DNA of 64,000 bases. It comes from Pseudomonadota bacterium. GTDB lineage: Bacteria; Pseudomonadota; Gammaproteobacteria; Burkholderiales; JBFMAC01. The stretch is from assembly GCA_040756015.1 (NCBI GenBank), contig JBFMAC010000013.1, positions 6,483 to 70,482 of the forward strand, given 5' to 3'. The notes beneath the pieces are model-generated. The model worked only from the letters and a program-made list of their open reading frames with translations. It did no database searches and had not been told where the DNA came from. Position numbers and translations under genes: made by a program. Positions 1 to 64,000 of this stretch are shown one piece after another; positions within the stretch are counted from its first letter, which is position 1, and each line of letters opens with the position of its first letter.

Positions 1-372
1 CGCCTGATCGCGCTCGCGCGCGCTGCTCAGAGTGCGCAGCGATAGGCCGGCGCGGTCGAAGTCGAAGCGCCCACCCAGCATCGCGCCGACGTCGGCAACG
101 CGCTTGGCGATTTCATCCTCGCTTAGGCCGGCGGCGCCCAGCTTGAGGGCGTGCTGGGTAAGCGCGGCCAGCCCGGCCTTTTCCTTGCTGTCATAGCCAG
201 ACCCCGCAGGAAAATCGATGCTCAGGTCTATCATGGGCAGATCATGATTTTCGACGAAATACACCTGCGCCCCGGACGCCGCCTGCCAATGCTGGATCGG
301 CAGTACCGCCTGTGCGCCCGCCGCGTAAAAACCGGCGAAGACGACACATAACCAATAAATCGTACGCAGCAT
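1..372 (-). CDS. M16 (pitrilysin) family peptidase, probable non-catalytic subunit; 5' part only, runs off the window
   Basis: Manual translation from ATG at 372: MLRTIYWLCVVFAGFYAAGAQAVLPIQHWQAASGAQVYFVENHDLPMIDLSIDFPAGS...GLAALTQHAL. It has a signal peptide and lacks HxxEH; it follows the catalytic M16 gene. Confidence 0.85.
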   Translation of the reverse strand, partial: MLRTIYWLCVVFAGFYAAGAQAVLPIQHWQAASGAQVYFVENHDLPMIDLSIDFPAGSGYDSKEKAGLAALTQHALKLGAAGLSEDEIAKRVADVGAMLGGRFDFDRAGLSLRTLSSARERDQA

Positions 373-377
373 GTTCT

Positions 378-526
378 TAGAAGCCACCTCAAAATCGTAG
401 CGAGCGCAGGTCAGCTGCGGGAGGACGGAACGCACGAACCGGAGTGCGCACGACAAGTACACGAGGATTCCGAGTAACGCCCGACCACGGATCACATACG
501 CACAGCAAATTTTGAAATAGGTTCTA
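378..526. mobile_element. MITE-like ~149 bp element with degenerate terminal inverted repeats
   Basis: TAGAAGCCACCTCAAAAT (378-395) matches the reverse complement of 509-526 (TAGAACCTATTTCAAAAT) at 14/18. An inverted partial copy lies at 6158-6227. Confidence 0.65.
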
Positions 527-1915
527 GCCACCATGACGCATTCCTTTCATTGCCGGCATCGGCTTTTTCGCATCCAGCGGTTGCGGATCGAGCACGGCCA
601 CGGTGAGGCCGTCATCGTTGAAATATTTCTTCGCCACCTCGCGCACTTGGTCGGCGGTCACCTCCTGCAGCTTGCGCACCTGCAAGTCTATGCTCCGGTG
701 CGGAATGCCGGCCGCTTCCAGCATGCCGATCTGCATGGCCTGGTAAAATACCGAATCGCGCTTGAACACTTCCGCGGCAACCACCTGCGCCTTGACCCGC
801 TGCAACTCCTCTTCGGTCACACCGTCCTGGATCACCTTGTCGATCTGCGCACGGATGCCGGCTTCGAGCTCGGCCACGGTCCTGCCCTCGGAGGGAGTGC
901 CATCGAGGAAGATCATGCCGGGCCCGCGCGCCACGCTGTCGTAGCTCGCACCCACGCTGCTGGCCAGCTTCTCGTCGAGCACCAGGGCCTTGTTGAGGCG
1001 CGCTGCCGGGTTGCCGTCGAGCACACCGGTCAGCACTTCCAGCGCGTAAGGCTCCCAGTCATGCTCGGGATCGTGCAGCACTGGTGCGCGGTAACCCATC
1101 AGCAGCGCCGGCAGTTCCGCCGGCGCCTTGACCGTAATGCGCTTGATGCCGGTCTGCGCGCCTTCCAGCTGAGGCTTGCGCGTCGGCAATGGCCTGGCCT
1201 TGAGGGGGCCGTAGTAACGCTCTGCCAGGGCAAACACTTCCTTGGGTTTCACGTCGCCCGCCACCACCAGGATGGCATTGTTGGGCGCATACCAGCGCTT
1301 GTACCAGGCGCGCGCATCGTCCGCGGTCATGTGCTCGAGATCGTCCATCCAGCCGATCACCGGCCAGCGGTAGGGGCTCGCCTGCAACGCCGCTGCCATC
1401 AGCTTTTCATACATCAGGGAATGCGGCTGGTCTTCGGTGCGCAGGCGCCGCTCCTCCATCACTACCTTGATCTCCTTGGCGAACTCGCGGTCGGAAAGAT
1501 TGAGGTTGGCCATGCGGTCCGCCTCCAGCTTCATTGCCAGCGGCAGCTTGGACTTGTGCAGCTGCTGGAAGTAGGCGGTGTAATCGGTGTTGGTGAAGGC
1601 GTTTTCCTTGCCGCCTGCGGCGGCGATGATTTTCGAGAACTGCCCGGCAGGCACGCTGCGGGTGCCCTTGAACATCATGTGTTCCAGCACGTGCGCCACG
1701 CCGGTAGTACCGCTCACTTCGTCGATACTGCCAGCGCGGTACCACACCATGGAGGCCACCACCGGCGCGCGGTGATCTTCCTTGACGATGACGCGCAGAC
1801 CGTTCTTCAAGGTGTGCTCGGAAGTTTCCGTCGCCGCGCTTGCATTGCCGATGGCGAGCGCGCCGCACAGGATGAGGATGCCGCCAAAAAACATTCTTGG
1901 TTTCATATTTTCCAA
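524..1915 (-). CDS. M16 family zinc peptidase, catalytic subunit
   Basis: Signal peptide, GVAHVLEHMMFKGT (HxxEH), NAFT and EERR motifs; start codon uncertain. Confidence 0.92.
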   Translation of the reverse strand: MENMKPRMFFGGILILCGALAIGNASAATETSEHTLKNGLRVIVKEDHRAPVVASMVWYRAGSIDEVSGTTGVAHVLEHMMFKGTRSVPAGQFSKIIAAAGGKENAFTNTDYTAYFQQLHKSKLPLAMKLEADRMANLNLSDREFAKEIKVVMEERRLRTEDQPHSLMYEKLMAAALQASPYRWPVIGWMDDLEHMTADDARAWYKRWYAPNNAILVVAGDVKPKEVFALAERYYGPLKARPLPTRKPQLEGAQTGIKRITVKAPAELPALLMGYRAPVLHDPEHDWEPYALEVLTGVLDGNPAARLNKALVLDEKLASSVGASYDSVARGPGMIFLDGTPSEGRTVAELEAGIRAQIDKVIQDGVTEEELQRVKAQVVAAEVFKRDSVFYQAMQIGMLEAAGIPHRSIDLQVRKLQEVTADQVREVAKKYFNDDGLTVAVLDPQPLDAKKPMPAMKGMRHGG

Positions 1916-1992
1916 CCTAAGCCAGGGTGAGTGGAATAAAATGCCGCTAACTTTGGCCTGCCGCCAAAGCCATCTTGTGACAAGCCGCGAGT

Positions 1993-2925
1993 ATGTTTAG
2001 TTTCCTCAAATCTGACAAGCCCGCCACCTGGGGCGATCGCCTAAAACAGGGCTTGAGCCTCACCCGCGACAAGCTCGGCCTGGGCAGGCTATTCGGTGGC
2101 GGCAAGATCGACGAGGCGCTGTACGAAGAACTGGAAACGGTGCTGCTCACCAGCGACGTCGGCGTCGCCGCCACCGAAAACCTGCTTGCCGAGCTGCGCG
2201 CGCGCGTCAAGCGCGAACGCCTCACCGAGGCCAGCCAGCTCAAGCAGGCGCTGCAACAGGTGCTGTTCGAACTGCTGCAACCGCTGGCGCAGCCGCTGGA
2301 CGTTTCCGCGCAGCGCCCATTCGTCATCATGCTGGCCGGGGTCAACGGCGCCGGCAAGACCACCACCATAGGCAAGCTCGCGCATCATTTCCATAACCAG
2401 GGAAAATCGGTGCTGCTCGCCGCCGGTGATACCTTCCGCGCTGCCGCGCGCGAACAGCTTGCCGCCTGGGGCGAACGCAACGACGTCACCGTAATCGCGC
2501 AGGAAGGCGGCGACCCGGCGGCGGTGATCTTCGACGCCATCCACGCCGCGCGCGCGCGCGGTATCAACGTGGTGCTGGCCGACACCGCCGGGCGGCTGCC
2601 GACACAACTGCACCTGATGGAAGAGATCAAGAAAGTGAAACGCGTCATCGCCAAGGCCGAGCCCACTGCGCCGCACGAAGTGCTGCTGGTGCTCGACGCC
2701 AACACCGGCCAGAATGCGCTGGCGCAGGTGAAGGCCTTCGACGAGGCACTCGGCGTCACCGGCTTGGTGCTGACCAAGCTCGACGGCAGCGCCAAGGGAG
2801 GCGTGATTGCTGCCATCGCCCGTCACAAGGCCATCCCCTTGCGCTTTATCGGCGTCGGCGAGGGGCTGGACGACCTGCGCCCGTTCGACGCACAGGAATT
2901 CGTTTCCGCCTTGTTTGGGGAATGA
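1993..2925 (+). CDS. ftsY: SRP receptor FtsY (short, NG domain only)
   Basis: GVNGAGKTTT, DTFRAAA, DTAGR and TKLDGSAKGG motifs. Confidence 0.97.
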   Translation: MFSFLKSDKPATWGDRLKQGLSLTRDKLGLGRLFGGGKIDEALYEELETVLLTSDVGVAATENLLAELRARVKRERLTEASQLKQALQQVLFELLQPLAQPLDVSAQRPFVIMLAGVNGAGKTTTIGKLAHHFHNQGKSVLLAAGDTFRAAAREQLAAWGERNDVTVIAQEGGDPAAVIFDAIHAARARGINVVLADTAGRLPTQLHLMEEIKKVKRVIAKAEPTAPHEVLLVLDANTGQNALAQVKAFDEALGVTGLVLTKLDGSAKGGVIAAIARHKAIPLRFIGVGEGLDDLRPFDAQEFVSALFGE

Positions 2926-3566
2926 TCAAGCTCGACAGCGTCAGCAAACGCTACGGCGCTTTCGAGGCGCTCAAGAACGTCAGCCTGGAAATCGGCGACG
3001 GCGAGTTCGTCGTCATCGCCGGACACTCCGGCGCCGGCAAGAGCACGCTGCTCAAGCTGATCGCCGCGCTCGAGCCCGCCAGCCAGGGCAGCATCCTGGT
3101 CAACGGCCAGAACCTCGCCGCCCTACGCCCCGCCGCCCTGCCTTACCTGCGCCGCCGCTTTGGCCTGGTATTCCAGGATCACAAGCTGCTGTTCGACCGA
3201 AATGCGTTCGACAATGTCATGCTGCCGCTGGCCATCGCCGGCTTTCCGCACCGCGAAGCGGAAAAGCGCGCGCGTGCCGCGCTCGACAAGGTCGGACTGC
3301 TCGCCCGCGAGCGGGCCATGCCGGTGGCGCTGTCGGGTGGCGAGCAGCAACGCCTGTGCATCGCCCGCGCTGTGGTGAGCCGTCCCGCCTTCCTGCTCGC
3401 CGACGAACCCACCGGCAACCTCGATGCCGGCGCCGCTGCGGACATTATCGCCATCTTCCGTGCTTTCCACGAAGTTGGCGTCACGGTGGTGGTCGCCACC
3501 CATGATGCCGCGTTGTGTGCCGGTGGGCGCACGATCCGACTTGCCCACGGGGCAGTGTGTCCATGA
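2922..3566 (+). CDS. ftsE: Cell division ATP-binding protein FtsE
   Basis: GHSGAGKSTL, LSGGEQQR and ADEPTGNLD; lies between ftsY and ftsX. Confidence 0.93.
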   Translation: MIKLDSVSKRYGAFEALKNVSLEIGDGEFVVIAGHSGAGKSTLLKLIAALEPASQGSILVNGQNLAALRPAALPYLRRRFGLVFQDHKLLFDRNAFDNVMLPLAIAGFPHREAEKRARAALDKVGLLARERAMPVALSGGEQQRLCIARAVVSRPAFLLADEPTGNLDAGAAADIIAIFRAFHEVGVTVVVATHDAALCAGGRTIRLAHGAVCP

Positions 3567-4456
3567 ACACCTGGCTTGCCCAACACGCCGCCGCATTGCG
3601 CGATGCGCTCTCCCGGCTGGCAGGTGCGCCGCTCGCCGCCCTCGCCAACGTCGTGGTGATTGCCCTCGCCCTCAGCCTGCCGCTCGCCTTGTATGTCCTG
3701 ATTAACAATTTGCAGTCGCTGGCCGGCCATTTCGATCCGGTGCCGCAGATCAGCATCTTCCTGGATGTGAATGCCGATGCCGGCGCAGCCGGCGCCATCG
3801 AATCCAGACTCAAGCAGCATGCCGGTGTGGCGAACTACCGCTTCGTATCGCGCGAGCAGGCGCTCACCGACCTTGCCGGGCGCGTCCAGTTCGGCGACCT
3901 GCTTGCCGAACTGCCGCGCAACCCGCTGCCGGATGCGTTCGTGGTAACTCCAGCGCACATCGCGCCAGCAGCGCTGGAAGCACTGCGCGCGGAAGCTGCG
4001 CACTGGGACGGGGTAGCGCTGGTGCAGCTGGACAGCGCCTGGGCGCAGCGCCTCGACGCCGGCCTGCGCTTCGCGCGCCTGTCCGCCTGGCTGCTCGCCG
4101 GCCTGCTCGCCGCTGTGGTGGTGGCGGCCATTATCAATACCCTGCGCCTGCAAATCCTTACCCGCCGAGAGGAAATCGAAATAGCGCAATTGATAGGCGC
4201 GACCCGCGCCTGGCTGCGCCGCCCCCTGCTCTACTTCGGCGCGGCGCAGGGCCTGCTGGGCGGCCTGCTCGCCTGGGCGCTCGCCACCGGCGCCATCCTG
4301 CTGCTCGATCAGGCACTGGCCGACCTGTTGCGTCTGTACGCTTTGGAATTCCGCCTCGCCCCGCCCACCGTGGTCGAAGGTATCTGCGCTGCCGCCGCTG
4401 CCGCCTTGCTGGGCTGGCTGGGCGCCTGGCTTTCCGCCCTGTTGCACCTGCGCTGA
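3563..4456 (+). CDS. ftsX: Cell division permease FtsX
   Basis: NPLPDAF and NTLRLQILTRREEIEI..LIGAT motifs; ATGA overlap with ftsE. Confidence 0.93.
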   Translation: MNTWLAQHAAALRDALSRLAGAPLAALANVVVIALALSLPLALYVLINNLQSLAGHFDPVPQISIFLDVNADAGAAGAIESRLKQHAGVANYRFVSREQALTDLAGRVQFGDLLAELPRNPLPDAFVVTPAHIAPAALEALRAEAAHWDGVALVQLDSAWAQRLDAGLRFARLSAWLLAGLLAAVVVAAIINTLRLQILTRREEIEIAQLIGATRAWLRRPLLYFGAAQGLLGGLLAWALATGAILLLDQALADLLRLYALEFRLAPPTVVEGICAAAAAALLGWLGAWLSALLHLR

Positions 4457-4570
4457 CGAACCGTTCCCAGCCACCGAAAACAATGGCAATTATCTGTGCC
4501 ATGCCATAAGCTCGGCCAAAGCGGCCGTTTCAGGTGAATCCAGCATGGTTGGAATCACGAACCCCAACCG

Positions 4571-4577
4571 GGAACTT
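4571..4577 (+). promoter_or_regulatory. Possible sigma-E -35 box upstream of rpoH
   Basis: GGAACTT 70 nt upstream of the rpoH ATG; no clear matching -10. Confidence 0.4.
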
Positions 4578-4587
4578 TGCCCGGCAC

Positions 4588-4614
4588 TTGGCACTCTCAT
4601 GGCACGAGTGCTAG
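4588..4614. promoter_or_regulatory. CIRCE element (HrcA operator) upstream of rpoH
   Basis: TTGGCACTC-N9-GAGTGCTAG versus consensus TTAGCACTC-N9-GAGTGCTAA. Confidence 0.88.
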
Positions 4615-4640
4615 AATTCACTGCAAAGGAGATTCCCGCA

Positions 4641-5501
4641 ATGACTGCTGCCCTGGTCGCCACCGAAGCATTTCCGCTGCCGTCCGTAGTCGGCAGCCTG
4701 GAAAGCTACATCCAGATCGTCAACCGCTTCCCGCTGCTCAGCCAGGAGGATGAAACCCGCCTAGCGCGCAAGCTGCGCGACGACAACGATCTGGATGCAG
4801 CGCGCCAACTGGTGGTGTCGCACCTGCGCGTGGTGGTGTCGGTGGCGCGCGGCTATACGGGCTACGGGCTGCCGCAGGCCGACCTGATCCAGGAAGGCAA
4901 CATCGGCCTGATGAAGGCGGTGAAACGCTTCGACCCGGAACGCGGCGTGCGCTTGGTGTCGTTCGCGCTGCACTGGATACGCGCGGAAATCCACGAGTTC
5001 ATCCTGCGCAACTGGCGCATCGTCAAGATCGCCACCACCAAGGCGCAGCGCAAGCTGTTCTTCAACCTACGCAGCATGAAAAAAGGCTTCGCCGCGCTGG
5101 GCCGCGACGAGGTTGCGGAAGTGGCGCGCCAGCTTGGCGTCAAACCCGAGGAAGTGGTGGAAATGGAAACCCGCCTGGGCGGGCAGGATATTGCGCTTGA
5201 TCCGGCGCCGGACGAGGACGATGCCTACAGCCCGATTGCCTATCTCGCCGCCGAAGGTGCCGAGATAAGTGCCATCCTCGAGCAGGAAGAAGGCCAGCGC
5301 CTGTACGGCAACGGGCTGGAGCAGGCGCTCGCTGGCCTGGATGAACGCAGCCGCCGCATCGTCGAGGCGCGCTGGCTGCGCGAACACGATAGCGCCACTT
5401 TGCACGATCTTGCCGCCGAATTCGGCGTATCCGCCGAGCGGATCCGCCAGATCGAGCAGAAAGCCCTGCAAAAAATCAAGGCGCGGCTGTCCGCGCCCTG
5501 A
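4641..5501 (+). CDS. rpoH: RNA polymerase sigma-32 factor
   Basis: RpoH box QRKLFFNLR and DLIQEGNIGLMKAVKRFDP; AAGGAG RBS before ATG 4641. Confidence 0.97.
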   Translation: MTAALVATEAFPLPSVVGSLESYIQIVNRFPLLSQEDETRLARKLRDDNDLDAARQLVVSHLRVVVSVARGYTGYGLPQADLIQEGNIGLMKAVKRFDPERGVRLVSFALHWIRAEIHEFILRNWRIVKIATTKAQRKLFFNLRSMKKGFAALGRDEVAEVARQLGVKPEEVVEMETRLGGQDIALDPAPDEDDAYSPIAYLAAEGAEISAILEQEEGQRLYGNGLEQALAGLDERSRRIVEARWLREHDSATLHDLAAEFGVSAERIRQIEQKALQKIKARLSAP

Positions 5502-5522
5502 CCGTCCACCTGGCCAGTCCGG

Positions 5523-6140
5523 CTAATTGCCTTCCAGCAGCAGCCTGATGTCGTGGGCGAAGGCTTCCGCGCCTTGGCCGTGGCTGGCAAACAGGCGCAA
5601 CCGGCCGGTCGGGTCATACAGAAAAGTGCCGGAGGAATGGTCTATGGTGTACTTGGCTGGATCTGGGTCGGGCTGCTTGTGGTAGATCACCTTGAACTCT
5701 TCTGCGGTCTTCGCCGTCGTCGCAGCATCGCCGTACAACCCTAAAAAACCGGGATTGAAAGCCGGCACGAACTGCGCAAGCAGTTCCGGCGTGTCACGCT
5801 CCGGATCCAGGGTGATGAACAAGACCTGAACCTTGCCGGCATTGTCGCCGAGCTTCTTCAGCGCCTGCGCCAGGTCGCCCAGCGTGGTCGGACAAACATC
5901 GGGGCAGTGGGTATAGCCGAAAAACACCGCCACCACCTTGCCCTTGAAATCACTCAGGGTGCGTGTCTTGCCGTCGTGATCGGTAAGGCGGAAATCGCGC
6001 CCCATCGGCGCGCCGGTAACATTGGTCGCCTTGAACTCCGCCGGCGCCTGTTTGCCGCAGCCCGCCACGACAAACAACGCTGCAATCAGCGCCAACCCCC
6101 ATCCACGCCATTTCCAGGCCATGCACTGCCTTGTTTCCAT
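5523..6140 (-). CDS. SCO family copper chaperone (lipoprotein)
   Basis: FGYTHCPDVCP (CxxxC), distal His in IDHS, lipobox VAGC; start approximate. Confidence 0.92.
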   Translation of the reverse strand: METRQCMAWKWRGWGLALIAALFVVAGCGKQAPAEFKATNVTGAPMGRDFRLTDHDGKTRTLSDFKGKVVAVFFGYTHCPDVCPTTLGDLAQALKKLGDNAGKVQVLFITLDPERDTPELLAQFVPAFNPGFLGLYGDAATTAKTAEEFKVIYHKQPDPDPAKYTIDHSSGTFLYDPTGRLRLFASHGQGAEAFAHDIRLLLEGN

Positions 6141-6157
6141 CTTGCTTCCCCAGTTGC

Positions 6158-6227
6158 CTAAGCCTATCTCAGAATCTACTGTACGTACATGATCCGTGGT
6201 CCGGCGCTGCTCGGAACCCTCATGTAT
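6158..6227. repeat. Truncated inverted copy of the 378-526 element
   Basis: 52/64 identity, counted by hand, to the reverse complement of about 458-521. Confidence 0.8.
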
Positions 6228-6235
6228 CCCCATAC

Positions 6236-6262
6236 AAAAAAGCGCCGCGTCTTGCGCGGCGC
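6236..6262 (-). terminator. Rho-independent terminator after cyoE
   Basis: Minus strand GCGCCGCG-caaga-CGCGGCGC-TTTTTT. Confidence 0.85.
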
Positions 6263-6313
6263 CGTTCCCTTACAGGGTCCCCCTCCTGGTTTTATCCGTT
6301 TACTGTCCGCCGC

Positions 6314-7213
6314 TCACAGGTAGATGTAATGGTCGATCAGCAGCACGGCAAACAAGGCCGAGAGATAGAAGATCGAATAGCGGAACGTTTTCTTGGCCAG
6401 TTCGTCGCTGTACTGTACGTACAGGCGCACTGCGTAATACAGGAACACCGCATCCAGCACCAACGCACCGATCACGTAGTAGATGCCGTTCATGCCCGCA
6501 CCGTAGGGCATCATGGTGACGCCGATCAACACCACCGTGTAGAGCAGGATGTGCAGGCGGGTGAATTCCGGCCCGTAAAACACCGGCAGCATGGGCAGGC
6601 CGGATTTTTCATATTCCTTGACGCGATACAGCGCCAGCGACCAGAAATGCGGCGGCGTCCAGGCAAAGATGATGAGGAACAGCACCCACGCTTCCGGCGA
6701 CACCGTGTTGGTGACGGCGGCCCAACCCAACACCGGCGGCATCGCGCCGGAGGCACCGCCGATGACGATGTTCATCGGCGTGGCCGGCTTGAGGAACACG
6801 GTGTAGATCACCGCGTAGCCGACGAAGGTGGCGAAGGTCAGCCACATGGTGAGCGGGTTGACATAGGCATAGAGCAGCCACATGCCCACCACGCAGACGA
6901 TGGTGGCGAAGAAGACGGTTTGCGACGAAGTTACCTGCCCCATCGGCAAGGGGCGGCCGCGCGTGCGCGCCATCACCGCGTCGATTTTCTGTTCGATAAG
7001 GCAGTTGAACGCCGCAGCGGCGCCGGACACCAGGGCAATGCCCACCGTGCCGGCCAGGAGGATGTCGAGCGGCACCATGCCGGGTGCCGCGAGGAACATG
7101 CCGATCACTGCGGTAAAGACGATCAGCGAAATCACGCGCGGCTTGCACAGGGCCAGGAACCCCCTGATGGTGACTGCGGCTTGCTGCCAGTTCAGACTGG
7201 ATGCGGTACTCAT
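6314..7213 (-). CDS. cyoE: Heme O synthase (protoheme IX farnesyltransferase)
   Basis: [26 protein letters not shown] and WTPPHFWSL motifs. Confidence 0.97.
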
Positions 7214-7239
7214 CTCTCCCCCTTCGTTTTATCCAGGCG

Positions 7240-7863
7240 TCAGCCTATCCACGAATATTTGAGTAAATGCGTGATGTCCTTCAGGAACCCGCCCATCACC
7301 TTGGCGTCCGGATCGAGCTTCTGGCTCATCATCAGGACACCCATGGGATCGACCAAGTAAATACGGTCACTTTCGAAATTGCCGGGTTGCAGGGTGAACT
7401 GTTCCACCAGTTGCGCCACACTGTCGCGCGGCCCCACCACCACCTGCATTCCCTGATAGTCAGCCAGCTTGCCAGCCAGGTTGCCGACTTCAGCGTCATC
7501 GCGCAGGATCAGCACGCGCTGCAGGCGCGTCGCTTCCTTGTCCTGGGCCATGTGGATCTGGCGCATGGCAAACGCACCTTGCTGGCATTGCTCCGGGCAG
7601 GACGATTCGGCAAAGAAAATCATGGTCCATTTTTTGTGCAGGTCGCTGAACTTGATCTGCTTGCCATCCAGTGTCTGCAGCGGCACATCCGCTATCGGAC
7701 GTACTGGCTGCACCAGATCGGCATGATTACCCGTTGCCGCCGGGCGCCAGCCGCTGAAATAAATCGCAGCCCCCACGACAAACGGGATCGAGGTCACCAG
7801 GGCGATCATCCAGAACGTCCACATCGAATTCGGTTTCTTGGGTTGTGGTGCAACAGCGCTCAC
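7240..7863 (-). CDS. SCO-like/thioredoxin-fold membrane protein of cox clusters
   Basis: N-terminal TM helix, CPEQC, IYLVDPMG; GTG start overlaps the SURF1 stop. Confidence 0.8.
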   Translation of the reverse strand: MSAVAPQPKKPNSMWTFWMIALVTSIPFVVGAAIYFSGWRPAATGNHADLVQPVRPIADVPLQTLDGKQIKFSDLHKKWTMIFFAESSCPEQCQQGAFAMRQIHMAQDKEATRLQRVLILRDDAEVGNLAGKLADYQGMQVVVGPRDSVAQLVEQFTLQPGNFESDRIYLVDPMGVLMMSQKLDPDAKVMGGFLKDITHLLKYSWIG

Positions 7864-8621
7864 GATTGGTGAAACTCCTTGTCTTTTCCAGCACCGGTTT
7901 TCTTCAGGCTCAATGCCACATAAATCACGAACAGCGTGAACGCCATGGCGAACCATTGGATCGAATAACCGATATTCTTTTTCACCTGCGTCGTCGGCTT
8001 GCGCCATTCGCGCACAAAACCGCCGGCGGGGCTGTCGGGATCCAATTGTATCACTATCGGCTGCACAGGGAACGGCACCGCGTCGGAAAATCGCTTCATT
8101 TCGACCGCCTGCCAGATAGTTTCCCAAGCGGCGCCGATCGGGTCCTGCTCCTTCAACAGATAAGTTTTCCTCGGCACCTGTGCGTAGCCAATAACTTCAA
8201 CCGGCCCCGGCGGAGTATCGATCTGCGGCAAGACGCTACGATCCGGCCCCAGTTTGATCCAGCCGCGGTTGACCAGGATGCGCGTTTCGCTGCCCTCGAT
8301 ATGCAACGGGGTAATGACATGGAACCCCGGCTGCGGGCTGATGTCGCCGTAAAGCTGGTTGTCGAGCAGAAATTGATACTGGGTTTCATAGCGGCCACGC
8401 ACGCTGACCTTGCGCCCGTCCACTGCCTGGCCATCGACCGGATCCCCGCTGATCGGGATAGGAGGCTGTTTCCCCCTGAGCTCGAGGAATTCCTCCACAG
8501 CCCGATTTTTTTCAGCACGCTGCCACTGCCACAGGCCCAGCATCACCATGGTGATGCATGCCACCAGCATGCCCAACGTGGCAAGCCACGACGGCTGGAA
8601 ACGATAACCCTTGATCTGCAT
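7860..8621 (-). CDS. SURF1 family oxidase assembly protein
   Basis: LGLWQWQRAEK, ILVNRGW and GYSIQWF motifs. Confidence 0.93.
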   Translation of the reverse strand: MQIKGYRFQPSWLATLGMLVACITMVMLGLWQWQRAEKNRAVEEFLELRGKQPPIPISGDPVDGQAVDGRKVSVRGRYETQYQFLLDNQLYGDISPQPGFHVITPLHIEGSETRILVNRGWIKLGPDRSVLPQIDTPPGPVEVIGYAQVPRKTYLLKEQDPIGAAWETIWQAVEMKRFSDAVPFPVQPIVIQLDPDSPAGGFVREWRKPTTQVKKNIGYSIQWFAMAFTLFVIYVALSLKKTGAGKDKEFHQS

Positions 8622-8642
8622 CTTAGCTTGCCGCCCAAAAAG

Positions 8643-8668
8643 CAAAACGCGGCCTATGCCGCGCTTTG
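8643..8668 (-). terminator. Probable terminator hairpin after coxC
   Basis: Minus strand CAAAGCGCGGC-atag-GCCGCGTTTTG followed by CTTTT. Confidence 0.6.
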
Positions 8669-8690
8669 CCTTGTTTCAATGACAACCGAA

Positions 8691-9539
8691 TTACAGCCAG
8701 TAGAAGTACAGGAACACCATCACGCCCGGCACCACCACCGCGAAGTTCCAATACCAGCTTGCCATCTCGATGCCGCCGTGATGCTTGGCGTCGAAATGAC
8801 CGATCATCATGCGGTACTGGCAGACCAGCAGCATGATCAGCCCAAGGGTGAGGTGGAACAGGTGCAGACCGGTCAGCGCGTAGTAGTTGGTACCGTACGC
8901 GCCGGTGCCGACATGGTGCTCACCGATGAACAGGCCGACCAGTTGCTGGGCCATGAACACCAGGCCGAACACTATCGCCAGGCACAGGCCGGAATTCATC
9001 TGGCCGCGGTTGTCCGCCTTCATGCCCTTGAGGCCCCAGTTCACCGCAATGGCCGACAACACCAGCATGGCGGTACCCACCGCCGGGCCGGTCATATCCA
9101 GCGCCTCCACCGGCCCGCCGGTCGGGCCGTTGCTCGGCCAGCCCCCCACGAAACCTGGCCACATCGATTCGAAGAAGTGGCCCGACAACCAGGGCACCGA
9201 GAACACGCGCATGTAGAACAGCGCACCGAGGAAAGCAGCAATGAACCACAATTCGGCGGCGATGTACCAGCCCATGCCGATGCGGAATGAACGGCTTTCC
9301 CAACCAGTAAACTTGCCGGCATTGTTCTCCCATGCCATGTCGGTGAGCCAGCCAATGGCGCCATAGCTGATCAACACACCGCCGATCAACATCGACAACA
9401 CCATGCCCGTGTAACCATTGGCGGTAAACACCAAACCGGCAGCGAACAAGAACAGGCCAAGGTTGACGGTCACCGGACGCATGCTGGGTTCCGGCACGAA
9501 GTAAGGCTTCCCTGTTTGCAGATTTTGCACTTCTGACAT
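8691..9539 (-). CDS. coxC: Cytochrome c oxidase subunit III (divergent)
   Basis: YFVPEPS, SFRIGMGWYIAAE, TGLHLFH and WYWNF; position in the cox operon. Confidence 0.9.
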   Translation of the reverse strand: MSEVQNLQTGKPYFVPEPSMRPVTVNLGLFLFAAGLVFTANGYTGMVLSMLIGGVLISYGAIGWLTDMAWENNAGKFTGWESRSFRIGMGWYIAAELWFIAAFLGALFYMRVFSVPWLSGHFFESMWPGFVGGWPSNGPTGGPVEALDMTGPAVGTAMLVLSAIAVNWGLKGMKADNRGQMNSGLCLAIVFGLVFMAQQLVGLFIGEHHVGTGAYGTNYYALTGLHLFHLTLGLIMLLVCQYRMMIGHFDAKHHGGIEMASWYWNFAVVVPGVMVFLYFYWL

Positions 9540-9560
9540 GTGAATCTCCCCTAAATAAAA

Positions 9561-10106
9561 CTACGAACCCTTTTTAACTGCTGTAAAGAACGCATACTGC
9601 AAGCTCAAGTTGCGGCTTTCCTTCGGAAACTCCGGACTGACGAAGAAAGTCAGCGAGAAGTTTTTTTCCTCGCCGGGCTTCAACTGCTGCTCTTTGAAGC
9701 AGAAGCAATCCAGTTTCTTAAAATGCACCGCTGCCCATCCCGGCGCCACGCTCGGCACTGCCTGCGCGCGCACATACTCGTTGCTGGTATTCTTGACGTG
9801 ATACTGGGCAACCGTGATTTCGCCGGGATGCACTTTCATGCGATTCTGCACCGGTTTGAACTCAAACGGCAGTCCCGGCATGGGCTGGCTGGTAAACTCC
9901 ACCGTCACCCAGCGGCTCTCGTCCACCTTGAGCTCCTTCACCACGTTATCGCCCACCGCACCACCGGTCTTGCCGTTGATGCCCAGCACGCGGCACATCT
10001 GCGCGTAAAACGGCACCAGTGCATAACCGAATGCCACCGCGCCCACCACCACCACCAGCAGCTTCAGGGCCAGGCGCTTGTTGGCACGCTTGAGCGCGTC
10101 ATCCAT
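9561..10106 (-). CDS. ctaG: Cytochrome c oxidase assembly protein CtaG/Cox11
   Basis: FGYALVPFY..MC...GING and FKKLDCFCF motifs. Confidence 0.95.
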   Translation of the reverse strand: MDDALKRANKRLALKLLVVVVGAVAFGYALVPFYAQMCRVLGINGKTGGAVGDNVVKELKVDESRWVTVEFTSQPMPGLPFEFKPVQNRMKVHPGEITVAQYHVKNTSNEYVRAQAVPSVAPGWAAVHFKKLDCFCFKEQQLKPGEEKNFSLTFFVSPEFPKESRNLSLQYAFFTAVKKGS

Positions 10107-10228
10107 CAACCGCCCCAATCCTTCAGGTAGGCCAGGAAATAAGCCGTCAGTGCCAATGCCGCCAACACCAAAGCCAGCACTACATTCGCCTGCTTCTTTT
10201 TCCGTTCCAGTTCCTGCTGCTCGCTCAT
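10106..10228 (-). CDS. 40-aa single-TM small protein (putative oxidase assembly or accessory subunit)
   Basis: Manual translation MSEQQELERKKKQANVVLALVLAALALTAYFLAYLKDWGG; TGATG coupling to ctaG. Not in the ORF track. Confidence 0.75.
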   Translation of the reverse strand: MSEQQELERKKKQANVVLALVLAALALTAYFLAYLKDWGG

Positions 10229-10247
10229 TTGCATTCTTCCCGTAGTC

Positions 10248-10269
10248 GGCCCGGGGTTGCCCCCGGGCC
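10248..10269 (-). other. Perfect 9-bp intergenic hairpin after coxA (possible mRNA stabiliser)
   Basis: GGCCCGGGG-gcaa-CCCCGGGCC with a GNRA loop on the minus strand; no U tract. Confidence 0.6.
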
Positions 10270-10287
10270 TGCTTACGCTATCCGCTC

Positions 10288-11886
10288 TTATTTGATCACC
10301 GGGGGGTGATCAAAGGTGTGATACGGGGGCGGCGACGGCAGGGTCCATTCCAACCCTTCCGGATTGTGATCGTCCCATACCTTGTCGGACACCTTGCGGC
10401 CTTCACGCACGCACTTGATCACGATGTAGGCGAAGATCAGCTGCGACAAGCCGTAAACATAGGCAAAGGTGCTCGACAGCATGTTGAAGTCCGCGAACTG
10501 CAACGGATAGTCGGCATAGTGACGCGGCATGCCGGCGAAGCCCAGGAAGAACTGCGGGATGAAGGTCATGTTGAAACCGATCGCCGACAGCCAGAAGTGC
10601 ACCTTGGACAGTTTTTCATCGTACATATGGCCGGTGAACTTGGGCAGGTAGTAGTATCCCGCAGCCATGAAGGCGAATATCGCACCACCCAGGAAGGTGT
10701 AGTGGAAATGCGGCACCACCACGTAGGTGTTGTGGTACTGCGCGTTCACCGCTATATCCGGCATGATCAGGCCGGTCACACCGCCCCAGCCGAACTGGAA
10801 CACGAAGGCCAGCGCGAACAGCATCGGCGTCTCGAAGGTCATCGCACCTTTCCACACCTGACCCACCCAGCAGAACGCCAAAACGCCGGTCGGGATCGAG
10901 ATCGACATGGTCGCGTACATGAAGTACAGCTCGGCTTCCAGCGGCATGCCGGAGGTCAGCATGTGGTGCGCCCACACGATATGGCCGAGGATGCCGATGC
11001 CCCAGAAACCGAACACCTGCATTTTGTAGCCATACACCGGCTTGTTGGTGAAGGTTGCCAGGATGTTGGGGATGATACCCCAAGCCGGCAACAGCACGAT
11101 ATACACTTCCGGGTGACCGAAGAACCAGAACACGTGCTGCCACAGCACCGGGTCACCGCCGCCAGCGGCGTTGAAGAAGTTGGTGCCGAAGTGGCGGTCG
11201 GTCAGCAGCATGGTCACCGCAGCGGAAAACACCGGCATCACAATGATCACCAGCACCGAAGTCACCAGCCAGGACCACACGAACAGCGGCATTTTCATCA
11301 GCGTCATGCCGGGTGCGCGCATGTTGAGCACGGTCACGATCACGTTGATCGCGCCGGTCACGGAGGAAATACCCAGCAGGTGCACCACCACGATCAGCAT
11401 GTCGGTACCGATACCGCCCTGCATGCTCAGCGAGATGTTGTGGTTGGTCCAGCCACCGCCGGGGGCGCCGTCACCGATGCCGAACAGGGTCAGGATGAAA
11501 CCGGACACCAGCAGCACTGCCGACAGGGGCAGTATCCAGAAACCCCAGTTGTTCACACGCGGCAACGCCATGTCAGGCGCACCGATCATGAGTGGGATCA
11601 GGTAGTTGTTGAAGCCGGTGGCCACCGGCATCGCTGCCGCGAACACCATCACCAGCGCATGCACCGTCACCAACTGGTTGAACAGCGCCGGGTTGAGGAA
11701 CTGCAAGCCGGGCTGGAACAGCTCCGCCCGGAAAGTCAGCGCCATCGCGCCGCCGACGAAGAAGAAGATCAGGGCCGCGCTCATGTAGAGCGTACCCAGA
11801 TCCTTGTGGTTGGTGGTGCTCAACCAGCGCTTGATGCCGGTCGGATGATCATGGTGGTGATCATCATGTATCGAAATTGCGCTCAT
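10288..11886 (-). CDS. coxA: Heme-copper oxidase subunit I, A1-type but lacking K-channel residues
   Basis: TTNHKD, TVHA, PDMALPR, WFFGHPEVY, VWAHHM and HFHY motifs. Confidence 0.95.
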   Translation of the reverse strand: MSAISIHDDHHHDHPTGIKRWLSTTNHKDLGTLYMSAALIFFFVGGAMALTFRAELFQPGLQFLNPALFNQLVTVHALVMVFAAAMPVATGFNNYLIPLMIGAPDMALPRVNNWGFWILPLSAVLLVSGFILTLFGIGDGAPGGGWTNHNISLSMQGGIGTDMLIVVVHLLGISSVTGAINVIVTVLNMRAPGMTLMKMPLFVWSWLVTSVLVIIVMPVFSAAVTMLLTDRHFGTNFFNAAGGGDPVLWQHVFWFFGHPEVYIVLLPAWGIIPNILATFTNKPVYGYKMQVFGFWGIGILGHIVWAHHMLTSGMPLEAELYFMYATMSISIPTGVLAFCWVGQVWKGAMTFETPMLFALAFVFQFGWGGVTGLIMPDIAVNAQYHNTYVVVPHFHYTFLGGAIFAFMAAGYYYLPKFTGHMYDEKLSKVHFWLSAIGFNMTFIPQFFLGFAGMPRHYADYPLQFADFNMLSSTFAYVYGLSQLIFAYIVIKCVREGRKVSDKVWDDHNPEGLEWTLPSPPPYHTFDHPPVIK

Positions 11887-11924
11887 TGTTTTCTCCTTTG
11901 GTTCCGCTAAACTTGGCTAGGCAA

Positions 11925-12785
11925 TCACATCGCTGCCGGGGCGGCTGCGGCCGGAGCGACCGGAGCCATCTTGGCCTTCTGCGCCGCGACCCATTCCTTG
12001 TACTTCTCTTCGCTCACCGCCTCCACCACGATGGGCATGAAGCTGTGGCCCTTGCCGCACAGTTGCGCGCAACGGCCGCGATAGGTGCCGGGCCTGTCGA
12101 TCTTGACCCAGGTTTCATGCAGGAAGCCGGGGATGGAATCGCGCTTGACGGCGAACTCGGGTACCCACCAGGCGTGGATCACGTCGGTAGCGGTGGTCAG
12201 GATGCGCACCTTCTTGCCCACCGGCAGCACCAGCGGATTGTCCACTTCCGCCAGATAGTGCTCACCCTTGGGCTGCTCGTTGGAAACTTGCTCCCACGGC
12301 GTGGCCATCGAGCTCACGAAGCTGATACCCTCATCCGGGTATTCGTATTGCCAACGCCACTGCGTGCCAATCACCTTGATCACCATGTCCACATCGGTGC
12401 GGGTGTCTTCCATTTCCTTCGCGGCCGAGTACGCCGGAATGCCGATGACCACATAATCAAGCAGGAACAGGATCACGAACGGGACGGATGCCCAGACGAT
12501 CTGGGAGCGGGTACGCGGACCGTCGTTGGTGATGGGGACCGCACCCTTGCTCTTGCGATGGTTGAGGATCGAGTAGATCACCACCAGCGAGGTACTAATA
12601 AACATGAACAGGACTACATACATCACCTCGTGGTGCAGGTGCAGCGTTTGCTCCGCCAAGGCCGTAGCCGGAGTCGGGAAATCATATTTCGCTTCCCCGG
12701 CTGCATGCGCCAGAAGCGGCAGCATGGCCAACAGCGCCAGCCCTCCCCGCAACGTCTTCAGCAGTTGTTTGAATTTGTCTCGCAT
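11925..12785 (-). CDS. coxB: Cytochrome c oxidase subunit II (CuA)
   Basis: QWRWQYEY, DVIHAW and CAQLCGKGHSFM; no C-terminal cytochrome c domain. Confidence 0.95.
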   Translation of the reverse strand: MRDKFKQLLKTLRGGLALLAMLPLLAHAAGEAKYDFPTPATALAEQTLHLHHEVMYVVLFMFISTSLVVIYSILNHRKSKGAVPITNDGPRTRSQIVWASVPFVILFLLDYVVIGIPAYSAAKEMEDTRTDVDMVIKVIGTQWRWQYEYPDEGISFVSSMATPWEQVSNEQPKGEHYLAEVDNPLVLPVGKKVRILTTATDVIHAWWVPEFAVKRDSIPGFLHETWVKIDRPGTYRGRCAQLCGKGHSFMPIVVEAVSEEKYKEWVAAQKAKMAPVAPAAAAPAAM

Positions 12786-12821
12786 GACATCTCCCCCTGA
12801 GTAAAAAAAACCAACCAAAAG

Positions 12822-13289
12822 CTATTCTGCCAGATGCCGCCCGAGTTGCTTGGCCAGAGCCAGCCGCTCGTCATACCTCACCATCCGGCCCAATTCGATC
12901 TCGCGGCCGTGGGAACGCAACAACAAGCGCATCCCGAACTCCCCTTCCTCGAGCACCACACGCACCCAGGCGCGCTGGAATTCGGCCTTGCACATCTTCC
13001 GTCCATCTTTTTGTTCGACGGAAACGCGATCTCCGCTTATCTCTATCCGCTCGTAATCCCCGACATGGCTGGTGATGTGGTAGAACACCACCGCCACCAC
13101 CACGATCTCCAGTCCGGAGAACGGCAAAATCAGCCACGTGCCGACGACCCACATGAAAACGATCGCCACCGTGGCAAAAAGCAAAAACATGCCCACAAAC
13201 AGCATGCGCAGACCAAGGGGGGACAATGAATTGTTACGCCGCGTTACCAGCGTGTAGTCCGAGCCCGTAATGGATTCGGTATACGGCAT
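12822..13289 (-). CDS. DUF2244 family membrane protein
   Basis: RRNNSLSP, WLILPFSGLE, DYERI and GREIELG; usual position upstream of coxB. Confidence 0.85.
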   Translation of the reverse strand: MPYTESITGSDYTLVTRRNNSLSPLGLRMLFVGMFLLFATVAIVFMWVVGTWLILPFSGLEIVVVAVVFYHITSHVGDYERIEISGDRVSVEQKDGRKMCKAEFQRAWVRVVLEEGEFGMRLLLRSHGREIELGRMVRYDERLALAKQLGRHLAE

Positions 13290-13448
13290 CCCCCAGCCTT
13301 TTTGCCGCCCACCCACAGGTGAGCCATTTTGACGCAGCCGGAAAACTAACATAGTCCGCGCGGGCTTTGCAAGCGAAATCTCGCCACCCAAGAAACCATT
13401 TTAAAAACCATTTCATGATCATGGGGATGGGGTGGCGCGGCGCGCCTT

Positions 13449-14105
13449 TCAACCATCAAAACGATCGATACACAGGAAAACTTTGACCTCTTCCGCAACC
13501 GGTGCCGCAGCAAACGGCACTACCCCCAGCAGCGGCGGCACCAGCCTTTGTTCCAGCGCCGCGATGTTTTCCGCCCACGCCGGCATGTCCGGATCGATGC
13601 GATTCGCCACCCAGCCAGCCATCGCCAAGCCGCGCCGTTCCAGCGCTTCCGCCGTCAGCAAAGCATGGTTGAGGCAACCGAGACGCATGCCGACCACCAG
13701 TACCACCGGCAACGCCAGCTTCCGCATCAGGTCGCTGCTGTCCTCGCGATCATTGAGCGGCACCAGCGCGCCGCCCACGCCTTCGACCACCACCACGTCG
13801 GCAATGGCGCCCAACTGCCGGAACGCATCGTCGATGCGGCACAAATCAATTTGCACGCCCGCCTGCCGCGCCGCCAGGTGCGGCGCGATCGGCGCCGATA
13901 GGGCATAGGGATTCACCCATGCGCACCCGGCCTCGACGTTACCCGCCGCGCGCAAGCGATCCACATCGTCACACCCGGCTGCCACCGGTTTCATCCCCAC
14001 CGCGCGCAGCCCGCGTGCAACAAAACCGCGCAGCAATGCACAACTGACCAGCGTTTTGCCCACCCCGGTGTCGGTGCCGGCGACGAAATAGCCACGCGCC
14101 ATCAT
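13449..14105 (-). CDS. bioD: Dethiobiotin synthase
   Basis: GTDTGVGKT, KPVAAG, VEGVGG and LGCLNHA motifs. Confidence 0.96.
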   Translation of the reverse strand: MMARGYFVAGTDTGVGKTLVSCALLRGFVARGLRAVGMKPVAAGCDDVDRLRAAGNVEAGCAWVNPYALSAPIAPHLAARQAGVQIDLCRIDDAFRQLGAIADVVVVEGVGGALVPLNDREDSSDLMRKLALPVVLVVGMRLGCLNHALLTAEALERRGLAMAGWVANRIDPDMPAWAENIAALEQRLVPPLLGVVPFAAAPVAEEVKVFLCIDRFDG

Positions 14106-14986
14106 GCCCGCCGCCTGGGATCAAAATGCACGATCTGCCTGCCGTCGGCGCTGACGCGCGGCCGAGGCTTCCAGGCGTGGCCGTACACCACCTCGTAAGT
14201 CGCCGGCAACCTGCCGTCGCGGCGCATCGTTTCGTAATTGCGCACCACCGCCTGCAGCACGCCCTTGCCGGTGAGGCCGCGCCGCCGCCCTTGCGTCGCG
14301 TTACGCGCGCCGATCGCCTTGAGTTCGCGCATCAGATCGAGCACTTCGGCATAGGTGAGGGTAAAGCGCTCCACGTCCATCACCGGATCGGCAAAGCCGC
14401 ATTGCAGCAGCATGTCGCCAAGGTCGTGCATATCGAAGAAACGGCTGACATGCGCGTAGCCGTCGATGCCGAGATATGCCTCGCGCAGTTCGCGCAGGGT
14501 GTCCGGACCGAAGGTGCTGAACATGAACAGCCCCTGCGGTTTCAGCACGCGCAGCACTTCGGCAAACGCCACGCGCGGATCATCGCTCCATTGCAGGGCG
14601 AAATTGGACCAGACCATATCGACGCTACGCTCGCGGATCGGCAAATGCTCGAAATCGGCGCACACCTGGGCCGGTACCGGACTCCACGGCAACCATTGCC
14701 GCCAGCCGGATGGGCGCGCCTGCCGCAGCATGGCCAGCGCGAAATCCAGCGCCACCACCTGCGCCTGCGGATAACGCCGGCGCAAATCCGCGCCGCCGCC
14801 GGTGCCGCTGCCGACATCGAGCACACACTGCGGCACGCACTTGATGTAATCGAGCCGCTCCAGCATGCGTGTACCCACTTCGCGCTGTAATACTGCCGCG
14901 GCATCGTAGCTGGATGCGGCGTGCTCGAATGAGCGCCGCACTTCGCGCTTGTCGAGCCGCAAATGATCACTCGTCGAATCGGTCAT
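14102..14986 (-). CDS. bioC: Malonyl-ACP O-methyltransferase
   Basis: YDAAAVLQREV, LDVGSGTG and ATYEVVYGHAW motifs. Confidence 0.96.
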   Translation of the reverse strand: MTDSTSDHLRLDKREVRRSFEHAASSYDAAAVLQREVGTRMLERLDYIKCVPQCVLDVGSGTGGGADLRRRYPQAQVVALDFALAMLRQARPSGWRQWLPWSPVPAQVCADFEHLPIRERSVDMVWSNFALQWSDDPRVAFAEVLRVLKPQGLFMFSTFGPDTLRELREAYLGIDGYAHVSRFFDMHDLGDMLLQCGFADPVMDVERFTLTYAEVLDLMRELKAIGARNATQGRRRGLTGKGVLQAVVRNYETMRRDGRLPATYEVVYGHAWKPRPRVSADGRQIVHFDPRRRA

Positions 14987-15734
14987 CAGCCAGCACTCTC
15001 ACAAATGCCTCCGGGTCTGACAGGAACGGCGCATGCGCCGCCCCTGTCATCACATGCAGTTTTGCCTGCGGCATATGCTGCACAAGCCAGCGCCCGGCGG
15101 CACATGGCACCAGCGCATCGCACTCGCCGTGTACCACGACTGCGGGTTGCGTGATGCGCTCCGCTTCGCCGCGCAGGTCGGTGTCGCGCAGCACGCGCAA
15201 ACCCGCATGCAGCACGTCGGCATCCGGCAGCGCTCGCGCTTTCAGCCCATCGCGCAGCGTGGCGGCGACGCTCCTTGCCGCGGCATCGCCTTGCGCCTGC
15301 AACGACATGAAGCGGCTCAGCGCCGCCGCGCCATTGTTATGCACGCCTTCGGCAAACTCATCGAACACTGCCGCGTCCATGCCGCAATCCCAGTCCGCGA
15401 GTTTGACGAAGCAAGGCGTGGTCGCCACCAGAATCAGGCGCGCCACCTGCCGCGGCGCATCCAGCGCCCAGCGCAGCGCCACCTGCCCGCCCAGCGACCA
15501 GCCGCATACCGTCACCCGCTGCGGCATGGACGCGGCAATGCTGAGCGCCAGTTCACCCAAAGTATATGGATGGCACGCCGTGCTGCCGCCATAACCGGGC
15601 AGATCGACGACGTGGACGCGGAATTTCCGCGCCAGCGCATCGCACACGCCGTCCCATACGCCGCCATGCATGCCCCAGCCGTGCAGCAACACCAGATCCG
15701 GTCCCTGCCCCGCAGTTTCGATGTGCATGCTCAT
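14967..15734 (-). CDS. bioH: Pimeloyl-ACP methyl ester esterase
   Basis: LLHGWG, DLPGYG, GWSLGG and HAPF motifs; ATGA overlap with bioF. Confidence 0.95.
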   Translation of the reverse strand: MSMHIETAGQGPDLVLLHGWGMHGGVWDGVCDALARKFRVHVVDLPGYGGSTACHPYTLGELALSIAASMPQRVTVCGWSLGGQVALRWALDAPRQVARLILVATTPCFVKLADWDCGMDAAVFDEFAEGVHNNGAAALSRFMSLQAQGDAAARSVAATLRDGLKARALPDADVLHAGLRVLRDTDLRGEAERITQPAVVVHGECDALVPCAAGRWLVQHMPQAKLHVMTGAAHAPFLSDPEAFVRVLADDRFDE

Positions 15735-16918
15735 CCGCCCTGTTGCACTCCATCCGCAGGCTGCGCTCCCAGGTCGTGCAGGGCAGCAACCAATTGCGCC
15801 ACGTCCTCGGGAGAGTGCGCGGCCGACAGCGAGATGCGCAGCCGTGCCGTGCCTGGCGGCACGGTGGGCGGGCGGATCGCCGGCACCCAGATGCCGCGCT
15901 CGCGCAAGCCATCGCTCACGCGCAACGCTTCGCAGTTGTCGCCGATGACCAGCGCCTGGATCGGCGTCGCTGACTCCAGCAGGCGCCAGCGCGCCAGCCG
16001 CAATTGCTTGCGCAATGATTGCACGAGTTCCAATACATGGGTTCTGCGCCATGATTCATCATGCATGATGCGCAAGGCGCGGCTCAGCACGTGCGCCAGC
16101 AGCGGCGGCGCCGCGGTGGTGTAGATATAGCTGCGTGCCTTCTGAAGCAAGGTCTCGATCACCTCGTGCGCACCGGCCACGAACGCGCCGGCCACGCCCG
16201 CCGCCTTGCCCAGCGTCGCCATGTAGATCACGCGCGGGGAATTCAGCCCAACTGCCGCCAACGCGCCCTTACCCTCGCCGAGTACGCCGAAGCCGTGCGC
16301 ATCGTCGACCAGCAGCCAGGCATCGTGACGTTCGCACAAGGCCAGCAACTGCGGCAACGGCGCGATATCGCCGTCCATGCTGAACACCGCATCGGTCGCC
16401 ACCAGCTTGCGGCGCCCGTCCTGCCTGTCGGTCGCCAGCATGCTTTCCAGTCTGGTCAAATCGAGATGCGGGTAGCGCCTGAACCGGGCGCGCGCGAGCA
16501 GGGCCGCATCGTTGAGCGAAGCATGGTTGAGCTTGTCGGCATACACCGTGCCATCGCGCCCGATCAAGGCCGTCACCGCCGCGAGGTTGGCAAGATAACC
16601 GGTGGAAAACAGCAACGCTTGCGGCAATCCGACGAATCGTGCGAGCTCGCTTTCCAGTTGCGCATGCGCAACGCTGTGACCGCTGACCAGGTGCGAAGCA
16701 CCCGCGCCCACCCCGTACAGGCGCGCGCCTTCGCATGCCGCCTCGACCAGTGCCGGATGATTCGCCAGACCGAGGTAATCGTTGCTGCAATAGGAGAGGT
16801 ATTCGCGCCCATCCGCACGCACGCACGCACCTTGCGGCGATTGCAGCATGCGGCGCGTGCGGCGCAGCCCTTGCGCATCGAGGCGCGCCAACTCGTCGAG
16901 CAATTGCGGATTGATCAC
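15731..16918 (-). CDS. bioF: 8-amino-7-oxononanoate synthase
   Basis: SNDYLGL, NHASL, FSMDGD, DDAHG, TLGKA and IRPPTVP motifs. Confidence 0.96.
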   Translation of the reverse strand: MINPQLLDELARLDAQGLRRTRRMLQSPQGACVRADGREYLSYCSNDYLGLANHPALVEAACEGARLYGVGAGASHLVSGHSVAHAQLESELARFVGLPQALLFSTGYLANLAAVTALIGRDGTVYADKLNHASLNDAALLARARFRRYPHLDLTRLESMLATDRQDGRRKLVATDAVFSMDGDIAPLPQLLALCERHDAWLLVDDAHGFGVLGEGKGALAAVGLNSPRVIYMATLGKAAGVAGAFVAGAHEVIETLLQKARSYIYTTAAPPLLAHVLSRALRIMHDESWRRTHVLELVQSLRKQLRLARWRLLESATPIQALVIGDNCEALRVSDGLRERGIWVPAIRPPTVPPGTARLRISLSAAHSPEDVAQLVAALHDLGAQPADGVQQGG

Positions 16919-16934
16919 GTCGCGCGGCTGGCGA

Positions 16935-17909
16935 CTACATCGGGTACATGCCGAGCCGACCCAACAGCGCGCGATCCTGCTCGGCCTGCGGGTTGGCGGT
17001 GGTTAGCAGCTTGTCACCGTAGAAAATCGAGTTCGCCCCCGCCAGGAAGCACAGCGCCTGCAATGCCTCCGGCATCGCCTCGCGCCCGGCGGAAAGCCGC
17101 ACCAGCGCTTTCGGCATGGTAATGCGCGCGCATGCGATGGTGCGCACGAATTCGAATGGGTCGATGGGGTCGGTCCCATGCAACGGCGTACCTTCCACCT
17201 GCACCAGGTTATTGATCGGCACGCTCTCCGGCTGCGGATCGAGGCTCGCCAGCGTCGCGATCAGCGCGGCGCGGCTGGTGCGCGTTTCGCCCATGCCGAC
17301 GATGCCACCGCAACATATCTTGATGCCGGCGCCGCGCACTTTGTCCAACGTGTCGAAACGTTCCGCCTGCGTGCGCGTGGTGATGATCTCACCGTAAAAC
17401 TCCGGCGCGCTGTCGAGGTTATGGTTGTAGTAGTCGAGCCCGGCATTGCGCAACTGTTCGGCCTGTCCCTCGCGCAGCATGCCCAGCGTGACACAGGTTT
17501 CCAGGCCCAGCCCGCGCACGGCATGGATCATTTCGATGATGTGATCTAGGTCACGCTGCTTGGGCCCACGCCACGCCGCGCCCATGCAGAAGCGGGTGGC
17601 ACCATTGTCCTTCGCCGCCTGCGCCGCCGCCACCACTTCGGCAACCGGCAGGATGTCGCGGCTTTCCACTCCGGCGTGATGGCGCGCCGACTGCGGACAA
17701 TAGCCGCAGTCTTCCGAACAGCCACCGGTTTTCACCGACAGCAGGGTCGACAGTTGCACCGCATTGGGATCAAAATGCTGGCGGTGTACCGTCTGCGCAC
17801 GGTAAAGCAGGTCCGCGAATGGCAAATTAAACAGCGCCTCGACCGCGGCGGTCGACCACGACGAGCTGGAAGTTTCATTCGACGTATCAGATGCAGTGCT
17901 GGTATGCAT
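16935..17909 (-). CDS. bioB: Biotin synthase
   Basis: [11 protein letters not shown] radical-SAM motif, YNHNLD and ANSIFYG. Confidence 0.97.
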
Positions 17910-17957
17910 GAGGCTCTTTCCTGTAGTCCGCGTGCATGATCGGGGAAGGTGGCGCAA

Positions 17958-18680
17958 TTGTCAATTTTACCCAGGAAATTTTTCGACAACCGCTCGATGG
18001 CGGATCGATTGCTGCCGGCACAGCCTTGCCTGCTATGTGGCACGGATGGCGACGGCAGCGCCACCGGGCCGTTATGCAGAGAGTGCTGCTCCGATCTGCC
18101 ACCATTGCCTGCGGCGCGCTGCCCGGTATGTGCATTGCCCACACCGCACGGGCAAACCTGCGGACGCTGCCTCAAGCGCCCGCCGCAATTTTCGGCATGC
18201 GTTGCCGCCTTCGCCTATGCCTACCCCGTCGACAGGTTGATGCTGGCGCTGAAATACGGCGCCAGGCTGTCGGTGGCGCCGGTTTTTTCCCAAGCCCTCA
18301 TGCTCGCCGCAGCACAGGCAGTACCGCCGGACCTGATCGTGCCGATGCCGCTGTCAGCGACGCGGCTGCGCGAGCGTGGCTACAACCAAGCGCTGGAGAT
18401 TGCAAAACCGTTGGGACGACGTCTCGGCATCACCGTGGCTACGGACGCCTGCTTGAGGGTACGCGACACCGCGCCGCAAGCGGATCTGCCGCTCAAGGCG
18501 CGGCTGCGGAACGTGCGTGGAGCTTTCGCCGCCACCGCGTCGGTCGCGGGCAAGCATGTCGCGCTGGTGGATGACGTGATGACCAGCGGCGCCACTGCCA
18601 ACGAAGCCGCCAAGGCGCTGCGCAAACAGGGTGCGCTGAGCGTTTCGGTATGGGTAGCAGCGCGCACGCTACCGGGTTAG
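17958..18680 (+). CDS. comF: ComF family protein (zinc ribbon plus phosphoribosyltransferase)
   Basis: CxxC pairs, RGYNQA and [10 protein letters not shown]; start uncertain (17949, 17958 or 17997). Confidence 0.9.
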
Positions 18681-19777
18681 TGTAGTTGCTTCAGACGCTG
18701 TTCGACGAAAACGCGCAAATCGTCATGCAACGAATTCGACACGAGGGCGCGTTGATAGGCCAGGCGTGCCTCCGCATCGCGCTTTTCCGCCTGCAACGAA
18801 ATCCCCAGCCCCATCCACCACTTGCCGACCTGCGGCTGTAAACGCAACGCCGCCGCATACTGTTCCACTGCCTCGGCATGACGTTGCTCGCGCTGCAGCA
18901 GCGCGGCGAAAAACGCCAGGTAATCCGGATTGGCGGAGGCATACGGCAATACCGCGCGCAACGTCGTCATCGCACCTGTCGCATCGCCTCGTTCCAGTTC
19001 GATACGTGCCAGCGTCATTGCATAGCCGTTATGCACCGGATCGATTTTCAACCCCTCGCGCAGCACAGCCTCGGCCGCTTCGGCGCGCTTGGTTTCCAGC
19101 AGCAGGCCAGCATAGGCGAGACGCGCCGATTCGTGGGCGCTGTTGAGCTTGAGCGCGACGACAAAGCCAGCCTCGGCCTCGCTCATGCGCCCCTGCTGCA
19201 TCAGCGCGAATGCCTTGTCGAATTCGTTGTCCGCCTGCTGCAAGGAATTCATCTGCTTTACCAGCTTGCCGTCGGCAGGGATGCTGAAAGAAGGCACCGC
19301 CAGCGGGTGTGCCGGGATCACGGCAGGCGCGCGCGCGACTTCTGTCGCATCGTCCGGCGGCTGCATCTCGGGTTTGGCAGCGGTCGGTGACTCTGCCTGC
19401 CGGGGCGGCAAGGGGAGCGCCGCAGAGGATGACGCCGACGGCGGCGTGCCCAATTCCAGGCTGAGGCGCGAAGCCGGCGGCAACAGGCTGGCCTCGACCT
19501 GCGGCGACGTTGCGGCGACCTCGGGCAGCGCCGGGGATACCGGTAGCGCCGCCGGCTGTGTCCGTATGACGGGTACGGCAGCTTGCCGAATGTCCGTCAT
19601 GCCACTCCACCACGGCACGATTGCAATCAAGCCGACCAGCATCCCCGCCCACAGCAGAGGCCGGCGCGACGGGCGCGGCGCCGGCACCACGCACACCTGC
19701 GCGCGCAGATCGCCTACCGCCTCATCGGCAGCACCGCGTAGCTCCAGGCTTTGCAGCATGTGATTGATCGCGCTCAC
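18677..19777 (-). CDS. mshN: MSHA biogenesis TPR protein MshN
   Basis: Start (V)SAINHMLQSLE, TM helix, Pro-rich linker and TPRs with WWMGLGISL; GTGA overlap with mshM. Confidence 0.85.
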   Translation of the reverse strand: MSAINHMLQSLELRGAADEAVGDLRAQVCVVPAPRPSRRPLLWAGMLVGLIAIVPWWSGMTDIRQAAVPVIRTQPAALPVSPALPEVAATSPQVEASLLPPASRLSLELGTPPSASSSAALPLPPRQAESPTAAKPEMQPPDDATEVARAPAVIPAHPLAVPSFSIPADGKLVKQMNSLQQADNEFDKAFALMQQGRMSEAEAGFVVALKLNSAHESARLAYAGLLLETKRAEAAEAVLREGLKIDPVHNGYAMTLARIELERGDATGAMTTLRAVLPYASANPDYLAFFAALLQREQRHAEAVEQYAAALRLQPQVGKWWMGLGISLQAEKRDAEARLAYQRALVSNSLHDDLRVFVEQRLKQLH

Positions 19778-20739
19778 AGCAGTACCCAGCTCACGCAGCC
19801 CACCGACACCACTGCCGCACCCCACCCTAGCCAGCGCCAGAACCGGGTGCGCGGCTTCGCCGCCGGCGTGTCCGCCGCCGCCAGCGCCACGTGGCGCGAG
19901 GTTGCTTCCTGCTTGCCTTCGCCGTAAGCCAGCATCAGCGCCTTGTGCGCGACGATGTTGACCAGCCGCGGGATGCCACCCGTCACGCGGTACATCATTG
20001 CCACCGCCGCCTTGTCGAACACCCTGCCGTCGAGGTGGCCAGCAACTTTCAGACGATGCCCCAGATAATCCGGCAGATCCTCTTTCGCCAAACCGCGCAG
20101 GTGGTACTGGAAAGTGATGCGCTGCTTGAGTTGCCGCACCGGCTGGTCGTTGAGCTTGTGTTCCAACTCCGGCTGACCGAACAGGATCACCTGCATCAGC
20201 TTGCGCTTCTCGGTTTCCAGGTTGGTGAGCAGGCGCAATGCTTCCAGGCTTTCCATCGGCATCGCCTGCGCCTCGTCCAGGCACACCACGACACGCTTGT
20301 CCTGGCGCGCGAAACCGAGCAGGGCTCGCGTCAGCGCCTTGGTCACATGATGCAGGTCGGCGTCCTTGTCGACCGTCACGCCCAGCTCTTCCGCCAATGC
20401 CGCGAGCAGGCTGCGCGGTTCCAGGTAGGGATTGGGCACGTAGGCGGTGATGAAACGCTTGCCGCGCAGATCGGCATAAACCAGCCCGTCCTCTTCCGCG
20501 GCAGTGCCGGCGCCGACCTGCGGGGCACCGCCGCTGTTCAGGCTGGACAGGAATTTTCTGCACAGCAGGGTCTTGCCGGTGCCCACCTCGCCGGTGATCT
20601 TGAGGAAACCTTCGCCGTTGTTCACCGCGATCAGCAAGATGTTGAGCGCCTCCTGGTACGCCGAACAGGCGAAGAAAAAGCTGGTATCAGGGGTCAGGCC
20701 GAAGGGCGGCTCGCGTAATCCGAAATGCGCTCGATACAT
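19774..20739 (-). CDS. mshM: MshM / ExeA-like AAA ATPase
   Basis: HFGLREPPFGLTPD, GEVGTGKT, DEAQ and GQPEL motifs. Confidence 0.92.
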   Translation of the reverse strand: MYRAHFGLREPPFGLTPDTSFFFACSAYQEALNILLIAVNNGEGFLKITGEVGTGKTLLCRKFLSSLNSGGAPQVGAGTAAEEDGLVYADLRGKRFITAYVPNPYLEPRSLLAALAEELGVTVDKDADLHHVTKALTRALLGFARQDKRVVVCLDEAQAMPMESLEALRLLTNLETEKRKLMQVILFGQPELEHKLNDQPVRQLKQRITFQYHLRGLAKEDLPDYLGHRLKVAGHLDGRVFDKAAVAMMYRVTGGIPRLVNIVAHKALMLAYGEGKQEATSRHVALAAADTPAAKPRTRFWRWLGWGAAVVSVGCVSWVLL

Positions 20740-20758
20740 AATGCCTCCTCGCAGGATG

Positions 20759-22480
20759 CTATGGCTTGCCGCCGCGTTCCATGCGCTGCAGGCGGTCGCG
20801 TGTTTCCAGGATGTTTTCCGCCCAGTCGCGGTCGCCTTGGATCACGGTGGGCTTGAGCAGGATCACCAGTTCGCGTTTCTCCCCGACCTCCGAGGTCTGC
20901 CCGAACAGCGCACCGACGCCGGGCATCGAACCTACCCCCGGCACCTGCGAACGGCTGTTGGTTTGCGACTGCCGCATCAAGCCGCCGATGGCGACGATCT
21001 GGCCGTTTTGCGCGCGCACGATGCTGTCGGTTTCGCTGACATCGCTGGAAGCCAGCGGCAGCGTGTATTTGCCGGCCGCCCCCAGGTCGATGTTCTTGCT
21101 CTTTTCCGCCACCACGCTCACTGAAGGATGCACATGCAGGATGATATTGTTGTTTTCGTCGATGCGCGGCATCACGTCCAGCGCGATGCCGGAGAAGAAC
21201 GGTTGCAGGGTCAACGTCGGAGTGCTGGTGGTGGCCGTGCCAGTGGTGGTGGTGGTAGAGACGTTGGTGATGAAGAATTCGTCGGTGCCGACTTTCAGCA
21301 CCGCCTTCTGGTTGTTGAGGGTGGCAATGCGCGGGCTCGACAACACGTGCACCGTGCCCTGGCTTTCCAGGAAGGAAATCAGCGCAGCGAAGCTGCTGGT
21401 CTGGAACGCTAGCCCGAACAGCCCGCCCGTCGCCGTAGCGAGACTGCTGATGTCGGTGCCCGGGGTGACGCCGGCGGTACCGAACGGCGAGGCAGTCAGT
21501 GCCGCGCCGCCCATCGGCACGGTGGTCACGTCGCCCGGTTGCAGCGTCGCGCCCTGCCCGAGCAGCCCGGCCGAAACCCGGCTGCCGGGGCCGGTCTTGA
21601 ACGCTGCCCAGTTGATGCCGGCCTGATAACCGTCGCTCAGGCGCACTTCGATGATCTTCGCTTCCAGCATGACCTGGCGCTCGACCGCGATCTGCGAGGC
21701 TTTCAGGTAAGTTGCCACGTTGCGCAGTTCATCGGGCATGGCGCGCACCACCACCATGCCGGAATGCGGATTCACCACTACGCTGCGCCCGTTGCTGGAA
21801 CCAACGATGGCGTTGAGCGCGCGCGACAGCTCCTCCCAGAAATCGGTGCTGGAAGTGGTGGTGATGTGGCTGCTCTCGAAGCTGCGCGTCGCAGCGGAGG
21901 TAATGGGCTGCGTCGTGGTGCTGGCAGTACCGGAAGTGCTCGCCGATGCATTGTCGCTCACCGAGCTCGAGGTCACACGTATGCCTGAAGTACCCTTACG
22001 CTCGCCGCTCAGGTAGTTCACCTGGAACAGATGGGTCTGTATGGTGAGTGGCTGGATGTAGATGCGCGTGCCGTCGAGGCGGTAATCGTAGCCGTACAGG
22101 TCGCGTATCGCTTCCAGCGATTCCAGCACGGTGACATCCTTGAGGTTGACGGAAATGTTGCCGCTCACCTCGGGGTGCACCAGCATGCTGTAGCGCGTGC
22201 CGGCGACGATGCCCATGAACACCTGCGCCGCCGGCGCACCGTTCACCACCAGGTCGAATTTCGGTTCCAGCGCCTTGGCGCCGGCGTCCGGCATCTCCAC
22301 CTTGAGCGGCGGCAGCAGCGCCTGGCTCACCGCGTCGGGCTGGGCCGGCACGACACGTTCCTGGGCGGCCCGATCCAGCTCGCCGGCGATCTGCTCGGCG
22401 GTGGCATTGCGCTTGGCGCCGCTCGCCGCGCACCCCGACATCGCAACTACCAACATCCCCAGCAATATTTTGTTCATCAT
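20759..22480 (-). CDS. mshL: MSHA secretin MshL
   Basis: Lipobox MSGC, QVMLEAKIIEV, LSSPRIATLNNQKA and ELVILLKP. Confidence 0.95.
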   Translation of the reverse strand: MMNKILLGMLVVAMSGCAASGAKRNATAEQIAGELDRAAQERVVPAQPDAVSQALLPPLKVEMPDAGAKALEPKFDLVVNGAPAAQVFMGIVAGTRYSMLVHPEVSGNISVNLKDVTVLESLEAIRDLYGYDYRLDGTRIYIQPLTIQTHLFQVNYLSGERKGTSGIRVTSSSVSDNASASTSGTASTTTQPITSAATRSFESSHITTTSSTDFWEELSRALNAIVGSSNGRSVVVNPHSGMVVVRAMPDELRNVATYLKASQIAVERQVMLEAKIIEVRLSDGYQAGINWAAFKTGPGSRVSAGLLGQGATLQPGDVTTVPMGGAALTASPFGTAGVTPGTDISSLATATGGLFGLAFQTSSFAALISFLESQGTVHVLSSPRIATLNNQKAVLKVGTDEFFITNVSTTTTTGTATTSTPTLTLQPFFSGIALDVMPRIDENNNIILHVHPSVSVVAEKSKNIDLGAAGKYTLPLASSDVSETDSIVRAQNGQIVAIGGLMRQSQTNSRSQVPGVGSMPGVGALFGQTSEVGEKRELVILLKPTVIQGDRDWAENILETRDRLQRMERGGKP

Positions 22481-22848
22481 GGTTTGCTTTCCGTTTTCCC
22501 GGGCAAGGCGGGCAGCGCATCCTGCCGCTCGCGCTTGTCCACAAATGGGAACAGCCTCAACACCTGCACGCTCCCCCCGTCCTTCAGGACAACCTCGCTT
22601 TCGCTGACCCTGATGAGCCGTGCCCCGCCATAAATATCCCCCTGCTCCACCGTCTGTCCGTTGATGATCGCCGCGCGCCGCTGCGGGGAAATCATCACCG
22701 ACTGCAACTGCGGCGCCGAAGAAACCACTGCGCCCTTGCCCCGGTACAACGCCGCCGGCGGACGCGTGGGATCGCGCAGCTCGCCTGCCTGCGCCGCGCT
22801 CATGCCCAGCGCCAGCATACCCGCCAGCCCGATCAGACCGTGAGCCAT
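22477..22848 (-). CDS. mshK: MSHA biogenesis protein MshK
   Basis: LRDPTRPP, LQSV and AIING motifs. Confidence 0.88.
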   Translation of the reverse strand: MAHGLIGLAGMLALGMSAAQAGELRDPTRPPAALYRGKGAVVSSAPQLQSVMISPQRRAAIINGQTVEQGDIYGGARLIRVSESEVVLKDGGSVQVLRLFPFVDKRERQDALPALPGKTESKP

Positions 22849-23516
22849 GTCTTGTCCATGCTCAAGGTATACAGCGTCAACGTCAGCGTCGCCGCCGGGT
22901 AAGTTTCCACGCTCAGGCTGGCCCTGCCCCAGTACATATGTTCCGGCAGCCTTTCCAGTTCCACCAGGTAATTCATCAGATCGAGATAACCGCCGCGCAC
23001 GGTAAGCTCGACGCCGTGCTTGTAAACCAGTTGTCCCGGCACGCCCTCTGCGGCCTTCTCATCTTTGGCATCCTTCACGTCTTCGAGCAAACTGGAAACC
23101 GGCAGGGTCTTGAGCGCCAGCAGTTGCAGGCGTCGATTATGCTGCAACATGCGCTCCAGCAAATCGGCTATCTTTTCCGGCGGCACCAGCCCATCCTGCT
23201 TGCCTTGCAAGAACGTCTCCGCTTCGGACAGTTGCCGCCTGATTTGCGCCAGCCTGGCGCGGTTGGCGGAATTGGGATCCTCGCCCCTGGCCTGCACCAG
23301 CGATTCGATCTGCACGCGGATCGCCTTCATCCGCTCCTGCTGCTGCACCACCTGCTCGGACAATTGCTTCTGGCGTGCCAGCAGCGGATCGAGGAATAGC
23401 GTATTGATCAGTGTCACCACAATCAGCGCCGCGGCTGCGAATACCATGGCGCGCTCGCGCAGCGTCATCTCGTCGATGCGTTCGGCCAGCCGCTTGATTT
23501 TTTCCAGTGCCTTCAT
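22833..23516 (-). CDS. mshJ: MSHA biogenesis protein MshJ (PilO-like)
   Basis: LRER, TM helix, LVPP, YKHGVELTVRGGY and YTLS motifs. Confidence 0.88.
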   Translation of the reverse strand: MKALEKIKRLAERIDEMTLRERAMVFAAAALIVVTLINTLFLDPLLARQKQLSEQVVQQQERMKAIRVQIESLVQARGEDPNSANRARLAQIRRQLSEAETFLQGKQDGLVPPEKIADLLERMLQHNRRLQLLALKTLPVSSLLEDVKDAKDEKAAEGVPGQLVYKHGVELTVRGGYLDLMNYLVELERLPEHMYWGRASLSVETYPAATLTLTLYTLSMDKTWLTV

Positions 23517-24139
23517 CGCACCGCCCCTGTGGCCGCACCTGCCGAACGCAGGCTGAATTCCAGGTAAGGCATGACGTTTTTATCGGCAGCCTGCGCCACC
23601 TGGATGTGCAGGGCGGCAAACTGCTTGCCACGCAGCAACTTCTCGCGCTTGAGGCGCTGCAAATAGGCCGGTACCAGTTCCGCCTCCAGCGCGCGTCCGT
23701 TCAACGACAGCTCACTGCCGTCACCGACGATATCGAAGCCGGTCAGCCACAGGCCGTCCAGCGCCTGCCGCGCAAAGGCGCGCATGTATTCCGCATAGCC
23801 TTCGGTGTTGCCGATGGCGCCGCTCTTCAGCGTCTGCACCGCCGCCTCGCGGAAACGCAGGCGCGCTTCCATCTGCCTCACTTCATCCTCCAGCATCTGG
23901 CTTTTCTGGAGCGGGCCGTACTGGCTGGTGAATTTGGCAAACCGCTCCTGCTCCGCGGCCAGGCGCTTCCTGCCTTCCGCCTCTTGGTCACGCAATGACG
24001 CCACCTGGTATGCCGCATAGAAATAAAACAGCACCGCTCCCGTCACGATCAGGCCCAGTCCCTGCAACATGGTCAACGCGGAAAACACTTTTTTTTGCTT
24101 GAGGAAAACCGGGTTGAACAGGTTGATCTGCTGGCTCAC
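23513..24139 (-). CDS. PilN-like MSHA biogenesis protein (MshI C-terminal part)
   Basis: QQINL, TM helix, GLWLTGF and VPAYLQRL motifs. Confidence 0.82.
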   Translation of the reverse strand: MSQQINLFNPVFLKQKKVFSALTMLQGLGLIVTGAVLFYFYAAYQVASLRDQEAEGRKRLAAEQERFAKFTSQYGPLQKSQMLEDEVRQMEARLRFREAAVQTLKSGAIGNTEGYAEYMRAFARQALDGLWLTGFDIVGDGSELSLNGRALEAELVPAYLQRLKREKLLRGKQFAALHIQVAQAADKNVMPYLEFSLRSAGAATGAVR

Positions 24140-25080
24140 AGCGCCTTCCCTTCCTGGCGCAGCGCGGCACCCAGCACATAGAACGCCTGCACCTGCTGCT
24201 CCGCCTCGGCCAGTTGCGGCACCGCGGAAAAATCCAGCGCTGCGCCGAGATCAAGCATCTCCACCGGCATATACAAATTGTCCGCCAGATAATCGCGCAG
24301 CGCGATGCCTGCCGGCAGCGGCGCAATCACCAGATTGCCCAGTGCCAGGTAATGATACTGATGGTCGAAATGATCAAGCGAGCGCTGTACTTCCAGCGTC
24401 ACCCTCTCGAAAAACTGCCGTTGCAATTCCTCGTCCGCATCGCGCAACTGCTTGAAGCCGATTTCCAGATGGCGCGCCAGGTAAAGCTCGCCGCCGCTGG
24501 TGAAAGTCAGCAGCCCACCCTCCTCGTCGAACGACAGCAACGCCAGCGCGCGCCCTTCCTGCTCGACGCAGGCGGCGATGTTGCGCTGCGCCATCTCCGG
24601 GATATCGATCACCGCGAGGGGAATTTTTGCCTCCTCGAACAGCGCTTCGCGCTTTTGCAGGATTTCGTTGCGCGCTACCACTGCGTACATCGAGTGCTGG
24701 CGCGAGGGCGCATTTTTATCTGCCGGGATATCGAGCACGTCCATGGTAGCGTCGTCCACGTGATAGTCGAGCATGTCGTTCACGCGCCAGCGGATCGCAC
24801 TTTTCAATTCGGCCGGCGGCACGTTGGGCGCTTCCACCAGCAGCATCTGATACTCGCCAGGATTAAGCAGGGTAGTGCAGTTGAACCGCTCCAGATGCCT
24901 GTCTTTCCTGAGTTTGCGCCAGGCATCGACATCGTCCGGCACAATGCGGTGATATTCGTAGCGCAGCACCTGCGGCCGTGCCGCACCGATGCGCTGCACA
25001 TGCGCCAACCCCATGCCATCCTCAAACACGCCGATGGCAAGCCAACCCGGTTCCTGCTTGGTACGCCGAAAAAGCAACAT
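24136..25080 (-). CDS. mshI: MSHA biogenesis protein MshI (PilM-like)
   Basis: YQMLLVEAPNVP, AIRWRV, IDIPEMAQRN and LEVQRSLD motifs. Confidence 0.88.
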   Translation of the reverse strand: MLLFRRTKQEPGWLAIGVFEDGMGLAHVQRIGAARPQVLRYEYHRIVPDDVDAWRKLRKDRHLERFNCTTLLNPGEYQMLLVEAPNVPPAELKSAIRWRVNDMLDYHVDDATMDVLDIPADKNAPSRQHSMYAVVARNEILQKREALFEEAKIPLAVIDIPEMAQRNIAACVEQEGRALALLSFDEEGGLLTFTSGGELYLARHLEIGFKQLRDADEELQRQFFERVTLEVQRSLDHFDHQYHYLALGNLVIAPLPAGIALRDYLADNLYMPVEMLDLGAALDFSAVPQLAEAEQQVQAFYVLGAALRQEGKAL

Positions 25081-25110
25081 GGTTACCACACTATCGGGAT
25101 AATTGACTTG

Positions 25111-25139
25111 AACTTAAATCAACAACGCATTGTTGTCAA
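25111..25139 (-). promoter_or_regulatory. Sigma70-type promoter for mshI-N with an overlapping palindrome
   Basis: Minus strand TTGACA-N17-TAAGTT; palindrome CAACAA-cgca-TTGTTG at 25120-25135. Confidence 0.6.
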
Positions 25140-25210
25140 TGATTTTTATTCCAGAAAACCACCTAAAATTGCGGCTGGCGGGCCGTTTTTTCCTCCCGTT
25201 GCCTAAAAAA

Positions 25211-25493
25211 GGGGCTCTCACGGTAATTTTCTGGCGTGGCAGCCAAGCCACAGGGACCGCGCCAAACGGTAATCGAACGCCGCAAGACCCGCCATGCGGG
25301 TTGGCCTACATCGGAGCGGGATTAAGCGTCGCCCTGAAGGGTGCGGACGTGCCGCAGGCACGGAGGCATCCCTGAATGGGGTACTGCTGCGAAACGGTGA
25401 CGACTTGAAATGCAGGGTTGGACAGCGCTTGCGCCGGACAAGCCAAATGAAAGGCTTAATTCCGCTCCGCTGGAATGCGCGGGCGCAGTCCAA
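25211..25493 (+). ncRNA. Candidate multi-stem structured RNA, family not recognised
   Basis: 16-bp long-range stem (25312-25327 with 25454-25469) plus at least five hairpins; imperfect pairs read as G-U only on the plus strand. Confidence 0.5.
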
Positions 25494-25521
25494 CAAGAAT
25501 TTCTGGAGCAACGAGGCTGCC

Positions 25522-28500
25522 TCAGAAATCCTCGCGCAAATAAATAAACTCGTTGGGGTTCTTGAACACGCCAAAAGTGGCGCGCGCGGAGGGATTCTCG
25601 TTGTACGAGGTGCCAGTCCAGGCACCTTGCAAATAGGTTTTTCCTTCTGTGACCAAGTCCACTGTCACATCGACGCTGCCCTTGCCGGTCGGGGCAGGCG
25701 ATGGCCTGGTGAGCTTGAGGTTGCCGATGCCCACAGCAAACGGACCGGCGAAGCTCACGTGTCCCGTGCCCATGTTGGTCGCGGTAATCCCACCCTGATA
25801 ATTGCCCAGCGTGATGTTGGCCGGAGCCAGGGTGGTGCAGTTGTCATCGGTGTTGGTCACGAACACCGTGCCGTTCCAGTATTGCGCCTGGATGCCGATC
25901 GGCAAATCGAGCACTTCCGAACCGTGCGCGTGGGAGAGCTTCAAGCGGCCGTAGCGTATCTTGCTCGCGCCGACCAAGCCGTGATCGGCAACGGTGTCGT
26001 TGTTCACGTCGAGGTCATAGCTCGCCAGTTTGACACCATCCGCATCAACCGGATCCATACCCAGATTGAACGACTCATAAGGCCCATCCGGCGCGGCAGC
26101 GCGCGTGAGGCCCAAATCGGCGTTGAGTGTGCCCACTCCCGCAGCCCAATTGCCGCTGCTGCTCGCGCCGGCAATGTCCAGGTTCAGGCTCGGCGTTGGC
26201 GCGGCCAGGTCGATCGCGCCGAAGCCGTAATTCGCGGGCACTGCACCATCAAACTTGGCGAATGCGCCGTTGTAATTCGCGGTCGTGGCATTGACAGCGT
26301 TCTGCGCGGTAAGAGTGAATGCAGCGCGGAATTTTTCACCCGCATAGGTAAAAATCGAAGCAGGAGTGCAGATCAAGTCGGCACGATTGGCAATGGATGC
26401 ACCGGAGAGTGTAAAGTGGTGTGGGTAAAACCGCCCGACGTTGGCCGATGCCGTACCCGTGGTATTGCCCGCACCCAGGTAACTGCCGTCGGCTATGCCC
26501 GGCGCCAGCGTGACGATGCCGGCCTCGCCCCAGGTAAAATTGGTGCCGGTCGCCACGCCGTTGCTGAACGCGCCGAAGCTGCCGCCCAGCGCCGGATTGT
26601 TCCCGCCCGCGGGTGCCACCAGCGTGGGCGTCAGCGCCACGCCCTCCGGTACCACCTCCTTGCCGAAGTTCGGTGTCGCCCCGTTCAAGGCATTGCGCGC
26701 AGTAACCGTCACGGAGAACGGCGTGCCGGCGGCGATGAACGACGGTCCCGCCGCATCCGCCGCCGCGGGGTTGTCGCCCGGTGTCGGCATCGCCAAGGCG
26801 CCCGCGCCACAGTTAGCGGCATCCGCCGTAGTGCATTTGATCGCCGACAAATCGAAATGATGCGGGCGCACCACGTAGGCGCTGCTGTTGCCGTTCAGGG
26901 TCACCGGAGTCGCCCCGCCGAACGGCGTCACCGTTGTGCTGGCAGTGAGCCTGATCTGCCCGACGTCATCGTAGCGCGCGCTGATCGGCGCCGCGCCATT
27001 GGCATCGAAAGCAAGGCTGACCGGCGTGCCCGTGGGCGCCACGGCAATGGTGTTGATGATGGCCAGGCTGCCCGCCGAACACGTCGCCGGGTCATCGCAG
27101 GTATAGCCCATGTTCACCGCGGCCGTTTGTCCGATGATTGCCGGCGTGCACACTGCCGGGTTGGTGGTGCTGGCCTGTACCGCGCGCAGATAGAGGCCGG
27201 AAGCGGCTACGCCGGAAACCTGGCTAGGGATGCCATAGCTGCCGCCGGTCGGGGTATCAGAAAAAATAAAGCCGGCCAGATTCGCCGTGAACTTGCACGC
27301 AGGATTGCCGAAGTTGCAGGTCGTGGCGCCGGACGGTGCCGGTGTGGCGGATGCGACATCCAACACCACGCTGCCGGCTGCTGCCACTTGCATGTTCTTG
27401 GTCACGCTGCTGCTGCCGCTGGCAATCACGAATCCGGCGCCCGACGCGCCCCCCGTCGTTCCATCCCAATTGACTGTAGGCGTACCGGTCGCACTCAACG
27501 TACCGCTAGCACCAGTTGTATAGGGGGTCGTACAGGCAGCATCGGCGCAGGCCCTGATGGTCAGCGTAGTGGCCGCACAGGTCATGCCCTGGCCATCGGC
27601 GTGCTGAATTTCAAAGTGGTGCGGGCCACTACAGGTACTCATGGTGCTAATCGCGGAAGCAACCGCCGGTGTGTAATTAAAAGTTACATTGTTTTTGATA
27701 TTCAACAATCCGGCCGTGTAGAGTCCTCCTGTAATGATGGCATTGTCGTGTACGTCAATTGCTTTGGCGCCAGCCGTACCACCATAAACCGGTTGAATGA
27801 CGAATCCCGTGAGTTGCGCGTTATTCCCGATCTCGAAGTATGTCGTCGTTTCATAGAGCAGTATCTGCAAATTGCCGGGGTTGCCGCCCACGTTGATCAG
27901 GCTGCCATCCCAAATGCCCGATGAGCCGCCATACAAGGCGGCATCGCCTTTAGCATTGGTTTTGACAAAAATACGAACCAGGCCGTTACCCGACAGCGTA
28001 AGTGTGCCGCCCGTTTTAGTGATGCTGCTACCAACGGTGAGCTTGTTGACGTAATAATCGCCGGGGGCCAACTGCGCCGTTGCGCCTGGCGCCACATAAA
28101 GTTCGTTCATGAAATAGCTGCCGCCGGTAAAAACCCCCGTGCCCGTAGTTACGCGCACATCCCCGTATGAACCCGCCGCCAACCCTCCCGCGCCAACGGT
28201 GGTACGAACGGTTGACGTTGGAATCGGTGAGGGGGGGGCAGGCAATGCAGCGCCCGCCGCACTCCAGGTCGTAGTTGAACCCGGACTCAAAATCGAGTTG
28301 CCCGTACCTGTAACAGCCGTACCATTCACATTGGTTCCGGCGCCAATCGTGGTTGTGCTCCCGGATGCGACTACATTGCCACCTGCGGGCATGGGAGGAA
28401 GCAGCGAATTGCACCCCCCGCCGCCCCCTCCCCCGCCTCCGCCACAGGGGGATGTGCCCAACACGGTGATTCCGGCCGGATGCGGGCAGGTCACGCCCGT

Positions 28501-29349
28501 GCCATCAATGTTGTAGTAGGTCGCCGGATTGAAAGGCACTGCCGTCCCATTGAAAGTGACGGTGTTACCCGTCGCACTCGCATTGAACGTACCGTTCCAG
28601 CCTTGCGTTGGTTGCGACAGTGTCAGGCTGGAATTTGCCCCTTGCGTCCACGTCGTATTGGTGTCGCCATTGCCGTCGAGGTATTGCAGCGTGACAGTCC
28701 CATTGTTGGTGACCGCGCCGCCCTGCTGGATCTCAACAAAGGAATTAGGCGCGTTGATCACCCCGTTGATTACCACGCTTGAAGCATTATTGTTATCGAG
28801 CCGGATGATACGGTTGCCATTGGTTTGCGCAGTGCCCGTAACCGTTCCGTCTATCGTCAGCGTAGCGGCGGCGTTGTTACCTACCCGTATCTCACTCTTG
28901 AGTGTCAGATTCAGGTTCGAGCCAGCCGGTATCGTCACGTTGGCATCGACCTGGATGCGGCCTATGTCCTTGACAGTGCCCGTGCCAGACAGCGTACTGC
29001 CATTCCCGGTCATGATGAGCTTGCCATCGTTGCCAGTACCATCGTAGGTGCCATTGATCACCACATTGCCGGAAACGGTCAAATTGTTGCCCCCGTCCAC
29101 CAGCGTGCCCCCCGCATCGATGGTAAGCGAAGCGGCGCTGCGATCGCCATTCAGGTTGACCGTGTACGGATTTTTGATGACGACAGTATCGCCTGCTCCT
29201 GGCGTTTTATTGCAACTCCATGTGGCATTGTTGTTCCAGTTGCCGCTTGCGATGCTGGTACATGTCGCCGCAACAGCCCTGCTGCAAAGCAGCAGCAACG
29301 CAAAAAAAACCGGCCAGCAATATTGCCTTTTCATGTTGCCCTCGATCAT
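25522..29349 (-). CDS. mshQ: MshQ-like large pilus tip adhesin (DUF6701-type C-terminus)
   Basis: Signal peptide, beta-rich body, and C-terminal YDDVG, TPNF, VGRFYP, RYGRL, ATFG and IYLRE motifs. Confidence 0.85.
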   Translation of the reverse strand: MIEGNMKRQYCWPVFFALLLLCSRAVAATCTSIASGNWNNNATWSCNKTPGAGDTVVIKNPYTVNLNGDRSAASLTIDAGGTLVDGGNNLTVSGNVVINGTYDGTGNDGKLIMTGNGSTLSGTGTVKDIGRIQVDANVTIPAGSNLNLTLKSEIRVGNNAAATLTIDGTVTGTAQTNGNRIIRLDNNNASSVVINGVINAPNSFVEIQQGGAVTNNGTVTLQYLDGNGDTNTTWTQGANSSLTLSQPTQGWNGTFNASATGNTVTFNGTAVPFNPATYYNIDGTGVTCPHPAGITVLGTSPCGGGGGGGGGGCNSLLPPMPAGGNVVASGSTTTIGAGTNVNGTAVTGTGNSILSPGSTTTWSAAGAALPAPPSPIPTSTVRTTVGAGGLAAGSYGDVRVTTGTGVFTGGSYFMNELYVAPGATAQLAPGDYYVNKLTVGSSITKTGGTLTLSGNGLVRIFVKTNAKGDAALYGGSSGIWDGSLINVGGNPGNLQILLYETTTYFEIGNNAQLTGFVIQPVYGGTAGAKAIDVHDNAIITGGLYTAGLLNIKNNVTFNYTPAVASAISTMSTCSGPHHFEIQHADGQGMTCAATTLTIRACADAACTTPYTTGASGTLSATGTPTVNWDGTTGGASGAGFVIASGSSSVTKNMQVAAAGSVVLDVASATPAPSGATTCNFGNPACKFTANLAGFIFSDTPTGGSYGIPSQVSGVAASGLYLRAVQASTTNPAVCTPAIIGQTAAVNMGYTCDDPATCSAGSLAIINTIAVAPTGTPVSLAFDANGAAPISARYDDVGQIRLTASTTVTPFGGATPVTLNGNSSAYVVRPHHFDLSAIKCTTADAANCGAGALAMPTPGDNPAAADAAGPSFIAAGTPFSVTVTARNALNGATPNFGKEVVPEGVALTPTLVAPAGGNNPALGGSFGAFSNGVATGTNFTWGEAGIVTLAPGIADGSYLGAGNTTGTASANVGRFYPHHFTLSGASIANRADLICTPASIFTYAGEKFRAAFTLTAQNAVNATTANYNGAFAKFDGAVPANYGFGAIDLAAPTPSLNLDIAGASSSGNWAAGVGTLNADLGLTRAAAPDGPYESFNLGMDPVDADGVKLASYDLDVNNDTVADHGLVGASKIRYGRLKLSHAHGSEVLDLPIGIQAQYWNGTVFVTNTDDNCTTLAPANITLGNYQGGITATNMGTGHVSFAGPFAVGIGNLKLTRPSPAPTGKGSVDVTVDLVTEGKTYLQGAWTGTSYNENPSARATFGVFKNPNEFIYLREDF

Positions 29350-29799
29350 TCACCGCGCGATGGTCGCGCTGATCCGTCGCTCGACATAATCCGGCGTTGC
29401 CGGTACGCCATGCCTCGCAGTGGAGATGAGTTGGTACAACCAGATCGTCGTCGCACCCTCCACCGCCGAGGTGCTGCCGCAGCTAACCGAGGCGCTGAAA
29501 CCGGCCAGCGTACCGGTAAATGCAATGACCGACGACGTCGGCGCGGCATAAGTCGCTGCACGGCAGTTGGTTGCATATACGCCGGAAGCGTTCTGCAGGG
29601 TCTGGAACGCTCCCCATTCTATGCCTGAGCGCGCCGCCTGGTAAGCACGCGCACCCACCACGTCAAGCGCGGAACTGGTCTGCTGCAAACCGGAGATAGT
29701 CACCATGAACGTCCCCAGCGCCGCCAGCACCACGACGATGAAGATGGCGGTGACCAGGCTGAAGCCGGCCTGTGCACCATGCGACGCGCTATGGGACAT
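29350..29799 (-). CDS. mshP: MSHA minor pilin MshP
   Basis: GFSLVTAIFIVVVL and ARAYQAARSGIEWG motifs. Confidence 0.88.
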   Translation of the reverse strand: MSHSASHGAQAGFSLVTAIFIVVVLAALGTFMVTISGLQQTSSALDVVGARAYQAARSGIEWGAFQTLQNASGVYATNCRAATYAAPTSSVIAFTGTLAGFSASVSCGSTSAVEGATTIWLYQLISTARHGVPATPDYVERRISATIAR

Positions 29800-30616
29800 T
29801 ATCGACATGGGCTGCATGATACAGCGTAACCGTTTCGTTCTGCCCGTCCGGCGTAGCCATGGTAATGCCGAGGCGCATCGTCACCAGCCCGGCGCGCTGC
29901 GCCACCACGTTGGCGTCGTAAGTGAAGCTGCATGCCGAAACATGGCCTGCCAGGATGGCGCTGCTGGCACCGGCCAATGGCACACCGGCCGGATTGGTCG
30001 GCTGCGCGGCCTGGATGGCATAGCCCCAGTAGCGCCGCAGTACACCGTTGGCGAGATCGCAATGATAGGTCACCGGCGTGGCCACCACATGAAAGCGTCC
30101 CCCCGGCGAGGCGAATGGAAACTTCTTGGCGCTCATGGTCACCTCGGCCCCGGCCAGGGAAGTGTAGGCAGTATTGTTGTTGCCCGCATAAGCATCCGCG
30201 CCGGGAATGCCCAGGTTGTAAACGACGAGTTGGTCGCCGCTGGACAAGGCGGGCAGCGGGCCAAGGATGTCGAACTTGGTATCAGTGACGTTGAATTCGA
30301 GCGGATTGCCGGCGCCGTTGTTGTCCTTCTCCTCACGATAGCGCCCGCCGCTGCGGGTTTGCAGGAACTCAATGAAGCGTCCCGTGGCATCGACGCGCAC
30401 GCTGTTGGGCAAGGCGAGGCGCACATCGCGCTCCATGCGGCGCAGGGCGAGGTCGGCGATGTCGGTCATTTCGGCGCGGCGCACGCTGTCCACGAACCCC
30501 CGCACCGGCGCGCGGATGAACACCGCCACCGCAGCAGCAAGGATGCCGGTGATGGCGATCACCGCCACCGCCTCCACCAGGGTGAAGCCGCGTTGAATTT
30601 TCACCGTCCGTGTCAT
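29789..30616 (-). CDS. mshO: MSHA minor pilin MshO
   Basis: RGFTLVE, RLALPNSVR and C-terminal HVDNVP. Confidence 0.9.
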   Translation of the reverse strand: MTRTVKIQRGFTLVEAVAVIAITGILAAAVAVFIRAPVRGFVDSVRRAEMTDIADLALRRMERDVRLALPNSVRVDATGRFIEFLQTRSGGRYREEKDNNGAGNPLEFNVTDTKFDILGPLPALSSGDQLVVYNLGIPGADAYAGNNNTAYTSLAGAEVTMSAKKFPFASPGGRFHVVATPVTYHCDLANGVLRRYWGYAIQAAQPTNPAGVPLAGASSAILAGHVSACSFTYDANVVAQRAGLVTMRLGITMATPDGQNETVTLYHAAHVDNVP

Positions 30617-30632
30617 GGCTTCGTCACCTTCA

Positions 30633-31187
30633 TCACGGCACCGCATTGGGCGAGTAGCGCGTGCGGTAGCCTTCCAGCACTACTGGGATATTATCGGGGC
30701 CGGTCACCGTAATGGTGATGCGCAGCGCGTCGCCTCTCGCCTGGGTGATATCGGCAAAATTCGCGGGCGCAACCGTCACGCTGGCCTGGTAACTTTCCAA
30801 CCCGATCACCGGCGTATTGGTGATGTCGACGATGCCGCCCGACATGGCAAAGCCGTGATAGTCGTTGACGTTGTCGAATGGGGTCGTGGTGGAATAGCGC
30901 GTCTCGCCCGTCTCCGGCCCCACCGCCTCGGCCGTCGTGCACCCGGCCGCGGAAGTGGCGGACGCCGCGGCCGGGTCGTCCGGATCGCAATAGGTGAACG
31001 GCATCAGCTCGATTTCTTCCAGCAGCGATTCGGCAATGGCAAGCGACTGCTTGCGGATCAGCGGATCGGCGCTGTGTGCGGTCACCCGGTTCATCACCAG
31101 CAGCACGCCGGCCAGCGCCACGCCGACGATGACGATGAACATGACGAGTTCGATCAGTGTCAGGCCGCGCTGCCGCTTATTGCACAT
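30633..31187 (-). CDS. mshD: MSHA minor pilin MshD
   Basis: RGLTLIEL, AESLLEEI, FDNVNDY and LEGYR motifs. Confidence 0.9.
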   Translation of the reverse strand: MCNKRQRGLTLIELVMFIVIVGVALAGVLLVMNRVTAHSADPLIRKQSLAIAESLLEEIELMPFTYCDPDDPAAASATSAAGCTTAEAVGPETGETRYSTTTPFDNVNDYHGFAMSGGIVDITNTPVIGLESYQASVTVAPANFADITQARGDALRITITVTGPDNIPVVLEGYRTRYSPNAVP

Positions 31188-31641
31188 AGCCGGTCTCGTT
31201 ATGAATCACGATATTCCCGGGCGTTCCGCCGCCGCTCACGGTCAGCGTCAGCGGCGCGGCAAAGTCCGGCCTGCCCAGGCCATCATAGGTAAAAGTCGCC
31301 GCGCCGATCGTCACGCCGGATGGCGCGGCGGCGACCAGGCTGGCGGCTTGGTTGGCGGGATCCCTGACCGGCGCGGTGCAGGCCGTGTCGTAACAGACTG
31401 AAACGACGTTTCCGGCGATCACTACAGAAACATTGCGCCGCTGCGCGATTGCCACTTTCTGCGCATAGCGGATCGCGGAACGCACCTGCTCGAAGTAACC
31501 GCGGGTCTCGAATATGCTGCGCTCGAAAAAACGCGGCGCGACAAAGACGGCAAGAATACCGATGATCGTGAGGATCACGACCAGCTCGACCAGGGTAAAT
31601 CCCGCACGTGGCCAACCCCGATGTCCCGAAAACCGTAGCAT
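31177..31641 (-). CDS. mshC: MSHA minor pilin MshC
   Basis: GFTLVELV, IRYAQ, YDGLGRP and ETGYV motifs. Confidence 0.88.
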   Translation of the reverse strand: MLRFSGHRGWPRAGFTLVELVVILTIIGILAVFVAPRFFERSIFETRGYFEQVRSAIRYAQKVAIAQRRNVSVVIAGNVVSVCYDTACTAPVRDPANQAASLVAAAPSGVTIGAATFTYDGLGRPDFAAPLTLTVSGGGTPGNIVIHNETGYVQ

Positions 31642-31720
31642 GGTCAGATTGGAAAGGAAGAAGGGCAGCAACGCTGCCCCACATTCCTTGTCTGGACAAT
31701 TACACGCTCGTTGACGACGA

Positions 31721-32179
31721 TTACTGGCAGTTATCGGCAGTGGTGGCAGTCAGCGTGATGGTCGGCGAAGCATTGGACGCTGCGGCAGTATACTGAACCT
31801 GGCAATTCGCTGGCGTACCCACTCCATTCGGCGTGATTGTCAACGGTGCCGTACCCGCAGTGACATAACCGGTTCCAATCTGGGCTGCGGCAAGAATGCC
31901 ACTCGCATCTGCCGTCGGATAGCCATTCGACATGGTGATAGTGGTACCTTCCATCGAAACGGTAGCCGCAGCGGAAGAATTCGCCACCAGCCAGGCCGCA
32001 TGCGCCAGCGAAGCGGCAGAATTCACCGCGCCCAACGCACCCTGCGCCGATGCATAGCGCGCATCGTTCTGCAAATTGACAAACCGCGGCAGCGCCGTCG
32101 CCGCCAGGATGCCGAGGATCACGATCACCACGATCAATTCAATCAGGGTAAAACCCCGTTGCAGCATTTGCTTTCTCAT
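31721..32179 (-). CDS. mshA: MSHA major pilin MshA
   Basis: [29 protein letters not shown] and a C-terminal Cys pair; AGAGGAG RBS. Confidence 0.92.
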
Positions 32180-32335
32180 TTCACTTCTCCTCTGTGAAGG
32201 GCCATGCCCCATTTAAACCGTCGCCCGATGCACTTACGCCGCAGCGTGCCATCCGGCGACAGACTTTTGGCGTACCTCGCGGGACGCCGCAATCCTGCCC
32301 AACCCAACTTAAATGTCGCTTAGCGACATATCAGC

Positions 32336-32351
32336 AGCAAAACCCGGGCCA
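32336..32351 (-). promoter_or_regulatory. Sigma54 (-24/-12) promoter for mshA
   Basis: Minus strand TGGCCCGGGTTTTGCT with GG-N10-GC spacing. Confidence 0.65.
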
Positions 32352-32360
32352 ATTCTTGAC

Positions 32361-32969
32361 TCATCTCAAGAAAATGCCCAGCACGCTCAGGGCGTACAGG
32401 CTGCCCAGCACCACCAGCATGCCCACCACGCGGATATGACGTTCGATGAAGCGGTCCGGGAAGTCGCGCATCACGTCGAGCCGCATCAGGGTTTCGTCGG
32501 TGGCGCGCCAGCGGTTGGCCGCCGCCTCGAAGCCGCGCATCAGGCTGGGCCGCACGAACAACAGCGCACCGACGATAGCGGCAAACATGCTGCCCACCGA
32601 CAGCAGGATCACCATTGCTTCCAGCAGCCATGCCACGAGGGCGCGCGGCATCTCGCGCGTCAGCACTGTTATCGTCACCTTCTGGTCGAAATTGAATAAA
32701 AAAACGTAGAGGACGAATAGCGAGCCGCCCAGGATCAGCGTTCCCATGACGCGGTGGTTACGGTAAACGAAGCGCTCGATGCGGAAGATGCGGTCGAGCG
32801 GATGCGACAATCTGTCGGTGGCAATCCAGCGGCTGGTGTAATCGTTGAGCTTCAGCACGATGTGCGGGCGCACCATCATGCCGATGCCGAACAGGAGGGC
32901 AAACACGCAGCCGACCCCGACAAACATCAGGAAACTTTGCAGCAGGATGTCACTCAGCATCCCTGTCAT
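32361..32969 (-). CDS. Hypothetical multi-TM protein with an internal two-fold repeat
   Basis: Clean ORF within the operon; about four hydrophobic segments; duplicated VRP..RW.ATD..LD..RF..R..RV.G..GSL motif. Confidence 0.8.
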   Translation of the reverse strand: MTGMLSDILLQSFLMFVGVGCVFALLFGIGMMVRPHIVLKLNDYTSRWIATDRLSHPLDRIFRIERFVYRNHRVMGTLILGGSLFVLYVFLFNFDQKVTITVLTREMPRALVAWLLEAMVILLSVGSMFAAIVGALLFVRPSLMRGFEAAANRWRATDETLMRLDVMRDFPDRFIERHIRVVGMLVVLGSLYALSVLGIFLR

Positions 32970-33004
32970 TGGCCGTCCGCTTTCATGCTTTCATGGTCGA
33001 ACAT

Positions 33005-33514
33005 TCAACCGGCAAACCAGCCGTACGAGCCCACCGGCTCGACCACCACGCCGCCGATATCGCGCCCATCCTTGTTATAAACGATCTTGACACGATAGCG
33101 CACCCGCCTGCCCCCCTGCTCCTGCGGCTGGAAATGCTCGGCAAGTTCCACCAGGTACACCAGTTCATGGCTCTTGAGGTCGTAGTACCAGCCGCCCGCC
33201 GCCACCTTGCCATCATCGGGATCGAAAAATTCCCCACGGTAATTAGATGGCCGTTGCGCCAGCCAGTTCATCGGATTCTCCGATGTCAGCAGCCCGGCCT
33301 CCGCCAGCCTGCCCTCCACCGCCAGCTTGGCCACCTGGAGGTTGAGCGCGCTCTGTACCACCGCCGCCACCTGTTCCATCGCCGCCTTCTCCGCACGCTC
33401 CTGGTACCACAGCACGCGGTTGAGAAACACTGCCGCCAGGATGCCGACGATGGCGATCACCAGCAGCAGCTCGAACATCGTGAAGCCGCCAGGCCGCCTC
33501 GCTTTCCGCTTCAT
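33005..33514 (-). CDS. MshB/MshF-like prepilin
   Basis: GFTMFELLLVIAIVGIL prepilin motif and ENPM; directly after mshG with ATGA overlap. Confidence 0.8.
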   Translation of the reverse strand: MKRKARRPGGFTMFELLLVIAIVGILAAVFLNRVLWYQERAEKAAMEQVAAVVQSALNLQVAKLAVEGRLAEAGLLTSENPMNWLAQRPSNYRGEFFDPDDGKVAAGGWYYDLKSHELVYLVELAEHFQPQEQGGRRVRYRVKIVYNKDGRDIGGVVVEPVGSYGWFAG

Positions 33515-34737
33515 TTCAACGCTGCCCGCCCCAGATCCCATATCGGCAGGAATACGCCCAACGCCAGCACCAGCACGATGATGCCGAGCGCCACGATCAA
33601 AATGGGTTCAAGTCGCGCGCTCAAGGTGCTCAGGTCGTAATCCATCTCGCGCTCGTACATGTCGGCAACCTCGCCCATCAGGCTGTCGATCTCGCCGGTC
33701 TCCTCGCCCACCGCGATCATTTGCAGCACCACCGGGGTAAACACGCCAGTGGTCACCGCAGTACGCAACACGCTTTCGCCGCGCTCGACGCCGTCGCGCA
33801 TCTGCTCGATGCGCTGCGCAATGAAATCGTTGTCGACCACCTGCGCCACCACGCTCAATCCCTGCACCACCGGCACACCGCTCTTGAAAGTCAGCGCGAA
33901 GCTGCGCGCAAAGCGCGCCAGCGTGCCGGTCTGCACGATACGCCCGACGATGGGCAGGCGCAGCTTGATCTTGTCCCATTGGTATTTGCCATTGGTGGTG
34001 GCAACGTACATGCGGAACGCCAGCACTGCGCCTGCCACCAGCGCCAGCATCAGTGGCCAGAAGCGCACCACGAAATCGGAGAAACCGATCAGCAGCCTGG
34101 TCATCAGCGGCAGTTCGGCATGGAAGCCCTGGAACACCTTGACAAAAGCGGGGATCACGAACAGGTTGATCACCACCAGTGCCACCGCCATGGCAATGAC
34201 CACGAAGAACGGGTAGCGCAACGCGGTGCGGATGCGCTCCTTCATGCTGCGCTCGAACTCCAGATGGTTGTACAGGCGCAGGAAGGTTTCATCGAGCATG
34301 CCGGTCATTTCGCCGACGCGCACCATGCTGACGTAGAACGAGGAGAACACCTTGGGATGGCGGCGCAGCGCCGCCGACAGTTCGCGCCCGGAATCGAGGC
34401 TGTCGCGCAAATCCTGCAATACCTCGGCCATGGCGCGGTTCTGCGTGGATTCCTGCAAGCCGGCCAGCGCGCGCATGATCGGCACCCCGGCCTTGAGCAG
34501 CGTGTACATCTGGCGGCTGAACAGCAGCAGCTCCATCAGCCCGATGTCTTCTTCGCGCCAGCGCGCCAGCCACTTGCCCAGCGTGCCGTCGGGCTGCGCC
34601 TGCGCCGGGGCGATGTCGATCGGGGTCACGCCGGTGTTGAACAGCTGCGTCGCCACAGTACTGCTGTCCACCGCCTCGATACGACCCTGCACCACGTCAC
34701 CCCTGGCGTTGCGCCCCTTGTACGCGTACAGCGGCAT
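33511..34737 (-). CDS. mshG: MshG inner-membrane platform protein (T2SS F family)
   Basis: KAGVP, VGEMTG, ALRYP, VGEETG and LEPILI motifs. Confidence 0.93.
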   Translation of the reverse strand: MPLYAYKGRNARGDVVQGRIEAVDSSTVATQLFNTGVTPIDIAPAQAQPDGTLGKWLARWREEDIGLMELLLFSRQMYTLLKAGVPIMRALAGLQESTQNRAMAEVLQDLRDSLDSGRELSAALRRHPKVFSSFYVSMVRVGEMTGMLDETFLRLYNHLEFERSMKERIRTALRYPFFVVIAMAVALVVINLFVIPAFVKVFQGFHAELPLMTRLLIGFSDFVVRFWPLMLALVAGAVLAFRMYVATTNGKYQWDKIKLRLPIVGRIVQTGTLARFARSFALTFKSGVPVVQGLSVVAQVVDNDFIAQRIEQMRDGVERGESVLRTAVTTGVFTPVVLQMIAVGEETGEIDSLMGEVADMYEREMDYDLSTLSARLEPILIVALGIIVLVLALGVFLPIWDLGRAALK

Positions 34738-36440
34738 CAGTCTTCCACCTGGCTGGTGACACGGATTGCCTCGGCCAGCGTGGTCACGCCCTGTTGCGCC
34801 AGGTACAGCGCCGAGTGCTTGAACGTCCTGCCCTGCATCTGCTGCTGCGCCATGCGGTCAAAGTGCGCCGGGTCGTGATGGCTCGCCGCATCCACCAGGT
34901 GCTCGGTCATTTCCAGCATTTCGTAAACCGCGGTGCGGCCGCGGTAGCCCGTCATGTTGCAATGGCCGCAGCCGTGGCCGCGCATGTACTTCGGCGCAGG
35001 CGCATCGGCCAGCGCGTGGGCATGCGCCCATTCCATTTCCTGCGCATCCGGGGTGTCGGGTTCAGCACAGCTCTCGCACACCTTGCGCACCAGGCGCTGC
35101 GCCATCACCGCCTGCAATGAAGTCGCCACCATGTAGCGCGGAACGCCCATGTCGATCAGACGGATCGGCGTACTGGCCGCGTCGTTGGTGTGCAGGGTGG
35201 ACAGCACCATGTGGCCGGTGATCGCCGCGCGCAGGCCGATCTGCGCGGTTTCCTGGTCGCGCATCTCGCCCACCAGGATAATATCGGGATCCTGGCGCAG
35301 CACCGAGCGCAGCACGCGCGAAAAGGTCAGGTCAATTTTCTCGTTGACCTGCACCTGGTTGATGCCGGGCAGCCGATATTCCACCGGGTCTTCGACCGTG
35401 ATGATTTTTTTCTCGATAGTGTTGAGCTCGGCCAGCACCGCGTAAAGCGTGGTGGTCTTACCGCTGCCGGTGGGACCGGTCACCAGCACCATGCCGCTGC
35501 TGCGGTGGATGATGTCGCGCAGCCGGCACAGTATCGCGTCCGGCATGCCGAGCTTGTCGAGGCCGAGCAGGCCCTTGCTCTGGTCGAGCAGGCGCATCAC
35601 CACGGATTCGCCGTGCTGGGTGGGCATGGTGGAAATGCGCACGTCCACCTTGGCGTTGCGCACGCGCACGTTGAAGCGCCCGTCCTGCGGGATGCGCTTC
35701 TCGGAAATGTCCAGGCCCGACATGATCTTCAGGCGCAAGGCCAGCGCCGACGCGATCTTGAGGTCTGCCTCGGTCTGCAAGTGCAGCACGCCGTCGATGC
35801 GCAAACGGATTTGCAACCTGCTCTCCTGGGGTTCGATGTGGATGTCGGAGGCATTCACCTGCACCGCGTCCTCGAACAGCGATTGCAGCAATTTCACCAC
35901 TGGCGCGTCTTCCGCGCCCAGTCCCATGCCGAGCGCGCCGAAATCGACGTAGGTGTCGCCAAGATCCTGTTCCAGCTCTCTCGCCAGGCCGCTGATTTCC
36001 TCGGTGCGGCGGTAGACGCGGTCGACGGTTTCCATGAGCTGATTTTCCGTCACCACCGCCAGGGCGATGTCGCGCTTCAATACCCGCGCGATTTCATCGT
36101 AGGCGAACAAATCGGTGGGATCGGCCATGCCGATGAGCAGGACCGCCTTGCGCTCCTCCAGCACCAGCGCGCGGAAACGCCGCGCCTGCGCTTCCGGCAG
36201 CCTGCGCGCCAGCTCCGGATTGACGTTGTAATACTTGAGGTTGATGTACGGGATGTTGAGCTGCTTGGCGAGCGCCTCGGAGATTTGCTCTTCGGTGACG
36301 AAACCGTTCTCGACGAAAATGCGTCCCAGCCGGCGCCCGCTGCGCTTCTGTTGATCCAATGCCAGCTTGAGCTGTTCCTGCGAAATCAGCTTCTGCTGAA
36401 CAAATGCTTCGCCCAAACGGATTTTTTCCGGGCGTGACAT
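34737..36440 (-). CDS. mshE: MshE assembly ATPase with MshEN c-di-GMP-binding domain
   Basis: Tandem RLG...L...Q motifs, GPTGSGKT, EDPVE, LRQDPD and CxxC pairs. Confidence 0.95.
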   Translation of the reverse strand: MSRPEKIRLGEAFVQQKLISQEQLKLALDQQKRSGRRLGRIFVENGFVTEEQISEALAKQLNIPYINLKYYNVNPELARRLPEAQARRFRALVLEERKAVLLIGMADPTDLFAYDEIARVLKRDIALAVVTENQLMETVDRVYRRTEEISGLARELEQDLGDTYVDFGALGMGLGAEDAPVVKLLQSLFEDAVQVNASDIHIEPQESRLQIRLRIDGVLHLQTEADLKIASALALRLKIMSGLDISEKRIPQDGRFNVRVRNAKVDVRISTMPTQHGESVVMRLLDQSKGLLGLDKLGMPDAILCRLRDIIHRSSGMVLVTGPTGSGKTTTLYAVLAELNTIEKKIITVEDPVEYRLPGINQVQVNEKIDLTFSRVLRSVLRQDPDIILVGEMRDQETAQIGLRAAITGHMVLSTLHTNDAASTPIRLIDMGVPRYMVATSLQAVMAQRLVRKVCESCAEPDTPDAQEMEWAHAHALADAPAPKYMRGHGCGHCNMTGYRGRTAVYEMLEMTEHLVDAASHHDPAHFDRMAQQQMQGRTFKHSALYLAQQGVTTLAEAIRVTSQVED

Positions 36441-36482
36441 GTTTGCTCCCGTTAAACGATAAAATATCACCGATCCGAAACA

Positions 36483-36609
36483 AATGAACTTGACACCCCC
36501 CTCCTGGCAGAGGGTAAAAGCAGTCAGTAGCTCGTAGCCTGCCTGATTCAGGTATCAGGCTTACCCCACCCCCCCGACGAGCGGGGAGGCATTGAATGCC
36601 AAGTTCATT
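36483..36609 (-). promoter_or_regulatory. Candidate structured 5' leader RNA of the mshE operon
   Basis: 16-bp closing stem with three G-U pairs on the minus strand and several internal hairpins. Confidence 0.5.
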
Positions 36610-36696
36610 CACTGCTTATCAGTATCGACACTTACGGCGCCAATTTAAGGAAAAATTAGCCTCTTTTCAAGATATTTACAAGCGATACTGCAAGAA

Positions 36697-37161
36697 ATGT
36701 TTGAAGTTGTGCTCTACCAACCGGAAATCCCGCCCAACACCGGCAACGTCATCCGACTGTGCGCCAACACCGGCGCAGGGCTGCACCTGGTCAAGCCATT
36801 GGGCTACACGCTGGACGACAAGCAGTTGCAGCGCGCCGGCCTCGACTACCACGAATATGCCAGCGTGAAGGTGCACGAGAATTGGCAGGACTGCCTGGAA
36901 GCGCTGTCCGGGCGATGCCTGTACGCGCTTTCCACGCGTGGCGCCACACGCTACGACGCGCCGCGTTACCGGGCCGGCGACGTGTTCGTGTTCGGCCCCG
37001 AAACGCGCGGCCTGCCTCAGGAACTGCTGGATGCACTACCGGAAGAACAGCGCCTGCGCCTGCCGATGCGGCCGGACAATCGCAGCCTCAACCTGTCGAA
37101 TACAGTGGCGGTAGTGGTGTTTGAAGCATGGCGGCAAAACGGCTTTGCCGGCGGGAAGTAA
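36697..37161 (+). CDS. trmL: tRNA (cytidine/uridine-34 2'-O)-methyltransferase
   Basis: PEIPPNTGN, RAGLDY, FGPETRGLP and RSLNLSN motifs. Confidence 0.96.
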   Translation: MFEVVLYQPEIPPNTGNVIRLCANTGAGLHLVKPLGYTLDDKQLQRAGLDYHEYASVKVHENWQDCLEALSGRCLYALSTRGATRYDAPRYRAGDVFVFGPETRGLPQELLDALPEEQRLRLPMRPDNRSLNLSNTVAVVVFEAWRQNGFAGGK

Positions 37162-37254
37162 ACCCAAGCTGGCAGAGCGCTGCGCAGAACATCAGCAAAA
37201 GACACACCCGCACTTGGCACAGATCAACTGTGCATTCCTTGGCGTCCTGTGCGG

Positions 37255-38247
37255 TTAAAAACCAGTTTCTGCTTTGGGATCGCGATTGAGCAGCACTTCC
37301 ACCGCAGCCTGCGGCGTCATTTCCTGCTGCAACACCTGGCACACTGCACGCGTGATCGGCATGTCCACACCGTGGCGTTGCGCCAGGCGCAACGCTTCTC
37401 GTGCCGTCAACACGCCCTCGGCAACGTGGCCGAGGCGCGCCAGGATTTCCGGCAGGGGCCAGCCTTCGGCAAGCAGCACGCCGACGCGGCGGTTGCGTGA
37501 TAGTTCGCCGGTGCAGGTGAGGATGAGGTCACCGGCGCCGGCCAACCCCATGAAGGTTTCCGGCCTGCCGCCCAGCCCGGTGCCGAGGCGGGTGATCTCG
37601 GCGAGACCGCGCGTGATCAGGGCGGCGCGCGCGTTGTTGCCGAGGCCGAGCCCATCGCAGATGCCTGCGGCGATGGCCATGACGTTTTTCACCGCGCCAG
37701 CCACTTCCACGCCGGTCACGTCCACGCTCGAATAAAGGCGTAAGCGCGGGCTATGCAGTTGCGCGACCATAGCGGCACCGAAACCGGCATCGCCCGATGC
37801 CAGGGTCAGCGCGGTGGGCAGGCCGCGCGCCACCTCCAGGGCAAAGCTGGGGCCGGACAGGACGCCGCACAGGGTACCCTGTCCCAGCTCCTCCTGCGCG
37901 ATTTGGTTCGGGAATTTTGCGCTGCCGGATTCGAAGCCCTTGCACGCCCAGATCACCGGCGTGCCGCTGCCGCAGGCGCGCATGCTTTTCAAGGTGGTAC
38001 GGAAACCCGCAATCGGCACGGCAACCACCGCGAGGTCGGCGGTCGCAAGGACGGCGCCCAGATCGTTGCTAATGGACAGCGCCGGGGGCAGTTCGCACTC
38101 CGACAGGTAGCGCCGGTTGCGGTGCAGCGCCACCATGTCGGCGCATTGCGCGGCATCGCGCGCCCACAGCGTCACGCCGTGGCGCGGCGCCCAATTCATC
38201 GCCAGGGCGGTGCCCCACGCACCCGCCCCCAGCACCGCGATTTTCAC
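37255..38247 (-). CDS. gpsA: NAD(P)H-dependent glycerol-3-phosphate dehydrogenase
   Basis: GAGAWGTALA, SGPSFA, KNVMAIA and GDLILTC...SRN; GTG start at 38247. Confidence 0.96.
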   Translation of the reverse strand: MKIAVLGAGAWGTALAMNWAPRHGVTLWARDAAQCADMVALHRNRRYLSECELPPALSISNDLGAVLATADLAVVAVPIAGFRTTLKSMRACGSGTPVIWACKGFESGSAKFPNQIAQEELGQGTLCGVLSGPSFALEVARGLPTALTLASGDAGFGAAMVAQLHSPRLRLYSSVDVTGVEVAGAVKNVMAIAAGICDGLGLGNNARAALITRGLAEITRLGTGLGGRPETFMGLAGAGDLILTCTGELSRNRRVGVLLAEGWPLPEILARLGHVAEGVLTAREALRLAQRHGVDMPITRAVCQVLQQEMTPQAAVEVLLNRDPKAETGF

Positions 38248-38678
38248 TGCGCGCCCCACAGTTCGCGCACGCGCGCGTAGCCTTCCTGGCCGTCGCGATG
38301 GCGCACCTTCACCCAGCCGTTGCCGGGCGGTTCGAGTATTTCCAGCACCACGTTCTGCTCGGCCTGGAACGAAAGCCTGGAGTCCTCCGCGGCCTCGACA
38401 CGCACGTCGGCCAGCGGCATTCTCACCAGCGCGGTACGCTGCGCGCTCAACACTCTGTTCTCCACCCAAGCCATCTCGCCGCTGGCGTCGCGCACCTTGC
38501 TCCAGCCCTCGATGCTCACCACCACTTCCAGCGGATAGCCCGCCCCCAGCACGAAAAGCTTTTTCGCCTTGAGGGAGGGGGCGTCGTATAGCACCACCGC
38601 TTCATTCAGGGAGCGAAACTCGAATGCCGCCGCCGGCAGCGCGGCGAGCCACACGATGACAAACAGGAAAAGACGCAT
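38244..38678 (-). CDS. Periplasmic tandem SH3 domain protein
   Basis: Signal peptide and two WxKVR repeats; lies between secB and gpsA. Confidence 0.88.
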   Translation of the reverse strand: MRLFLFVIVWLAALPAAAFEFRSLNEAVVLYDAPSLKAKKLFVLGAGYPLEVVVSIEGWSKVRDASGEMAWVENRVLSAQRTALVRMPLADVRVEAAEDSRLSFQAEQNVVLEILEPPGNGWVKVRHRDGQEGYARVRELWGAQ

Positions 38679-39124
38679 CAATGCGCCGCTTTGGCTTCGG
38701 CCAGTTGTTTCTGGCCCTGCTCGTACAAGGCGCGGAAGTTCATCGGGTTGAGTACCACCGGCGGGAAGCCGGCGCGCGTCACCGTGTCGGAAATGATGTT
38801 GCGCAAATAGGGGAAGAGTATATCCAGGCAGGTGATCGCCAGCATCTGCTCCATGTGCTCCTGCGGCACACCGGTAATGCGGAACAGGCCGGCCTGGGTC
38901 GCCTCGACCAGGAACACCGTCTTTTCTCCGCGCGTGGCGGTGATGGTGGAAGTCAGCCTGACTTCATAGAGGTCGTCCCTGACCGGCACCGCCTCGGTGT
39001 TCAACTGCACGTCCACCTGGGGTGCATCGGACTCGAAAAACACCTGTGGCGCGTTCGGCATCTCCAGGGAAACGTCCTTCACGTACAATTTTTCTATGGC
39101 AAAAGTCTGTTGTGCCTCGCTCAT
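38678..39124 (-). CDS. secB: Protein-export chaperone SecB
   Basis: KLYVKDVSLEMPNAP, QAGLF, ILFPY and GFPP motifs. Confidence 0.96.
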   Translation of the reverse strand: MSEAQQTFAIEKLYVKDVSLEMPNAPQVFFESDAPQVDVQLNTEAVPVRDDLYEVRLTSTITATRGEKTVFLVEATQAGLFRITGVPQEHMEQMLAITCLDILFPYLRNIISDTVTRAGFPPVVLNPMNFRALYEQGQKQLAEAKAAH

Positions 39125-39177
39125 GGTCTTTCCTTGTCAAAACCCGCATTTTACCGCAGCGCATATTTCAAACATAA

Positions 39178-39606
39178 TCAAACATAGTCGGCCAGCCAGT
39201 GGCGCAGGCCGGCAACGTCCATCGCCCCGGCGCTGCGCCCGATTTCCTCACCGTGCCTGAACACCAGCAGGCTGGGTATGCTGCGGATACCGAATCGCTG
39301 CGCAAGCTGCGGCTCGGCCTCGGTGTCGAGCTTGGCGAAGCGCGCGCGCAGCGGCATTTCGCCCGCAACCCGCGCGAACACGGGCGCCATCACGCGGCAC
39401 GGCCCGCACCACGCCGCCCAGAAATCCACCACCAGCGGCAGACCGTCATCGCGGGAAAATTTGTCAAAGCGCGCCGCATCCAGCGCCAAGACTTCGCCGT
39501 CCAGCAGCCGGGCGCCGCACTTGCCGCATTTCGGCGCCTCGCCGAGCCGCTCCTCGGCTACGCGATTCACCGTCAGACAGGCAGGACAGACCAAGTGCAT
39601 ACTCAT
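39178..39606 (-). CDS. trxC: Thioredoxin 2
   Basis: N-terminal CPAC/CGKC zinc finger plus WCGPC. Confidence 0.93.
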   Translation of the reverse strand: MSMHLVCPACLTVNRVAEERLGEAPKCGKCGARLLDGEVLALDAARFDKFSRDDGLPLVVDFWAAWCGPCRVMAPVFARVAGEMPLRARFAKLDTEAEPQLAQRFGIRSIPSLLVFRHGEEIGRSAGAMDVAGLRHWLADYV

Positions 39607-39630
39607 ACTCCCGTTACATCGTTACGCTCG

Positions 39631-39888
39631 CTACACTCCCAACAAGGCGTCGAGCTCGCCAGCGCGCTCCAGTTCGGACAGGTCATCGAAACCGCCAACG
39701 TGACGTTCGCCGATGTAAATTTGCGGCACGGTGCGACGACCGGTTTTTTGCGTCATTTCCTGCCGGCGGGTCGCATCGAGATCGACGCGGATCTTGTCGA
39801 TCTCGGCAACGCCCTTGGAGCGCAGCAGCCGCTCGGCCATCACGCAATAAGGGCACACCGCCGTGCAGTACATGCTCACTTTCGCCAT
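39631..39888 (-). CDS. grxC: Glutaredoxin 3
   Basis: CPYC, TVPQI and GGFDD motifs. Confidence 0.95.
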   Translation of the reverse strand: MAKVSMYCTAVCPYCVMAERLLRSKGVAEIDKIRVDLDATRRQEMTQKTGRRTVPQIYIGERHVGGFDDLSELERAGELDALLGV

Positions 39889-40304
39889 CACTTCTGCACC
39901 GGCAGCCCGGCAGCCTCCCAAGCCATGATGCCGCCCTTGAGATTGCGCACCTGTGTGAAACCCTGCTTGCGCAGGGTGGCGCAAGCGCTCGCCGAACGCT
40001 GGCCGCTGCGGCAATACACCACCACCGGTTTCTGCTTGTATTTTTCGATTTCGCCCAGCCTGTCCTTCAGCTTGCCGAGCGGGATGTGGCGGCTGTTGGG
40101 TAGATGGCCGGCGGCATACTCGTGGTTCTCGCGCACATCCAGCAGCAATGCATCCTTCTGGTTGATCAATTGCGTCGCTTCCAGCGTGCCCACACTGTCG
40201 CCCGGCATGAGCAGGCTGCGCAACATCGGCCAGAACAGCATGCCCCCACTCACCACTGCGATCAGGATCAACCACAAATTATTTTGCACGAACTGCACTT
40301 GCAT
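39888..40304 (-). CDS. Rhodanese-like domain protein (YibN-like)
   Basis: N-terminal TM, LDVRE, GHLP, CRSGQRS active-site loop and LKGGI..W. Confidence 0.92.
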   Translation of the reverse strand: MQVQFVQNNLWLILIAVVSGGMLFWPMLRSLLMPGDSVGTLEATQLINQKDALLLDVRENHEYAAGHLPNSRHIPLGKLKDRLGEIEKYKQKPVVVYCRSGQRSASACATLRKQGFTQVRNLKGGIMAWEAAGLPVQK

Positions 40305-42075
40305 TCTCCTCCTGCTGCATCCATTCCAACATGCCGGCAAACCTGGCCGGCTCCTTTTCCGCAAGCTGCCGCAGCGACATTGCGAACACCTTTAAATGAT
40401 CTGGATAAGCGCGCGCCGCGCGTTCCAGCTGCCGGCGCGCCGCCTCGTCCTCGCCTGCCAGGGCCAGCAGCACCGCCTGGCGATAGACTGCATCGCCGAC
40501 CGGCGCGAAGCGCATGGCGCGCGTGTTCAAGTCGAGCTTGTCGCGCAGATGGTCCCGATCCAGGGTTATCGCGCCGGCATAGGCCAGTTCGATATACGGC
40601 GTCAGCAGCGACTCCTGGTGAATTTTCATCAGCGCCGCATGCTTTCCGGCCAGATTGGCGCCATCGGCCCGCGCCTGCGAAGCGCTATCATAACGCGCGA
40701 ACAGCATGCCCTCCAAACTACGGTAATTCGATTCCAGGTTGAAAGCCGCCGCCGCGCCAAACGCCAGCATCAGCACCATCGCCGGGCGGCCGATGCGGCG
40801 CAGGTCGATACGGACTCCATGCGCTTCACCGGCACCGAGCAGGAACGCGGCGATGCCGAGGAAATACGCGAACCACAGCGGCGCTTCCAGCAGGCTGTGT
40901 ATCAGCAATACCGCCATGAGCGTAAGCAGCCACCAGCGCTCCACTCCCACCGCAGCGCGGCGCAGGCCCAGCAGCCAGTAGCCCAGGCCCAGCAGCACGG
41001 GAACCAGCCCGGCCAGGCCGGTTTCCGCGGCCAACTGGGCGACGAAGTTGTGCGCATGGCTGTACCAACCGGTCACGCTGCTCGCGTTCAACTGTTCCAG
41101 CCAGCTGAAATGCTGCCAGGGAAACTGCCCCCAGCCCAAGCCGAGCAGGGGCGCTTGCAGGAACATACGCCAAGCCTCGCTCCACAAATAAAAACGTATA
41201 CTCCCGGAAGGATCCTCAGCCTGCATCAGCAGGCGCTGTGCCGCAGTCAACACCGGCGAGTGCGCAGGAGCCAGGGCCGGCAACTGGGCCAGCACCTGTG
41301 CCAGGACGAAACCCGCCAGCAGCGCCAGTGCGCCATACCAGGCACGCCGGCTCGCCGCGCTGCCTTCGGCGCGGTGCCAACCTGCGGCGGACGCCGCAAT
41401 CGCAAACAGGTAAAGCCAGCTGCTGCGCGACCCGGACAGCGCCATCGTGAACAGTAGCAAGGCGGCGCAGGGAACCAGGAACGCCTTGCGCAGCAAACCA
41501 CGGGCGTGCAGGAACAGCGCGGAAACCAGCGCCAGTGCCAGGTAATCGGCAAAATGGTTGGGCTGCGCCAGATTGCCGTAAACCGAGCTTGAAACCTTCA
41601 TGCTGACCACGGCATCAAAAATCGTGTGCCAGTTGTAATGCTGCAACAGCCCGGCCAATGCATTGAGCACCCCTCCGGCAAGCAGGAACACGGCCAGCGT
41701 GTGTGCCAATTTTTCCCAGCCGAACTCGGCCTTGAGCACGTGGCCCAGCACCATCAGGCCGCAGGCCCACAGCAGGTAGAGTTCGGCGAGCAGTATCTGC
41801 TGCGGATAAGGCGCCATGCCCAGCGCCAGTTGCCCCAGCAGCACCGCGAACAAGGCCAGCGGCACGAGAGCGATGCGCGGCAGGGAAAAATCCTCCCACC
41901 AACGGCGCTGCACCAGCAGCCCCAGCGCCGCCAGCCCCAGCAGCGCCGCCAGCCACTCTCCGTAAAAACCGGGCAGCGGGTAATTGTGGTGGTATTGCAG
42001 GAAGGGCAGGCTGAACATCAGTCCGACGAAAAGCAGGCTGATGAAAGCCCAGCGCTGCGCCGGCACGCTCAGCAA
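40279..42075 (-). CDS. pglL: PglL-type O-oligosaccharyltransferase (Wzy_C)
   Basis: GNLAQPNH, SGSRS, GLGWGQF, HAHN..QLAAETG and HSLLEAPLW motifs; start uncertain. Confidence 0.85.
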   Translation of the reverse strand: MLSVPAQRWAFISLLFVGLMFSLPFLQYHHNYPLPGFYGEWLAALLGLAALGLLVQRRWWEDFSLPRIALVPLALFAVLLGQLALGMAPYPQQILLAELYLLWACGLMVLGHVLKAEFGWEKLAHTLAVFLLAGGVLNALAGLLQHYNWHTIFDAVVSMKVSSSVYGNLAQPNHFADYLALALVSALFLHARGLLRKAFLVPCAALLLFTMALSGSRSSWLYLFAIAASAAGWHRAEGSAASRRAWYGALALLAGFVLAQVLAQLPALAPAHSPVLTAAQRLLMQAEDPSGSIRFYLWSEAWRMFLQAPLLGLGWGQFPWQHFSWLEQLNASSVTGWYSHAHNFVAQLAAETGLAGLVPVLLGLGYWLLGLRRAAVGVERWWLLTLMAVLLIHSLLEAPLWFAYFLGIAAFLLGAGEAHGVRIDLRRIGRPAMVLMLAFGAAAAFNLESNYRSLEGMLFARYDSASQARADGANLAGKHAALMKIHQESLLTPYIELAYAGAITLDRDHLRDKLDLNTRAMRFAPVGDAVYRQAVLLALAGEDEAARRQLERAARAYPDHLKVFAMSLRQLAEKEPARFAGMLEWMQQEENASAVRAK

Positions 42076-42290
42076 GATGTGCAGCTTTCCTCTGTGATCC
42101 CCAGCCGCTTGAGGAAGGTGTCGAGCGGGCAGAAGCGCGTGAACCCGCTCTGCATCAGGTTGAAGCCGACGAAGGCGGTGAACCACAGCCAGTTGGCGCT
42201 ATGGTAGAGCGGGCTCGCCTCCATCCCCAGCGCCAGGGACAGCAGCACGAAAAATCCGGCGACGATGCGCACGATGCGATTGATGGTCAT
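42069..42290 (-). CDS. DUF2892 (YgaP-like) small membrane protein
   Basis: RIVRIVAG and FVGFNLMQSGFTRFCP motifs. Confidence 0.9.
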   Translation of the reverse strand: MTINRIVRIVAGFFVLLSLALGMEASPLYHSANWLWFTAFVGFNLMQSGFTRFCPLDTFLKRLGITEESCTSC

Positions 42291-42314
42291 GGATCACTCC
42301 TGGTTGAAAAAATT

Positions 42315-45300
42315 CTAGCCTAACTTGGCCTGCTCGAACTTGCGATAATTCACGGCATAGTACAGCACCGGGATCACCAGCAGCGTGAGCAAGGTGGAAA
42401 CGAGAATGCCGAATATCAAGGAGATCGCCAGGCCGTTGAAGATCGGGTCGTCGAGGATAAAAAAGGCGCCCAGCATCGCCGCCAGCCCGGTCAGCACGAT
42501 GGGCTTGGCGCGCGCCGCACCGGCGCGCACCACCGCCTCCTCGAAAGCGACGCCCTGCGCCACTTGCAGGTTGATGAAGTCCACCAGCAGAATGGAATTG
42601 CGCACGATGATACCGGCCAGCGCGATCATGCCTATCATCGAGGTCGCGGTGAACTGCGCACCGAGCAGGGCATGTCCGGGCATCACGCCGATGATGGTGA
42701 GCGGGATCGGCGCCATGATAATGAGCGGCGTAACATAAGAACCGAACTGCGCCACCACCAACAGGTAGATCAGCACCAGCCCGACCGCATAGGCCAGCCC
42801 CATGTCGCGGAAGGTCTCGTAAGTCACCTGCCACTCGCCGTCCCACTTCATGGCGTAACCAGCATAGGGATCCTGCGGCTGCCCGAAGAAATATTCGCGC
42901 AGCCTGCCGCCCTCGGCGAGTTCGCCGCGCATGGCGAACATGCCGTACAGCGGCGAATCTAGCTTGCCCGCCATGTCGCCGACCACATACACCACCGGTA
43001 ACAGGTCCTTGTGGTAGATGGCCTTCTCGCGCGTCAGCGGCACCACCTGCACCAGCTCGGACAACGGCACCAGCGCGCCGTCACGCGCACGCACCGTGAG
43101 CTTGAGCAGTTCGTCGAGACTGCCCTGGCGCTCCGGCGGCAGGGTGACGCGCACCGGTATCTCGTACTTGGCCGCACCGCTATGGATGGGCGTCACGTTC
43201 TCGCCGGACAACCCCATGCGCATCGCCTCCACCACGTCCTTCTGCGCCACGCCCAGCAACGCCGCCTTGTTCTGCAACACGCGCATGGTGATCTTCTGCG
43301 CGTTCTCTTCCACGCTGTCGTCGATGCCGACGATGTCGGCGGTCTTGCCGAACACCTCGTGCACCCGCTGCGCCACGCGCATCTGGCCTTCGTAATCCGG
43401 TCCGTAGATTTCCGCGACGATGGGCGACATCACCGGCGGGCCTGGCGGCACTTCCACGACCTTCACCTTGGCGCCGAGGCGGCCGGCTATTTCCTCTATG
43501 CGCGGACGCACCGCCTGCGCGATTTCATGACTGCTGCGCTCGCGCTGGTGCTTGTCGGTCAGGTTCACCTGGATGTCGCCCACTTCCGGCCCGGCGCGCA
43601 GGTAGTACTGGCGCACCAACCCGTTGAAGTTGATCGGGCTGGCGGTGCCGGCGTAAGCCTGGTAATCGGTCACCTCGGGAACGGTGGCAAGATGCGCACC
43701 GATTTCGCGCAACACGCGCGCCGTCTGCTCCAGCGGCGTGCCCACCGGCATATCCACCACCACCTGGAATTCCGACTTGTTATCGAACGGCAGCATTTTC
43801 AGCACCACCAGTTTCACCGCCGCCAGCGACAGCGCCACCAGGATCGCGATAACGATGGCGCGCCACAGTTTCTTGCGCATCGCCGCACCCTGTTCGCGGC
43901 GCAGGAGCGGCGCCAGCTTGGCGCGGAACAGGTTGTACAGCCTGCCGCCCTGCGCGTCGCCGTGATGTACGCCGCGCCCGAGCAGCTTGAGCGCCAGCCA
44001 GGGCGTCACGATAAACGCCACCGCCAGAGAAATCAGCATGCCTATGCTGGCGTTGATCGGGATCGGACTCATGTACGGCCCCATCAAACCACTGACGAAA
44101 GCCATCGGCAGCAGCGCCGCGATCACGGTGAAGGTGGCCAGGATGGTCGGCCCGCCGACTTCGTCCACCGCCTGCGGGATCACTTCGGCGAGCGGCGCCT
44201 GATCCATTGTACGCCGGCGGTGAATGTTTTCCACTACCACGATGGCGTCATCGACCAGGATACCGATGGAAAAAATCAGCGCGAACAGCGACACGCGGTT
44301 GAGGGTAAAGCCCCACGCCCAGGAGGCAAACAGGGTTGCCGCCAGCGTCAGCAGCACGGCAATGCCGACGATGGCCGCCTCGCGCCGCCCCAGCGCGAAC
44401 CAGACCAGCGCCACCACCGAGACGGTGGCGAAGATCAGCTTCTGGATCAGCTTCATCGCCTTGTCGTTGGCGGTCTCGCCGTAATTGCGCGTGACGGTGA
44501 CCTCGACTCCCGCCGGGATGATGCTGCCCTTGAGCTGCTCGATGCGCGTGATCGCCTTTTCGGCCACCGACACCGCGTTCTCGCCCGGCTTCTTCGACAG
44601 CGCCAGCGTGACCGCGGGGAATTCACCGCGCTGTGCAACCCCCTTCTGCCCCGCCGCCTGCCCGGCTCCGAACCAGGCATAGCGCACGGGCTGGTCGGGG
44701 CCGTCCTCGACGCGCGCGATATCAGTAATGAACACCGGCTGCCCCTCTTGCACGCCTACCACCAGTTGCTTGACGTCGGTCGCGCTCTCCAGGAAGGTGC
44801 CAGTCTGCACTAGAATCTCGCGGTTGTCGGCGACCAGCGCACCGGCGGGCTGCGAAGCGTTGCTTACCTGCAATGCATCGCGGATATCCTGCGCGGAAAT
44901 CTGGTGCGCGTGCATGCGCTCGGCATCCATCACCACCCGCACCACGTGGCCGGTCGCGCCTATGGTCTTCACTTCGCGCGTGCCGGGAATGCGCTTCAGT
45001 TCGGCTTCGAGCGCATGCGCCACCTGCTGCAAATCGAAGGCACCGCGCGTCGCATCCTCGGTCCACAGCGTCAGACTGACGATGGGCACGTCGTCTATGC
45101 CCACCGGTTTGATGATGGGCTCGCCTACGCCCAGTTCGGGTGACACCCAATCACGGTGCGACTGGATGGTGTCGTACAAACGCACCAGCGACTGGATGCG
45201 ATCCTCGCCCACCTGATATTGCACGGTCAGAATCGCCATGCCCGGGCGCGACACCGAATACACATGCTCAATGCCGGAAATCTGCGAGAGCACCTGCTCG

Positions 45301-45551
45301 GCAGGCGTAGCCACCAGGCTTTCGACGTCCCTGGCGGAAGCGCCCGGAAAGGGAATGAACACGTTGGCCATGGTGACGTTGATCTGTGGCTCTTCCTCAC
45401 GCGGCGTCACCAGCACCGCGAACAGGCCGAGCAGCGCCAGCACCAACGCAATCAGCGGCGTCAGTTTCGAATACAGGAAAAATTTTGCGATGCGGCCGGA
45501 GATACCCATTTTCAAGGGACTAGGGGCTAGATGTGGGGGGCTGTTCTCCAC
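42315..45551 (-). CDS. RND efflux permease
   Basis: PREEEPQI, LVDDAIVVVENI, RNSILLVDF and RAKPIVLT; start may instead be ATG 45509. Confidence 0.93.
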   Translation of the reverse strand: MENSPPHLAPSPLKMGISGRIAKFFLYSKLTPLIALVLALLGLFAVLVTPREEEPQINVTMANVFIPFPGASARDVESLVATPAEQVLSQISGIEHVYSVSRPGMAILTVQYQVGEDRIQSLVRLYDTIQSHRDWVSPELGVGEPIIKPVGIDDVPIVSLTLWTEDATRGAFDLQQVAHALEAELKRIPGTREVKTIGATGHVVRVVMDAERMHAHQISAQDIRDALQVSNASQPAGALVADNREILVQTGTFLESATDVKQLVVGVQEGQPVFITDIARVEDGPDQPVRYAWFGAGQAAGQKGVAQRGEFPAVTLALSKKPGENAVSVAEKAITRIEQLKGSIIPAGVEVTVTRNYGETANDKAMKLIQKLIFATVSVVALVWFALGRREAAIVGIAVLLTLAATLFASWAWGFTLNRVSLFALIFSIGILVDDAIVVVENIHRRRTMDQAPLAEVIPQAVDEVGGPTILATFTVIAALLPMAFVSGLMGPYMSPIPINASIGMLISLAVAFIVTPWLALKLLGRGVHHGDAQGGRLYNLFRAKLAPLLRREQGAAMRKKLWRAIVIAILVALSLAAVKLVVLKMLPFDNKSEFQVVVDMPVGTPLEQTARVLREIGAHLATVPEVTDYQAYAGTASPINFNGLVRQYYLRAGPEVGDIQVNLTDKHQRERSSHEIAQAVRPRIEEIAGRLGAKVKVVEVPPGPPVMSPIVAEIYGPDYEGQMRVAQRVHEVFGKTADIVGIDDSVEENAQKITMRVLQNKAALLGVAQKDVVEAMRMGLSGENVTPIHSGAAKYEIPVRVTLPPERQGSLDELLKLTVRARDGALVPLSELVQVVPLTREKAIYHKDLLPVVYVVGDMAGKLDSPLYGMFAMRGELAEGGRLREYFFGQPQDPYAGYAMKWDGEWQVTYETFRDMGLAYAVGLVLIYLLVVAQFGSYVTPLIIMAPIPLTIIGVMPGHALLGAQFTATSMIGMIALAGIIVRNSILLVDFINLQVAQGVAFEEAVVRAGAARAKPIVLTGLAAMLGAFFILDDPIFNGLAISLIFGILVSTLLTLLVIPVLYYAVNYRKFEQAKLG

Positions 45552-46560
45552 CCCCTTTCAACAAGATGCCTGCCTTGACCGGATCGAGCGCGACGTTCTC
45601 ACCGACCACCACGCCGGCGAGCACTTCGATCAACCCATGCCCGGCCGGCTCGCCCAGTCGCACCTGGCGCAACTGCGGCCGGCCTTGCGTATCGACGACA
45701 TACACCGCGCTCACCTCGCTGCGACGCAGTACCGCAGACACCGGGATCACCAGCTTACGCGCGCGCCCGACGCTAAAATGCGCGCGCACATACATGCCGG
45801 GCTGCACGCCACGCAGGTCAGCGGGCAGATCTAGGCGCACGCGCGTGGTGTGGGTCCGAACGTCGGCCGCAGGCAGTACCGTCACCGCCGCAGCCTTGAC
45901 CCATTTGTCGAGCGTGGCGATCTCTATCATGGCGGAAGCGGAACGCCGCACCGCGTCCAGCTTGTATTGGGGAATGGACACCTCGACGCGCAGGTCGCGC
46001 GGATCGAAACCGGTGAACAGGGGCTTGCCGGGCGAAGCCATCTCACCCAGCTCGACATGGCGCGCCGCCACTACTCCGCTATACGGGGCCACGATGGTGG
46101 CGTAGCCCTTCACCGTTTCCGCCTGGCCGGCGCCGGCTAGCGTGGCCTTAGCCTGCGCCTGCGCCGCCTGGTATTCGGCCTGGGCCTTGTCGAGCGCGGC
46201 CTGGCTGACGAACTTCTGCTCGAACAACTGACGGGTGCGCTCGTAGTGCGCGCGCGCGTTAGCCAGGTTGGCCTGCGCCTGCGCCGCCTGCGCCTGGCTG
46301 CCGGCCACCGCCTGGCTCGCCTCGCGCGCGTCGATGCGGGCGATCACCTGGCCTTTCTGTACATAATCGCCGACATCGAAATTCAGCTCGACCACGCGCC
46401 CGGCAATCTGCGCCGCCACCGTGGACTGGCGCACGGCCTCGATCAGGCCGTCAACAGCATAAGTCTGGTCGACTTCGCGGTATTGTACGTTGACGCTGTC
46501 CAACGTTTCCGCCCGCGCCAGTGCAACCCACAGCAGACACCCCAGCAACAGGATACGCAT
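45520..46560 (-). CDS. RND periplasmic adaptor subunit
   Basis: AQIAGRV, VGDYVQKGQ, APYSGVV and PGMY motifs. Confidence 0.93.
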   Translation of the reverse strand: MRILLLGCLLWVALARAETLDSVNVQYREVDQTYAVDGLIEAVRQSTVAAQIAGRVVELNFDVGDYVQKGQVIARIDAREASQAVAGSQAQAAQAQANLANARAHYERTRQLFEQKFVSQAALDKAQAEYQAAQAQAKATLAGAGQAETVKGYATIVAPYSGVVAARHVELGEMASPGKPLFTGFDPRDLRVEVSIPQYKLDAVRRSASAMIEIATLDKWVKAAAVTVLPAADVRTHTTRVRLDLPADLRGVQPGMYVRAHFSVGRARKLVIPVSAVLRRSEVSAVYVVDTQGRPQLRQVRLGEPAGHGLIEVLAGVVVGENVALDPVKAGILLKGGGEQPPTSSP

Positions 46561-46582
46561 AAGCCCCCCGTCAAAAGACGAG

Positions 46583-46600
46583 TATTAGAATAATCTAATA
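46583..46600. promoter_or_regulatory. Palindromic operator upstream of the RND genes (candidate ArsR box)
   Basis: Perfect TATTAGA-ataa-TCTAATA 22 nt upstream of the adaptor ATG. Confidence 0.65.
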
Positions 46601-46652
46601 TTTACGGTAAAGCAAGGCATTGAACTGAAGATAGCAGATTACGGGAAGAAAA

Positions 46653-46982
46653 TTATTGGCTGAAACCGCAGAACACGTCACGCATCATGCCGATCAACTG
46701 CAAGGTGCGGGCATCGGCGATGCGGTAATAGACGCGGTTGGCATCCTTGCGCGTGCGCAGCACGCCTTTGTCGCGCAGGATGGCGAGATGCTGGGAAATG
46801 TTGCTCTGCGAGGTGCCGACGCTGTCGACGATGTCCTGCACGCTCACCTCGCGGTCGCCCAGGACACAGAGGATTTTCAGGCGCAAGGGATGTGACATCG
46901 CCTTCATCGCACGCGATGCCTGCTCGATGTGCTCGTCCTCCTTGATCAGGTCGGCACGGCTGAAATTGACGCTGCTACCCAT
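46653..46982 (-). CDS. ArsR family regulator, BigR/SqrR/YgaV-like (two Cys)
   Basis: SHPLRLKILC, SQSNISQHL and C-terminal VFC. Confidence 0.9.
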   Translation of the reverse strand: MGSSVNFSRADLIKEDEHIEQASRAMKAMSHPLRLKILCVLGDREVSVQDIVDSVGTSQSNISQHLAILRDKGVLRTRKDANRVYYRIADARTLQLIGMMRDVFCGFSQ

Positions 46983-47068
46983 ACACTCTGCATGAACTTA
47001 GTAATCGACACCAAAATATTATAAAATAAGGCGAATCTTAATGTACGGAATATTTAAAACAAAGCCGC

Positions 47069-48607
47069 ATGAAAGTCACACCTGTCTTATTAATCATCCT
47101 CGACGGCTTCGGTTGCCGCGAAGAGACTGCCAACAACGCCATTGCCAGCGCGAAAAAACCGAACTGGGATCGTCTCTGGCGGCAATACCCGCATACTGCC
47201 ATCCATGCCTCAGAAGGCGCGGTCGGCCTGCCCGCCGGGCAGATGGGCAACTCCGAAGTGGGGCACCTCAACATTGGCGCCGGGCGCGTGGTGTACCAGG
47301 AATACACCCGCATCGCCCATGCCATCGAAACCGGCGAATTCTTCAAGAATCCCGCGCTGACCCAAGCCGTCGCCACCGCACGCGACAATAACAAGGCGCT
47401 GCACATCCTCGGCCTGCTCTCCCCCGGCGGTGTGCACAGCCACGAATCGCACATCCACGCCATGCTGGAAATGGCCGCCAAGGCCGGCGTGCAGAGCATC
47501 TACATCCACGCCTTCCTCGACGGGCGCGACACGCCGCCGAAAAGCGCCGCCGCTTCGATCGAGGCGTTGGAACGCAAGTGCGAGCAACTGCAAGTGGGAC
47601 GCATCGTCTCGGTGGTCGGCCGCTATTACGCGATGGATCGCGACAAACGCTGGGAACGTACCCACCCGGCGTATGAAGTCATCACGCAGGGCATGGCGGA
47701 ATTCCGCGCCAGAAGCGCCATGCAGGCGCTGGAAGCGGCCTACGCACGCGGCGAGACTGACGAATTCGTCAAAGCCACCGCCATCGTGCCGTCCGGCGCC
47801 TCGCCGGTGACGATGCACGACGGCGACGCCGTGGTGTTCATGAACTTCCGTTCCGACCGCGCGCGCCAGCTGACCATGGCGCTGACCGAAATGCACTTTT
47901 ACGGCTTCGACCGCAGCCTGTTCCCCAAGCTCGGTTATTACTGCACCCTCACCAGCTACGGCGAGGAGGTCAAGCAGCCGATCGCGTTCCCGCCCGAGCC
48001 CATCATCAACGGCTTCGGCGAATACATCGCCCGCCTCGGGCTGAAACAACTGCGTATCGCGGAAACGGAAAAGTACGCGCACGTCACCTATTTCTTCAAC
48101 GGCGGCAACGAGCAGCCCTATCCAGGCGAAGACCGCGTGCTGGTGCCCTCGCCCAAGGTGGCGACCTACGACCTCAAGCCGGAGATGAGCGCCTACGAAG
48201 TCACCGGTCGACTGGAAGCGGCGATACACAGCAAGCAGTACGACGCCATCATCTGCAACTACGCCAACGGCGACATGGTCGGCCACACCGGCAACCTGGA
48301 AGCAGCGACCACGGCAGTAGAAGCGCTCGACGCCTGCCTCGGCCGCGTGGTCAAGGCGATGCAGGACATCGGCGGCGAAACCATCATCACCGCCGACCAC
48401 GGCAACGCGGAAATGATGTCCGACCCCGCCACCCACCAGCCGCACACCGCACACACCCTCAACCTGGTGCCCTTCGTCTACATCGGGCGCAAGGCGCGCA
48501 TGGCCGAAACCGGCGCACTGCAGGACGTCGCGCCGACGCTGCTGAAAATGATGGGCGTGCCACAGCCGCCAGAAATGACCGGCAAAGCGCTGCTCGACTT
48601 CGAGTGA
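47069..48607 (+). CDS. gpmI: 2,3-bisphosphoglycerate-independent phosphoglycerate mutase
   Basis: ILDGFG, MGNSEVGH, DGRD, AETEKYAHVT and DMVGH motifs. Confidence 0.98.
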   Translation: MKVTPVLLIILDGFGCREETANNAIASAKKPNWDRLWRQYPHTAIHASEGAVGLPAGQMGNSEVGHLNIGAGRVVYQEYTRIAHAIETGEFFKNPALTQAVATARDNNKALHILGLLSPGGVHSHESHIHAMLEMAAKAGVQSIYIHAFLDGRDTPPKSAAASIEALERKCEQLQVGRIVSVVGRYYAMDRDKRWERTHPAYEVITQGMAEFRARSAMQALEAAYARGETDEFVKATAIVPSGASPVTMHDGDAVVFMNFRSDRARQLTMALTEMHFYGFDRSLFPKLGYYCTLTSYGEEVKQPIAFPPEPIINGFGEYIARLGLKQLRIAETEKYAHVTYFFNGGNEQPYPGEDRVLVPSPKVATYDLKPEMSAYEVTGRLEAAIHSKQYDAIICNYANGDMVGHTGNLEAATTAVEALDACLGRVVKAMQDIGGETIITADHGNAEMMSDPATHQPHTAHTLNLVPFVYIGRKARMAETGALQDVAPTLLKMMGVPQPPEMTGKALLDFE

Positions 48608-49830
48608 ACCGCCGGCGCGCTGCTGCCCTGTTATTCATTGCCCTTTGCTGCCTGCCTGCCGTGCACCCGGTACAGGCAGCCAGCAAAAAAGAACACGCTG
48701 CCAAACAGGAACAACTCAAGGACTTGCGCGGCCGCATCGCCGAGCTGCAACGCGAGTTGAGCGACGCCGAGGAATCGAAATCGGAAACCGCCGACGCGCT
48801 GCGCGAATCCGAGCGCGCCATCAGCGCAGCCAACCGCCGCCTGTTCGAGCTGGCCCTGGCGCAAAGCACTGTCCGCGCCACGCTCGCCGATTTGCAACAG
48901 AAAACCCGCAGCCGCGAAGGCGACCTTTCCATCCAGCAACAGCGACTGGAACGCCTGCTCTACCGGCAATACACGCAGGGCGCCCCCGACAGCCTGCGCC
49001 TGTTGCTCAGCGGCGCGAGCATCGAACAGAGCAGCCGCGACCTCGTCTACTACCGCCACATCGCGCAGGCGCGCGCGCAAACGCTGACCGAGCTGCACGA
49101 CCAAATCGCCGGCCTGCGCGAACTGGCCGACGCCACGCGAGAAAAACAGACGCAACTCGCCGCCATCGAAGCCGAGCAGAAACAGGAAAAGCAGCAACTG
49201 GAAAAACAGCAGGCGACGAAAAAACAGGTACTGCACAAGCTCTCGCGGCAAATCGGCGAACAACGCCGCCAGATCACCACCCTGCAACGCGACGAAAAGC
49301 GCCTGACCAGGCTGGTAGAGCGCCTGGCCAAGCTGCTGACGCAGCGCCCCGCCAGGAAGAAGACAAAACCCAGCACCGCGAAACCCGGTGCCACCAGGCC
49401 GGATATGCGCACAGCCGAGCCGGACGATCTGCACAGCGCCTTCCGGCAACTCAAGGGCAAGCTGAATTTCCCGCTGCGCGGGGAACTCGCCGGGCGTTTC
49501 GGCAGTCCACGTGCTGATGGCGGCTTATCCTGGAAAGGACTGTTCATCCGCGCCCAGAGCGGCGCTGAAATCCGGGCAGTGGCGGCAGGTCGGGTGGTGT
49601 ACGCCGACTGGCTACGCGGCTTCGGCAACCTGATGGTGATAGACCACGGCGACGACTATATGAGCCTGTACGGCAACAACGAAGCGCTGTACAAGCAGGT
49701 GGGCGACAACGTGACAGCGGGCGACGCTATCGCCAGCGTAGGAAACAGCGGCGGCAACGAGGAATCCGGTTTATACTTCGAGCTGCGTTTTCAGGGCAGA
49801 CCGCTCGACCCAATGAAGTGGTTACGTTAA
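48604..49830 (+). CDS. envC: Murein hydrolase activator EnvC (M23)
   Basis: Signal peptide, long coiled coil and degenerate LytM domain (WKGLFI, LYFELR). Confidence 0.9.
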   Translation: MNRRRAAALLFIALCCLPAVHPVQAASKKEHAAKQEQLKDLRGRIAELQRELSDAEESKSETADALRESERAISAANRRLFELALAQSTVRATLADLQQKTRSREGDLSIQQQRLERLLYRQYTQGAPDSLRLLLSGASIEQSSRDLVYYRHIAQARAQTLTELHDQIAGLRELADATREKQTQLAAIEAEQKQEKQQLEKQQATKKQVLHKLSRQIGEQRRQITTLQRDEKRLTRLVERLAKLLTQRPARKKTKPSTAKPGATRPDMRTAEPDDLHSAFRQLKGKLNFPLRGELAGRFGSPRADGGLSWKGLFIRAQSGAEIRAVAAGRVVYADWLRGFGNLMVIDHGDDYMSLYGNNEALYKQVGDNVTAGDAIASVGNSGGNEESGLYFELRFQGRPLDPMKWLR

Positions 49831-49852
49831 AGGTGGCAAGTAGGAGTTATTG

Positions 49853-51250
49853 ATGCGTATCAAATTACAACAAGCCGGGTTCATTGCGCTCGGCATCGTA
49901 TTCGGCGTCCTTATCAGCCTGAACTTTTCCGCAGTCGCCGACAAGGATGCGGGCGGCCCTCTGCCGGTCGAGGAACTGCGCGCCTTCGCCGAGGTGTTCG
50001 GCCGCGTCAAGAGCGATTACGTCGAGCCGGTCGATGACAAGAAGCTCATCACCGAGGCCATCAACGGCATGCTCACCGGCCTCGACCCGCACTCCGCCTA
50101 CCTCGACGCCGACGCCTTCAAGGAGCTGCAAGTCGGCACCCAGGGCGAATTCGGCGGACTCGGCATCGAAGTCGGCATGGAAGACGGCTTCGTCAAGGTG
50201 GTGGCGCCGATCGAGGACACCCCCGCATTCCGCGCCGGCATCAAGTCCGGCGACCTGATCTTCAAGATCGACGACACGCCGGTGAAGGGGCTCACCCTCA
50301 ACGAGGCGGTGTCACGCATGCGCGGCAAGCCCAACACCCAGATCACCCTGTCGGTGATGCGCAAGGGCGAGACCAAGCCGCTCACCTTCACGCTGACGCG
50401 CGCCGTCATCAAGGTGCAAAGCGTCAAGTCCAAACTGGTCGAACCCGGCTACGGCTACGTGCGCATCACCCAGTTCCAGGAACACACCGGCGAGAACCTG
50501 GCCAAGGCGCTGGAAGACATGTACAAGGAGAACAAGGCGCCGTTGCAAGGCTTGGTGCTCGACCTGCGCAACGACCCGGGCGGCCTGCTCAACAGCGCCG
50601 TGGGCGTGTCCGCCGCTTTCCTGCCCGCCGGCACTCTGGTGGTATACACCGACGGCCGCACCGAGGACTCGAAAATGAAGCTGACCGCCAGCCCGGAAAA
50701 TTATCTGCGCGGCAGCAAGACCGACTATCTGAAGAACCTGCCACCGGAAGTGAAGAGCGTGCCCATGGTGGTGCTCACCAACGGCGGCTCCGCCTCGGCG
50801 TCGGAAATCGTCGCCGGCGCACTGCAGGATCACAAGCGCGCCATCGTGATGGGTACGCAAACCTTCGGCAAGGGTTCGGTACAGACCATCCTGCCACTCG
50901 GCAACAACACCGCGATCAAACTCACCACCGCGCGTTATTACACGCCAAGCGGGCGCTCGATCCAGGCCAAGGGCGTCACCCCCGACATCGTGGTAGATGA
51001 AGCCACGGTCAACGGCACTTCAACCGACCCCTCGCTGCGCCTGCGCGAAGCCGACCTCGACAAGCACCTGAGCAACGACAAGCCGGGCAAGGACGAGCCG
51101 GCGCCGCCGCGCATCACTGCGCCGGCCGGCAAGCCGACCAGCGAGGAAGACAAGATCGACCCGCGCGAAATCGCCTCCAAGAGCGACTACCAGTTGAACC
51201 AGGCATTCAACTTACTGAAGGGCCTGCAAATCGTGCAGGGCAGGAGATAA
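49853..51250 (+). CDS. S41 C-terminal processing protease (CtpA-like)
   Basis: LDPHS, PDZ GLGI, DLRNDPGG, SASASE and FGKGSVQ motifs. Confidence 0.95.
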   Translation: MRIKLQQAGFIALGIVFGVLISLNFSAVADKDAGGPLPVEELRAFAEVFGRVKSDYVEPVDDKKLITEAINGMLTGLDPHSAYLDADAFKELQVGTQGEFGGLGIEVGMEDGFVKVVAPIEDTPAFRAGIKSGDLIFKIDDTPVKGLTLNEAVSRMRGKPNTQITLSVMRKGETKPLTFTLTRAVIKVQSVKSKLVEPGYGYVRITQFQEHTGENLAKALEDMYKENKAPLQGLVLDLRNDPGGLLNSAVGVSAAFLPAGTLVVYTDGRTEDSKMKLTASPENYLRGSKTDYLKNLPPEVKSVPMVVLTNGGSASASEIVAGALQDHKRAIVMGTQTFGKGSVQTILPLGNNTAIKLTTARYYTPSGRSIQAKGVTPDIVVDEATVNGTSTDPSLRLREADLDKHLSNDKPGKDEPAPPRITAPAGKPTSEEDKIDPREIASKSDYQLNQAFNLLKGLQIVQGRR

Positions 51251-51311
51251 CCGAACAGGGCACGCAGCCCCTGCAAACTGTGCACCCGTTTTAGCGGGGA
51301 ACCATGAAGAG

Positions 51312-51710
51312 ATGAAGAGCAACGACACCGTCAAGCAACGCGACATCTGCTTCAACGCCATGCCGCCCAACCAGGCGGAACAGGCACGCACCCTGTTGGC
51401 CAGCCTGGATCGCCTGGAGGTGTTCCCGTCGCCGCACGCGCACACCATCGTGGTGCAATACAACGTACTCGACTACACGCTCAAGGGTCTGGAGAGCGCG
51501 CTGGTCAGCCAGGGCTTCCACCTCGACAACAGCCTGTTCCACAAGATCAAGCGCGCGCTCATCCACTACCTAGAAGACGTGCAGCTCGACAACCTGCGCT
51601 CACCGGACCGGCAGACCAAGTCCTCGCGCGAAATCTTCATCAACGCGTATGGGCACCATGAGCATGGGGATCATGATGCCACCCCCCCGGAGTGGCGTGA
51701 CTACCGCTGA
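51312..51710 (+). CDS. Hypothetical protein with His-rich C-terminus
   Basis: Clean ORF with host-like codon use; ends GHHEHGDHDATPPEWRDYR. Confidence 0.75.
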   Translation: MKSNDTVKQRDICFNAMPPNQAEQARTLLASLDRLEVFPSPHAHTIVVQYNVLDYTLKGLESALVSQGFHLDNSLFHKIKRALIHYLEDVQLDNLRSPDRQTKSSREIFINAYGHHEHGDHDATPPEWRDYR

Positions 51711-51794
51711 TTCCGCTGCCCTCGCGCGGCACTGACTTTGTTGGCCAGGGCAAGGAACGTAGCGCCCTTTCCGAAAAAGGGTACAATATTCGGC

Positions 51795-52028
51795 ATGCGC
51801 AACATCTCTATTGCCGACATTCTTGAGCTTCCCGTACAGGAGCGCATTCGCCTCGTTGAACTGATCTGGGACAGCGTTGCCGCCGTGCCTGAAGCCGTGG
51901 AAATTTCGCCCGCGCTTAAGGCTGAACTCGAAGCGCGTCTGGCAGAGTTCGAAGCGAACCCGGAAGCGGGTTATTCCTGGGATCAGGTGAAAGCGTACCT
52001 TAAAGATGGCTCATGGCGTACCGCCTGA
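51795..52028 (+). CDS. Addiction module antitoxin (TIGR02574-like)
   Basis: LPVQERIRLVELIWDS, ELEARL and SWDQVK motifs. Confidence 0.88.
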   Translation: MRNISIADILELPVQERIRLVELIWDSVAAVPEAVEISPALKAELEARLAEFEANPEAGYSWDQVKAYLKDGSWRTA

Positions 52029-52309
52029 AATTCTCCGCACGAGCATTGCGTGAAATTGGCGAAGCTCAAGAGTGGTACGAATTACAGAGTCCCGGCCTCG
52101 GTGAGGAATTCATTGCCGCAATGGAGTTGCAGTTAAAACGACTGGAGCAAGCCCCGCTGCTTTATGCCGAGGTGATTCCCCGTGTTCGCCGGGCACTCCT
52201 TCCAAGATTTCCTTACGGTTTGTTTTATGCAGTACGGGATGATCTCGTACAAGTTTTGGCTGTGTTACATGATGCTCGCAATCCGAGCCGTTGGCCCAAA
52301 ACCTGCTAA
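52013..52309 (+). CDS. RelE/ParE family toxin
   Basis: WYELQSPGLGEEF, RRALLPRFPY and LAVLH..RNP motifs; overlaps the antitoxin. Confidence 0.9.
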   Translation: MAYRLKFSARALREIGEAQEWYELQSPGLGEEFIAAMELQLKRLEQAPLLYAEVIPRVRRALLPRFPYGLFYAVRDDLVQVLAVLHDARNPSRWPKTC

Positions 52310-52469
52310 CCATGCGGAACGTGCCTACGGCAATACTGCACTCGCCGCCTCGTTATCATCCGCGTCAGAACAACGGAATGGCGCCATAGCAAGCACCGAA
52401 CGAGCGCTTTGCTTTTTTTCCTCGGCCGGCAACGCTCAAAGAACTCGAATCCATATAGCCATCACTTCC

Positions 52470-53231
52470 ATGAACGATAACCAACTGCTGCGCTATAGCC
52501 GCCACATCCTGTTGCCGCAGATCGGCATCGAGGGCCAGCAGGCGCTGCTGGCCGCGCATGTGCTGGTGATCGGCGCGGGCGGGCTGGGCTCGCCCGCCGC
52601 GCTGTACCTCGCCGCCGCCGGGGTGGGCACGCTGACGATTTGCGACGGCGACACGGTGGACCTCACCAATTTGCAGCGGCAGATCCTGCACCGCACCACC
52701 GCGGTCGGCGATGCCAAGACCGCTTCGGCGCAGCGCACGCTGGCCGAGATCAATCCCGAGGTGCGCGTCAACGCGATCAACGAGCGTGTCGATGCGGCGC
52801 GCCTGCTCGAACTCGTTGCACCAGCCGACGTGGTGGTGGACGGCAGCGACAACTTCGCCACGCGCCACGCGGTCAACCGCGCCTGCGTGCAGCTGAAGAA
52901 GCCGCTGGTGTCGGGCGCGGCGATCCGCTTCGACGGCCAGGTGGCGGTGTTCGACCTGCGCCGCGACGACAGCCCCTGCTATCACTGCCTGTTCCCGGAA
53001 TACGCCGAAGGCGAGGAGGAACGCTGCGCGCTGATGGGTGTGTTCGCACCGCTCACCGGCATCATCGGCTGCATGCAGGCGGCGGAAGCATTGAAGCTGC
53101 TGCTCGGCACGCCCACGCTCGCCGGCAAGCTCATGCTGCTGGATGCACTCACCATGACCTGGCGCACCATCGTGCTGAAGCAGGACAGCGCGTGCAGCGT
53201 GTGCAACGCCGAGAAGTTGCACACGACGTGA
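52470..53231 (+). CDS. moeB: HesA/MoeB/ThiF family adenylyltransferase
   Basis: RYSRHILL, GAGGLG, NLQRQ, DNF, CYHC and CSVC motifs. Confidence 0.9.
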   Translation: MNDNQLLRYSRHILLPQIGIEGQQALLAAHVLVIGAGGLGSPAALYLAAAGVGTLTICDGDTVDLTNLQRQILHRTTAVGDAKTASAQRTLAEINPEVRVNAINERVDAARLLELVAPADVVVDGSDNFATRHAVNRACVQLKKPLVSGAAIRFDGQVAVFDLRRDDSPCYHCLFPEYAEGEEERCALMGVFAPLTGIIGCMQAAEALKLLLGTPTLAGKLMLLDALTMTWRTIVLKQDSACSVCNAEKLHTT

Positions 53232-55333
53232 TGGTGCAGCGCTTGCGCATCCTGTTTGCCGCCGCGCCGTTCCTCGCCGCGTTCGTCGCGTTCGCCGCTC
53301 AGGCGCAGGTGTTGCCACACCACGAGCTGCGCGTCGCGTTGCAGCCCGACCAGCACATCCTCATCGCCAGCGACACGCTGATCCTGCCTGAAGGCACGCG
53401 CGAAATCGAGTTCACGTTGCACCGTGGCCTGCACCCCGCCTCGCCCGACGCCACGCTGGAAGTGCAGGGAAGCGACGGCTGGCTGCAACAATATCGCGTC
53501 GTGCTGCCCGCCGGCAGCCGCCGCTTCACGCTCAACTACCGTGGCGAAATCTATCAGCCGCCGCAGCAGGAAAAGCGCGAGGCGCGTACCTTCGAAACCA
53601 CGCCGGGGGTGATCTCCGCCGAAGGCGTGTTCCTCTCCGCCAACAGCGGCTGGTATCCGCAGCTTCCCGGCATGACCACCTTCTCCCTCACCGTCGAAAC
53701 ACCCGCCGGCTGGCGCGCAGTGAGTCAGGGCGCATACCAGGAGGGACGCTGGCAGGAAACGCAGCCGCAGGACGAGATCTACCTGATCGCCGCGCCTTAC
53801 ACCGAATACGCGGCGGACGCCGGCGGCATCGCCGCGCTGGTGTACCTGCGCCAGGACGACACCGCGCTGGCGCAACGCTACCTCGACGCCACGCGCCGCT
53901 ACCTTGCGCTCTACCAGAACCTGCTCGGCCCCTATCCCTACGCCAAGTTCGCGCTGGTGGAAAATTTCTGGGAGACTGGCTATGGCATGCCTTCGTTCAC
54001 CCTGCTCGGCAGCCAGGTGATCCGCCTGCCCTTCATCGCCGACACCTCCTACCCGCACGAAATCCTGCACAACTGGTGGGGCAACGGCGTCTATGTCGAT
54101 TACGAGCGCGGCAACTGGTCGGAGGGGCTCACCGCCTACCTCGCCGACCATCTGCTGCAGGAACAGAAAGGCCAGGGCGCCGATCACCGGCGCGGCACCC
54201 TGCAGAAATACGCCGACTTCATCAACGCGGAGCGCGATTTCCCGCTCGCCGAATTCAGCTCGCGCCACAGCATGGCGACGGAAGCGGTGGGCTACGGCAA
54301 GGCGTTGATGCTGTTCCACATGCTGCGCCGCGAACTGGGCGACGCGATCTTCGTGCAGGCGCTGCGCGCTTTCTACCGCGACCAGCTGTTCAAGCGCGCC
54401 GGTTACGCCGAGCTTGAAGCTGCGTTCAGCAAGACGAGCGGGCGCGACCTGCACAACTTCTTCGCGCAATGGGTGGAACGCGAAGGCGCGCCGCAACTGC
54501 AACTGGAGCAGCCGCGCGCACGCCGCACCGCACAAGGATACGAGCTGAGCTTCACACTCACGCAAAGCCAGTCCGGCTCAACCTACGCGCTCAGTGTACC
54601 CATCGCGGTCACGCTCGCGGGAGCAGAAACGGCCTACCAGACCACGGTGACGATGCAGGACAAGCAAACCAAGGTGCGCATTACCGTGCCTGGCCAACCC
54701 TTGCGCTTGGATATTGATCCCGAGTTCGACCTGTTCCGCCGCCTGGCCCGAGCCGAAATCCCGCCCGCTTTCTCGCAACTGTTCGGCGCGGAGCGCCTCA
54801 CCATCGTGCTGCCCACCAGTGCATCAGCAGACCTGCGCACTCAATACCAGGCCATTGCGCAAACCTGGCAGCAACAGCCTGGGCGCCGCACCCGCATCAA
54901 ATGGGACAACGAAATCGACGCGCTGCCGCAAGACAGCGCGGTGTGGCTGTTCGGCTGGGAAAACGCTTTCCTCGCTGAAATGCTCGGCGCGTTGCCTGAC
55001 GGCACATTACAGGAACATGGGGTACATCTCGACGATGAGGAATATCCGCGTGACGGCCACGCTTACGCCCTGAGCGCAGGGCGCGACGGCCAGACCATCG
55101 CCTGGCTCGCCGCCGACAGCCCCGCCGCACTGCCGACGCTGGCGCGCAAGCTGCCGCACTACGCCAAATTCGGCTACGCCGCATTCGCCGGCGACCAGGT
55201 CAGCAATCTCGCCAAGGGCAGTTGGGAAGCAACGCGCTCGCCACTCGCGCAAGCGGTGGTGCAGGAAGACGGCAACAGCATGGACGTGCCGCGCGCCAGG
55301 CTTTCTACACGTTCAGCACTTGCTGCGCCGTAA
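53231..55333 (+). CDS. M1 family aminopeptidase, exported
   Basis: Signal peptide, HEILHNWWG...SEGL (HExxH-E) and YGKA; TGATG coupling to moeB. Confidence 0.88.
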   Translation: MVQRLRILFAAAPFLAAFVAFAAQAQVLPHHELRVALQPDQHILIASDTLILPEGTREIEFTLHRGLHPASPDATLEVQGSDGWLQQYRVVLPAGSRRFTLNYRGEIYQPPQQEKREARTFETTPGVISAEGVFLSANSGWYPQLPGMTTFSLTVETPAGWRAVSQGAYQEGRWQETQPQDEIYLIAAPYTEYAADAGGIAALVYLRQDDTALAQRYLDATRRYLALYQNLLGPYPYAKFALVENFWETGYGMPSFTLLGSQVIRLPFIADTSYPHEILHNWWGNGVYVDYERGNWSEGLTAYLADHLLQEQKGQGADHRRGTLQKYADFINAERDFPLAEFSSRHSMATEAVGYGKALMLFHMLRRELGDAIFVQALRAFYRDQLFKRAGYAELEAAFSKTSGRDLHNFFAQWVEREGAPQLQLEQPRARRTAQGYELSFTLTQSQSGSTYALSVPIAVTLAGAETAYQTTVTMQDKQTKVRITVPGQPLRLDIDPEFDLFRRLARAEIPPAFSQLFGAERLTIVLPTSASADLRTQYQAIAQTWQQQPGRRTRIKWDNEIDALPQDSAVWLFGWENAFLAEMLGALPDGTLQEHGVHLDDEEYPRDGHAYALSAGRDGQTIAWLAADSPAALPTLARKLPHYAKFGYAAFAGDQVSNLAKGSWEATRSPLAQAVVQEDGNSMDVPRARLSTRSALAAP

Positions 55334-55473
55334 GGCTGAAACCGTTTACCGCAGAGGACGCAGAGGGCGCGAAGGAAAGACAACCGGAGCGTTAGCGCTT
55401 CCCTACGCGACCGCACCACACTGCCTATAATTGACTTGCTCATTGATGCAATGCAGCTTGCCGCCATGACCCC

Positions 55474-58404
55474 ATGAAGCTCGTCCCCGCCTTCCTCACC
55501 GACTGGACGCTGCGCCCGCACCACCCGGAAGCCAGCCCGGTACGGCTGACGCAGCGCCGCGTGTATATCCTGCCCACGCGCCAGGGGCTGCTGTTCGCGG
55601 TGACGCTGTTCATGATGCTGATCGGCTCGATCAACTACAACCTCAGCCTGGGCTATGCGCTGACTTTCCTGCTGGCGTCGATGGGCTTGCTGTCGATGCT
55701 GCACACTTGGCGCAACCTCGCCGGTCTCGCTTTGCACGCCGGCAAAAGCGAACCCGTCTTCGCCGGTGGCCGCGCGCATTTCGTGGTGCGCATCGAAAAC
55801 GGCAGCGACCTCGCGCGCTACGGCATCGCGCTCGCCTCAGCGGGCCAAGCACCGCTGTACTACGACGTGCCGGCGCGACAAAGCGTGGCGGCAGACCTGA
55901 CCATCCCGGCAAGGCGGCGCGGCGTGCTGCGCGCGGGCCGCTTCATGCTCTACACGCGCTACCCGCTTGGGCTGTTCCATGCCTGGAGCAATGTCGAACT
56001 CGACATGCAGTGCCTGGTGTATCCGCAGCCCGACGACAGCCGCATCGCGCCACCAGTGCCACAACCGCAACCCGGCAGTGGCGTTGAATACGGCTTGGGC
56101 GAGGAGGACTTCGCCGGCCTGCGTCTCTACCAGGCGGGGGATCCGTTGAAGCGCGTCTCCTGGAAAGCGGCAGCACGCGGACAGCCGCTGATGACCAAGG
56201 AATTCAGCGGCCGTGCCGACACGGAACTATGGCTGGACTGGGCGCAACTGCCTGCCGGCATGGGCACCGAGACGAAGCTGTCGCGCCTGGCGCGCTGGGT
56301 GGTCGACGCCGCTGCCGCCCATGCGCGCTACGGCCTGCGCCTGCCAGGCATCGTCATCCCACCCGCCAGCGGCGACGAGCAGCGCGACCGCTGCCTGGCC
56401 GCGCTGGCGCTGTTCGAACCTGAGGAATACAAGCCCGCCGCTCCCAGGGCGCAGGCCAGCGAGCGCCCGCTCGGCCTGCACGCACTGTTCTGGGTGCTGC
56501 TGTCCTTCGTGTTGTCTGTGGCGCCGCACGCCGCACGGCTGCCGTGGTGGATCGTGCTGCTCGCCGGCCTGCTGACCGCGCTGCGCGCCATCATCGCGCA
56601 GCGCGCCCTGCCACTGCCGCGCAAAGCGCTGCTGTTGTTGACCGTGGCCAGCGCCTGCGGCGGGATCTTCCTCAGCTACGGCACCCTGTTCGGGCGCGAT
56701 GCCGGCATCGCGCTGCTGGTGACGATGCTGGCGATGAAGCTGATGGAGATACGCACGCTGCGCGATGCCATGCTGCTCAATGTGCTCGGCTACTTCGTGG
56801 TGATCACCAACTTCTTCTACACCCAGACCATACCCACCGCGCTCTATATGATGGGCGTGGTGTGGCTGATCACCGCCGGCATGATCGCGGTGCAGCGTGA
56901 ACGCAGCTTCACCCACCGCGAAATCCTGCCGGTTGCCGGTACGCTGCTGGCGCAGGCGGTGCCGCTGATGCTGGTGCTGTTCGTGCTGTTCCCGCGCGTG
57001 CAGGGCCCGCTGTGGGGATTGCCGCAGGATACCCGTGCCACCATCACCGGCCTGTCCGACAAGATGGCACCAGGCAGCGTCAGCCAGCTGATCCTGTCCG
57101 ACGCGGTGGCGTTCCGCGTCAAGTTCGAGGCGTCGCCGCCGCAAGTACAGCAGCTTTACTGGCGCGGGCCGGTGCTGTGGGATTTCGACGGGCGCACCTG
57201 GAACATGGGCAAACCGCAACCGACCTTGCAGGCGCACTACCAGTCGCTGGACGAGCCGGTGCGCTACACGGTAACACTGGAGCCGCACAACCAGCGCTGG
57301 CTGTTCGCACTTGACCTGCCGGCACAGGTGCCGCCGGCGAGCATGGTCACGCGTGATTTCCAGTTGCTCGCCAATGCGCCGCTACGCACCCGCTTGCGCT
57401 ATGACATGAGCTCCCACCTGCGCTACCGCACCGACGCCACCGAAAACGAAGCGGTATTGCAGCGCGCGCTGCAACTGCCCGCCGGCTTCAACCCGCGTGC
57501 GCGTGAACTGGCACAATCCTGGCGCAGCTCGTCGCAAAGCAACAATGACGTCGTACAAAGCGCGCTACGCTATTTTCGCGAGCAGTCGTTCTTCTACACC
57601 TTGAATCCGCCCCTGCTCGGCAACGACGGCGTAGACGAATTCCTGTTCGATACGCGACGCGGCTTCTGCGAACACTACGCAGGAAGCTTCGCGTTCCTGA
57701 TGCGCGCGGCGGGCATCCCGGCACGCGTGGTCACCGGCTACCAGGGCGGCGAGTTGAATCCGCTCGGCGATTTCCTCACCGTGCGCCAGACCGAGGCGCA
57801 CGCCTGGGCGGAAGTGTGGCTGAAAGAAACGGGCTGGGTGCGCGTCGACCCCACCGCCGCCGTGTCGCCCCTGCGGGTCGAGGCCGGCATCGCGGCCGCT
57901 GTGCCGGTAGACGAGCCGGTGCCGTTCCTGGTACGCACCGATGCGGCGTGGCTGAAGCGGGTGCGCTTCACCTGGGACAACATCGCCAACACCTGGAACC
58001 AGTGGGTGCTGGGCTACGGTCCGGAGCGGCAGCGCCAGTTGCTGCGCAGCGCCGGCATGTCGGCCACCACCTGGCAGAATATGGTGCAGGCGCTGGTGAT
58101 GGTCGTTGCCGTCGTCGTCGCGCTGCTCGCCGCGCTCACCCTGCGCCGCCTGCGCGGCCGGCCGCGCGATGCGGTGCTGGCGCTGTACCAGAAGTTCTGC
58201 ACGAGGCTTGCCAAACGCGGCCTGGTGCGCGCGGCTCACGAAGGACCGATGGATTTTTGCGCGCGCGTCGCGTACCTGCGCCCCGACCTGGCTCAGCAGG
58301 TGCAGGCGATCAGCGGACTTTATGTCGCGCTGCGCTACGGGAATGTCCGGGATGACGGTTCGCGGCGCATGCTGGCCCAGCTGGTGCGCGCCTTCCGGGT
58401 ATGA
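55474..58404 (+). CDS. DUF58 domain fused to TgpA-like DUF3488/transglutaminase protein
   Basis: N-terminal RRVYILPT, YPLGLF and GDPLKRVSWKA; C-terminal FPR..PLWG, YWRG, GFCEHYA, HAWAEVW and RVDPT. Confidence 0.9.
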   Translation: MKLVPAFLTDWTLRPHHPEASPVRLTQRRVYILPTRQGLLFAVTLFMMLIGSINYNLSLGYALTFLLASMGLLSMLHTWRNLAGLALHAGKSEPVFAGGRAHFVVRIENGSDLARYGIALASAGQAPLYYDVPARQSVAADLTIPARRRGVLRAGRFMLYTRYPLGLFHAWSNVELDMQCLVYPQPDDSRIAPPVPQPQPGSGVEYGLGEEDFAGLRLYQAGDPLKRVSWKAAARGQPLMTKEFSGRADTELWLDWAQLPAGMGTETKLSRLARWVVDAAAAHARYGLRLPGIVIPPASGDEQRDRCLAALALFEPEEYKPAAPRAQASERPLGLHALFWVLLSFVLSVAPHAARLPWWIVLLAGLLTALRAIIAQRALPLPRKALLLLTVASACGGIFLSYGTLFGRDAGIALLVTMLAMKLMEIRTLRDAMLLNVLGYFVVITNFFYTQTIPTALYMMGVVWLITAGMIAVQRERSFTHREILPVAGTLLAQAVPLMLVLFVLFPRVQGPLWGLPQDTRATITGLSDKMAPGSVSQLILSDAVAFRVKFEASPPQVQQLYWRGPVLWDFDGRTWNMGKPQPTLQAHYQSLDEPVRYTVTLEPHNQRWLFALDLPAQVPPASMVTRDFQLLANAPLRTRLRYDMSSHLRYRTDATENEAVLQRALQLPAGFNPRARELAQSWRSSSQSNNDVVQSALRYFREQSFFYTLNPPLLGNDGVDEFLFDTRRGFCEHYAGSFAFLMRAAGIPARVVTGYQGGELNPLGDFLTVRQTEAHAWAEVWLKETGWVRVDPTAAVSPLRVEAGIAAAVPVDEPVPFLVRTDAAWLKRVRFTWDNIANTWNQWVLGYGPERQRQLLRSAGMSATTWQNMVQALVMVVAVVVALLAALTLRRLRGRPRDAVLALYQKFCTRLAKRGLVRAAHEGPMDFCARVAYLRPDLAQQVQAISGLYVALRYGNVRDDGSRRMLAQLVRAFRV

Positions 58405-58437
58405 GCACGCCTTGCATTGCCTGCCGGAGCGACAGCG

Positions 58438-59367
58438 CTATAACAGCACGTCGCGGGACATGCCTTCGCGTTGCAGGATCTTGCGCAGCGCCGCCAGCGC
58501 TTCAAGCTGGATCTGGCGCACGCGCTCGCGCGTCAGCCCCATGGATGCGGCAAGGGTGTCGAGGGTGCAAATTTCCACGCCATTAAGCCCGTAACGACGC
58601 TCCACCACCCAGCGCTGCTTGTCGCTCAACTGTGCCATCCATTCGCTCACGAACCCCGCGATTTCGGTACGCTCCAGGTTCTCCCCCGGTAGCGGCGCGC
58701 GCTCATCCGGGATCGCCTCGCCGATCGACAGCATGGGGTCGATGTCGAGCGGTGCATCGAGCGAGGCAATGCGCTCGTTGAAGCGCAGGATGCGGCGCAC
58801 TTCCTCGGTGTCGCGCCCCACCAGATGGGCCACGTCCTCGGCACTGGGCGCTCTGTCTCCGTGGGTTTCCAAGTGGCGCATCGCACGCAGAATCAGGTTG
58901 AGTTCCTTGATCACGTGCACCGGCAGGCGGATGGTGCGCGACTGGTTCATGATGGCGCGCTCGATGTTCTGGCGTATCCACCAGGTGGCATAGGTGGAAA
59001 AGCGGAAACCGCGCTCGGGGTCGAATTTTTCCAGCGCGTGCATCAGGCCGAGGTTGCCTTCCTCGATCAGGTCGAGCAACGCCACGCCGCGGTTGGTGTA
59101 ATGCTTGGCGATGTTGACCACCAGGCGCAGGTTGCGCTCGATCATGACCTGGCGCGCCTGGAAGTCGCCCTGCGCGGCGAGGCGCGCGTAATGCAACTCC
59201 TCCTCCGCACTGAGCAGCGCGTTCTGGCCGATTTCGTTGAGATAAATCTGCGTCACGTCGGAAAGCAAATCGACGTGCTCGACCTCGATCAGTTCGGCGC
59301 CCTCCAACGGCGCTTCGGCCTCGGTTTCGGTATCTTCGTATCCCTCCTCGTCATCTCCTGCGTTCAT
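58438..59367 (-). CDS. rpoS: RNA polymerase sigma factor RpoS
   Basis: DLIEEGNLGL, FSTYATWWIRQ and RERVRQIQ; downstream of nlpD. Confidence 0.96.
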   Translation of the reverse strand: MNAGDDEEGYEDTETEAEAPLEGAELIEVEHVDLLSDVTQIYLNEIGQNALLSAEEELHYARLAAQGDFQARQVMIERNLRLVVNIAKHYTNRGVALLDLIEEGNLGLMHALEKFDPERGFRFSTYATWWIRQNIERAIMNQSRTIRLPVHVIKELNLILRAMRHLETHGDRAPSAEDVAHLVGRDTEEVRRILRFNERIASLDAPLDIDPMLSIGEAIPDERAPLPGENLERTEIAGFVSEWMAQLSDKQRWVVERRYGLNGVEICTLDTLAASMGLTRERVRQIQLEALAALRKILQREGMSRDVLL

Positions 59368-60338
59368 GATGCCCCCCCGGGTAGGTATTTTTCCGGATCC
59401 ACCGGCCGGCCAAGCTGACGAATTTCAAAATGCAGCTTGATCTGGTCGGTGTCGGTGTTGCCCATCTCGGCGATCTTCTGTCCCTTGGTCACCATCTGGC
59501 CTTCCTTGACCAGGATTTCGTTGTTATGACTGTATACGCTGGAAAAACTTCGGCTGTGCTTGATGACGATCAGCTTACCATAACCACGTATGCCGCTGCC
59601 GCTGTACACCACCTTGCCGGCAGCACTGGCCAGCACCGGCTGGCCGGCCACGCCGGCGATATCCACGCCTTTCAGGTTGGGGTTCTCGCTGAATCGTGCC
59701 AACACCTTGCCGCGTGCCGGCCAACTCCATTCGATGTGGTCGTCCGCTTCGGCCGCAGCAACCGCTTCCGCCTTGGCATCGGGTCTGGCTTCGGGTTTGG
59801 TCGGCACTGGCTGCGGCGTGACGATGGCCTTGGCCTGGACGGGTTGCGCCGCTTTCGGTATGTCCTGCGGCGACTGCGCCATGGCCAGCGCCTTTTCCGA
59901 ATAGGGCAGCTTGAGCGCTTTCGGCTGCGACTTGATGTCGACCGCTTCCGCGACCGGGTGCCCCGCCACCGGCGGCGCCATCATCAGCGGCGCGGTCGAT
60001 GCCGCTTCCGGCGGCGGGGTGAAGCGCAACTGCTGGCCGATCAGGATACGGCCGGGGTCGTCGAGCTCGTTCCACGCGGCCAGCTCTTTGTAATCGAAGC
60101 CATGCTCGAGAGCGATGCTATACAGGGTGTCACCCTTCTTCACCACATAGTTTTCCGGGCGCCAGTCGCCCCCCTTGGTGTCTGACTGCGCAGGCACCAG
60201 CGCCTTGGCCTCGACGGGTTTGGACCTGGCTTCCTGCGGCGCGGTGCGATCACTCACCGGCGCGGGCTGCGGCGTGGAAGCGCAGCCGGCTATCAACGCC
60301 AGCAGCAACATTCCGTATAAACGATGCAGCACCATCAT
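59364..60338 (-). CDS. nlpD: LysM/M23 lipoprotein NlpD
   Basis: Lipobox IAGC, Lys[12 protein letters not shown] and LHFEIR. Confidence 0.92.
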
Positions 60339-60988
60339 GTCACCCCCGGCAGCAGCGGCACGAACCTGACCTCGTCGAGCACGGTCTCATCGAAGCCCCG
60401 CGGCGTGCGCTCGATCACGCACAGCTGCTGCTCGCGGCTGCCCTTGGGCAGCACCATGACCCCGCCCACCGCCAGCTGTTCCAGCAACGCCGGCGGCACA
60501 TGAGTGGCCGCCGCCGCCATCACCATGGCATCGAACGGTACCACTTCGGGCAGGCCGAGCAGGCCATCGGCATGGCGCACACGCACGTTGCCGATGCGTA
60601 GTTCGCGCAGATGGGTGCGCGCCTTGGTTGCCAGCGGCGCGATGCGCTCGATGCTGTATACCTCGCGCGCCAGGCGCGCCAGGATCGCAGCCTGGTAGCC
60701 GCAGCCAGTGCCGATTTCCAGCACCCTGCCGAGCGCACCGCCACGCCGGGCGATCTCCGCCATGCGCGCCACGATGTAGGGATTGGATATGGTCTGGCCG
60801 AAACCGATGGGCAGCGCAATGTCCTCATAGGCGCGGCTGGACAGCGCTTCGTCGACGAAGATGTGGCGCGGCACCTCGCCCATCGCCGCCAGCACCACCT
60901 CGTCGGCGATGCCAGCCTCGCGCAGGCGCTCGACCATGCGCATGCGGGTGCGTTGCGAAGTCATGCCGATGCCGCTCAGCTTGTTCAT
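60335..60988 (-). CDS. pcm: Protein-L-isoaspartate O-methyltransferase
   Basis: [21 protein letters not shown] and FVPL motifs. Confidence 0.96.
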
Positions 60989-61725
60989 GTCGCCCAGTTT
61001 CTCACGCTTTGCAGTTGCGCATAATGCGTCAGGTCGATCTGCAGCGGCGTGATCGACACCTGGCCCTGCGCCACCGCATAAAAATCGGTGCCCTCGCCGG
61101 CATCCTGCGCTGCCCCCGCCGCCCCCACCCAGTACACCGCCTCGCCGCGCGGATTTTCCGTTCTGATCACCGGCTCGGCCTTGTGGCGCCGCCCCAGGCG
61201 TGTCACCGCGATGCCGCGCAATTCTTCGTAAGGCACATCCGGCACGTTGACATTGAGCAGGGCCGGCTGCGCCAGCGGCGTTTCCTGGAAGCGGCGCACC
61301 AGGTCGGCGGCAACCCGCGCCGCCGTGGCATAGTTGCCGTTGCCGCGGTTCACCAGCGAAACGGCGATGGCCGGAAGCTCCAGCAGGAAACCTTCGGTGG
61401 CCGCCGCGACCGTGCCCGAGTATATCGTGTCGTCACCCATGTTGGCGCCGTGATTGATGCCGGAAACCACCATGTCGGGCAGTTCGTCGAGCAGGCCGGT
61501 CACCGCCAGGTGCACGCAATCGGTGGGGGTGCCATTGACGTAGAAGAAGCCGTTATGCGATTTACGCACGGAAAGTGGACGGTCGAGGGTGAGAGAGTTA
61601 CTGGCGCCGCTGCGGTCGCGCTCGGGAGCAACCACCATCACCTGCGCAAACTCGGACAGCGTCTGCGCCAGGATTGCGATTCCCGGGGCAAAGTAACCGT
61701 CGTCATTGCTTAGAAGGATGCGCAT
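60985..61725 (-). CDS. surE: 5'/3'-nucleotidase SurE
   Basis: [24 protein letters not shown] and YSGTV motifs. Confidence 0.97.
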
Positions 61726-61775
61726 TGGGCCAGCACTCGCGCGCCATGCATTGCGGCGCGACATTTTAGGAATCA

Positions 61776-61852
<77 letters not shown>

Positions 61853-61879
61853 ACGGCGCGAATTATATCAGAGCGGGCA

Positions 61880-62239
61880 TCAGGCACGCAGCAATTGCAG
61901 CACATTACCGATCTCACGGCGCAGCGCAGCAATATCCGGCTTGGCGTTTGCCGCGCGGGCAAGCACGGCATGCGCGCCGGTTTCTTCCAGGCGGTTGCGC
62001 GCGCCGCTGATGGTGAAACCCTGCTCATAGAGCAATTCGCGGATGCGCCGGATCAGCAGTACTTCGTGGTGCTGGTAATAGCGGCGGTTGCCGCGGCGCT
62101 TCACCGGCTTCAGGCTGGTGAATTCCTGTTCCCAGTAGCGCAGCACGTGCGGCTTCACGCCGCACAGTTCGCTGACTTCGCCTATGGTGAAGTAGCGCTT
62201 GGCGGGGATGGGCGGCAGGTCACTCCGCTTGGGTTCCAT
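61880..62239 (-). CDS. MerR family HTH regulator (ihfA-linked)
   Basis: [22 protein letters not shown] and RRYY motifs. Confidence 0.93.
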
Positions 62240-62525
62240 GATAGTGCTGCTCCACCATGGCTTTCAGCTTCTGGCTGGCGTGAAAGGTCACCACGCGCCG
62301 CGCGGTGATGGGGATTTCCTCCCCGGTCTTGGGATTGCGGCCCGGACGCTGCGGCTTGTCGCGCAACTGGAAATTGCCGAATCCGGACAATTTCACGCTT
62401 TGCCCCGCCTCGAGGGCGACGCGGACCTCCTCGAAAAACGCCTCCACCATGTCCTTCGCCTCACGTTTGTTGAATCCAACCGTTTCAAACAACAGGTCGG
62501 CCAGTTCGGCTTTGGTTAACGTCAT
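62220..62525 (-). CDS. ihfA: Integration host factor alpha subunit
   Basis: [14 protein letters not shown] and [10 protein letters not shown] motifs. Confidence 0.97.
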
Positions 62526-62533
62526 GTTCTACC

Positions 62534-64000
62534 TCAACTCCGCAGTTGTGCGGCAAATTTTTCCCTGAGTGTTGCAAGCAGATGCGCAAGCGCCGTTTCC
62601 ACTTCCGCATCGGTCAAAGTTTTTTGAGTATCTTGCAATAACACTCGGAATGCAAGACTTTTTTTCCCCTGCTCGATGCCTTTTCCACGGTACACGTCAA
62701 ACAGCGCAACCTCGCTCAGGCAGGCCGGAGCCGTTGCACGCATGGCATCGAGCAGCGCCTGGATGGCCACCGCTTCGTCCACCACCACGGCAAGGTCGCG
62801 CCTGACCGGCGGGAATTTCGAGACCTCGGCAAAATGTGGCAAATGACGCGCCAGCAAGGCCGCCAGTTCGATCTCGAACAACACCGGCGCCGACGGCAGT
62901 TCGTAGCGCTGTACCCACTGCGGATGCAGCTCGCCGATCACGCCGCAGGGACGGCCATGAATCATCACCTTGGCGCCACGCCCGGGATGGAGGGCGGGAT
63001 GGTTGCACACCTCGAAGCGCAAGTCAGCAGGGGCAAACAGCGCCTCGATTTCGCCTTTGACGTCGTAAAAATCCGCGTTGCGGGTCGGCATACCCCATTG
63101 CTCCGGATAGGCCGGCCCGAACACCAGGCCGGCGAGCATTTCCGGCTGCGCCGCTTCGCCGCGCCTGAAACAACGGCTGATTTCGAACAAACGCATGCGC
63201 GCCTGCCTGCGATTGAGGTTGGCACGCAGGCAATCGACCAGGCTGCCGATCAGGCTGGAGCGCATCACCCCCATCTGGCTGGCGATCGGGTTCTGCAAAG
63301 CCACCGGCGCTGCATTGGCGCAAAAATCGCGCTCCCATGCCGCGTCGACAAAGCTGTAAGTCACCACTTCCTGGTAGTCGCGCCCGACCAGAAAGGCGCG
63401 CAGTGCCTCCTTGCTGCGGCGCGTTTCCGGCGCAGGCAGCATCGCCATCGCGGCGCGCGGCGGCTGTGCGGGAATGTTGTCGTAACCGTATATGCGCGCC
63501 AGTTCCTCGATCAGGTCTTCCTCGATGGCGAGGTCGAAGCGATAACTCGGCGGGATGACGCGGAATTCGCCATCTTCCACCGTAAACTCGAAGCGCAGGC
63601 GTTGCAGCAGCGCGGCGATTTCGCCGCTGTTCAGCGCAATCCCCAGCACGCGCATGGCACGTTGCGGACGCAGGCGAACCGGCGCACGCTGCGGCAGTGT
63701 TCCGCGCACCTCGCTTACCGGCCCGGCTTGACCGCCACAAATTTCCAGCAGCAACTGGGTGGCGCGCTCCAGCGCCGCGCGGGTGGCGGCAAAGTCCACG
63801 CCGCGCTCGAAGCGGTGCGACGAATCAGTGGAAAAACCGTAGCGGCGCGCCTTGCCGGCCACCGACTGCGGCGCGAAGAATGCGCTCTCCAGGAACACGT
63901 CGCGCGTGGCATCGGTCACCGCGCTGTCCTGCCCGCCCATCACGCCAGCGAGCGCCTGCGGCCGATCCTGGTCGGCGATCACCAGCACGTCGGGCTGCAA
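62534..64000 (-). CDS. pheT: Phenylalanine--tRNA ligase beta subunit, 3' part (start outside the window)
   Basis: LESAFF, RFERGVD, RFDLAIEEDLIEE, LHPG and FDVYRG motifs. Confidence 0.97.
   Translation of the reverse strand: MQPDVLVIADQDRPQALAGVMGGQDSAVTDATRDVFLESAFFAPQSVAGKARRYGFSTDSSHRFERGVDFAATRAALERATQLLLEICGGQAGPVSEVRGTLPQRAPVRLRPQRAMRVLGIALNSGEIAALLQRLRFEFTVEDGEFRVIPPSYRFDLAIEEDLIEELARIYGYDNIPAQPPRAAMAMLPAPETRRSKEALRAFLVGRDYQEVVTYSFVDAAWERDFCANAAPVALQNPIASQMGVMRSSLIGSLVDCLRANLNRRQARMRLFEISRCFRRGEAAQPEMLAGLVFGPAYPEQWGMPTRNADFYDVKGEIEALFAPADLRFEVCNHPALHPGRGAKVMIHGRPCGVIGELHPQWVQRYELPSAPVLFEIELAALLARHLPHFAEVSKFPPVRRDLAVVVDEAVAIQALLDAMRATAPACLSEVALFDVYRGKGIEQGKKSLAFRVLLQDTQKTLTDAEVETALAHLLATLREKFAAQLRS

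Follow-up and report, generated by a model that had tools for sequence, protein, structure and literature searches.

The cox operon described here appears, on balance, to encode a functional, O2-reducing aa3 oxidase of the A1 type, in which the K pathway is dismantled in both subunits and all protons are taken up via the D pathway. It lies in a stretch of 64,000 nt (the window) of contig JBFMAC010000013.1 (assembly GCA_040756015.1), from a Pseudomonadota bacterium of the Burkholderiales, JBFMAC01, whose assembly amounts to 2.35 Mb in 27 contigs and is 99.99% complete. The operon is under purifying selection, and the K-less state is shared by a whole clade of related enzymes.

Gene content of the cox operon

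The operon comprises nine genes, all of which have open frames (Table 1). A first-pass annotation of the window had described an unbroken operon with CtaG, SURF1, two SCO-type genes and CyoE; all of these are present, together with CoxC and an upstream DUF2244 gene. The start of coxB is likely the ATG at 12785, while the true start of the DUF2244 gene is probably internal. The PA0111-like ORF matches over residues 106-295 only, which indicates that its real start is also internal and that its overlap with the SURF1 gene is an artefact of ORF calling. When the gene neighbourhoods of 6 K-less and 73 canonical gamma- and betaproteobacterial loci were compared, the coxB-coxA-ctaG-coxC-surf1-cyoE set of the query proved to be that of the 73 canonical loci, and a DUF2244 homologue was located upstream of coxA in two of the K-less and 19 of the canonical ones.

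Table 1. Genes of the cox operon, with positions in the window
Gene and product	Position	Strand	Evidence and remarks
DUF2244 integral membrane protein	12822..13391	-	directly upstream of coxB; PF10003, 125.7 bits, residues 51-187
coxB, subunit II with CuA site	11925..12818	-	TIGR02866, 167.3 bits (cut-off 147.7); PF00116, PF02790; 1ar1_B alignment
coxA, subunit I, A1 type, 532 aa	10288..11886	-	PF00115, 474.2 bits; 1m56_A alignment
ctaG/cox11, CuB insertion factor	9561..10118	-	NF003465, 203.8 bits (cut-off 162); PF04442
coxC, subunit III	8691..9539	-	PF00510, 96.3 bits
SURF1-family assembly factor	7860..8645	-	PF02104, 132.5 bits
PA0111-like thioredoxin-fold (SCO-like) protein	7240..8127	-	NF058629, 42.9 bits (below cut-off 230); weak PF02630, PF00578
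cyoE/ctaB, heme O synthase	6314..7213	-	TIGR01473, 316.2 bits (cut-off 210.3)
SCO1/SenC copper chaperone	5523..6233	-	PF02630, 157.6 bits

Residues of the K and D pathways

CoxA was aligned with the R. sphaeroides protein 1m56_A (phmmer, E 2.2e-149) and CoxB with the Paracoccus protein 1ar1_B (E 1.2e-55). R. sphaeroides numbers, used below unless the query is named, exceed those of the query CoxA by 26, and L336 and P273 of the query occupy positions K362 and S299. Compared with canonical A1 aa3 (1m56, 1ar1), the query has the same fold, six His ligands, HPEVY motif, D-channel residues and CuA site, but differs by K362L, S299P, E101(II)Q, amides at D412 and E254(II), and R482H.

The three K-pathway substitutions had been reported in the first-pass annotation, and their coordinates and codons are borne out by a codon check and by both alignments. 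K362L is encoded by TTG (codon 336, 10879-10881), PTGVL facing PTGIK of 1m56_A, and S299P by CCC (codon 273, 11068-11070), with GIIPN facing GIVSH. In CoxB, E101Q corresponds to CAG (codon 106 of the ORF, 12501-12503), aligned with the Glu of 'tpievIW' in 1ar1_B. Among the K-channel residues K362, S299, T359 and E101(II), T359 is the sole one left (query T333, 10888-10890). Three further changes had gone unmentioned, namely, D412N at the Mg site of CoxA (query N386, 10729-10731), E254Q at an Mg ligand of CoxB (query Q252, 12063-12065) and CoxA R482H (10519-10521). The Mg/Mn site of aa3 is formed by H411 and D412 of subunit I and E254 of subunit II; the query keeps H411 as H385, while the two acidic residues are replaced by amides.

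The catalytic and D-channel residues listed as retained by the earlier annotation are all found in CoxA. These are H76, H258, H307, H308, H393 and H395, invariant in the alignment; E260 (E286), the Glu that defines A1, and the cross-linking Tyr Y262 (Y288), both in the intact HPEVY motif; and D105 (D132), N94 (N121) and N112 (N139) of the D channel. CoxB carries the transmembrane hairpin and the CuA ligands (His, Cys-x3-Cys, His, Met), with HAWWVP and CAQLCGKGHSFMP matching the Paracoccus motifs. An AF2 model of CoxA (pTM 0.83) superimposes on 1m56_A with a TM of 0.89 and 44% identity in the structural alignment; its remodelled P-side loops, 143-155 and 376-385, have pLDDT < 50. With regard to annotation, these K-less proteins score under the NCBIfam CtaD equivalog cut-off: the query CoxA obtains 631.9 with TIGR02891 (cut-off 670.75) and 474.2 with PF00115 (cut-off 34.8).

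A clade of K-less A1 oxidases

Homologues with PTGV[LM], the collection of which had been proposed at the outset, turned out to be numerous. K362L/M is present in 106 of 182 close CoxA cluster representatives taken from databases, and the 59-row subset of these K-less rows included in the tree forms a single clade (SH-like support 100), within which the query falls in a subclade of nine rows (support 100). The K-less lineage is monophyletic and resides mainly in Betaproteobacteria-type genomes; it adjoins the canonical beta-/gammaproteobacterial aa3, at about 60% identity, and among 401 genomes sampled from the order the K-less state was seen in 16. The proposal of a functionally new oxidase subtype finds no support in view of these counts and of the fact that such enzymes are already in print (see below).

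E286, Y288, D132, N121 and N139 are kept in all 106 K-less rows. Position 299 is Pro in 97 of them and position 365 Cys in 105, while position 403 is Asp and 412 never Asp in all 106. The query, with the pattern T-L-C..P-D-H-N, matches the definition of this K-less A1 clade (K362L/M, 365 Cys, 403 Asp, 412 not Asp). At position 101 of CoxB, eight K-less rows show Q (6), E (1) or T (1), whereas 94 of 96 canonical rows have E and the other two alignment gaps. A co-variation of the sites, as envisaged by the first-pass annotation, is thus seen between K362 of CoxA and E101 of CoxB. Since the K-pathway changes are fixed across the clade and co-vary between both subunits, they reflect more than chance.

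Selection on the operon

The reading of the operon as a decaying remnant under relaxed selection is scarcely credible. The terminal branch of the query in the CoxA tree is long (0.31 vs a median of 0.041) and the TIGR02891 score is below its cut-off, as decay might produce. However, the nine frames are open, the long branch suits a lineage that is the sole family member among those sampled, and the query CoxA breaks only one of the 112 near-universal alignment columns that served as a gauge of decay. Furthermore, comparison with a second strain over coxC-ctaG-coxA-coxB revealed that 19 of 20 differences are synonymous, including all seven in coxA and coxB, an excess with a binomial p of 1.3e-8 relative to the 0.33 expected for transitions. 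Together with the clade-wide fixation and co-variation, these figures uphold the earlier view that the changes were selected rather than decayed.

Respiratory context and function

This organism seems to rely on the K-less aa3 as its sole respiratory oxidase. Neither a second heme-copper oxidase nor a cytochrome bd was found in the host assembly, which contains one PF00115 match and no ccoN, and tblastn of the assembly with CcoN of two relatives matched only coxA, weakly; the assembly, being in 27 contigs, could have missed a second oxidase located in a gap. The genome also carries a bc1-type cytochrome b, two RuBisCO large subunits and a heme A synthase. As to which other oxidases K-less hosts possess, a point raised by the first-pass annotation, cbb3 is present beside the K-less enzyme in 17 of 18 other hosts but not in the query host, and no second A-type match turned up in most of them. 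Hosts of canonical aa3 also commonly pair it with cbb3.

An oxidase that has lost its K-channel Lys could have changed its job and act as a peroxidase, an NO reductase or a non-respiratory O2 scavenger. K362M is reported to spare peroxidase-type chemistry, and the host assembly contains two NirK-like genes, with scores below the family cut-off, and no NOR was found in it. We nevertheless regard such a change as very improbable: the cross-linking Tyr, the three CuB His, CuA and the CtaG/SCO/SURF1 assembly set are all kept, the enzyme is the sole oxidase found in the genome of an autotroph with bc1, and in other hosts it fills the aa3 slot beside cbb3. NOR families, as far as the accessible text of PMC11214002 goes, are without the cross-linking Tyr that the query has in HPEVY. 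A nitric oxide reductase of the heme-copper superfamily (cNOR, qNOR or eNOR, which have FeB with a Glu ligand and no Tyr) was ruled out by the presence of this Tyr. Among the mechanisms offered by the first-pass annotation, a D-only route is the most likely, whereas a switch to H2O2 or NO finds no support, given the intact Tyr, CuB ligands and CuA and the position of the enzyme as sole heme-copper oxidase in a bc1-containing autotroph.

Proton supply

For the K-less aa3 we infer that it reduces O2, pumps protons and relies on a D-only route. Its K pathway is dismantled, with K362 replaced by Leu/Met, S299 mostly by Pro and N/S365 by Cys in CoxA, and E101 mostly by Gln in CoxB. The catalytic centre is kept, as are CuA and the D pathway in its entirety; O2 would still be reduced to water, and every proton would most likely enter by the D pathway and E286. 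This would hold even for the two chemical protons of the reductive half-cycle, for which the K pathway is normally used. The R. sphaeroides mutant K362M (the one in the title of PDB entry 3om3) has almost no turnover left, and a D-only route would therefore need compensations.

Two other sources of protons have to be weighed. A K-type pathway might persist at about the same place, differently built, as in the Lys-free B-family oxidases, running through water, T352, S356, T359 (in this subclade) and Y288 with a new N-side entrance from F311Y and M316Q. Both add a polar residue to the N-side loop that follows helix VI and are specific to the clade (53/59 and 57/59 rows; query Y285 and Q290), T359 is kept in 9/9 rows of the query subclade, and B-family enzymes use a Lys-free K-analogue, according to the accessible text of PMC11214002. 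The middle of such a path is, however, hydrophobic, with Leu/Met at 362 and the nearly fixed Pro and Cys at 299 and 365; the entry Glu of subunit II is gone, and the polar H302 and Q343 of the query (helices VII and VIII) vary even within its own subclade. Outside this subclade, the K-less clade has L/V/I in place of T359, which fits the progressive loss of a disused path. We consider a rebuilt pathway unlikely.

Somewhat less likely still, the chemical protons of the reductive phase could come from the periplasmic (P) side, in a cNOR-like manner, via a remodelled Mg-site/exit region, which would make the enzyme less electrogenic. The loss of the Lys does travel with P-side changes: besides those at 403 and 412, T392G is found in 59/59 clade rows and H472 becomes F/W/M, and the query subclade adds R482H, CoxB E254Q and a GWT..H loop altered by one extra residue. 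This case is one of correlation, however, and Mg-site variants exist in K-bearing enzymes too (25 canonical loci have H411Q and a few have D412N/G or E254Q), while the intact D pathway with E286 represents a simpler source.

Relation to known oxidases

For the K-less clade, literature searches brought up sequence-level remarks only. In the accessible part of a preprint on Ferrigenium straubiae, a betaproteobacterial lithoautotroph, its COX is noted as K-less, and the corresponding operon showed the lowest expression among three heme-copper enzymes under every condition tested (bioRxiv 10.64898/2026.01.22.701106). To judge by this description, that COX would belong to the same clade as the query; F. 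straubiae also has cbb3 and eNOR, whereas no other heme-copper enzyme was found in the query host. In acidophilic Fe(II) oxidisers and Thioclava, Degli Esposti et al. described the replacement of K354 (Paracoccus numbering) by hydrophobic residues and that of E78 in COX2, with the D channel essentially kept, and suggested that the K channel is non-functional (bioRxiv 10.1101/2020.03.01.968255, PMC8239418). In the part of that work available, those COX are described as deep-branching and of A2 type; compared on that description, the A1 Glu (E286) of the query argues against its membership in the acidophile-type group. K-less A-family oxidases are already in print, none of them characterised, and the query adds a divergent member to this known variant.

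The B- and C-family oxidases (ba3 and cbb3) are single-channel O2 reductases, in which one channel can serve all protons, as stated in the accessible text of PMC11214002. They keep a K-analogue and have no D channel, and the query is the reverse case, having retained D and lost K; its CoxA matches a ba3 sequence with an E-value of 1e-5 only.

Implications

For about thirty years, the debate on how the D and K pathways share their work has drawn almost wholly on site-directed mutants, which are crippled once the Lys is lost. In the present case, the entire K pathway is naturally gone from an A1 aa3 that is orthodox in other respects; the enzyme has remained under purifying selection and has spread over many lineages. 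It is possible, though we hold this with less assurance than the D-only reading itself, that a natural D-only A-family oxidase pumps protons and alone sustains aerobic chemolithoautotrophic life without a K pathway. If so, the 'essential' K pathway would be dispensable given a few co-evolved changes (403D with 412N/H, 365C, 299P and E101(II)Q), and a natural system would be at hand in which to tell the roles of the two channels apart. The K-less clade thereby bears on the question of whether all eight protons can pass through the D pathway, and on the second-site changes that would make this possible.

Residue changes in CoxA and CoxB

The sequence statements of the first-pass annotation on CoxA and CoxB residues all held in phmmer and pairwise alignments and at the codon level. 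Aligned with R. sphaeroides CoxA (1m56_A; phmmer, E 2.2e-149), the CoxA of the window, hereafter the query, places PTGVL opposite PTGIK and GIIPN opposite GIVSH (codons TTG at 10879-10881 and CCC at 11068-11070), and its CoxB reads trsQivw opposite ntpiEviw of Paracoccus 1ar1_B (codon CAG, 12501-12503). We take these positions to be K362 and S299 of CoxA and E101 of CoxB in R. sphaeroides, whose numbering is used below, and the roles assigned to them are likewise presumed from the model enzymes. The query retains the six His, E260/Y262 and D105/N94/N112 (query numbering). Further substitutions, absent from the earlier list, are D412N (YHDTY to YHNTY) and R482H (GMPRRY to GMPRHY) in CoxA, and E254Q (CSELCG to CAQLCG) in CoxB.

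Extent and phylogeny of the K-less clade

The closest database relative of the query shares merely 67-68% identity with it, and K362 is missing in 55 of its best 120 matches. In a second search, using a profile built from 40 K-less sequences (Leu or Met instead of K362), 106 of the 182 aligned cluster representatives proved to be K-less. All 106 retain E286, Y288, D132, N121 and N139; all carry Asp at position 403 and none at position 412, while position 365 is Cys in 105 of them and position 299 is Pro in 97 and Ser in nine. In a FastTree phylogeny of 137 rows, 59 K-less rows form a single clade (SH-like support 100), in which the query falls on a long branch (0.31) within a nine-row subclade (support 100). 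MAGs make up the named members, under the labels Methylophilaceae, Sulfuricella, Chromatiales, Candidatus Aalborgicola and 'beta proteobacterium'. A back-translated HPEVY-to-Pro pattern matched 16 of 401 genomes, from seven families, in an even sampling of the window's order where the source genome is the sole representative of its family; the reversed pattern, serving as control, matched none. One genome (G388) had two matches, one of which (contig C98) is unlike coxA. Judged from the alignments and the tree, the K-less state of the query is a clade trait and no accident.

A CoxA frame was obtained from 79 of 80 loci of relatives. Two of these, L036 and L061 (Gammaproteobacteria MAGs), encode a different K-less type with K362M, T359V/I and S299G, in which D412 is retained. 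In the unrooted tree, this pair stands apart on a long branch (0.32), intermediate between the 76 canonical, K-bearing rows and the clade of 59, and may represent an independent second origin of K loss. On the canonical side, the 655-residue protein P0024 is an oddity, longer than its relatives, with K362 retained yet S299P and D412A.

The change extends to the second subunit: CoxB position 101 is Gln in six, Glu in one and Thr in one (L061) of eight K-less rows, versus Glu in 94 of 96 canonical rows, the other two having alignment gaps (no CoxB frame was obtained from L015, L026, L036, L057, L069 and L070, which are left out of the count). T359 is kept in the early-branching subclade of the query and replaced by Leu, Val or Ile across the remaining clade, the pattern expected when the leftover residues of a disused pathway drift.

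Selection within the lineage of the query

DNA nearly identical to window positions 8691-12818 occurs in contigs of the public sequencing runs X1-X5 from five studies, whose labels are biofilm (possible source), hot springs, soil and 'organism A'. The X2, X3 and X4 tables are identical and probably represent one data set, so that the polymorphism comparison amounts essentially to one other strain plus X5. This second strain differs at 20 sites in coxC, ctaG, coxA and coxB, of which 19 are third-position synonymous (p 1.3e-8 against the 0.33 expected for transitions); coxA and coxB contribute seven of the differences, every one synonymous, and the sole non-synonymous one is coxC A153S. The three key codons show no difference in the contigs spanning them. 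Further, the query breaks only one (R281N) of 112 columns that are near-invariant over all 137 rows. Together with the two-subunit co-variation and the clade-wide loss of the Lys, these data bear out the earlier proposal that the K-pathway changes reflect selection rather than decay.

Proton supply

With Leu, Pro, Cys and Gln now occupying the K pathway midway and at its entrance, no conserved substitute, and the D pathway unaltered, the sequences favour a K-less oxidase in which the D pathway alone would supply protons. The K-less alignments hold no conserved replacement Lys or acid in helices VI-IX. A nearby Lys or polar residue had been envisaged as a possible substitute; the candidates in the query, H302 and Q343 (query numbering), are unshared even within its own subclade, all nine rows of which add an Asn beside N121 (GFNNY). 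F311Y and M316Q are specific to the K-less clade and could instead mark a rebuilt N-side entrance, a reading that we consider unlikely. Less probable still is proton entry from the P side through a remodelled Mg-site region, as the clade changes 403D, 412N/H, T392G and H472F/W/M might indicate; Mg-site variants are also present in K-bearing relatives, which makes the link between K loss and this region weak. An AF2 model of the query (pLDDT 76.1, pTM 0.83, TM 0.89 to 1m56_A) supports the aa3 fold only, its confidence being lowest precisely at the altered P-side loops.

The case for the Mg-site change as a mark unique to the clade is weakened by canonical loci with D412N/G or E254Q (a few) or H411Q. 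The latter, a Gln for the Mg-ligand His, was found in 25 K-bearing beta- and gammaproteobacterial CoxA among canonical loci L007-L083, indicating that the aa3 Mg site in these bacteria is more variable than model enzymes suggest.

The cox operon and its surroundings

GC content is even over this region, and the operon is flanked on both sides by ordinary core genes, namely biotin-synthesis-type genes (BATS/radical-SAM, aminotransferase, methyltransferase, AAA_26 protein) on one side and a sigma-70-family factor, FtsX, an ABC ATPase and an SRP54-type GTPase on the other; the heme A synthase gene lies on a different contig.

Genes of the cox operon, in gene order
Gene	Position in window	Strand	Remark
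DUF2244	12822-13391	minus	first in operon gene order
coxB	11925-12818	minus	likely ATG 12785
coxA	10288-11886	minus	
ctaG	9561-10118	minus	
coxC	8691-9539	minus	
SURF1	7860-8645	minus	
PA0111-like thioredoxin-fold gene	within 7240-8127	minus	
cyoE/ctaB	6314-7213	minus	
SCO1	5523-6233	minus	last in listed order

A special accessory gene tied to the K-less state was rejected, DUF2244, CtaG, CoxC, SURF1, PA0111-like, CyoE and SCO genes being about as frequent in the 6 K-less as in the 73 canonical loci.

Elsewhere in the window, an MSHA/type-IV-pilus-like cluster (19774-36470, minus) encodes an MshL-type secretin, a PilB/MshE-type ATPase with a c-di-GMP-binding N-terminus, a T2SS-F protein and a 1275-residue DUF6701 protein (25522-29349) of unusually low GC3-GC2 contrast. 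Two large genes without NCBIfam matches (52640-58404, plus) code for an 897-residue protein with a weak M1-peptidase domain and a 976-residue TgpA-type transglutaminase-like membrane protein.

Respiratory context of the host

At 99.99% completeness (2.35 Mb in 27 contigs), the source genome yields just one PF00115 match, the K-less coxA, which is also the only match to the ccoN model (30 bits). Tblastn with CcoN of two relatives (TIGR00780 750 and 739 bits; loci L136-L138) returned only coxA, weakly, and a search for cytochrome bd, whose control worked, was negative. Genes for a bc1-type cytochrome b and two RuBisCO large subunits are present, as is one [NiFe]-hydrogenase-like frame; dsrA above cut-off, soxB and a NOR-type heme-copper enzyme were not detected in the genome, nor was NirS, the control for which was positive in just one of 14 genomes. 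Two NirK-like multicopper frames (C1:216762-219818) score 179 and 96 bits, under the TIGR02376 cut-off of 296. Its four PF00384 matches resemble NasA, NuoG, a PhsA/Soe-like protein and a QrcB/ActB-like protein, with none of NarG or NapA grade. The QrcB/ActB-like molybdopterin-family protein (L117, C2:151653-154016) has a twin-arginine-like N-terminus and suggests an alternative complex III alongside bc1.

All 18 other K-less hosts examined have at least two heme-copper genes, and 17 have a 391-418-bit match of the kind identified as CcoN. In genomes G018 and G040, a second heme-copper gene in this score range follows the K-less coxA on its contig and strand, only about 8 kb further downstream (G018:C3:112055-113347, 413 bits; G040:C2:92788-94083, 406 bits). 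A link to autotrophy was rejected, RuBisCO being present in 7 of the 18 hosts versus 31 of 61 genomes of the order (one per family, including the source genome, G018 and G040). In most hosts, the K-less enzyme takes the usual aa3 slot next to cbb3, and in the source genome it stands alone, subject to assembly gaps. Since it is the sole oxidase found there, an O2-reducing, energy-conserving role would be the only economical reading, with the same proviso.

Relation to known K-less oxidases

In a 2026 preprint on Ferrigenium straubiae (bioRxiv 10.64898/2026.01.22.701106), COX is described as lacking the K channel in both subunit I and subunit II, a loss whose meaning the authors call unclear, and the cox operon is the lowest-expressed heme-copper enzyme. 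Degli Esposti et al. (2020; bioRxiv 10.1101/2020.03.01.968255) describe, in acidophilic iron oxidisers and Thioclava, a hydrophobic residue for K354, loss of COX2 E78 and a retained D channel, and class these enzymes as a deep-branching A2 type; Supplementary Figs S9-S11 of that work may already list the K-less A1 clade. For archaeal family-A enzymes, seven K-channel losses are given in a 2021 paper by the same group (PMC8239418). Full-text searches of the openly available literature turned up no biochemical work on an A1 enzyme of the K-less kind.

Of the candidate 'functionally new oxidase subtype' first proposed, the intact, selected K-less enzyme stands, but a new subtype is not supported, as the K-less state is already in print and is shared by 106 of the 182 cluster representatives. 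The query adds a divergent new member to a natural aa3 lineage without the K pathway, noticed before but unstudied. What is new here is the extent of the K-less clade, its strongly supported grouping as one unit, the co-variation of CoxA and CoxB, purifying selection within the query's own lineage, the P-side changes accompanying K loss, and a genome whose only oxidase found is the K-less enzyme.
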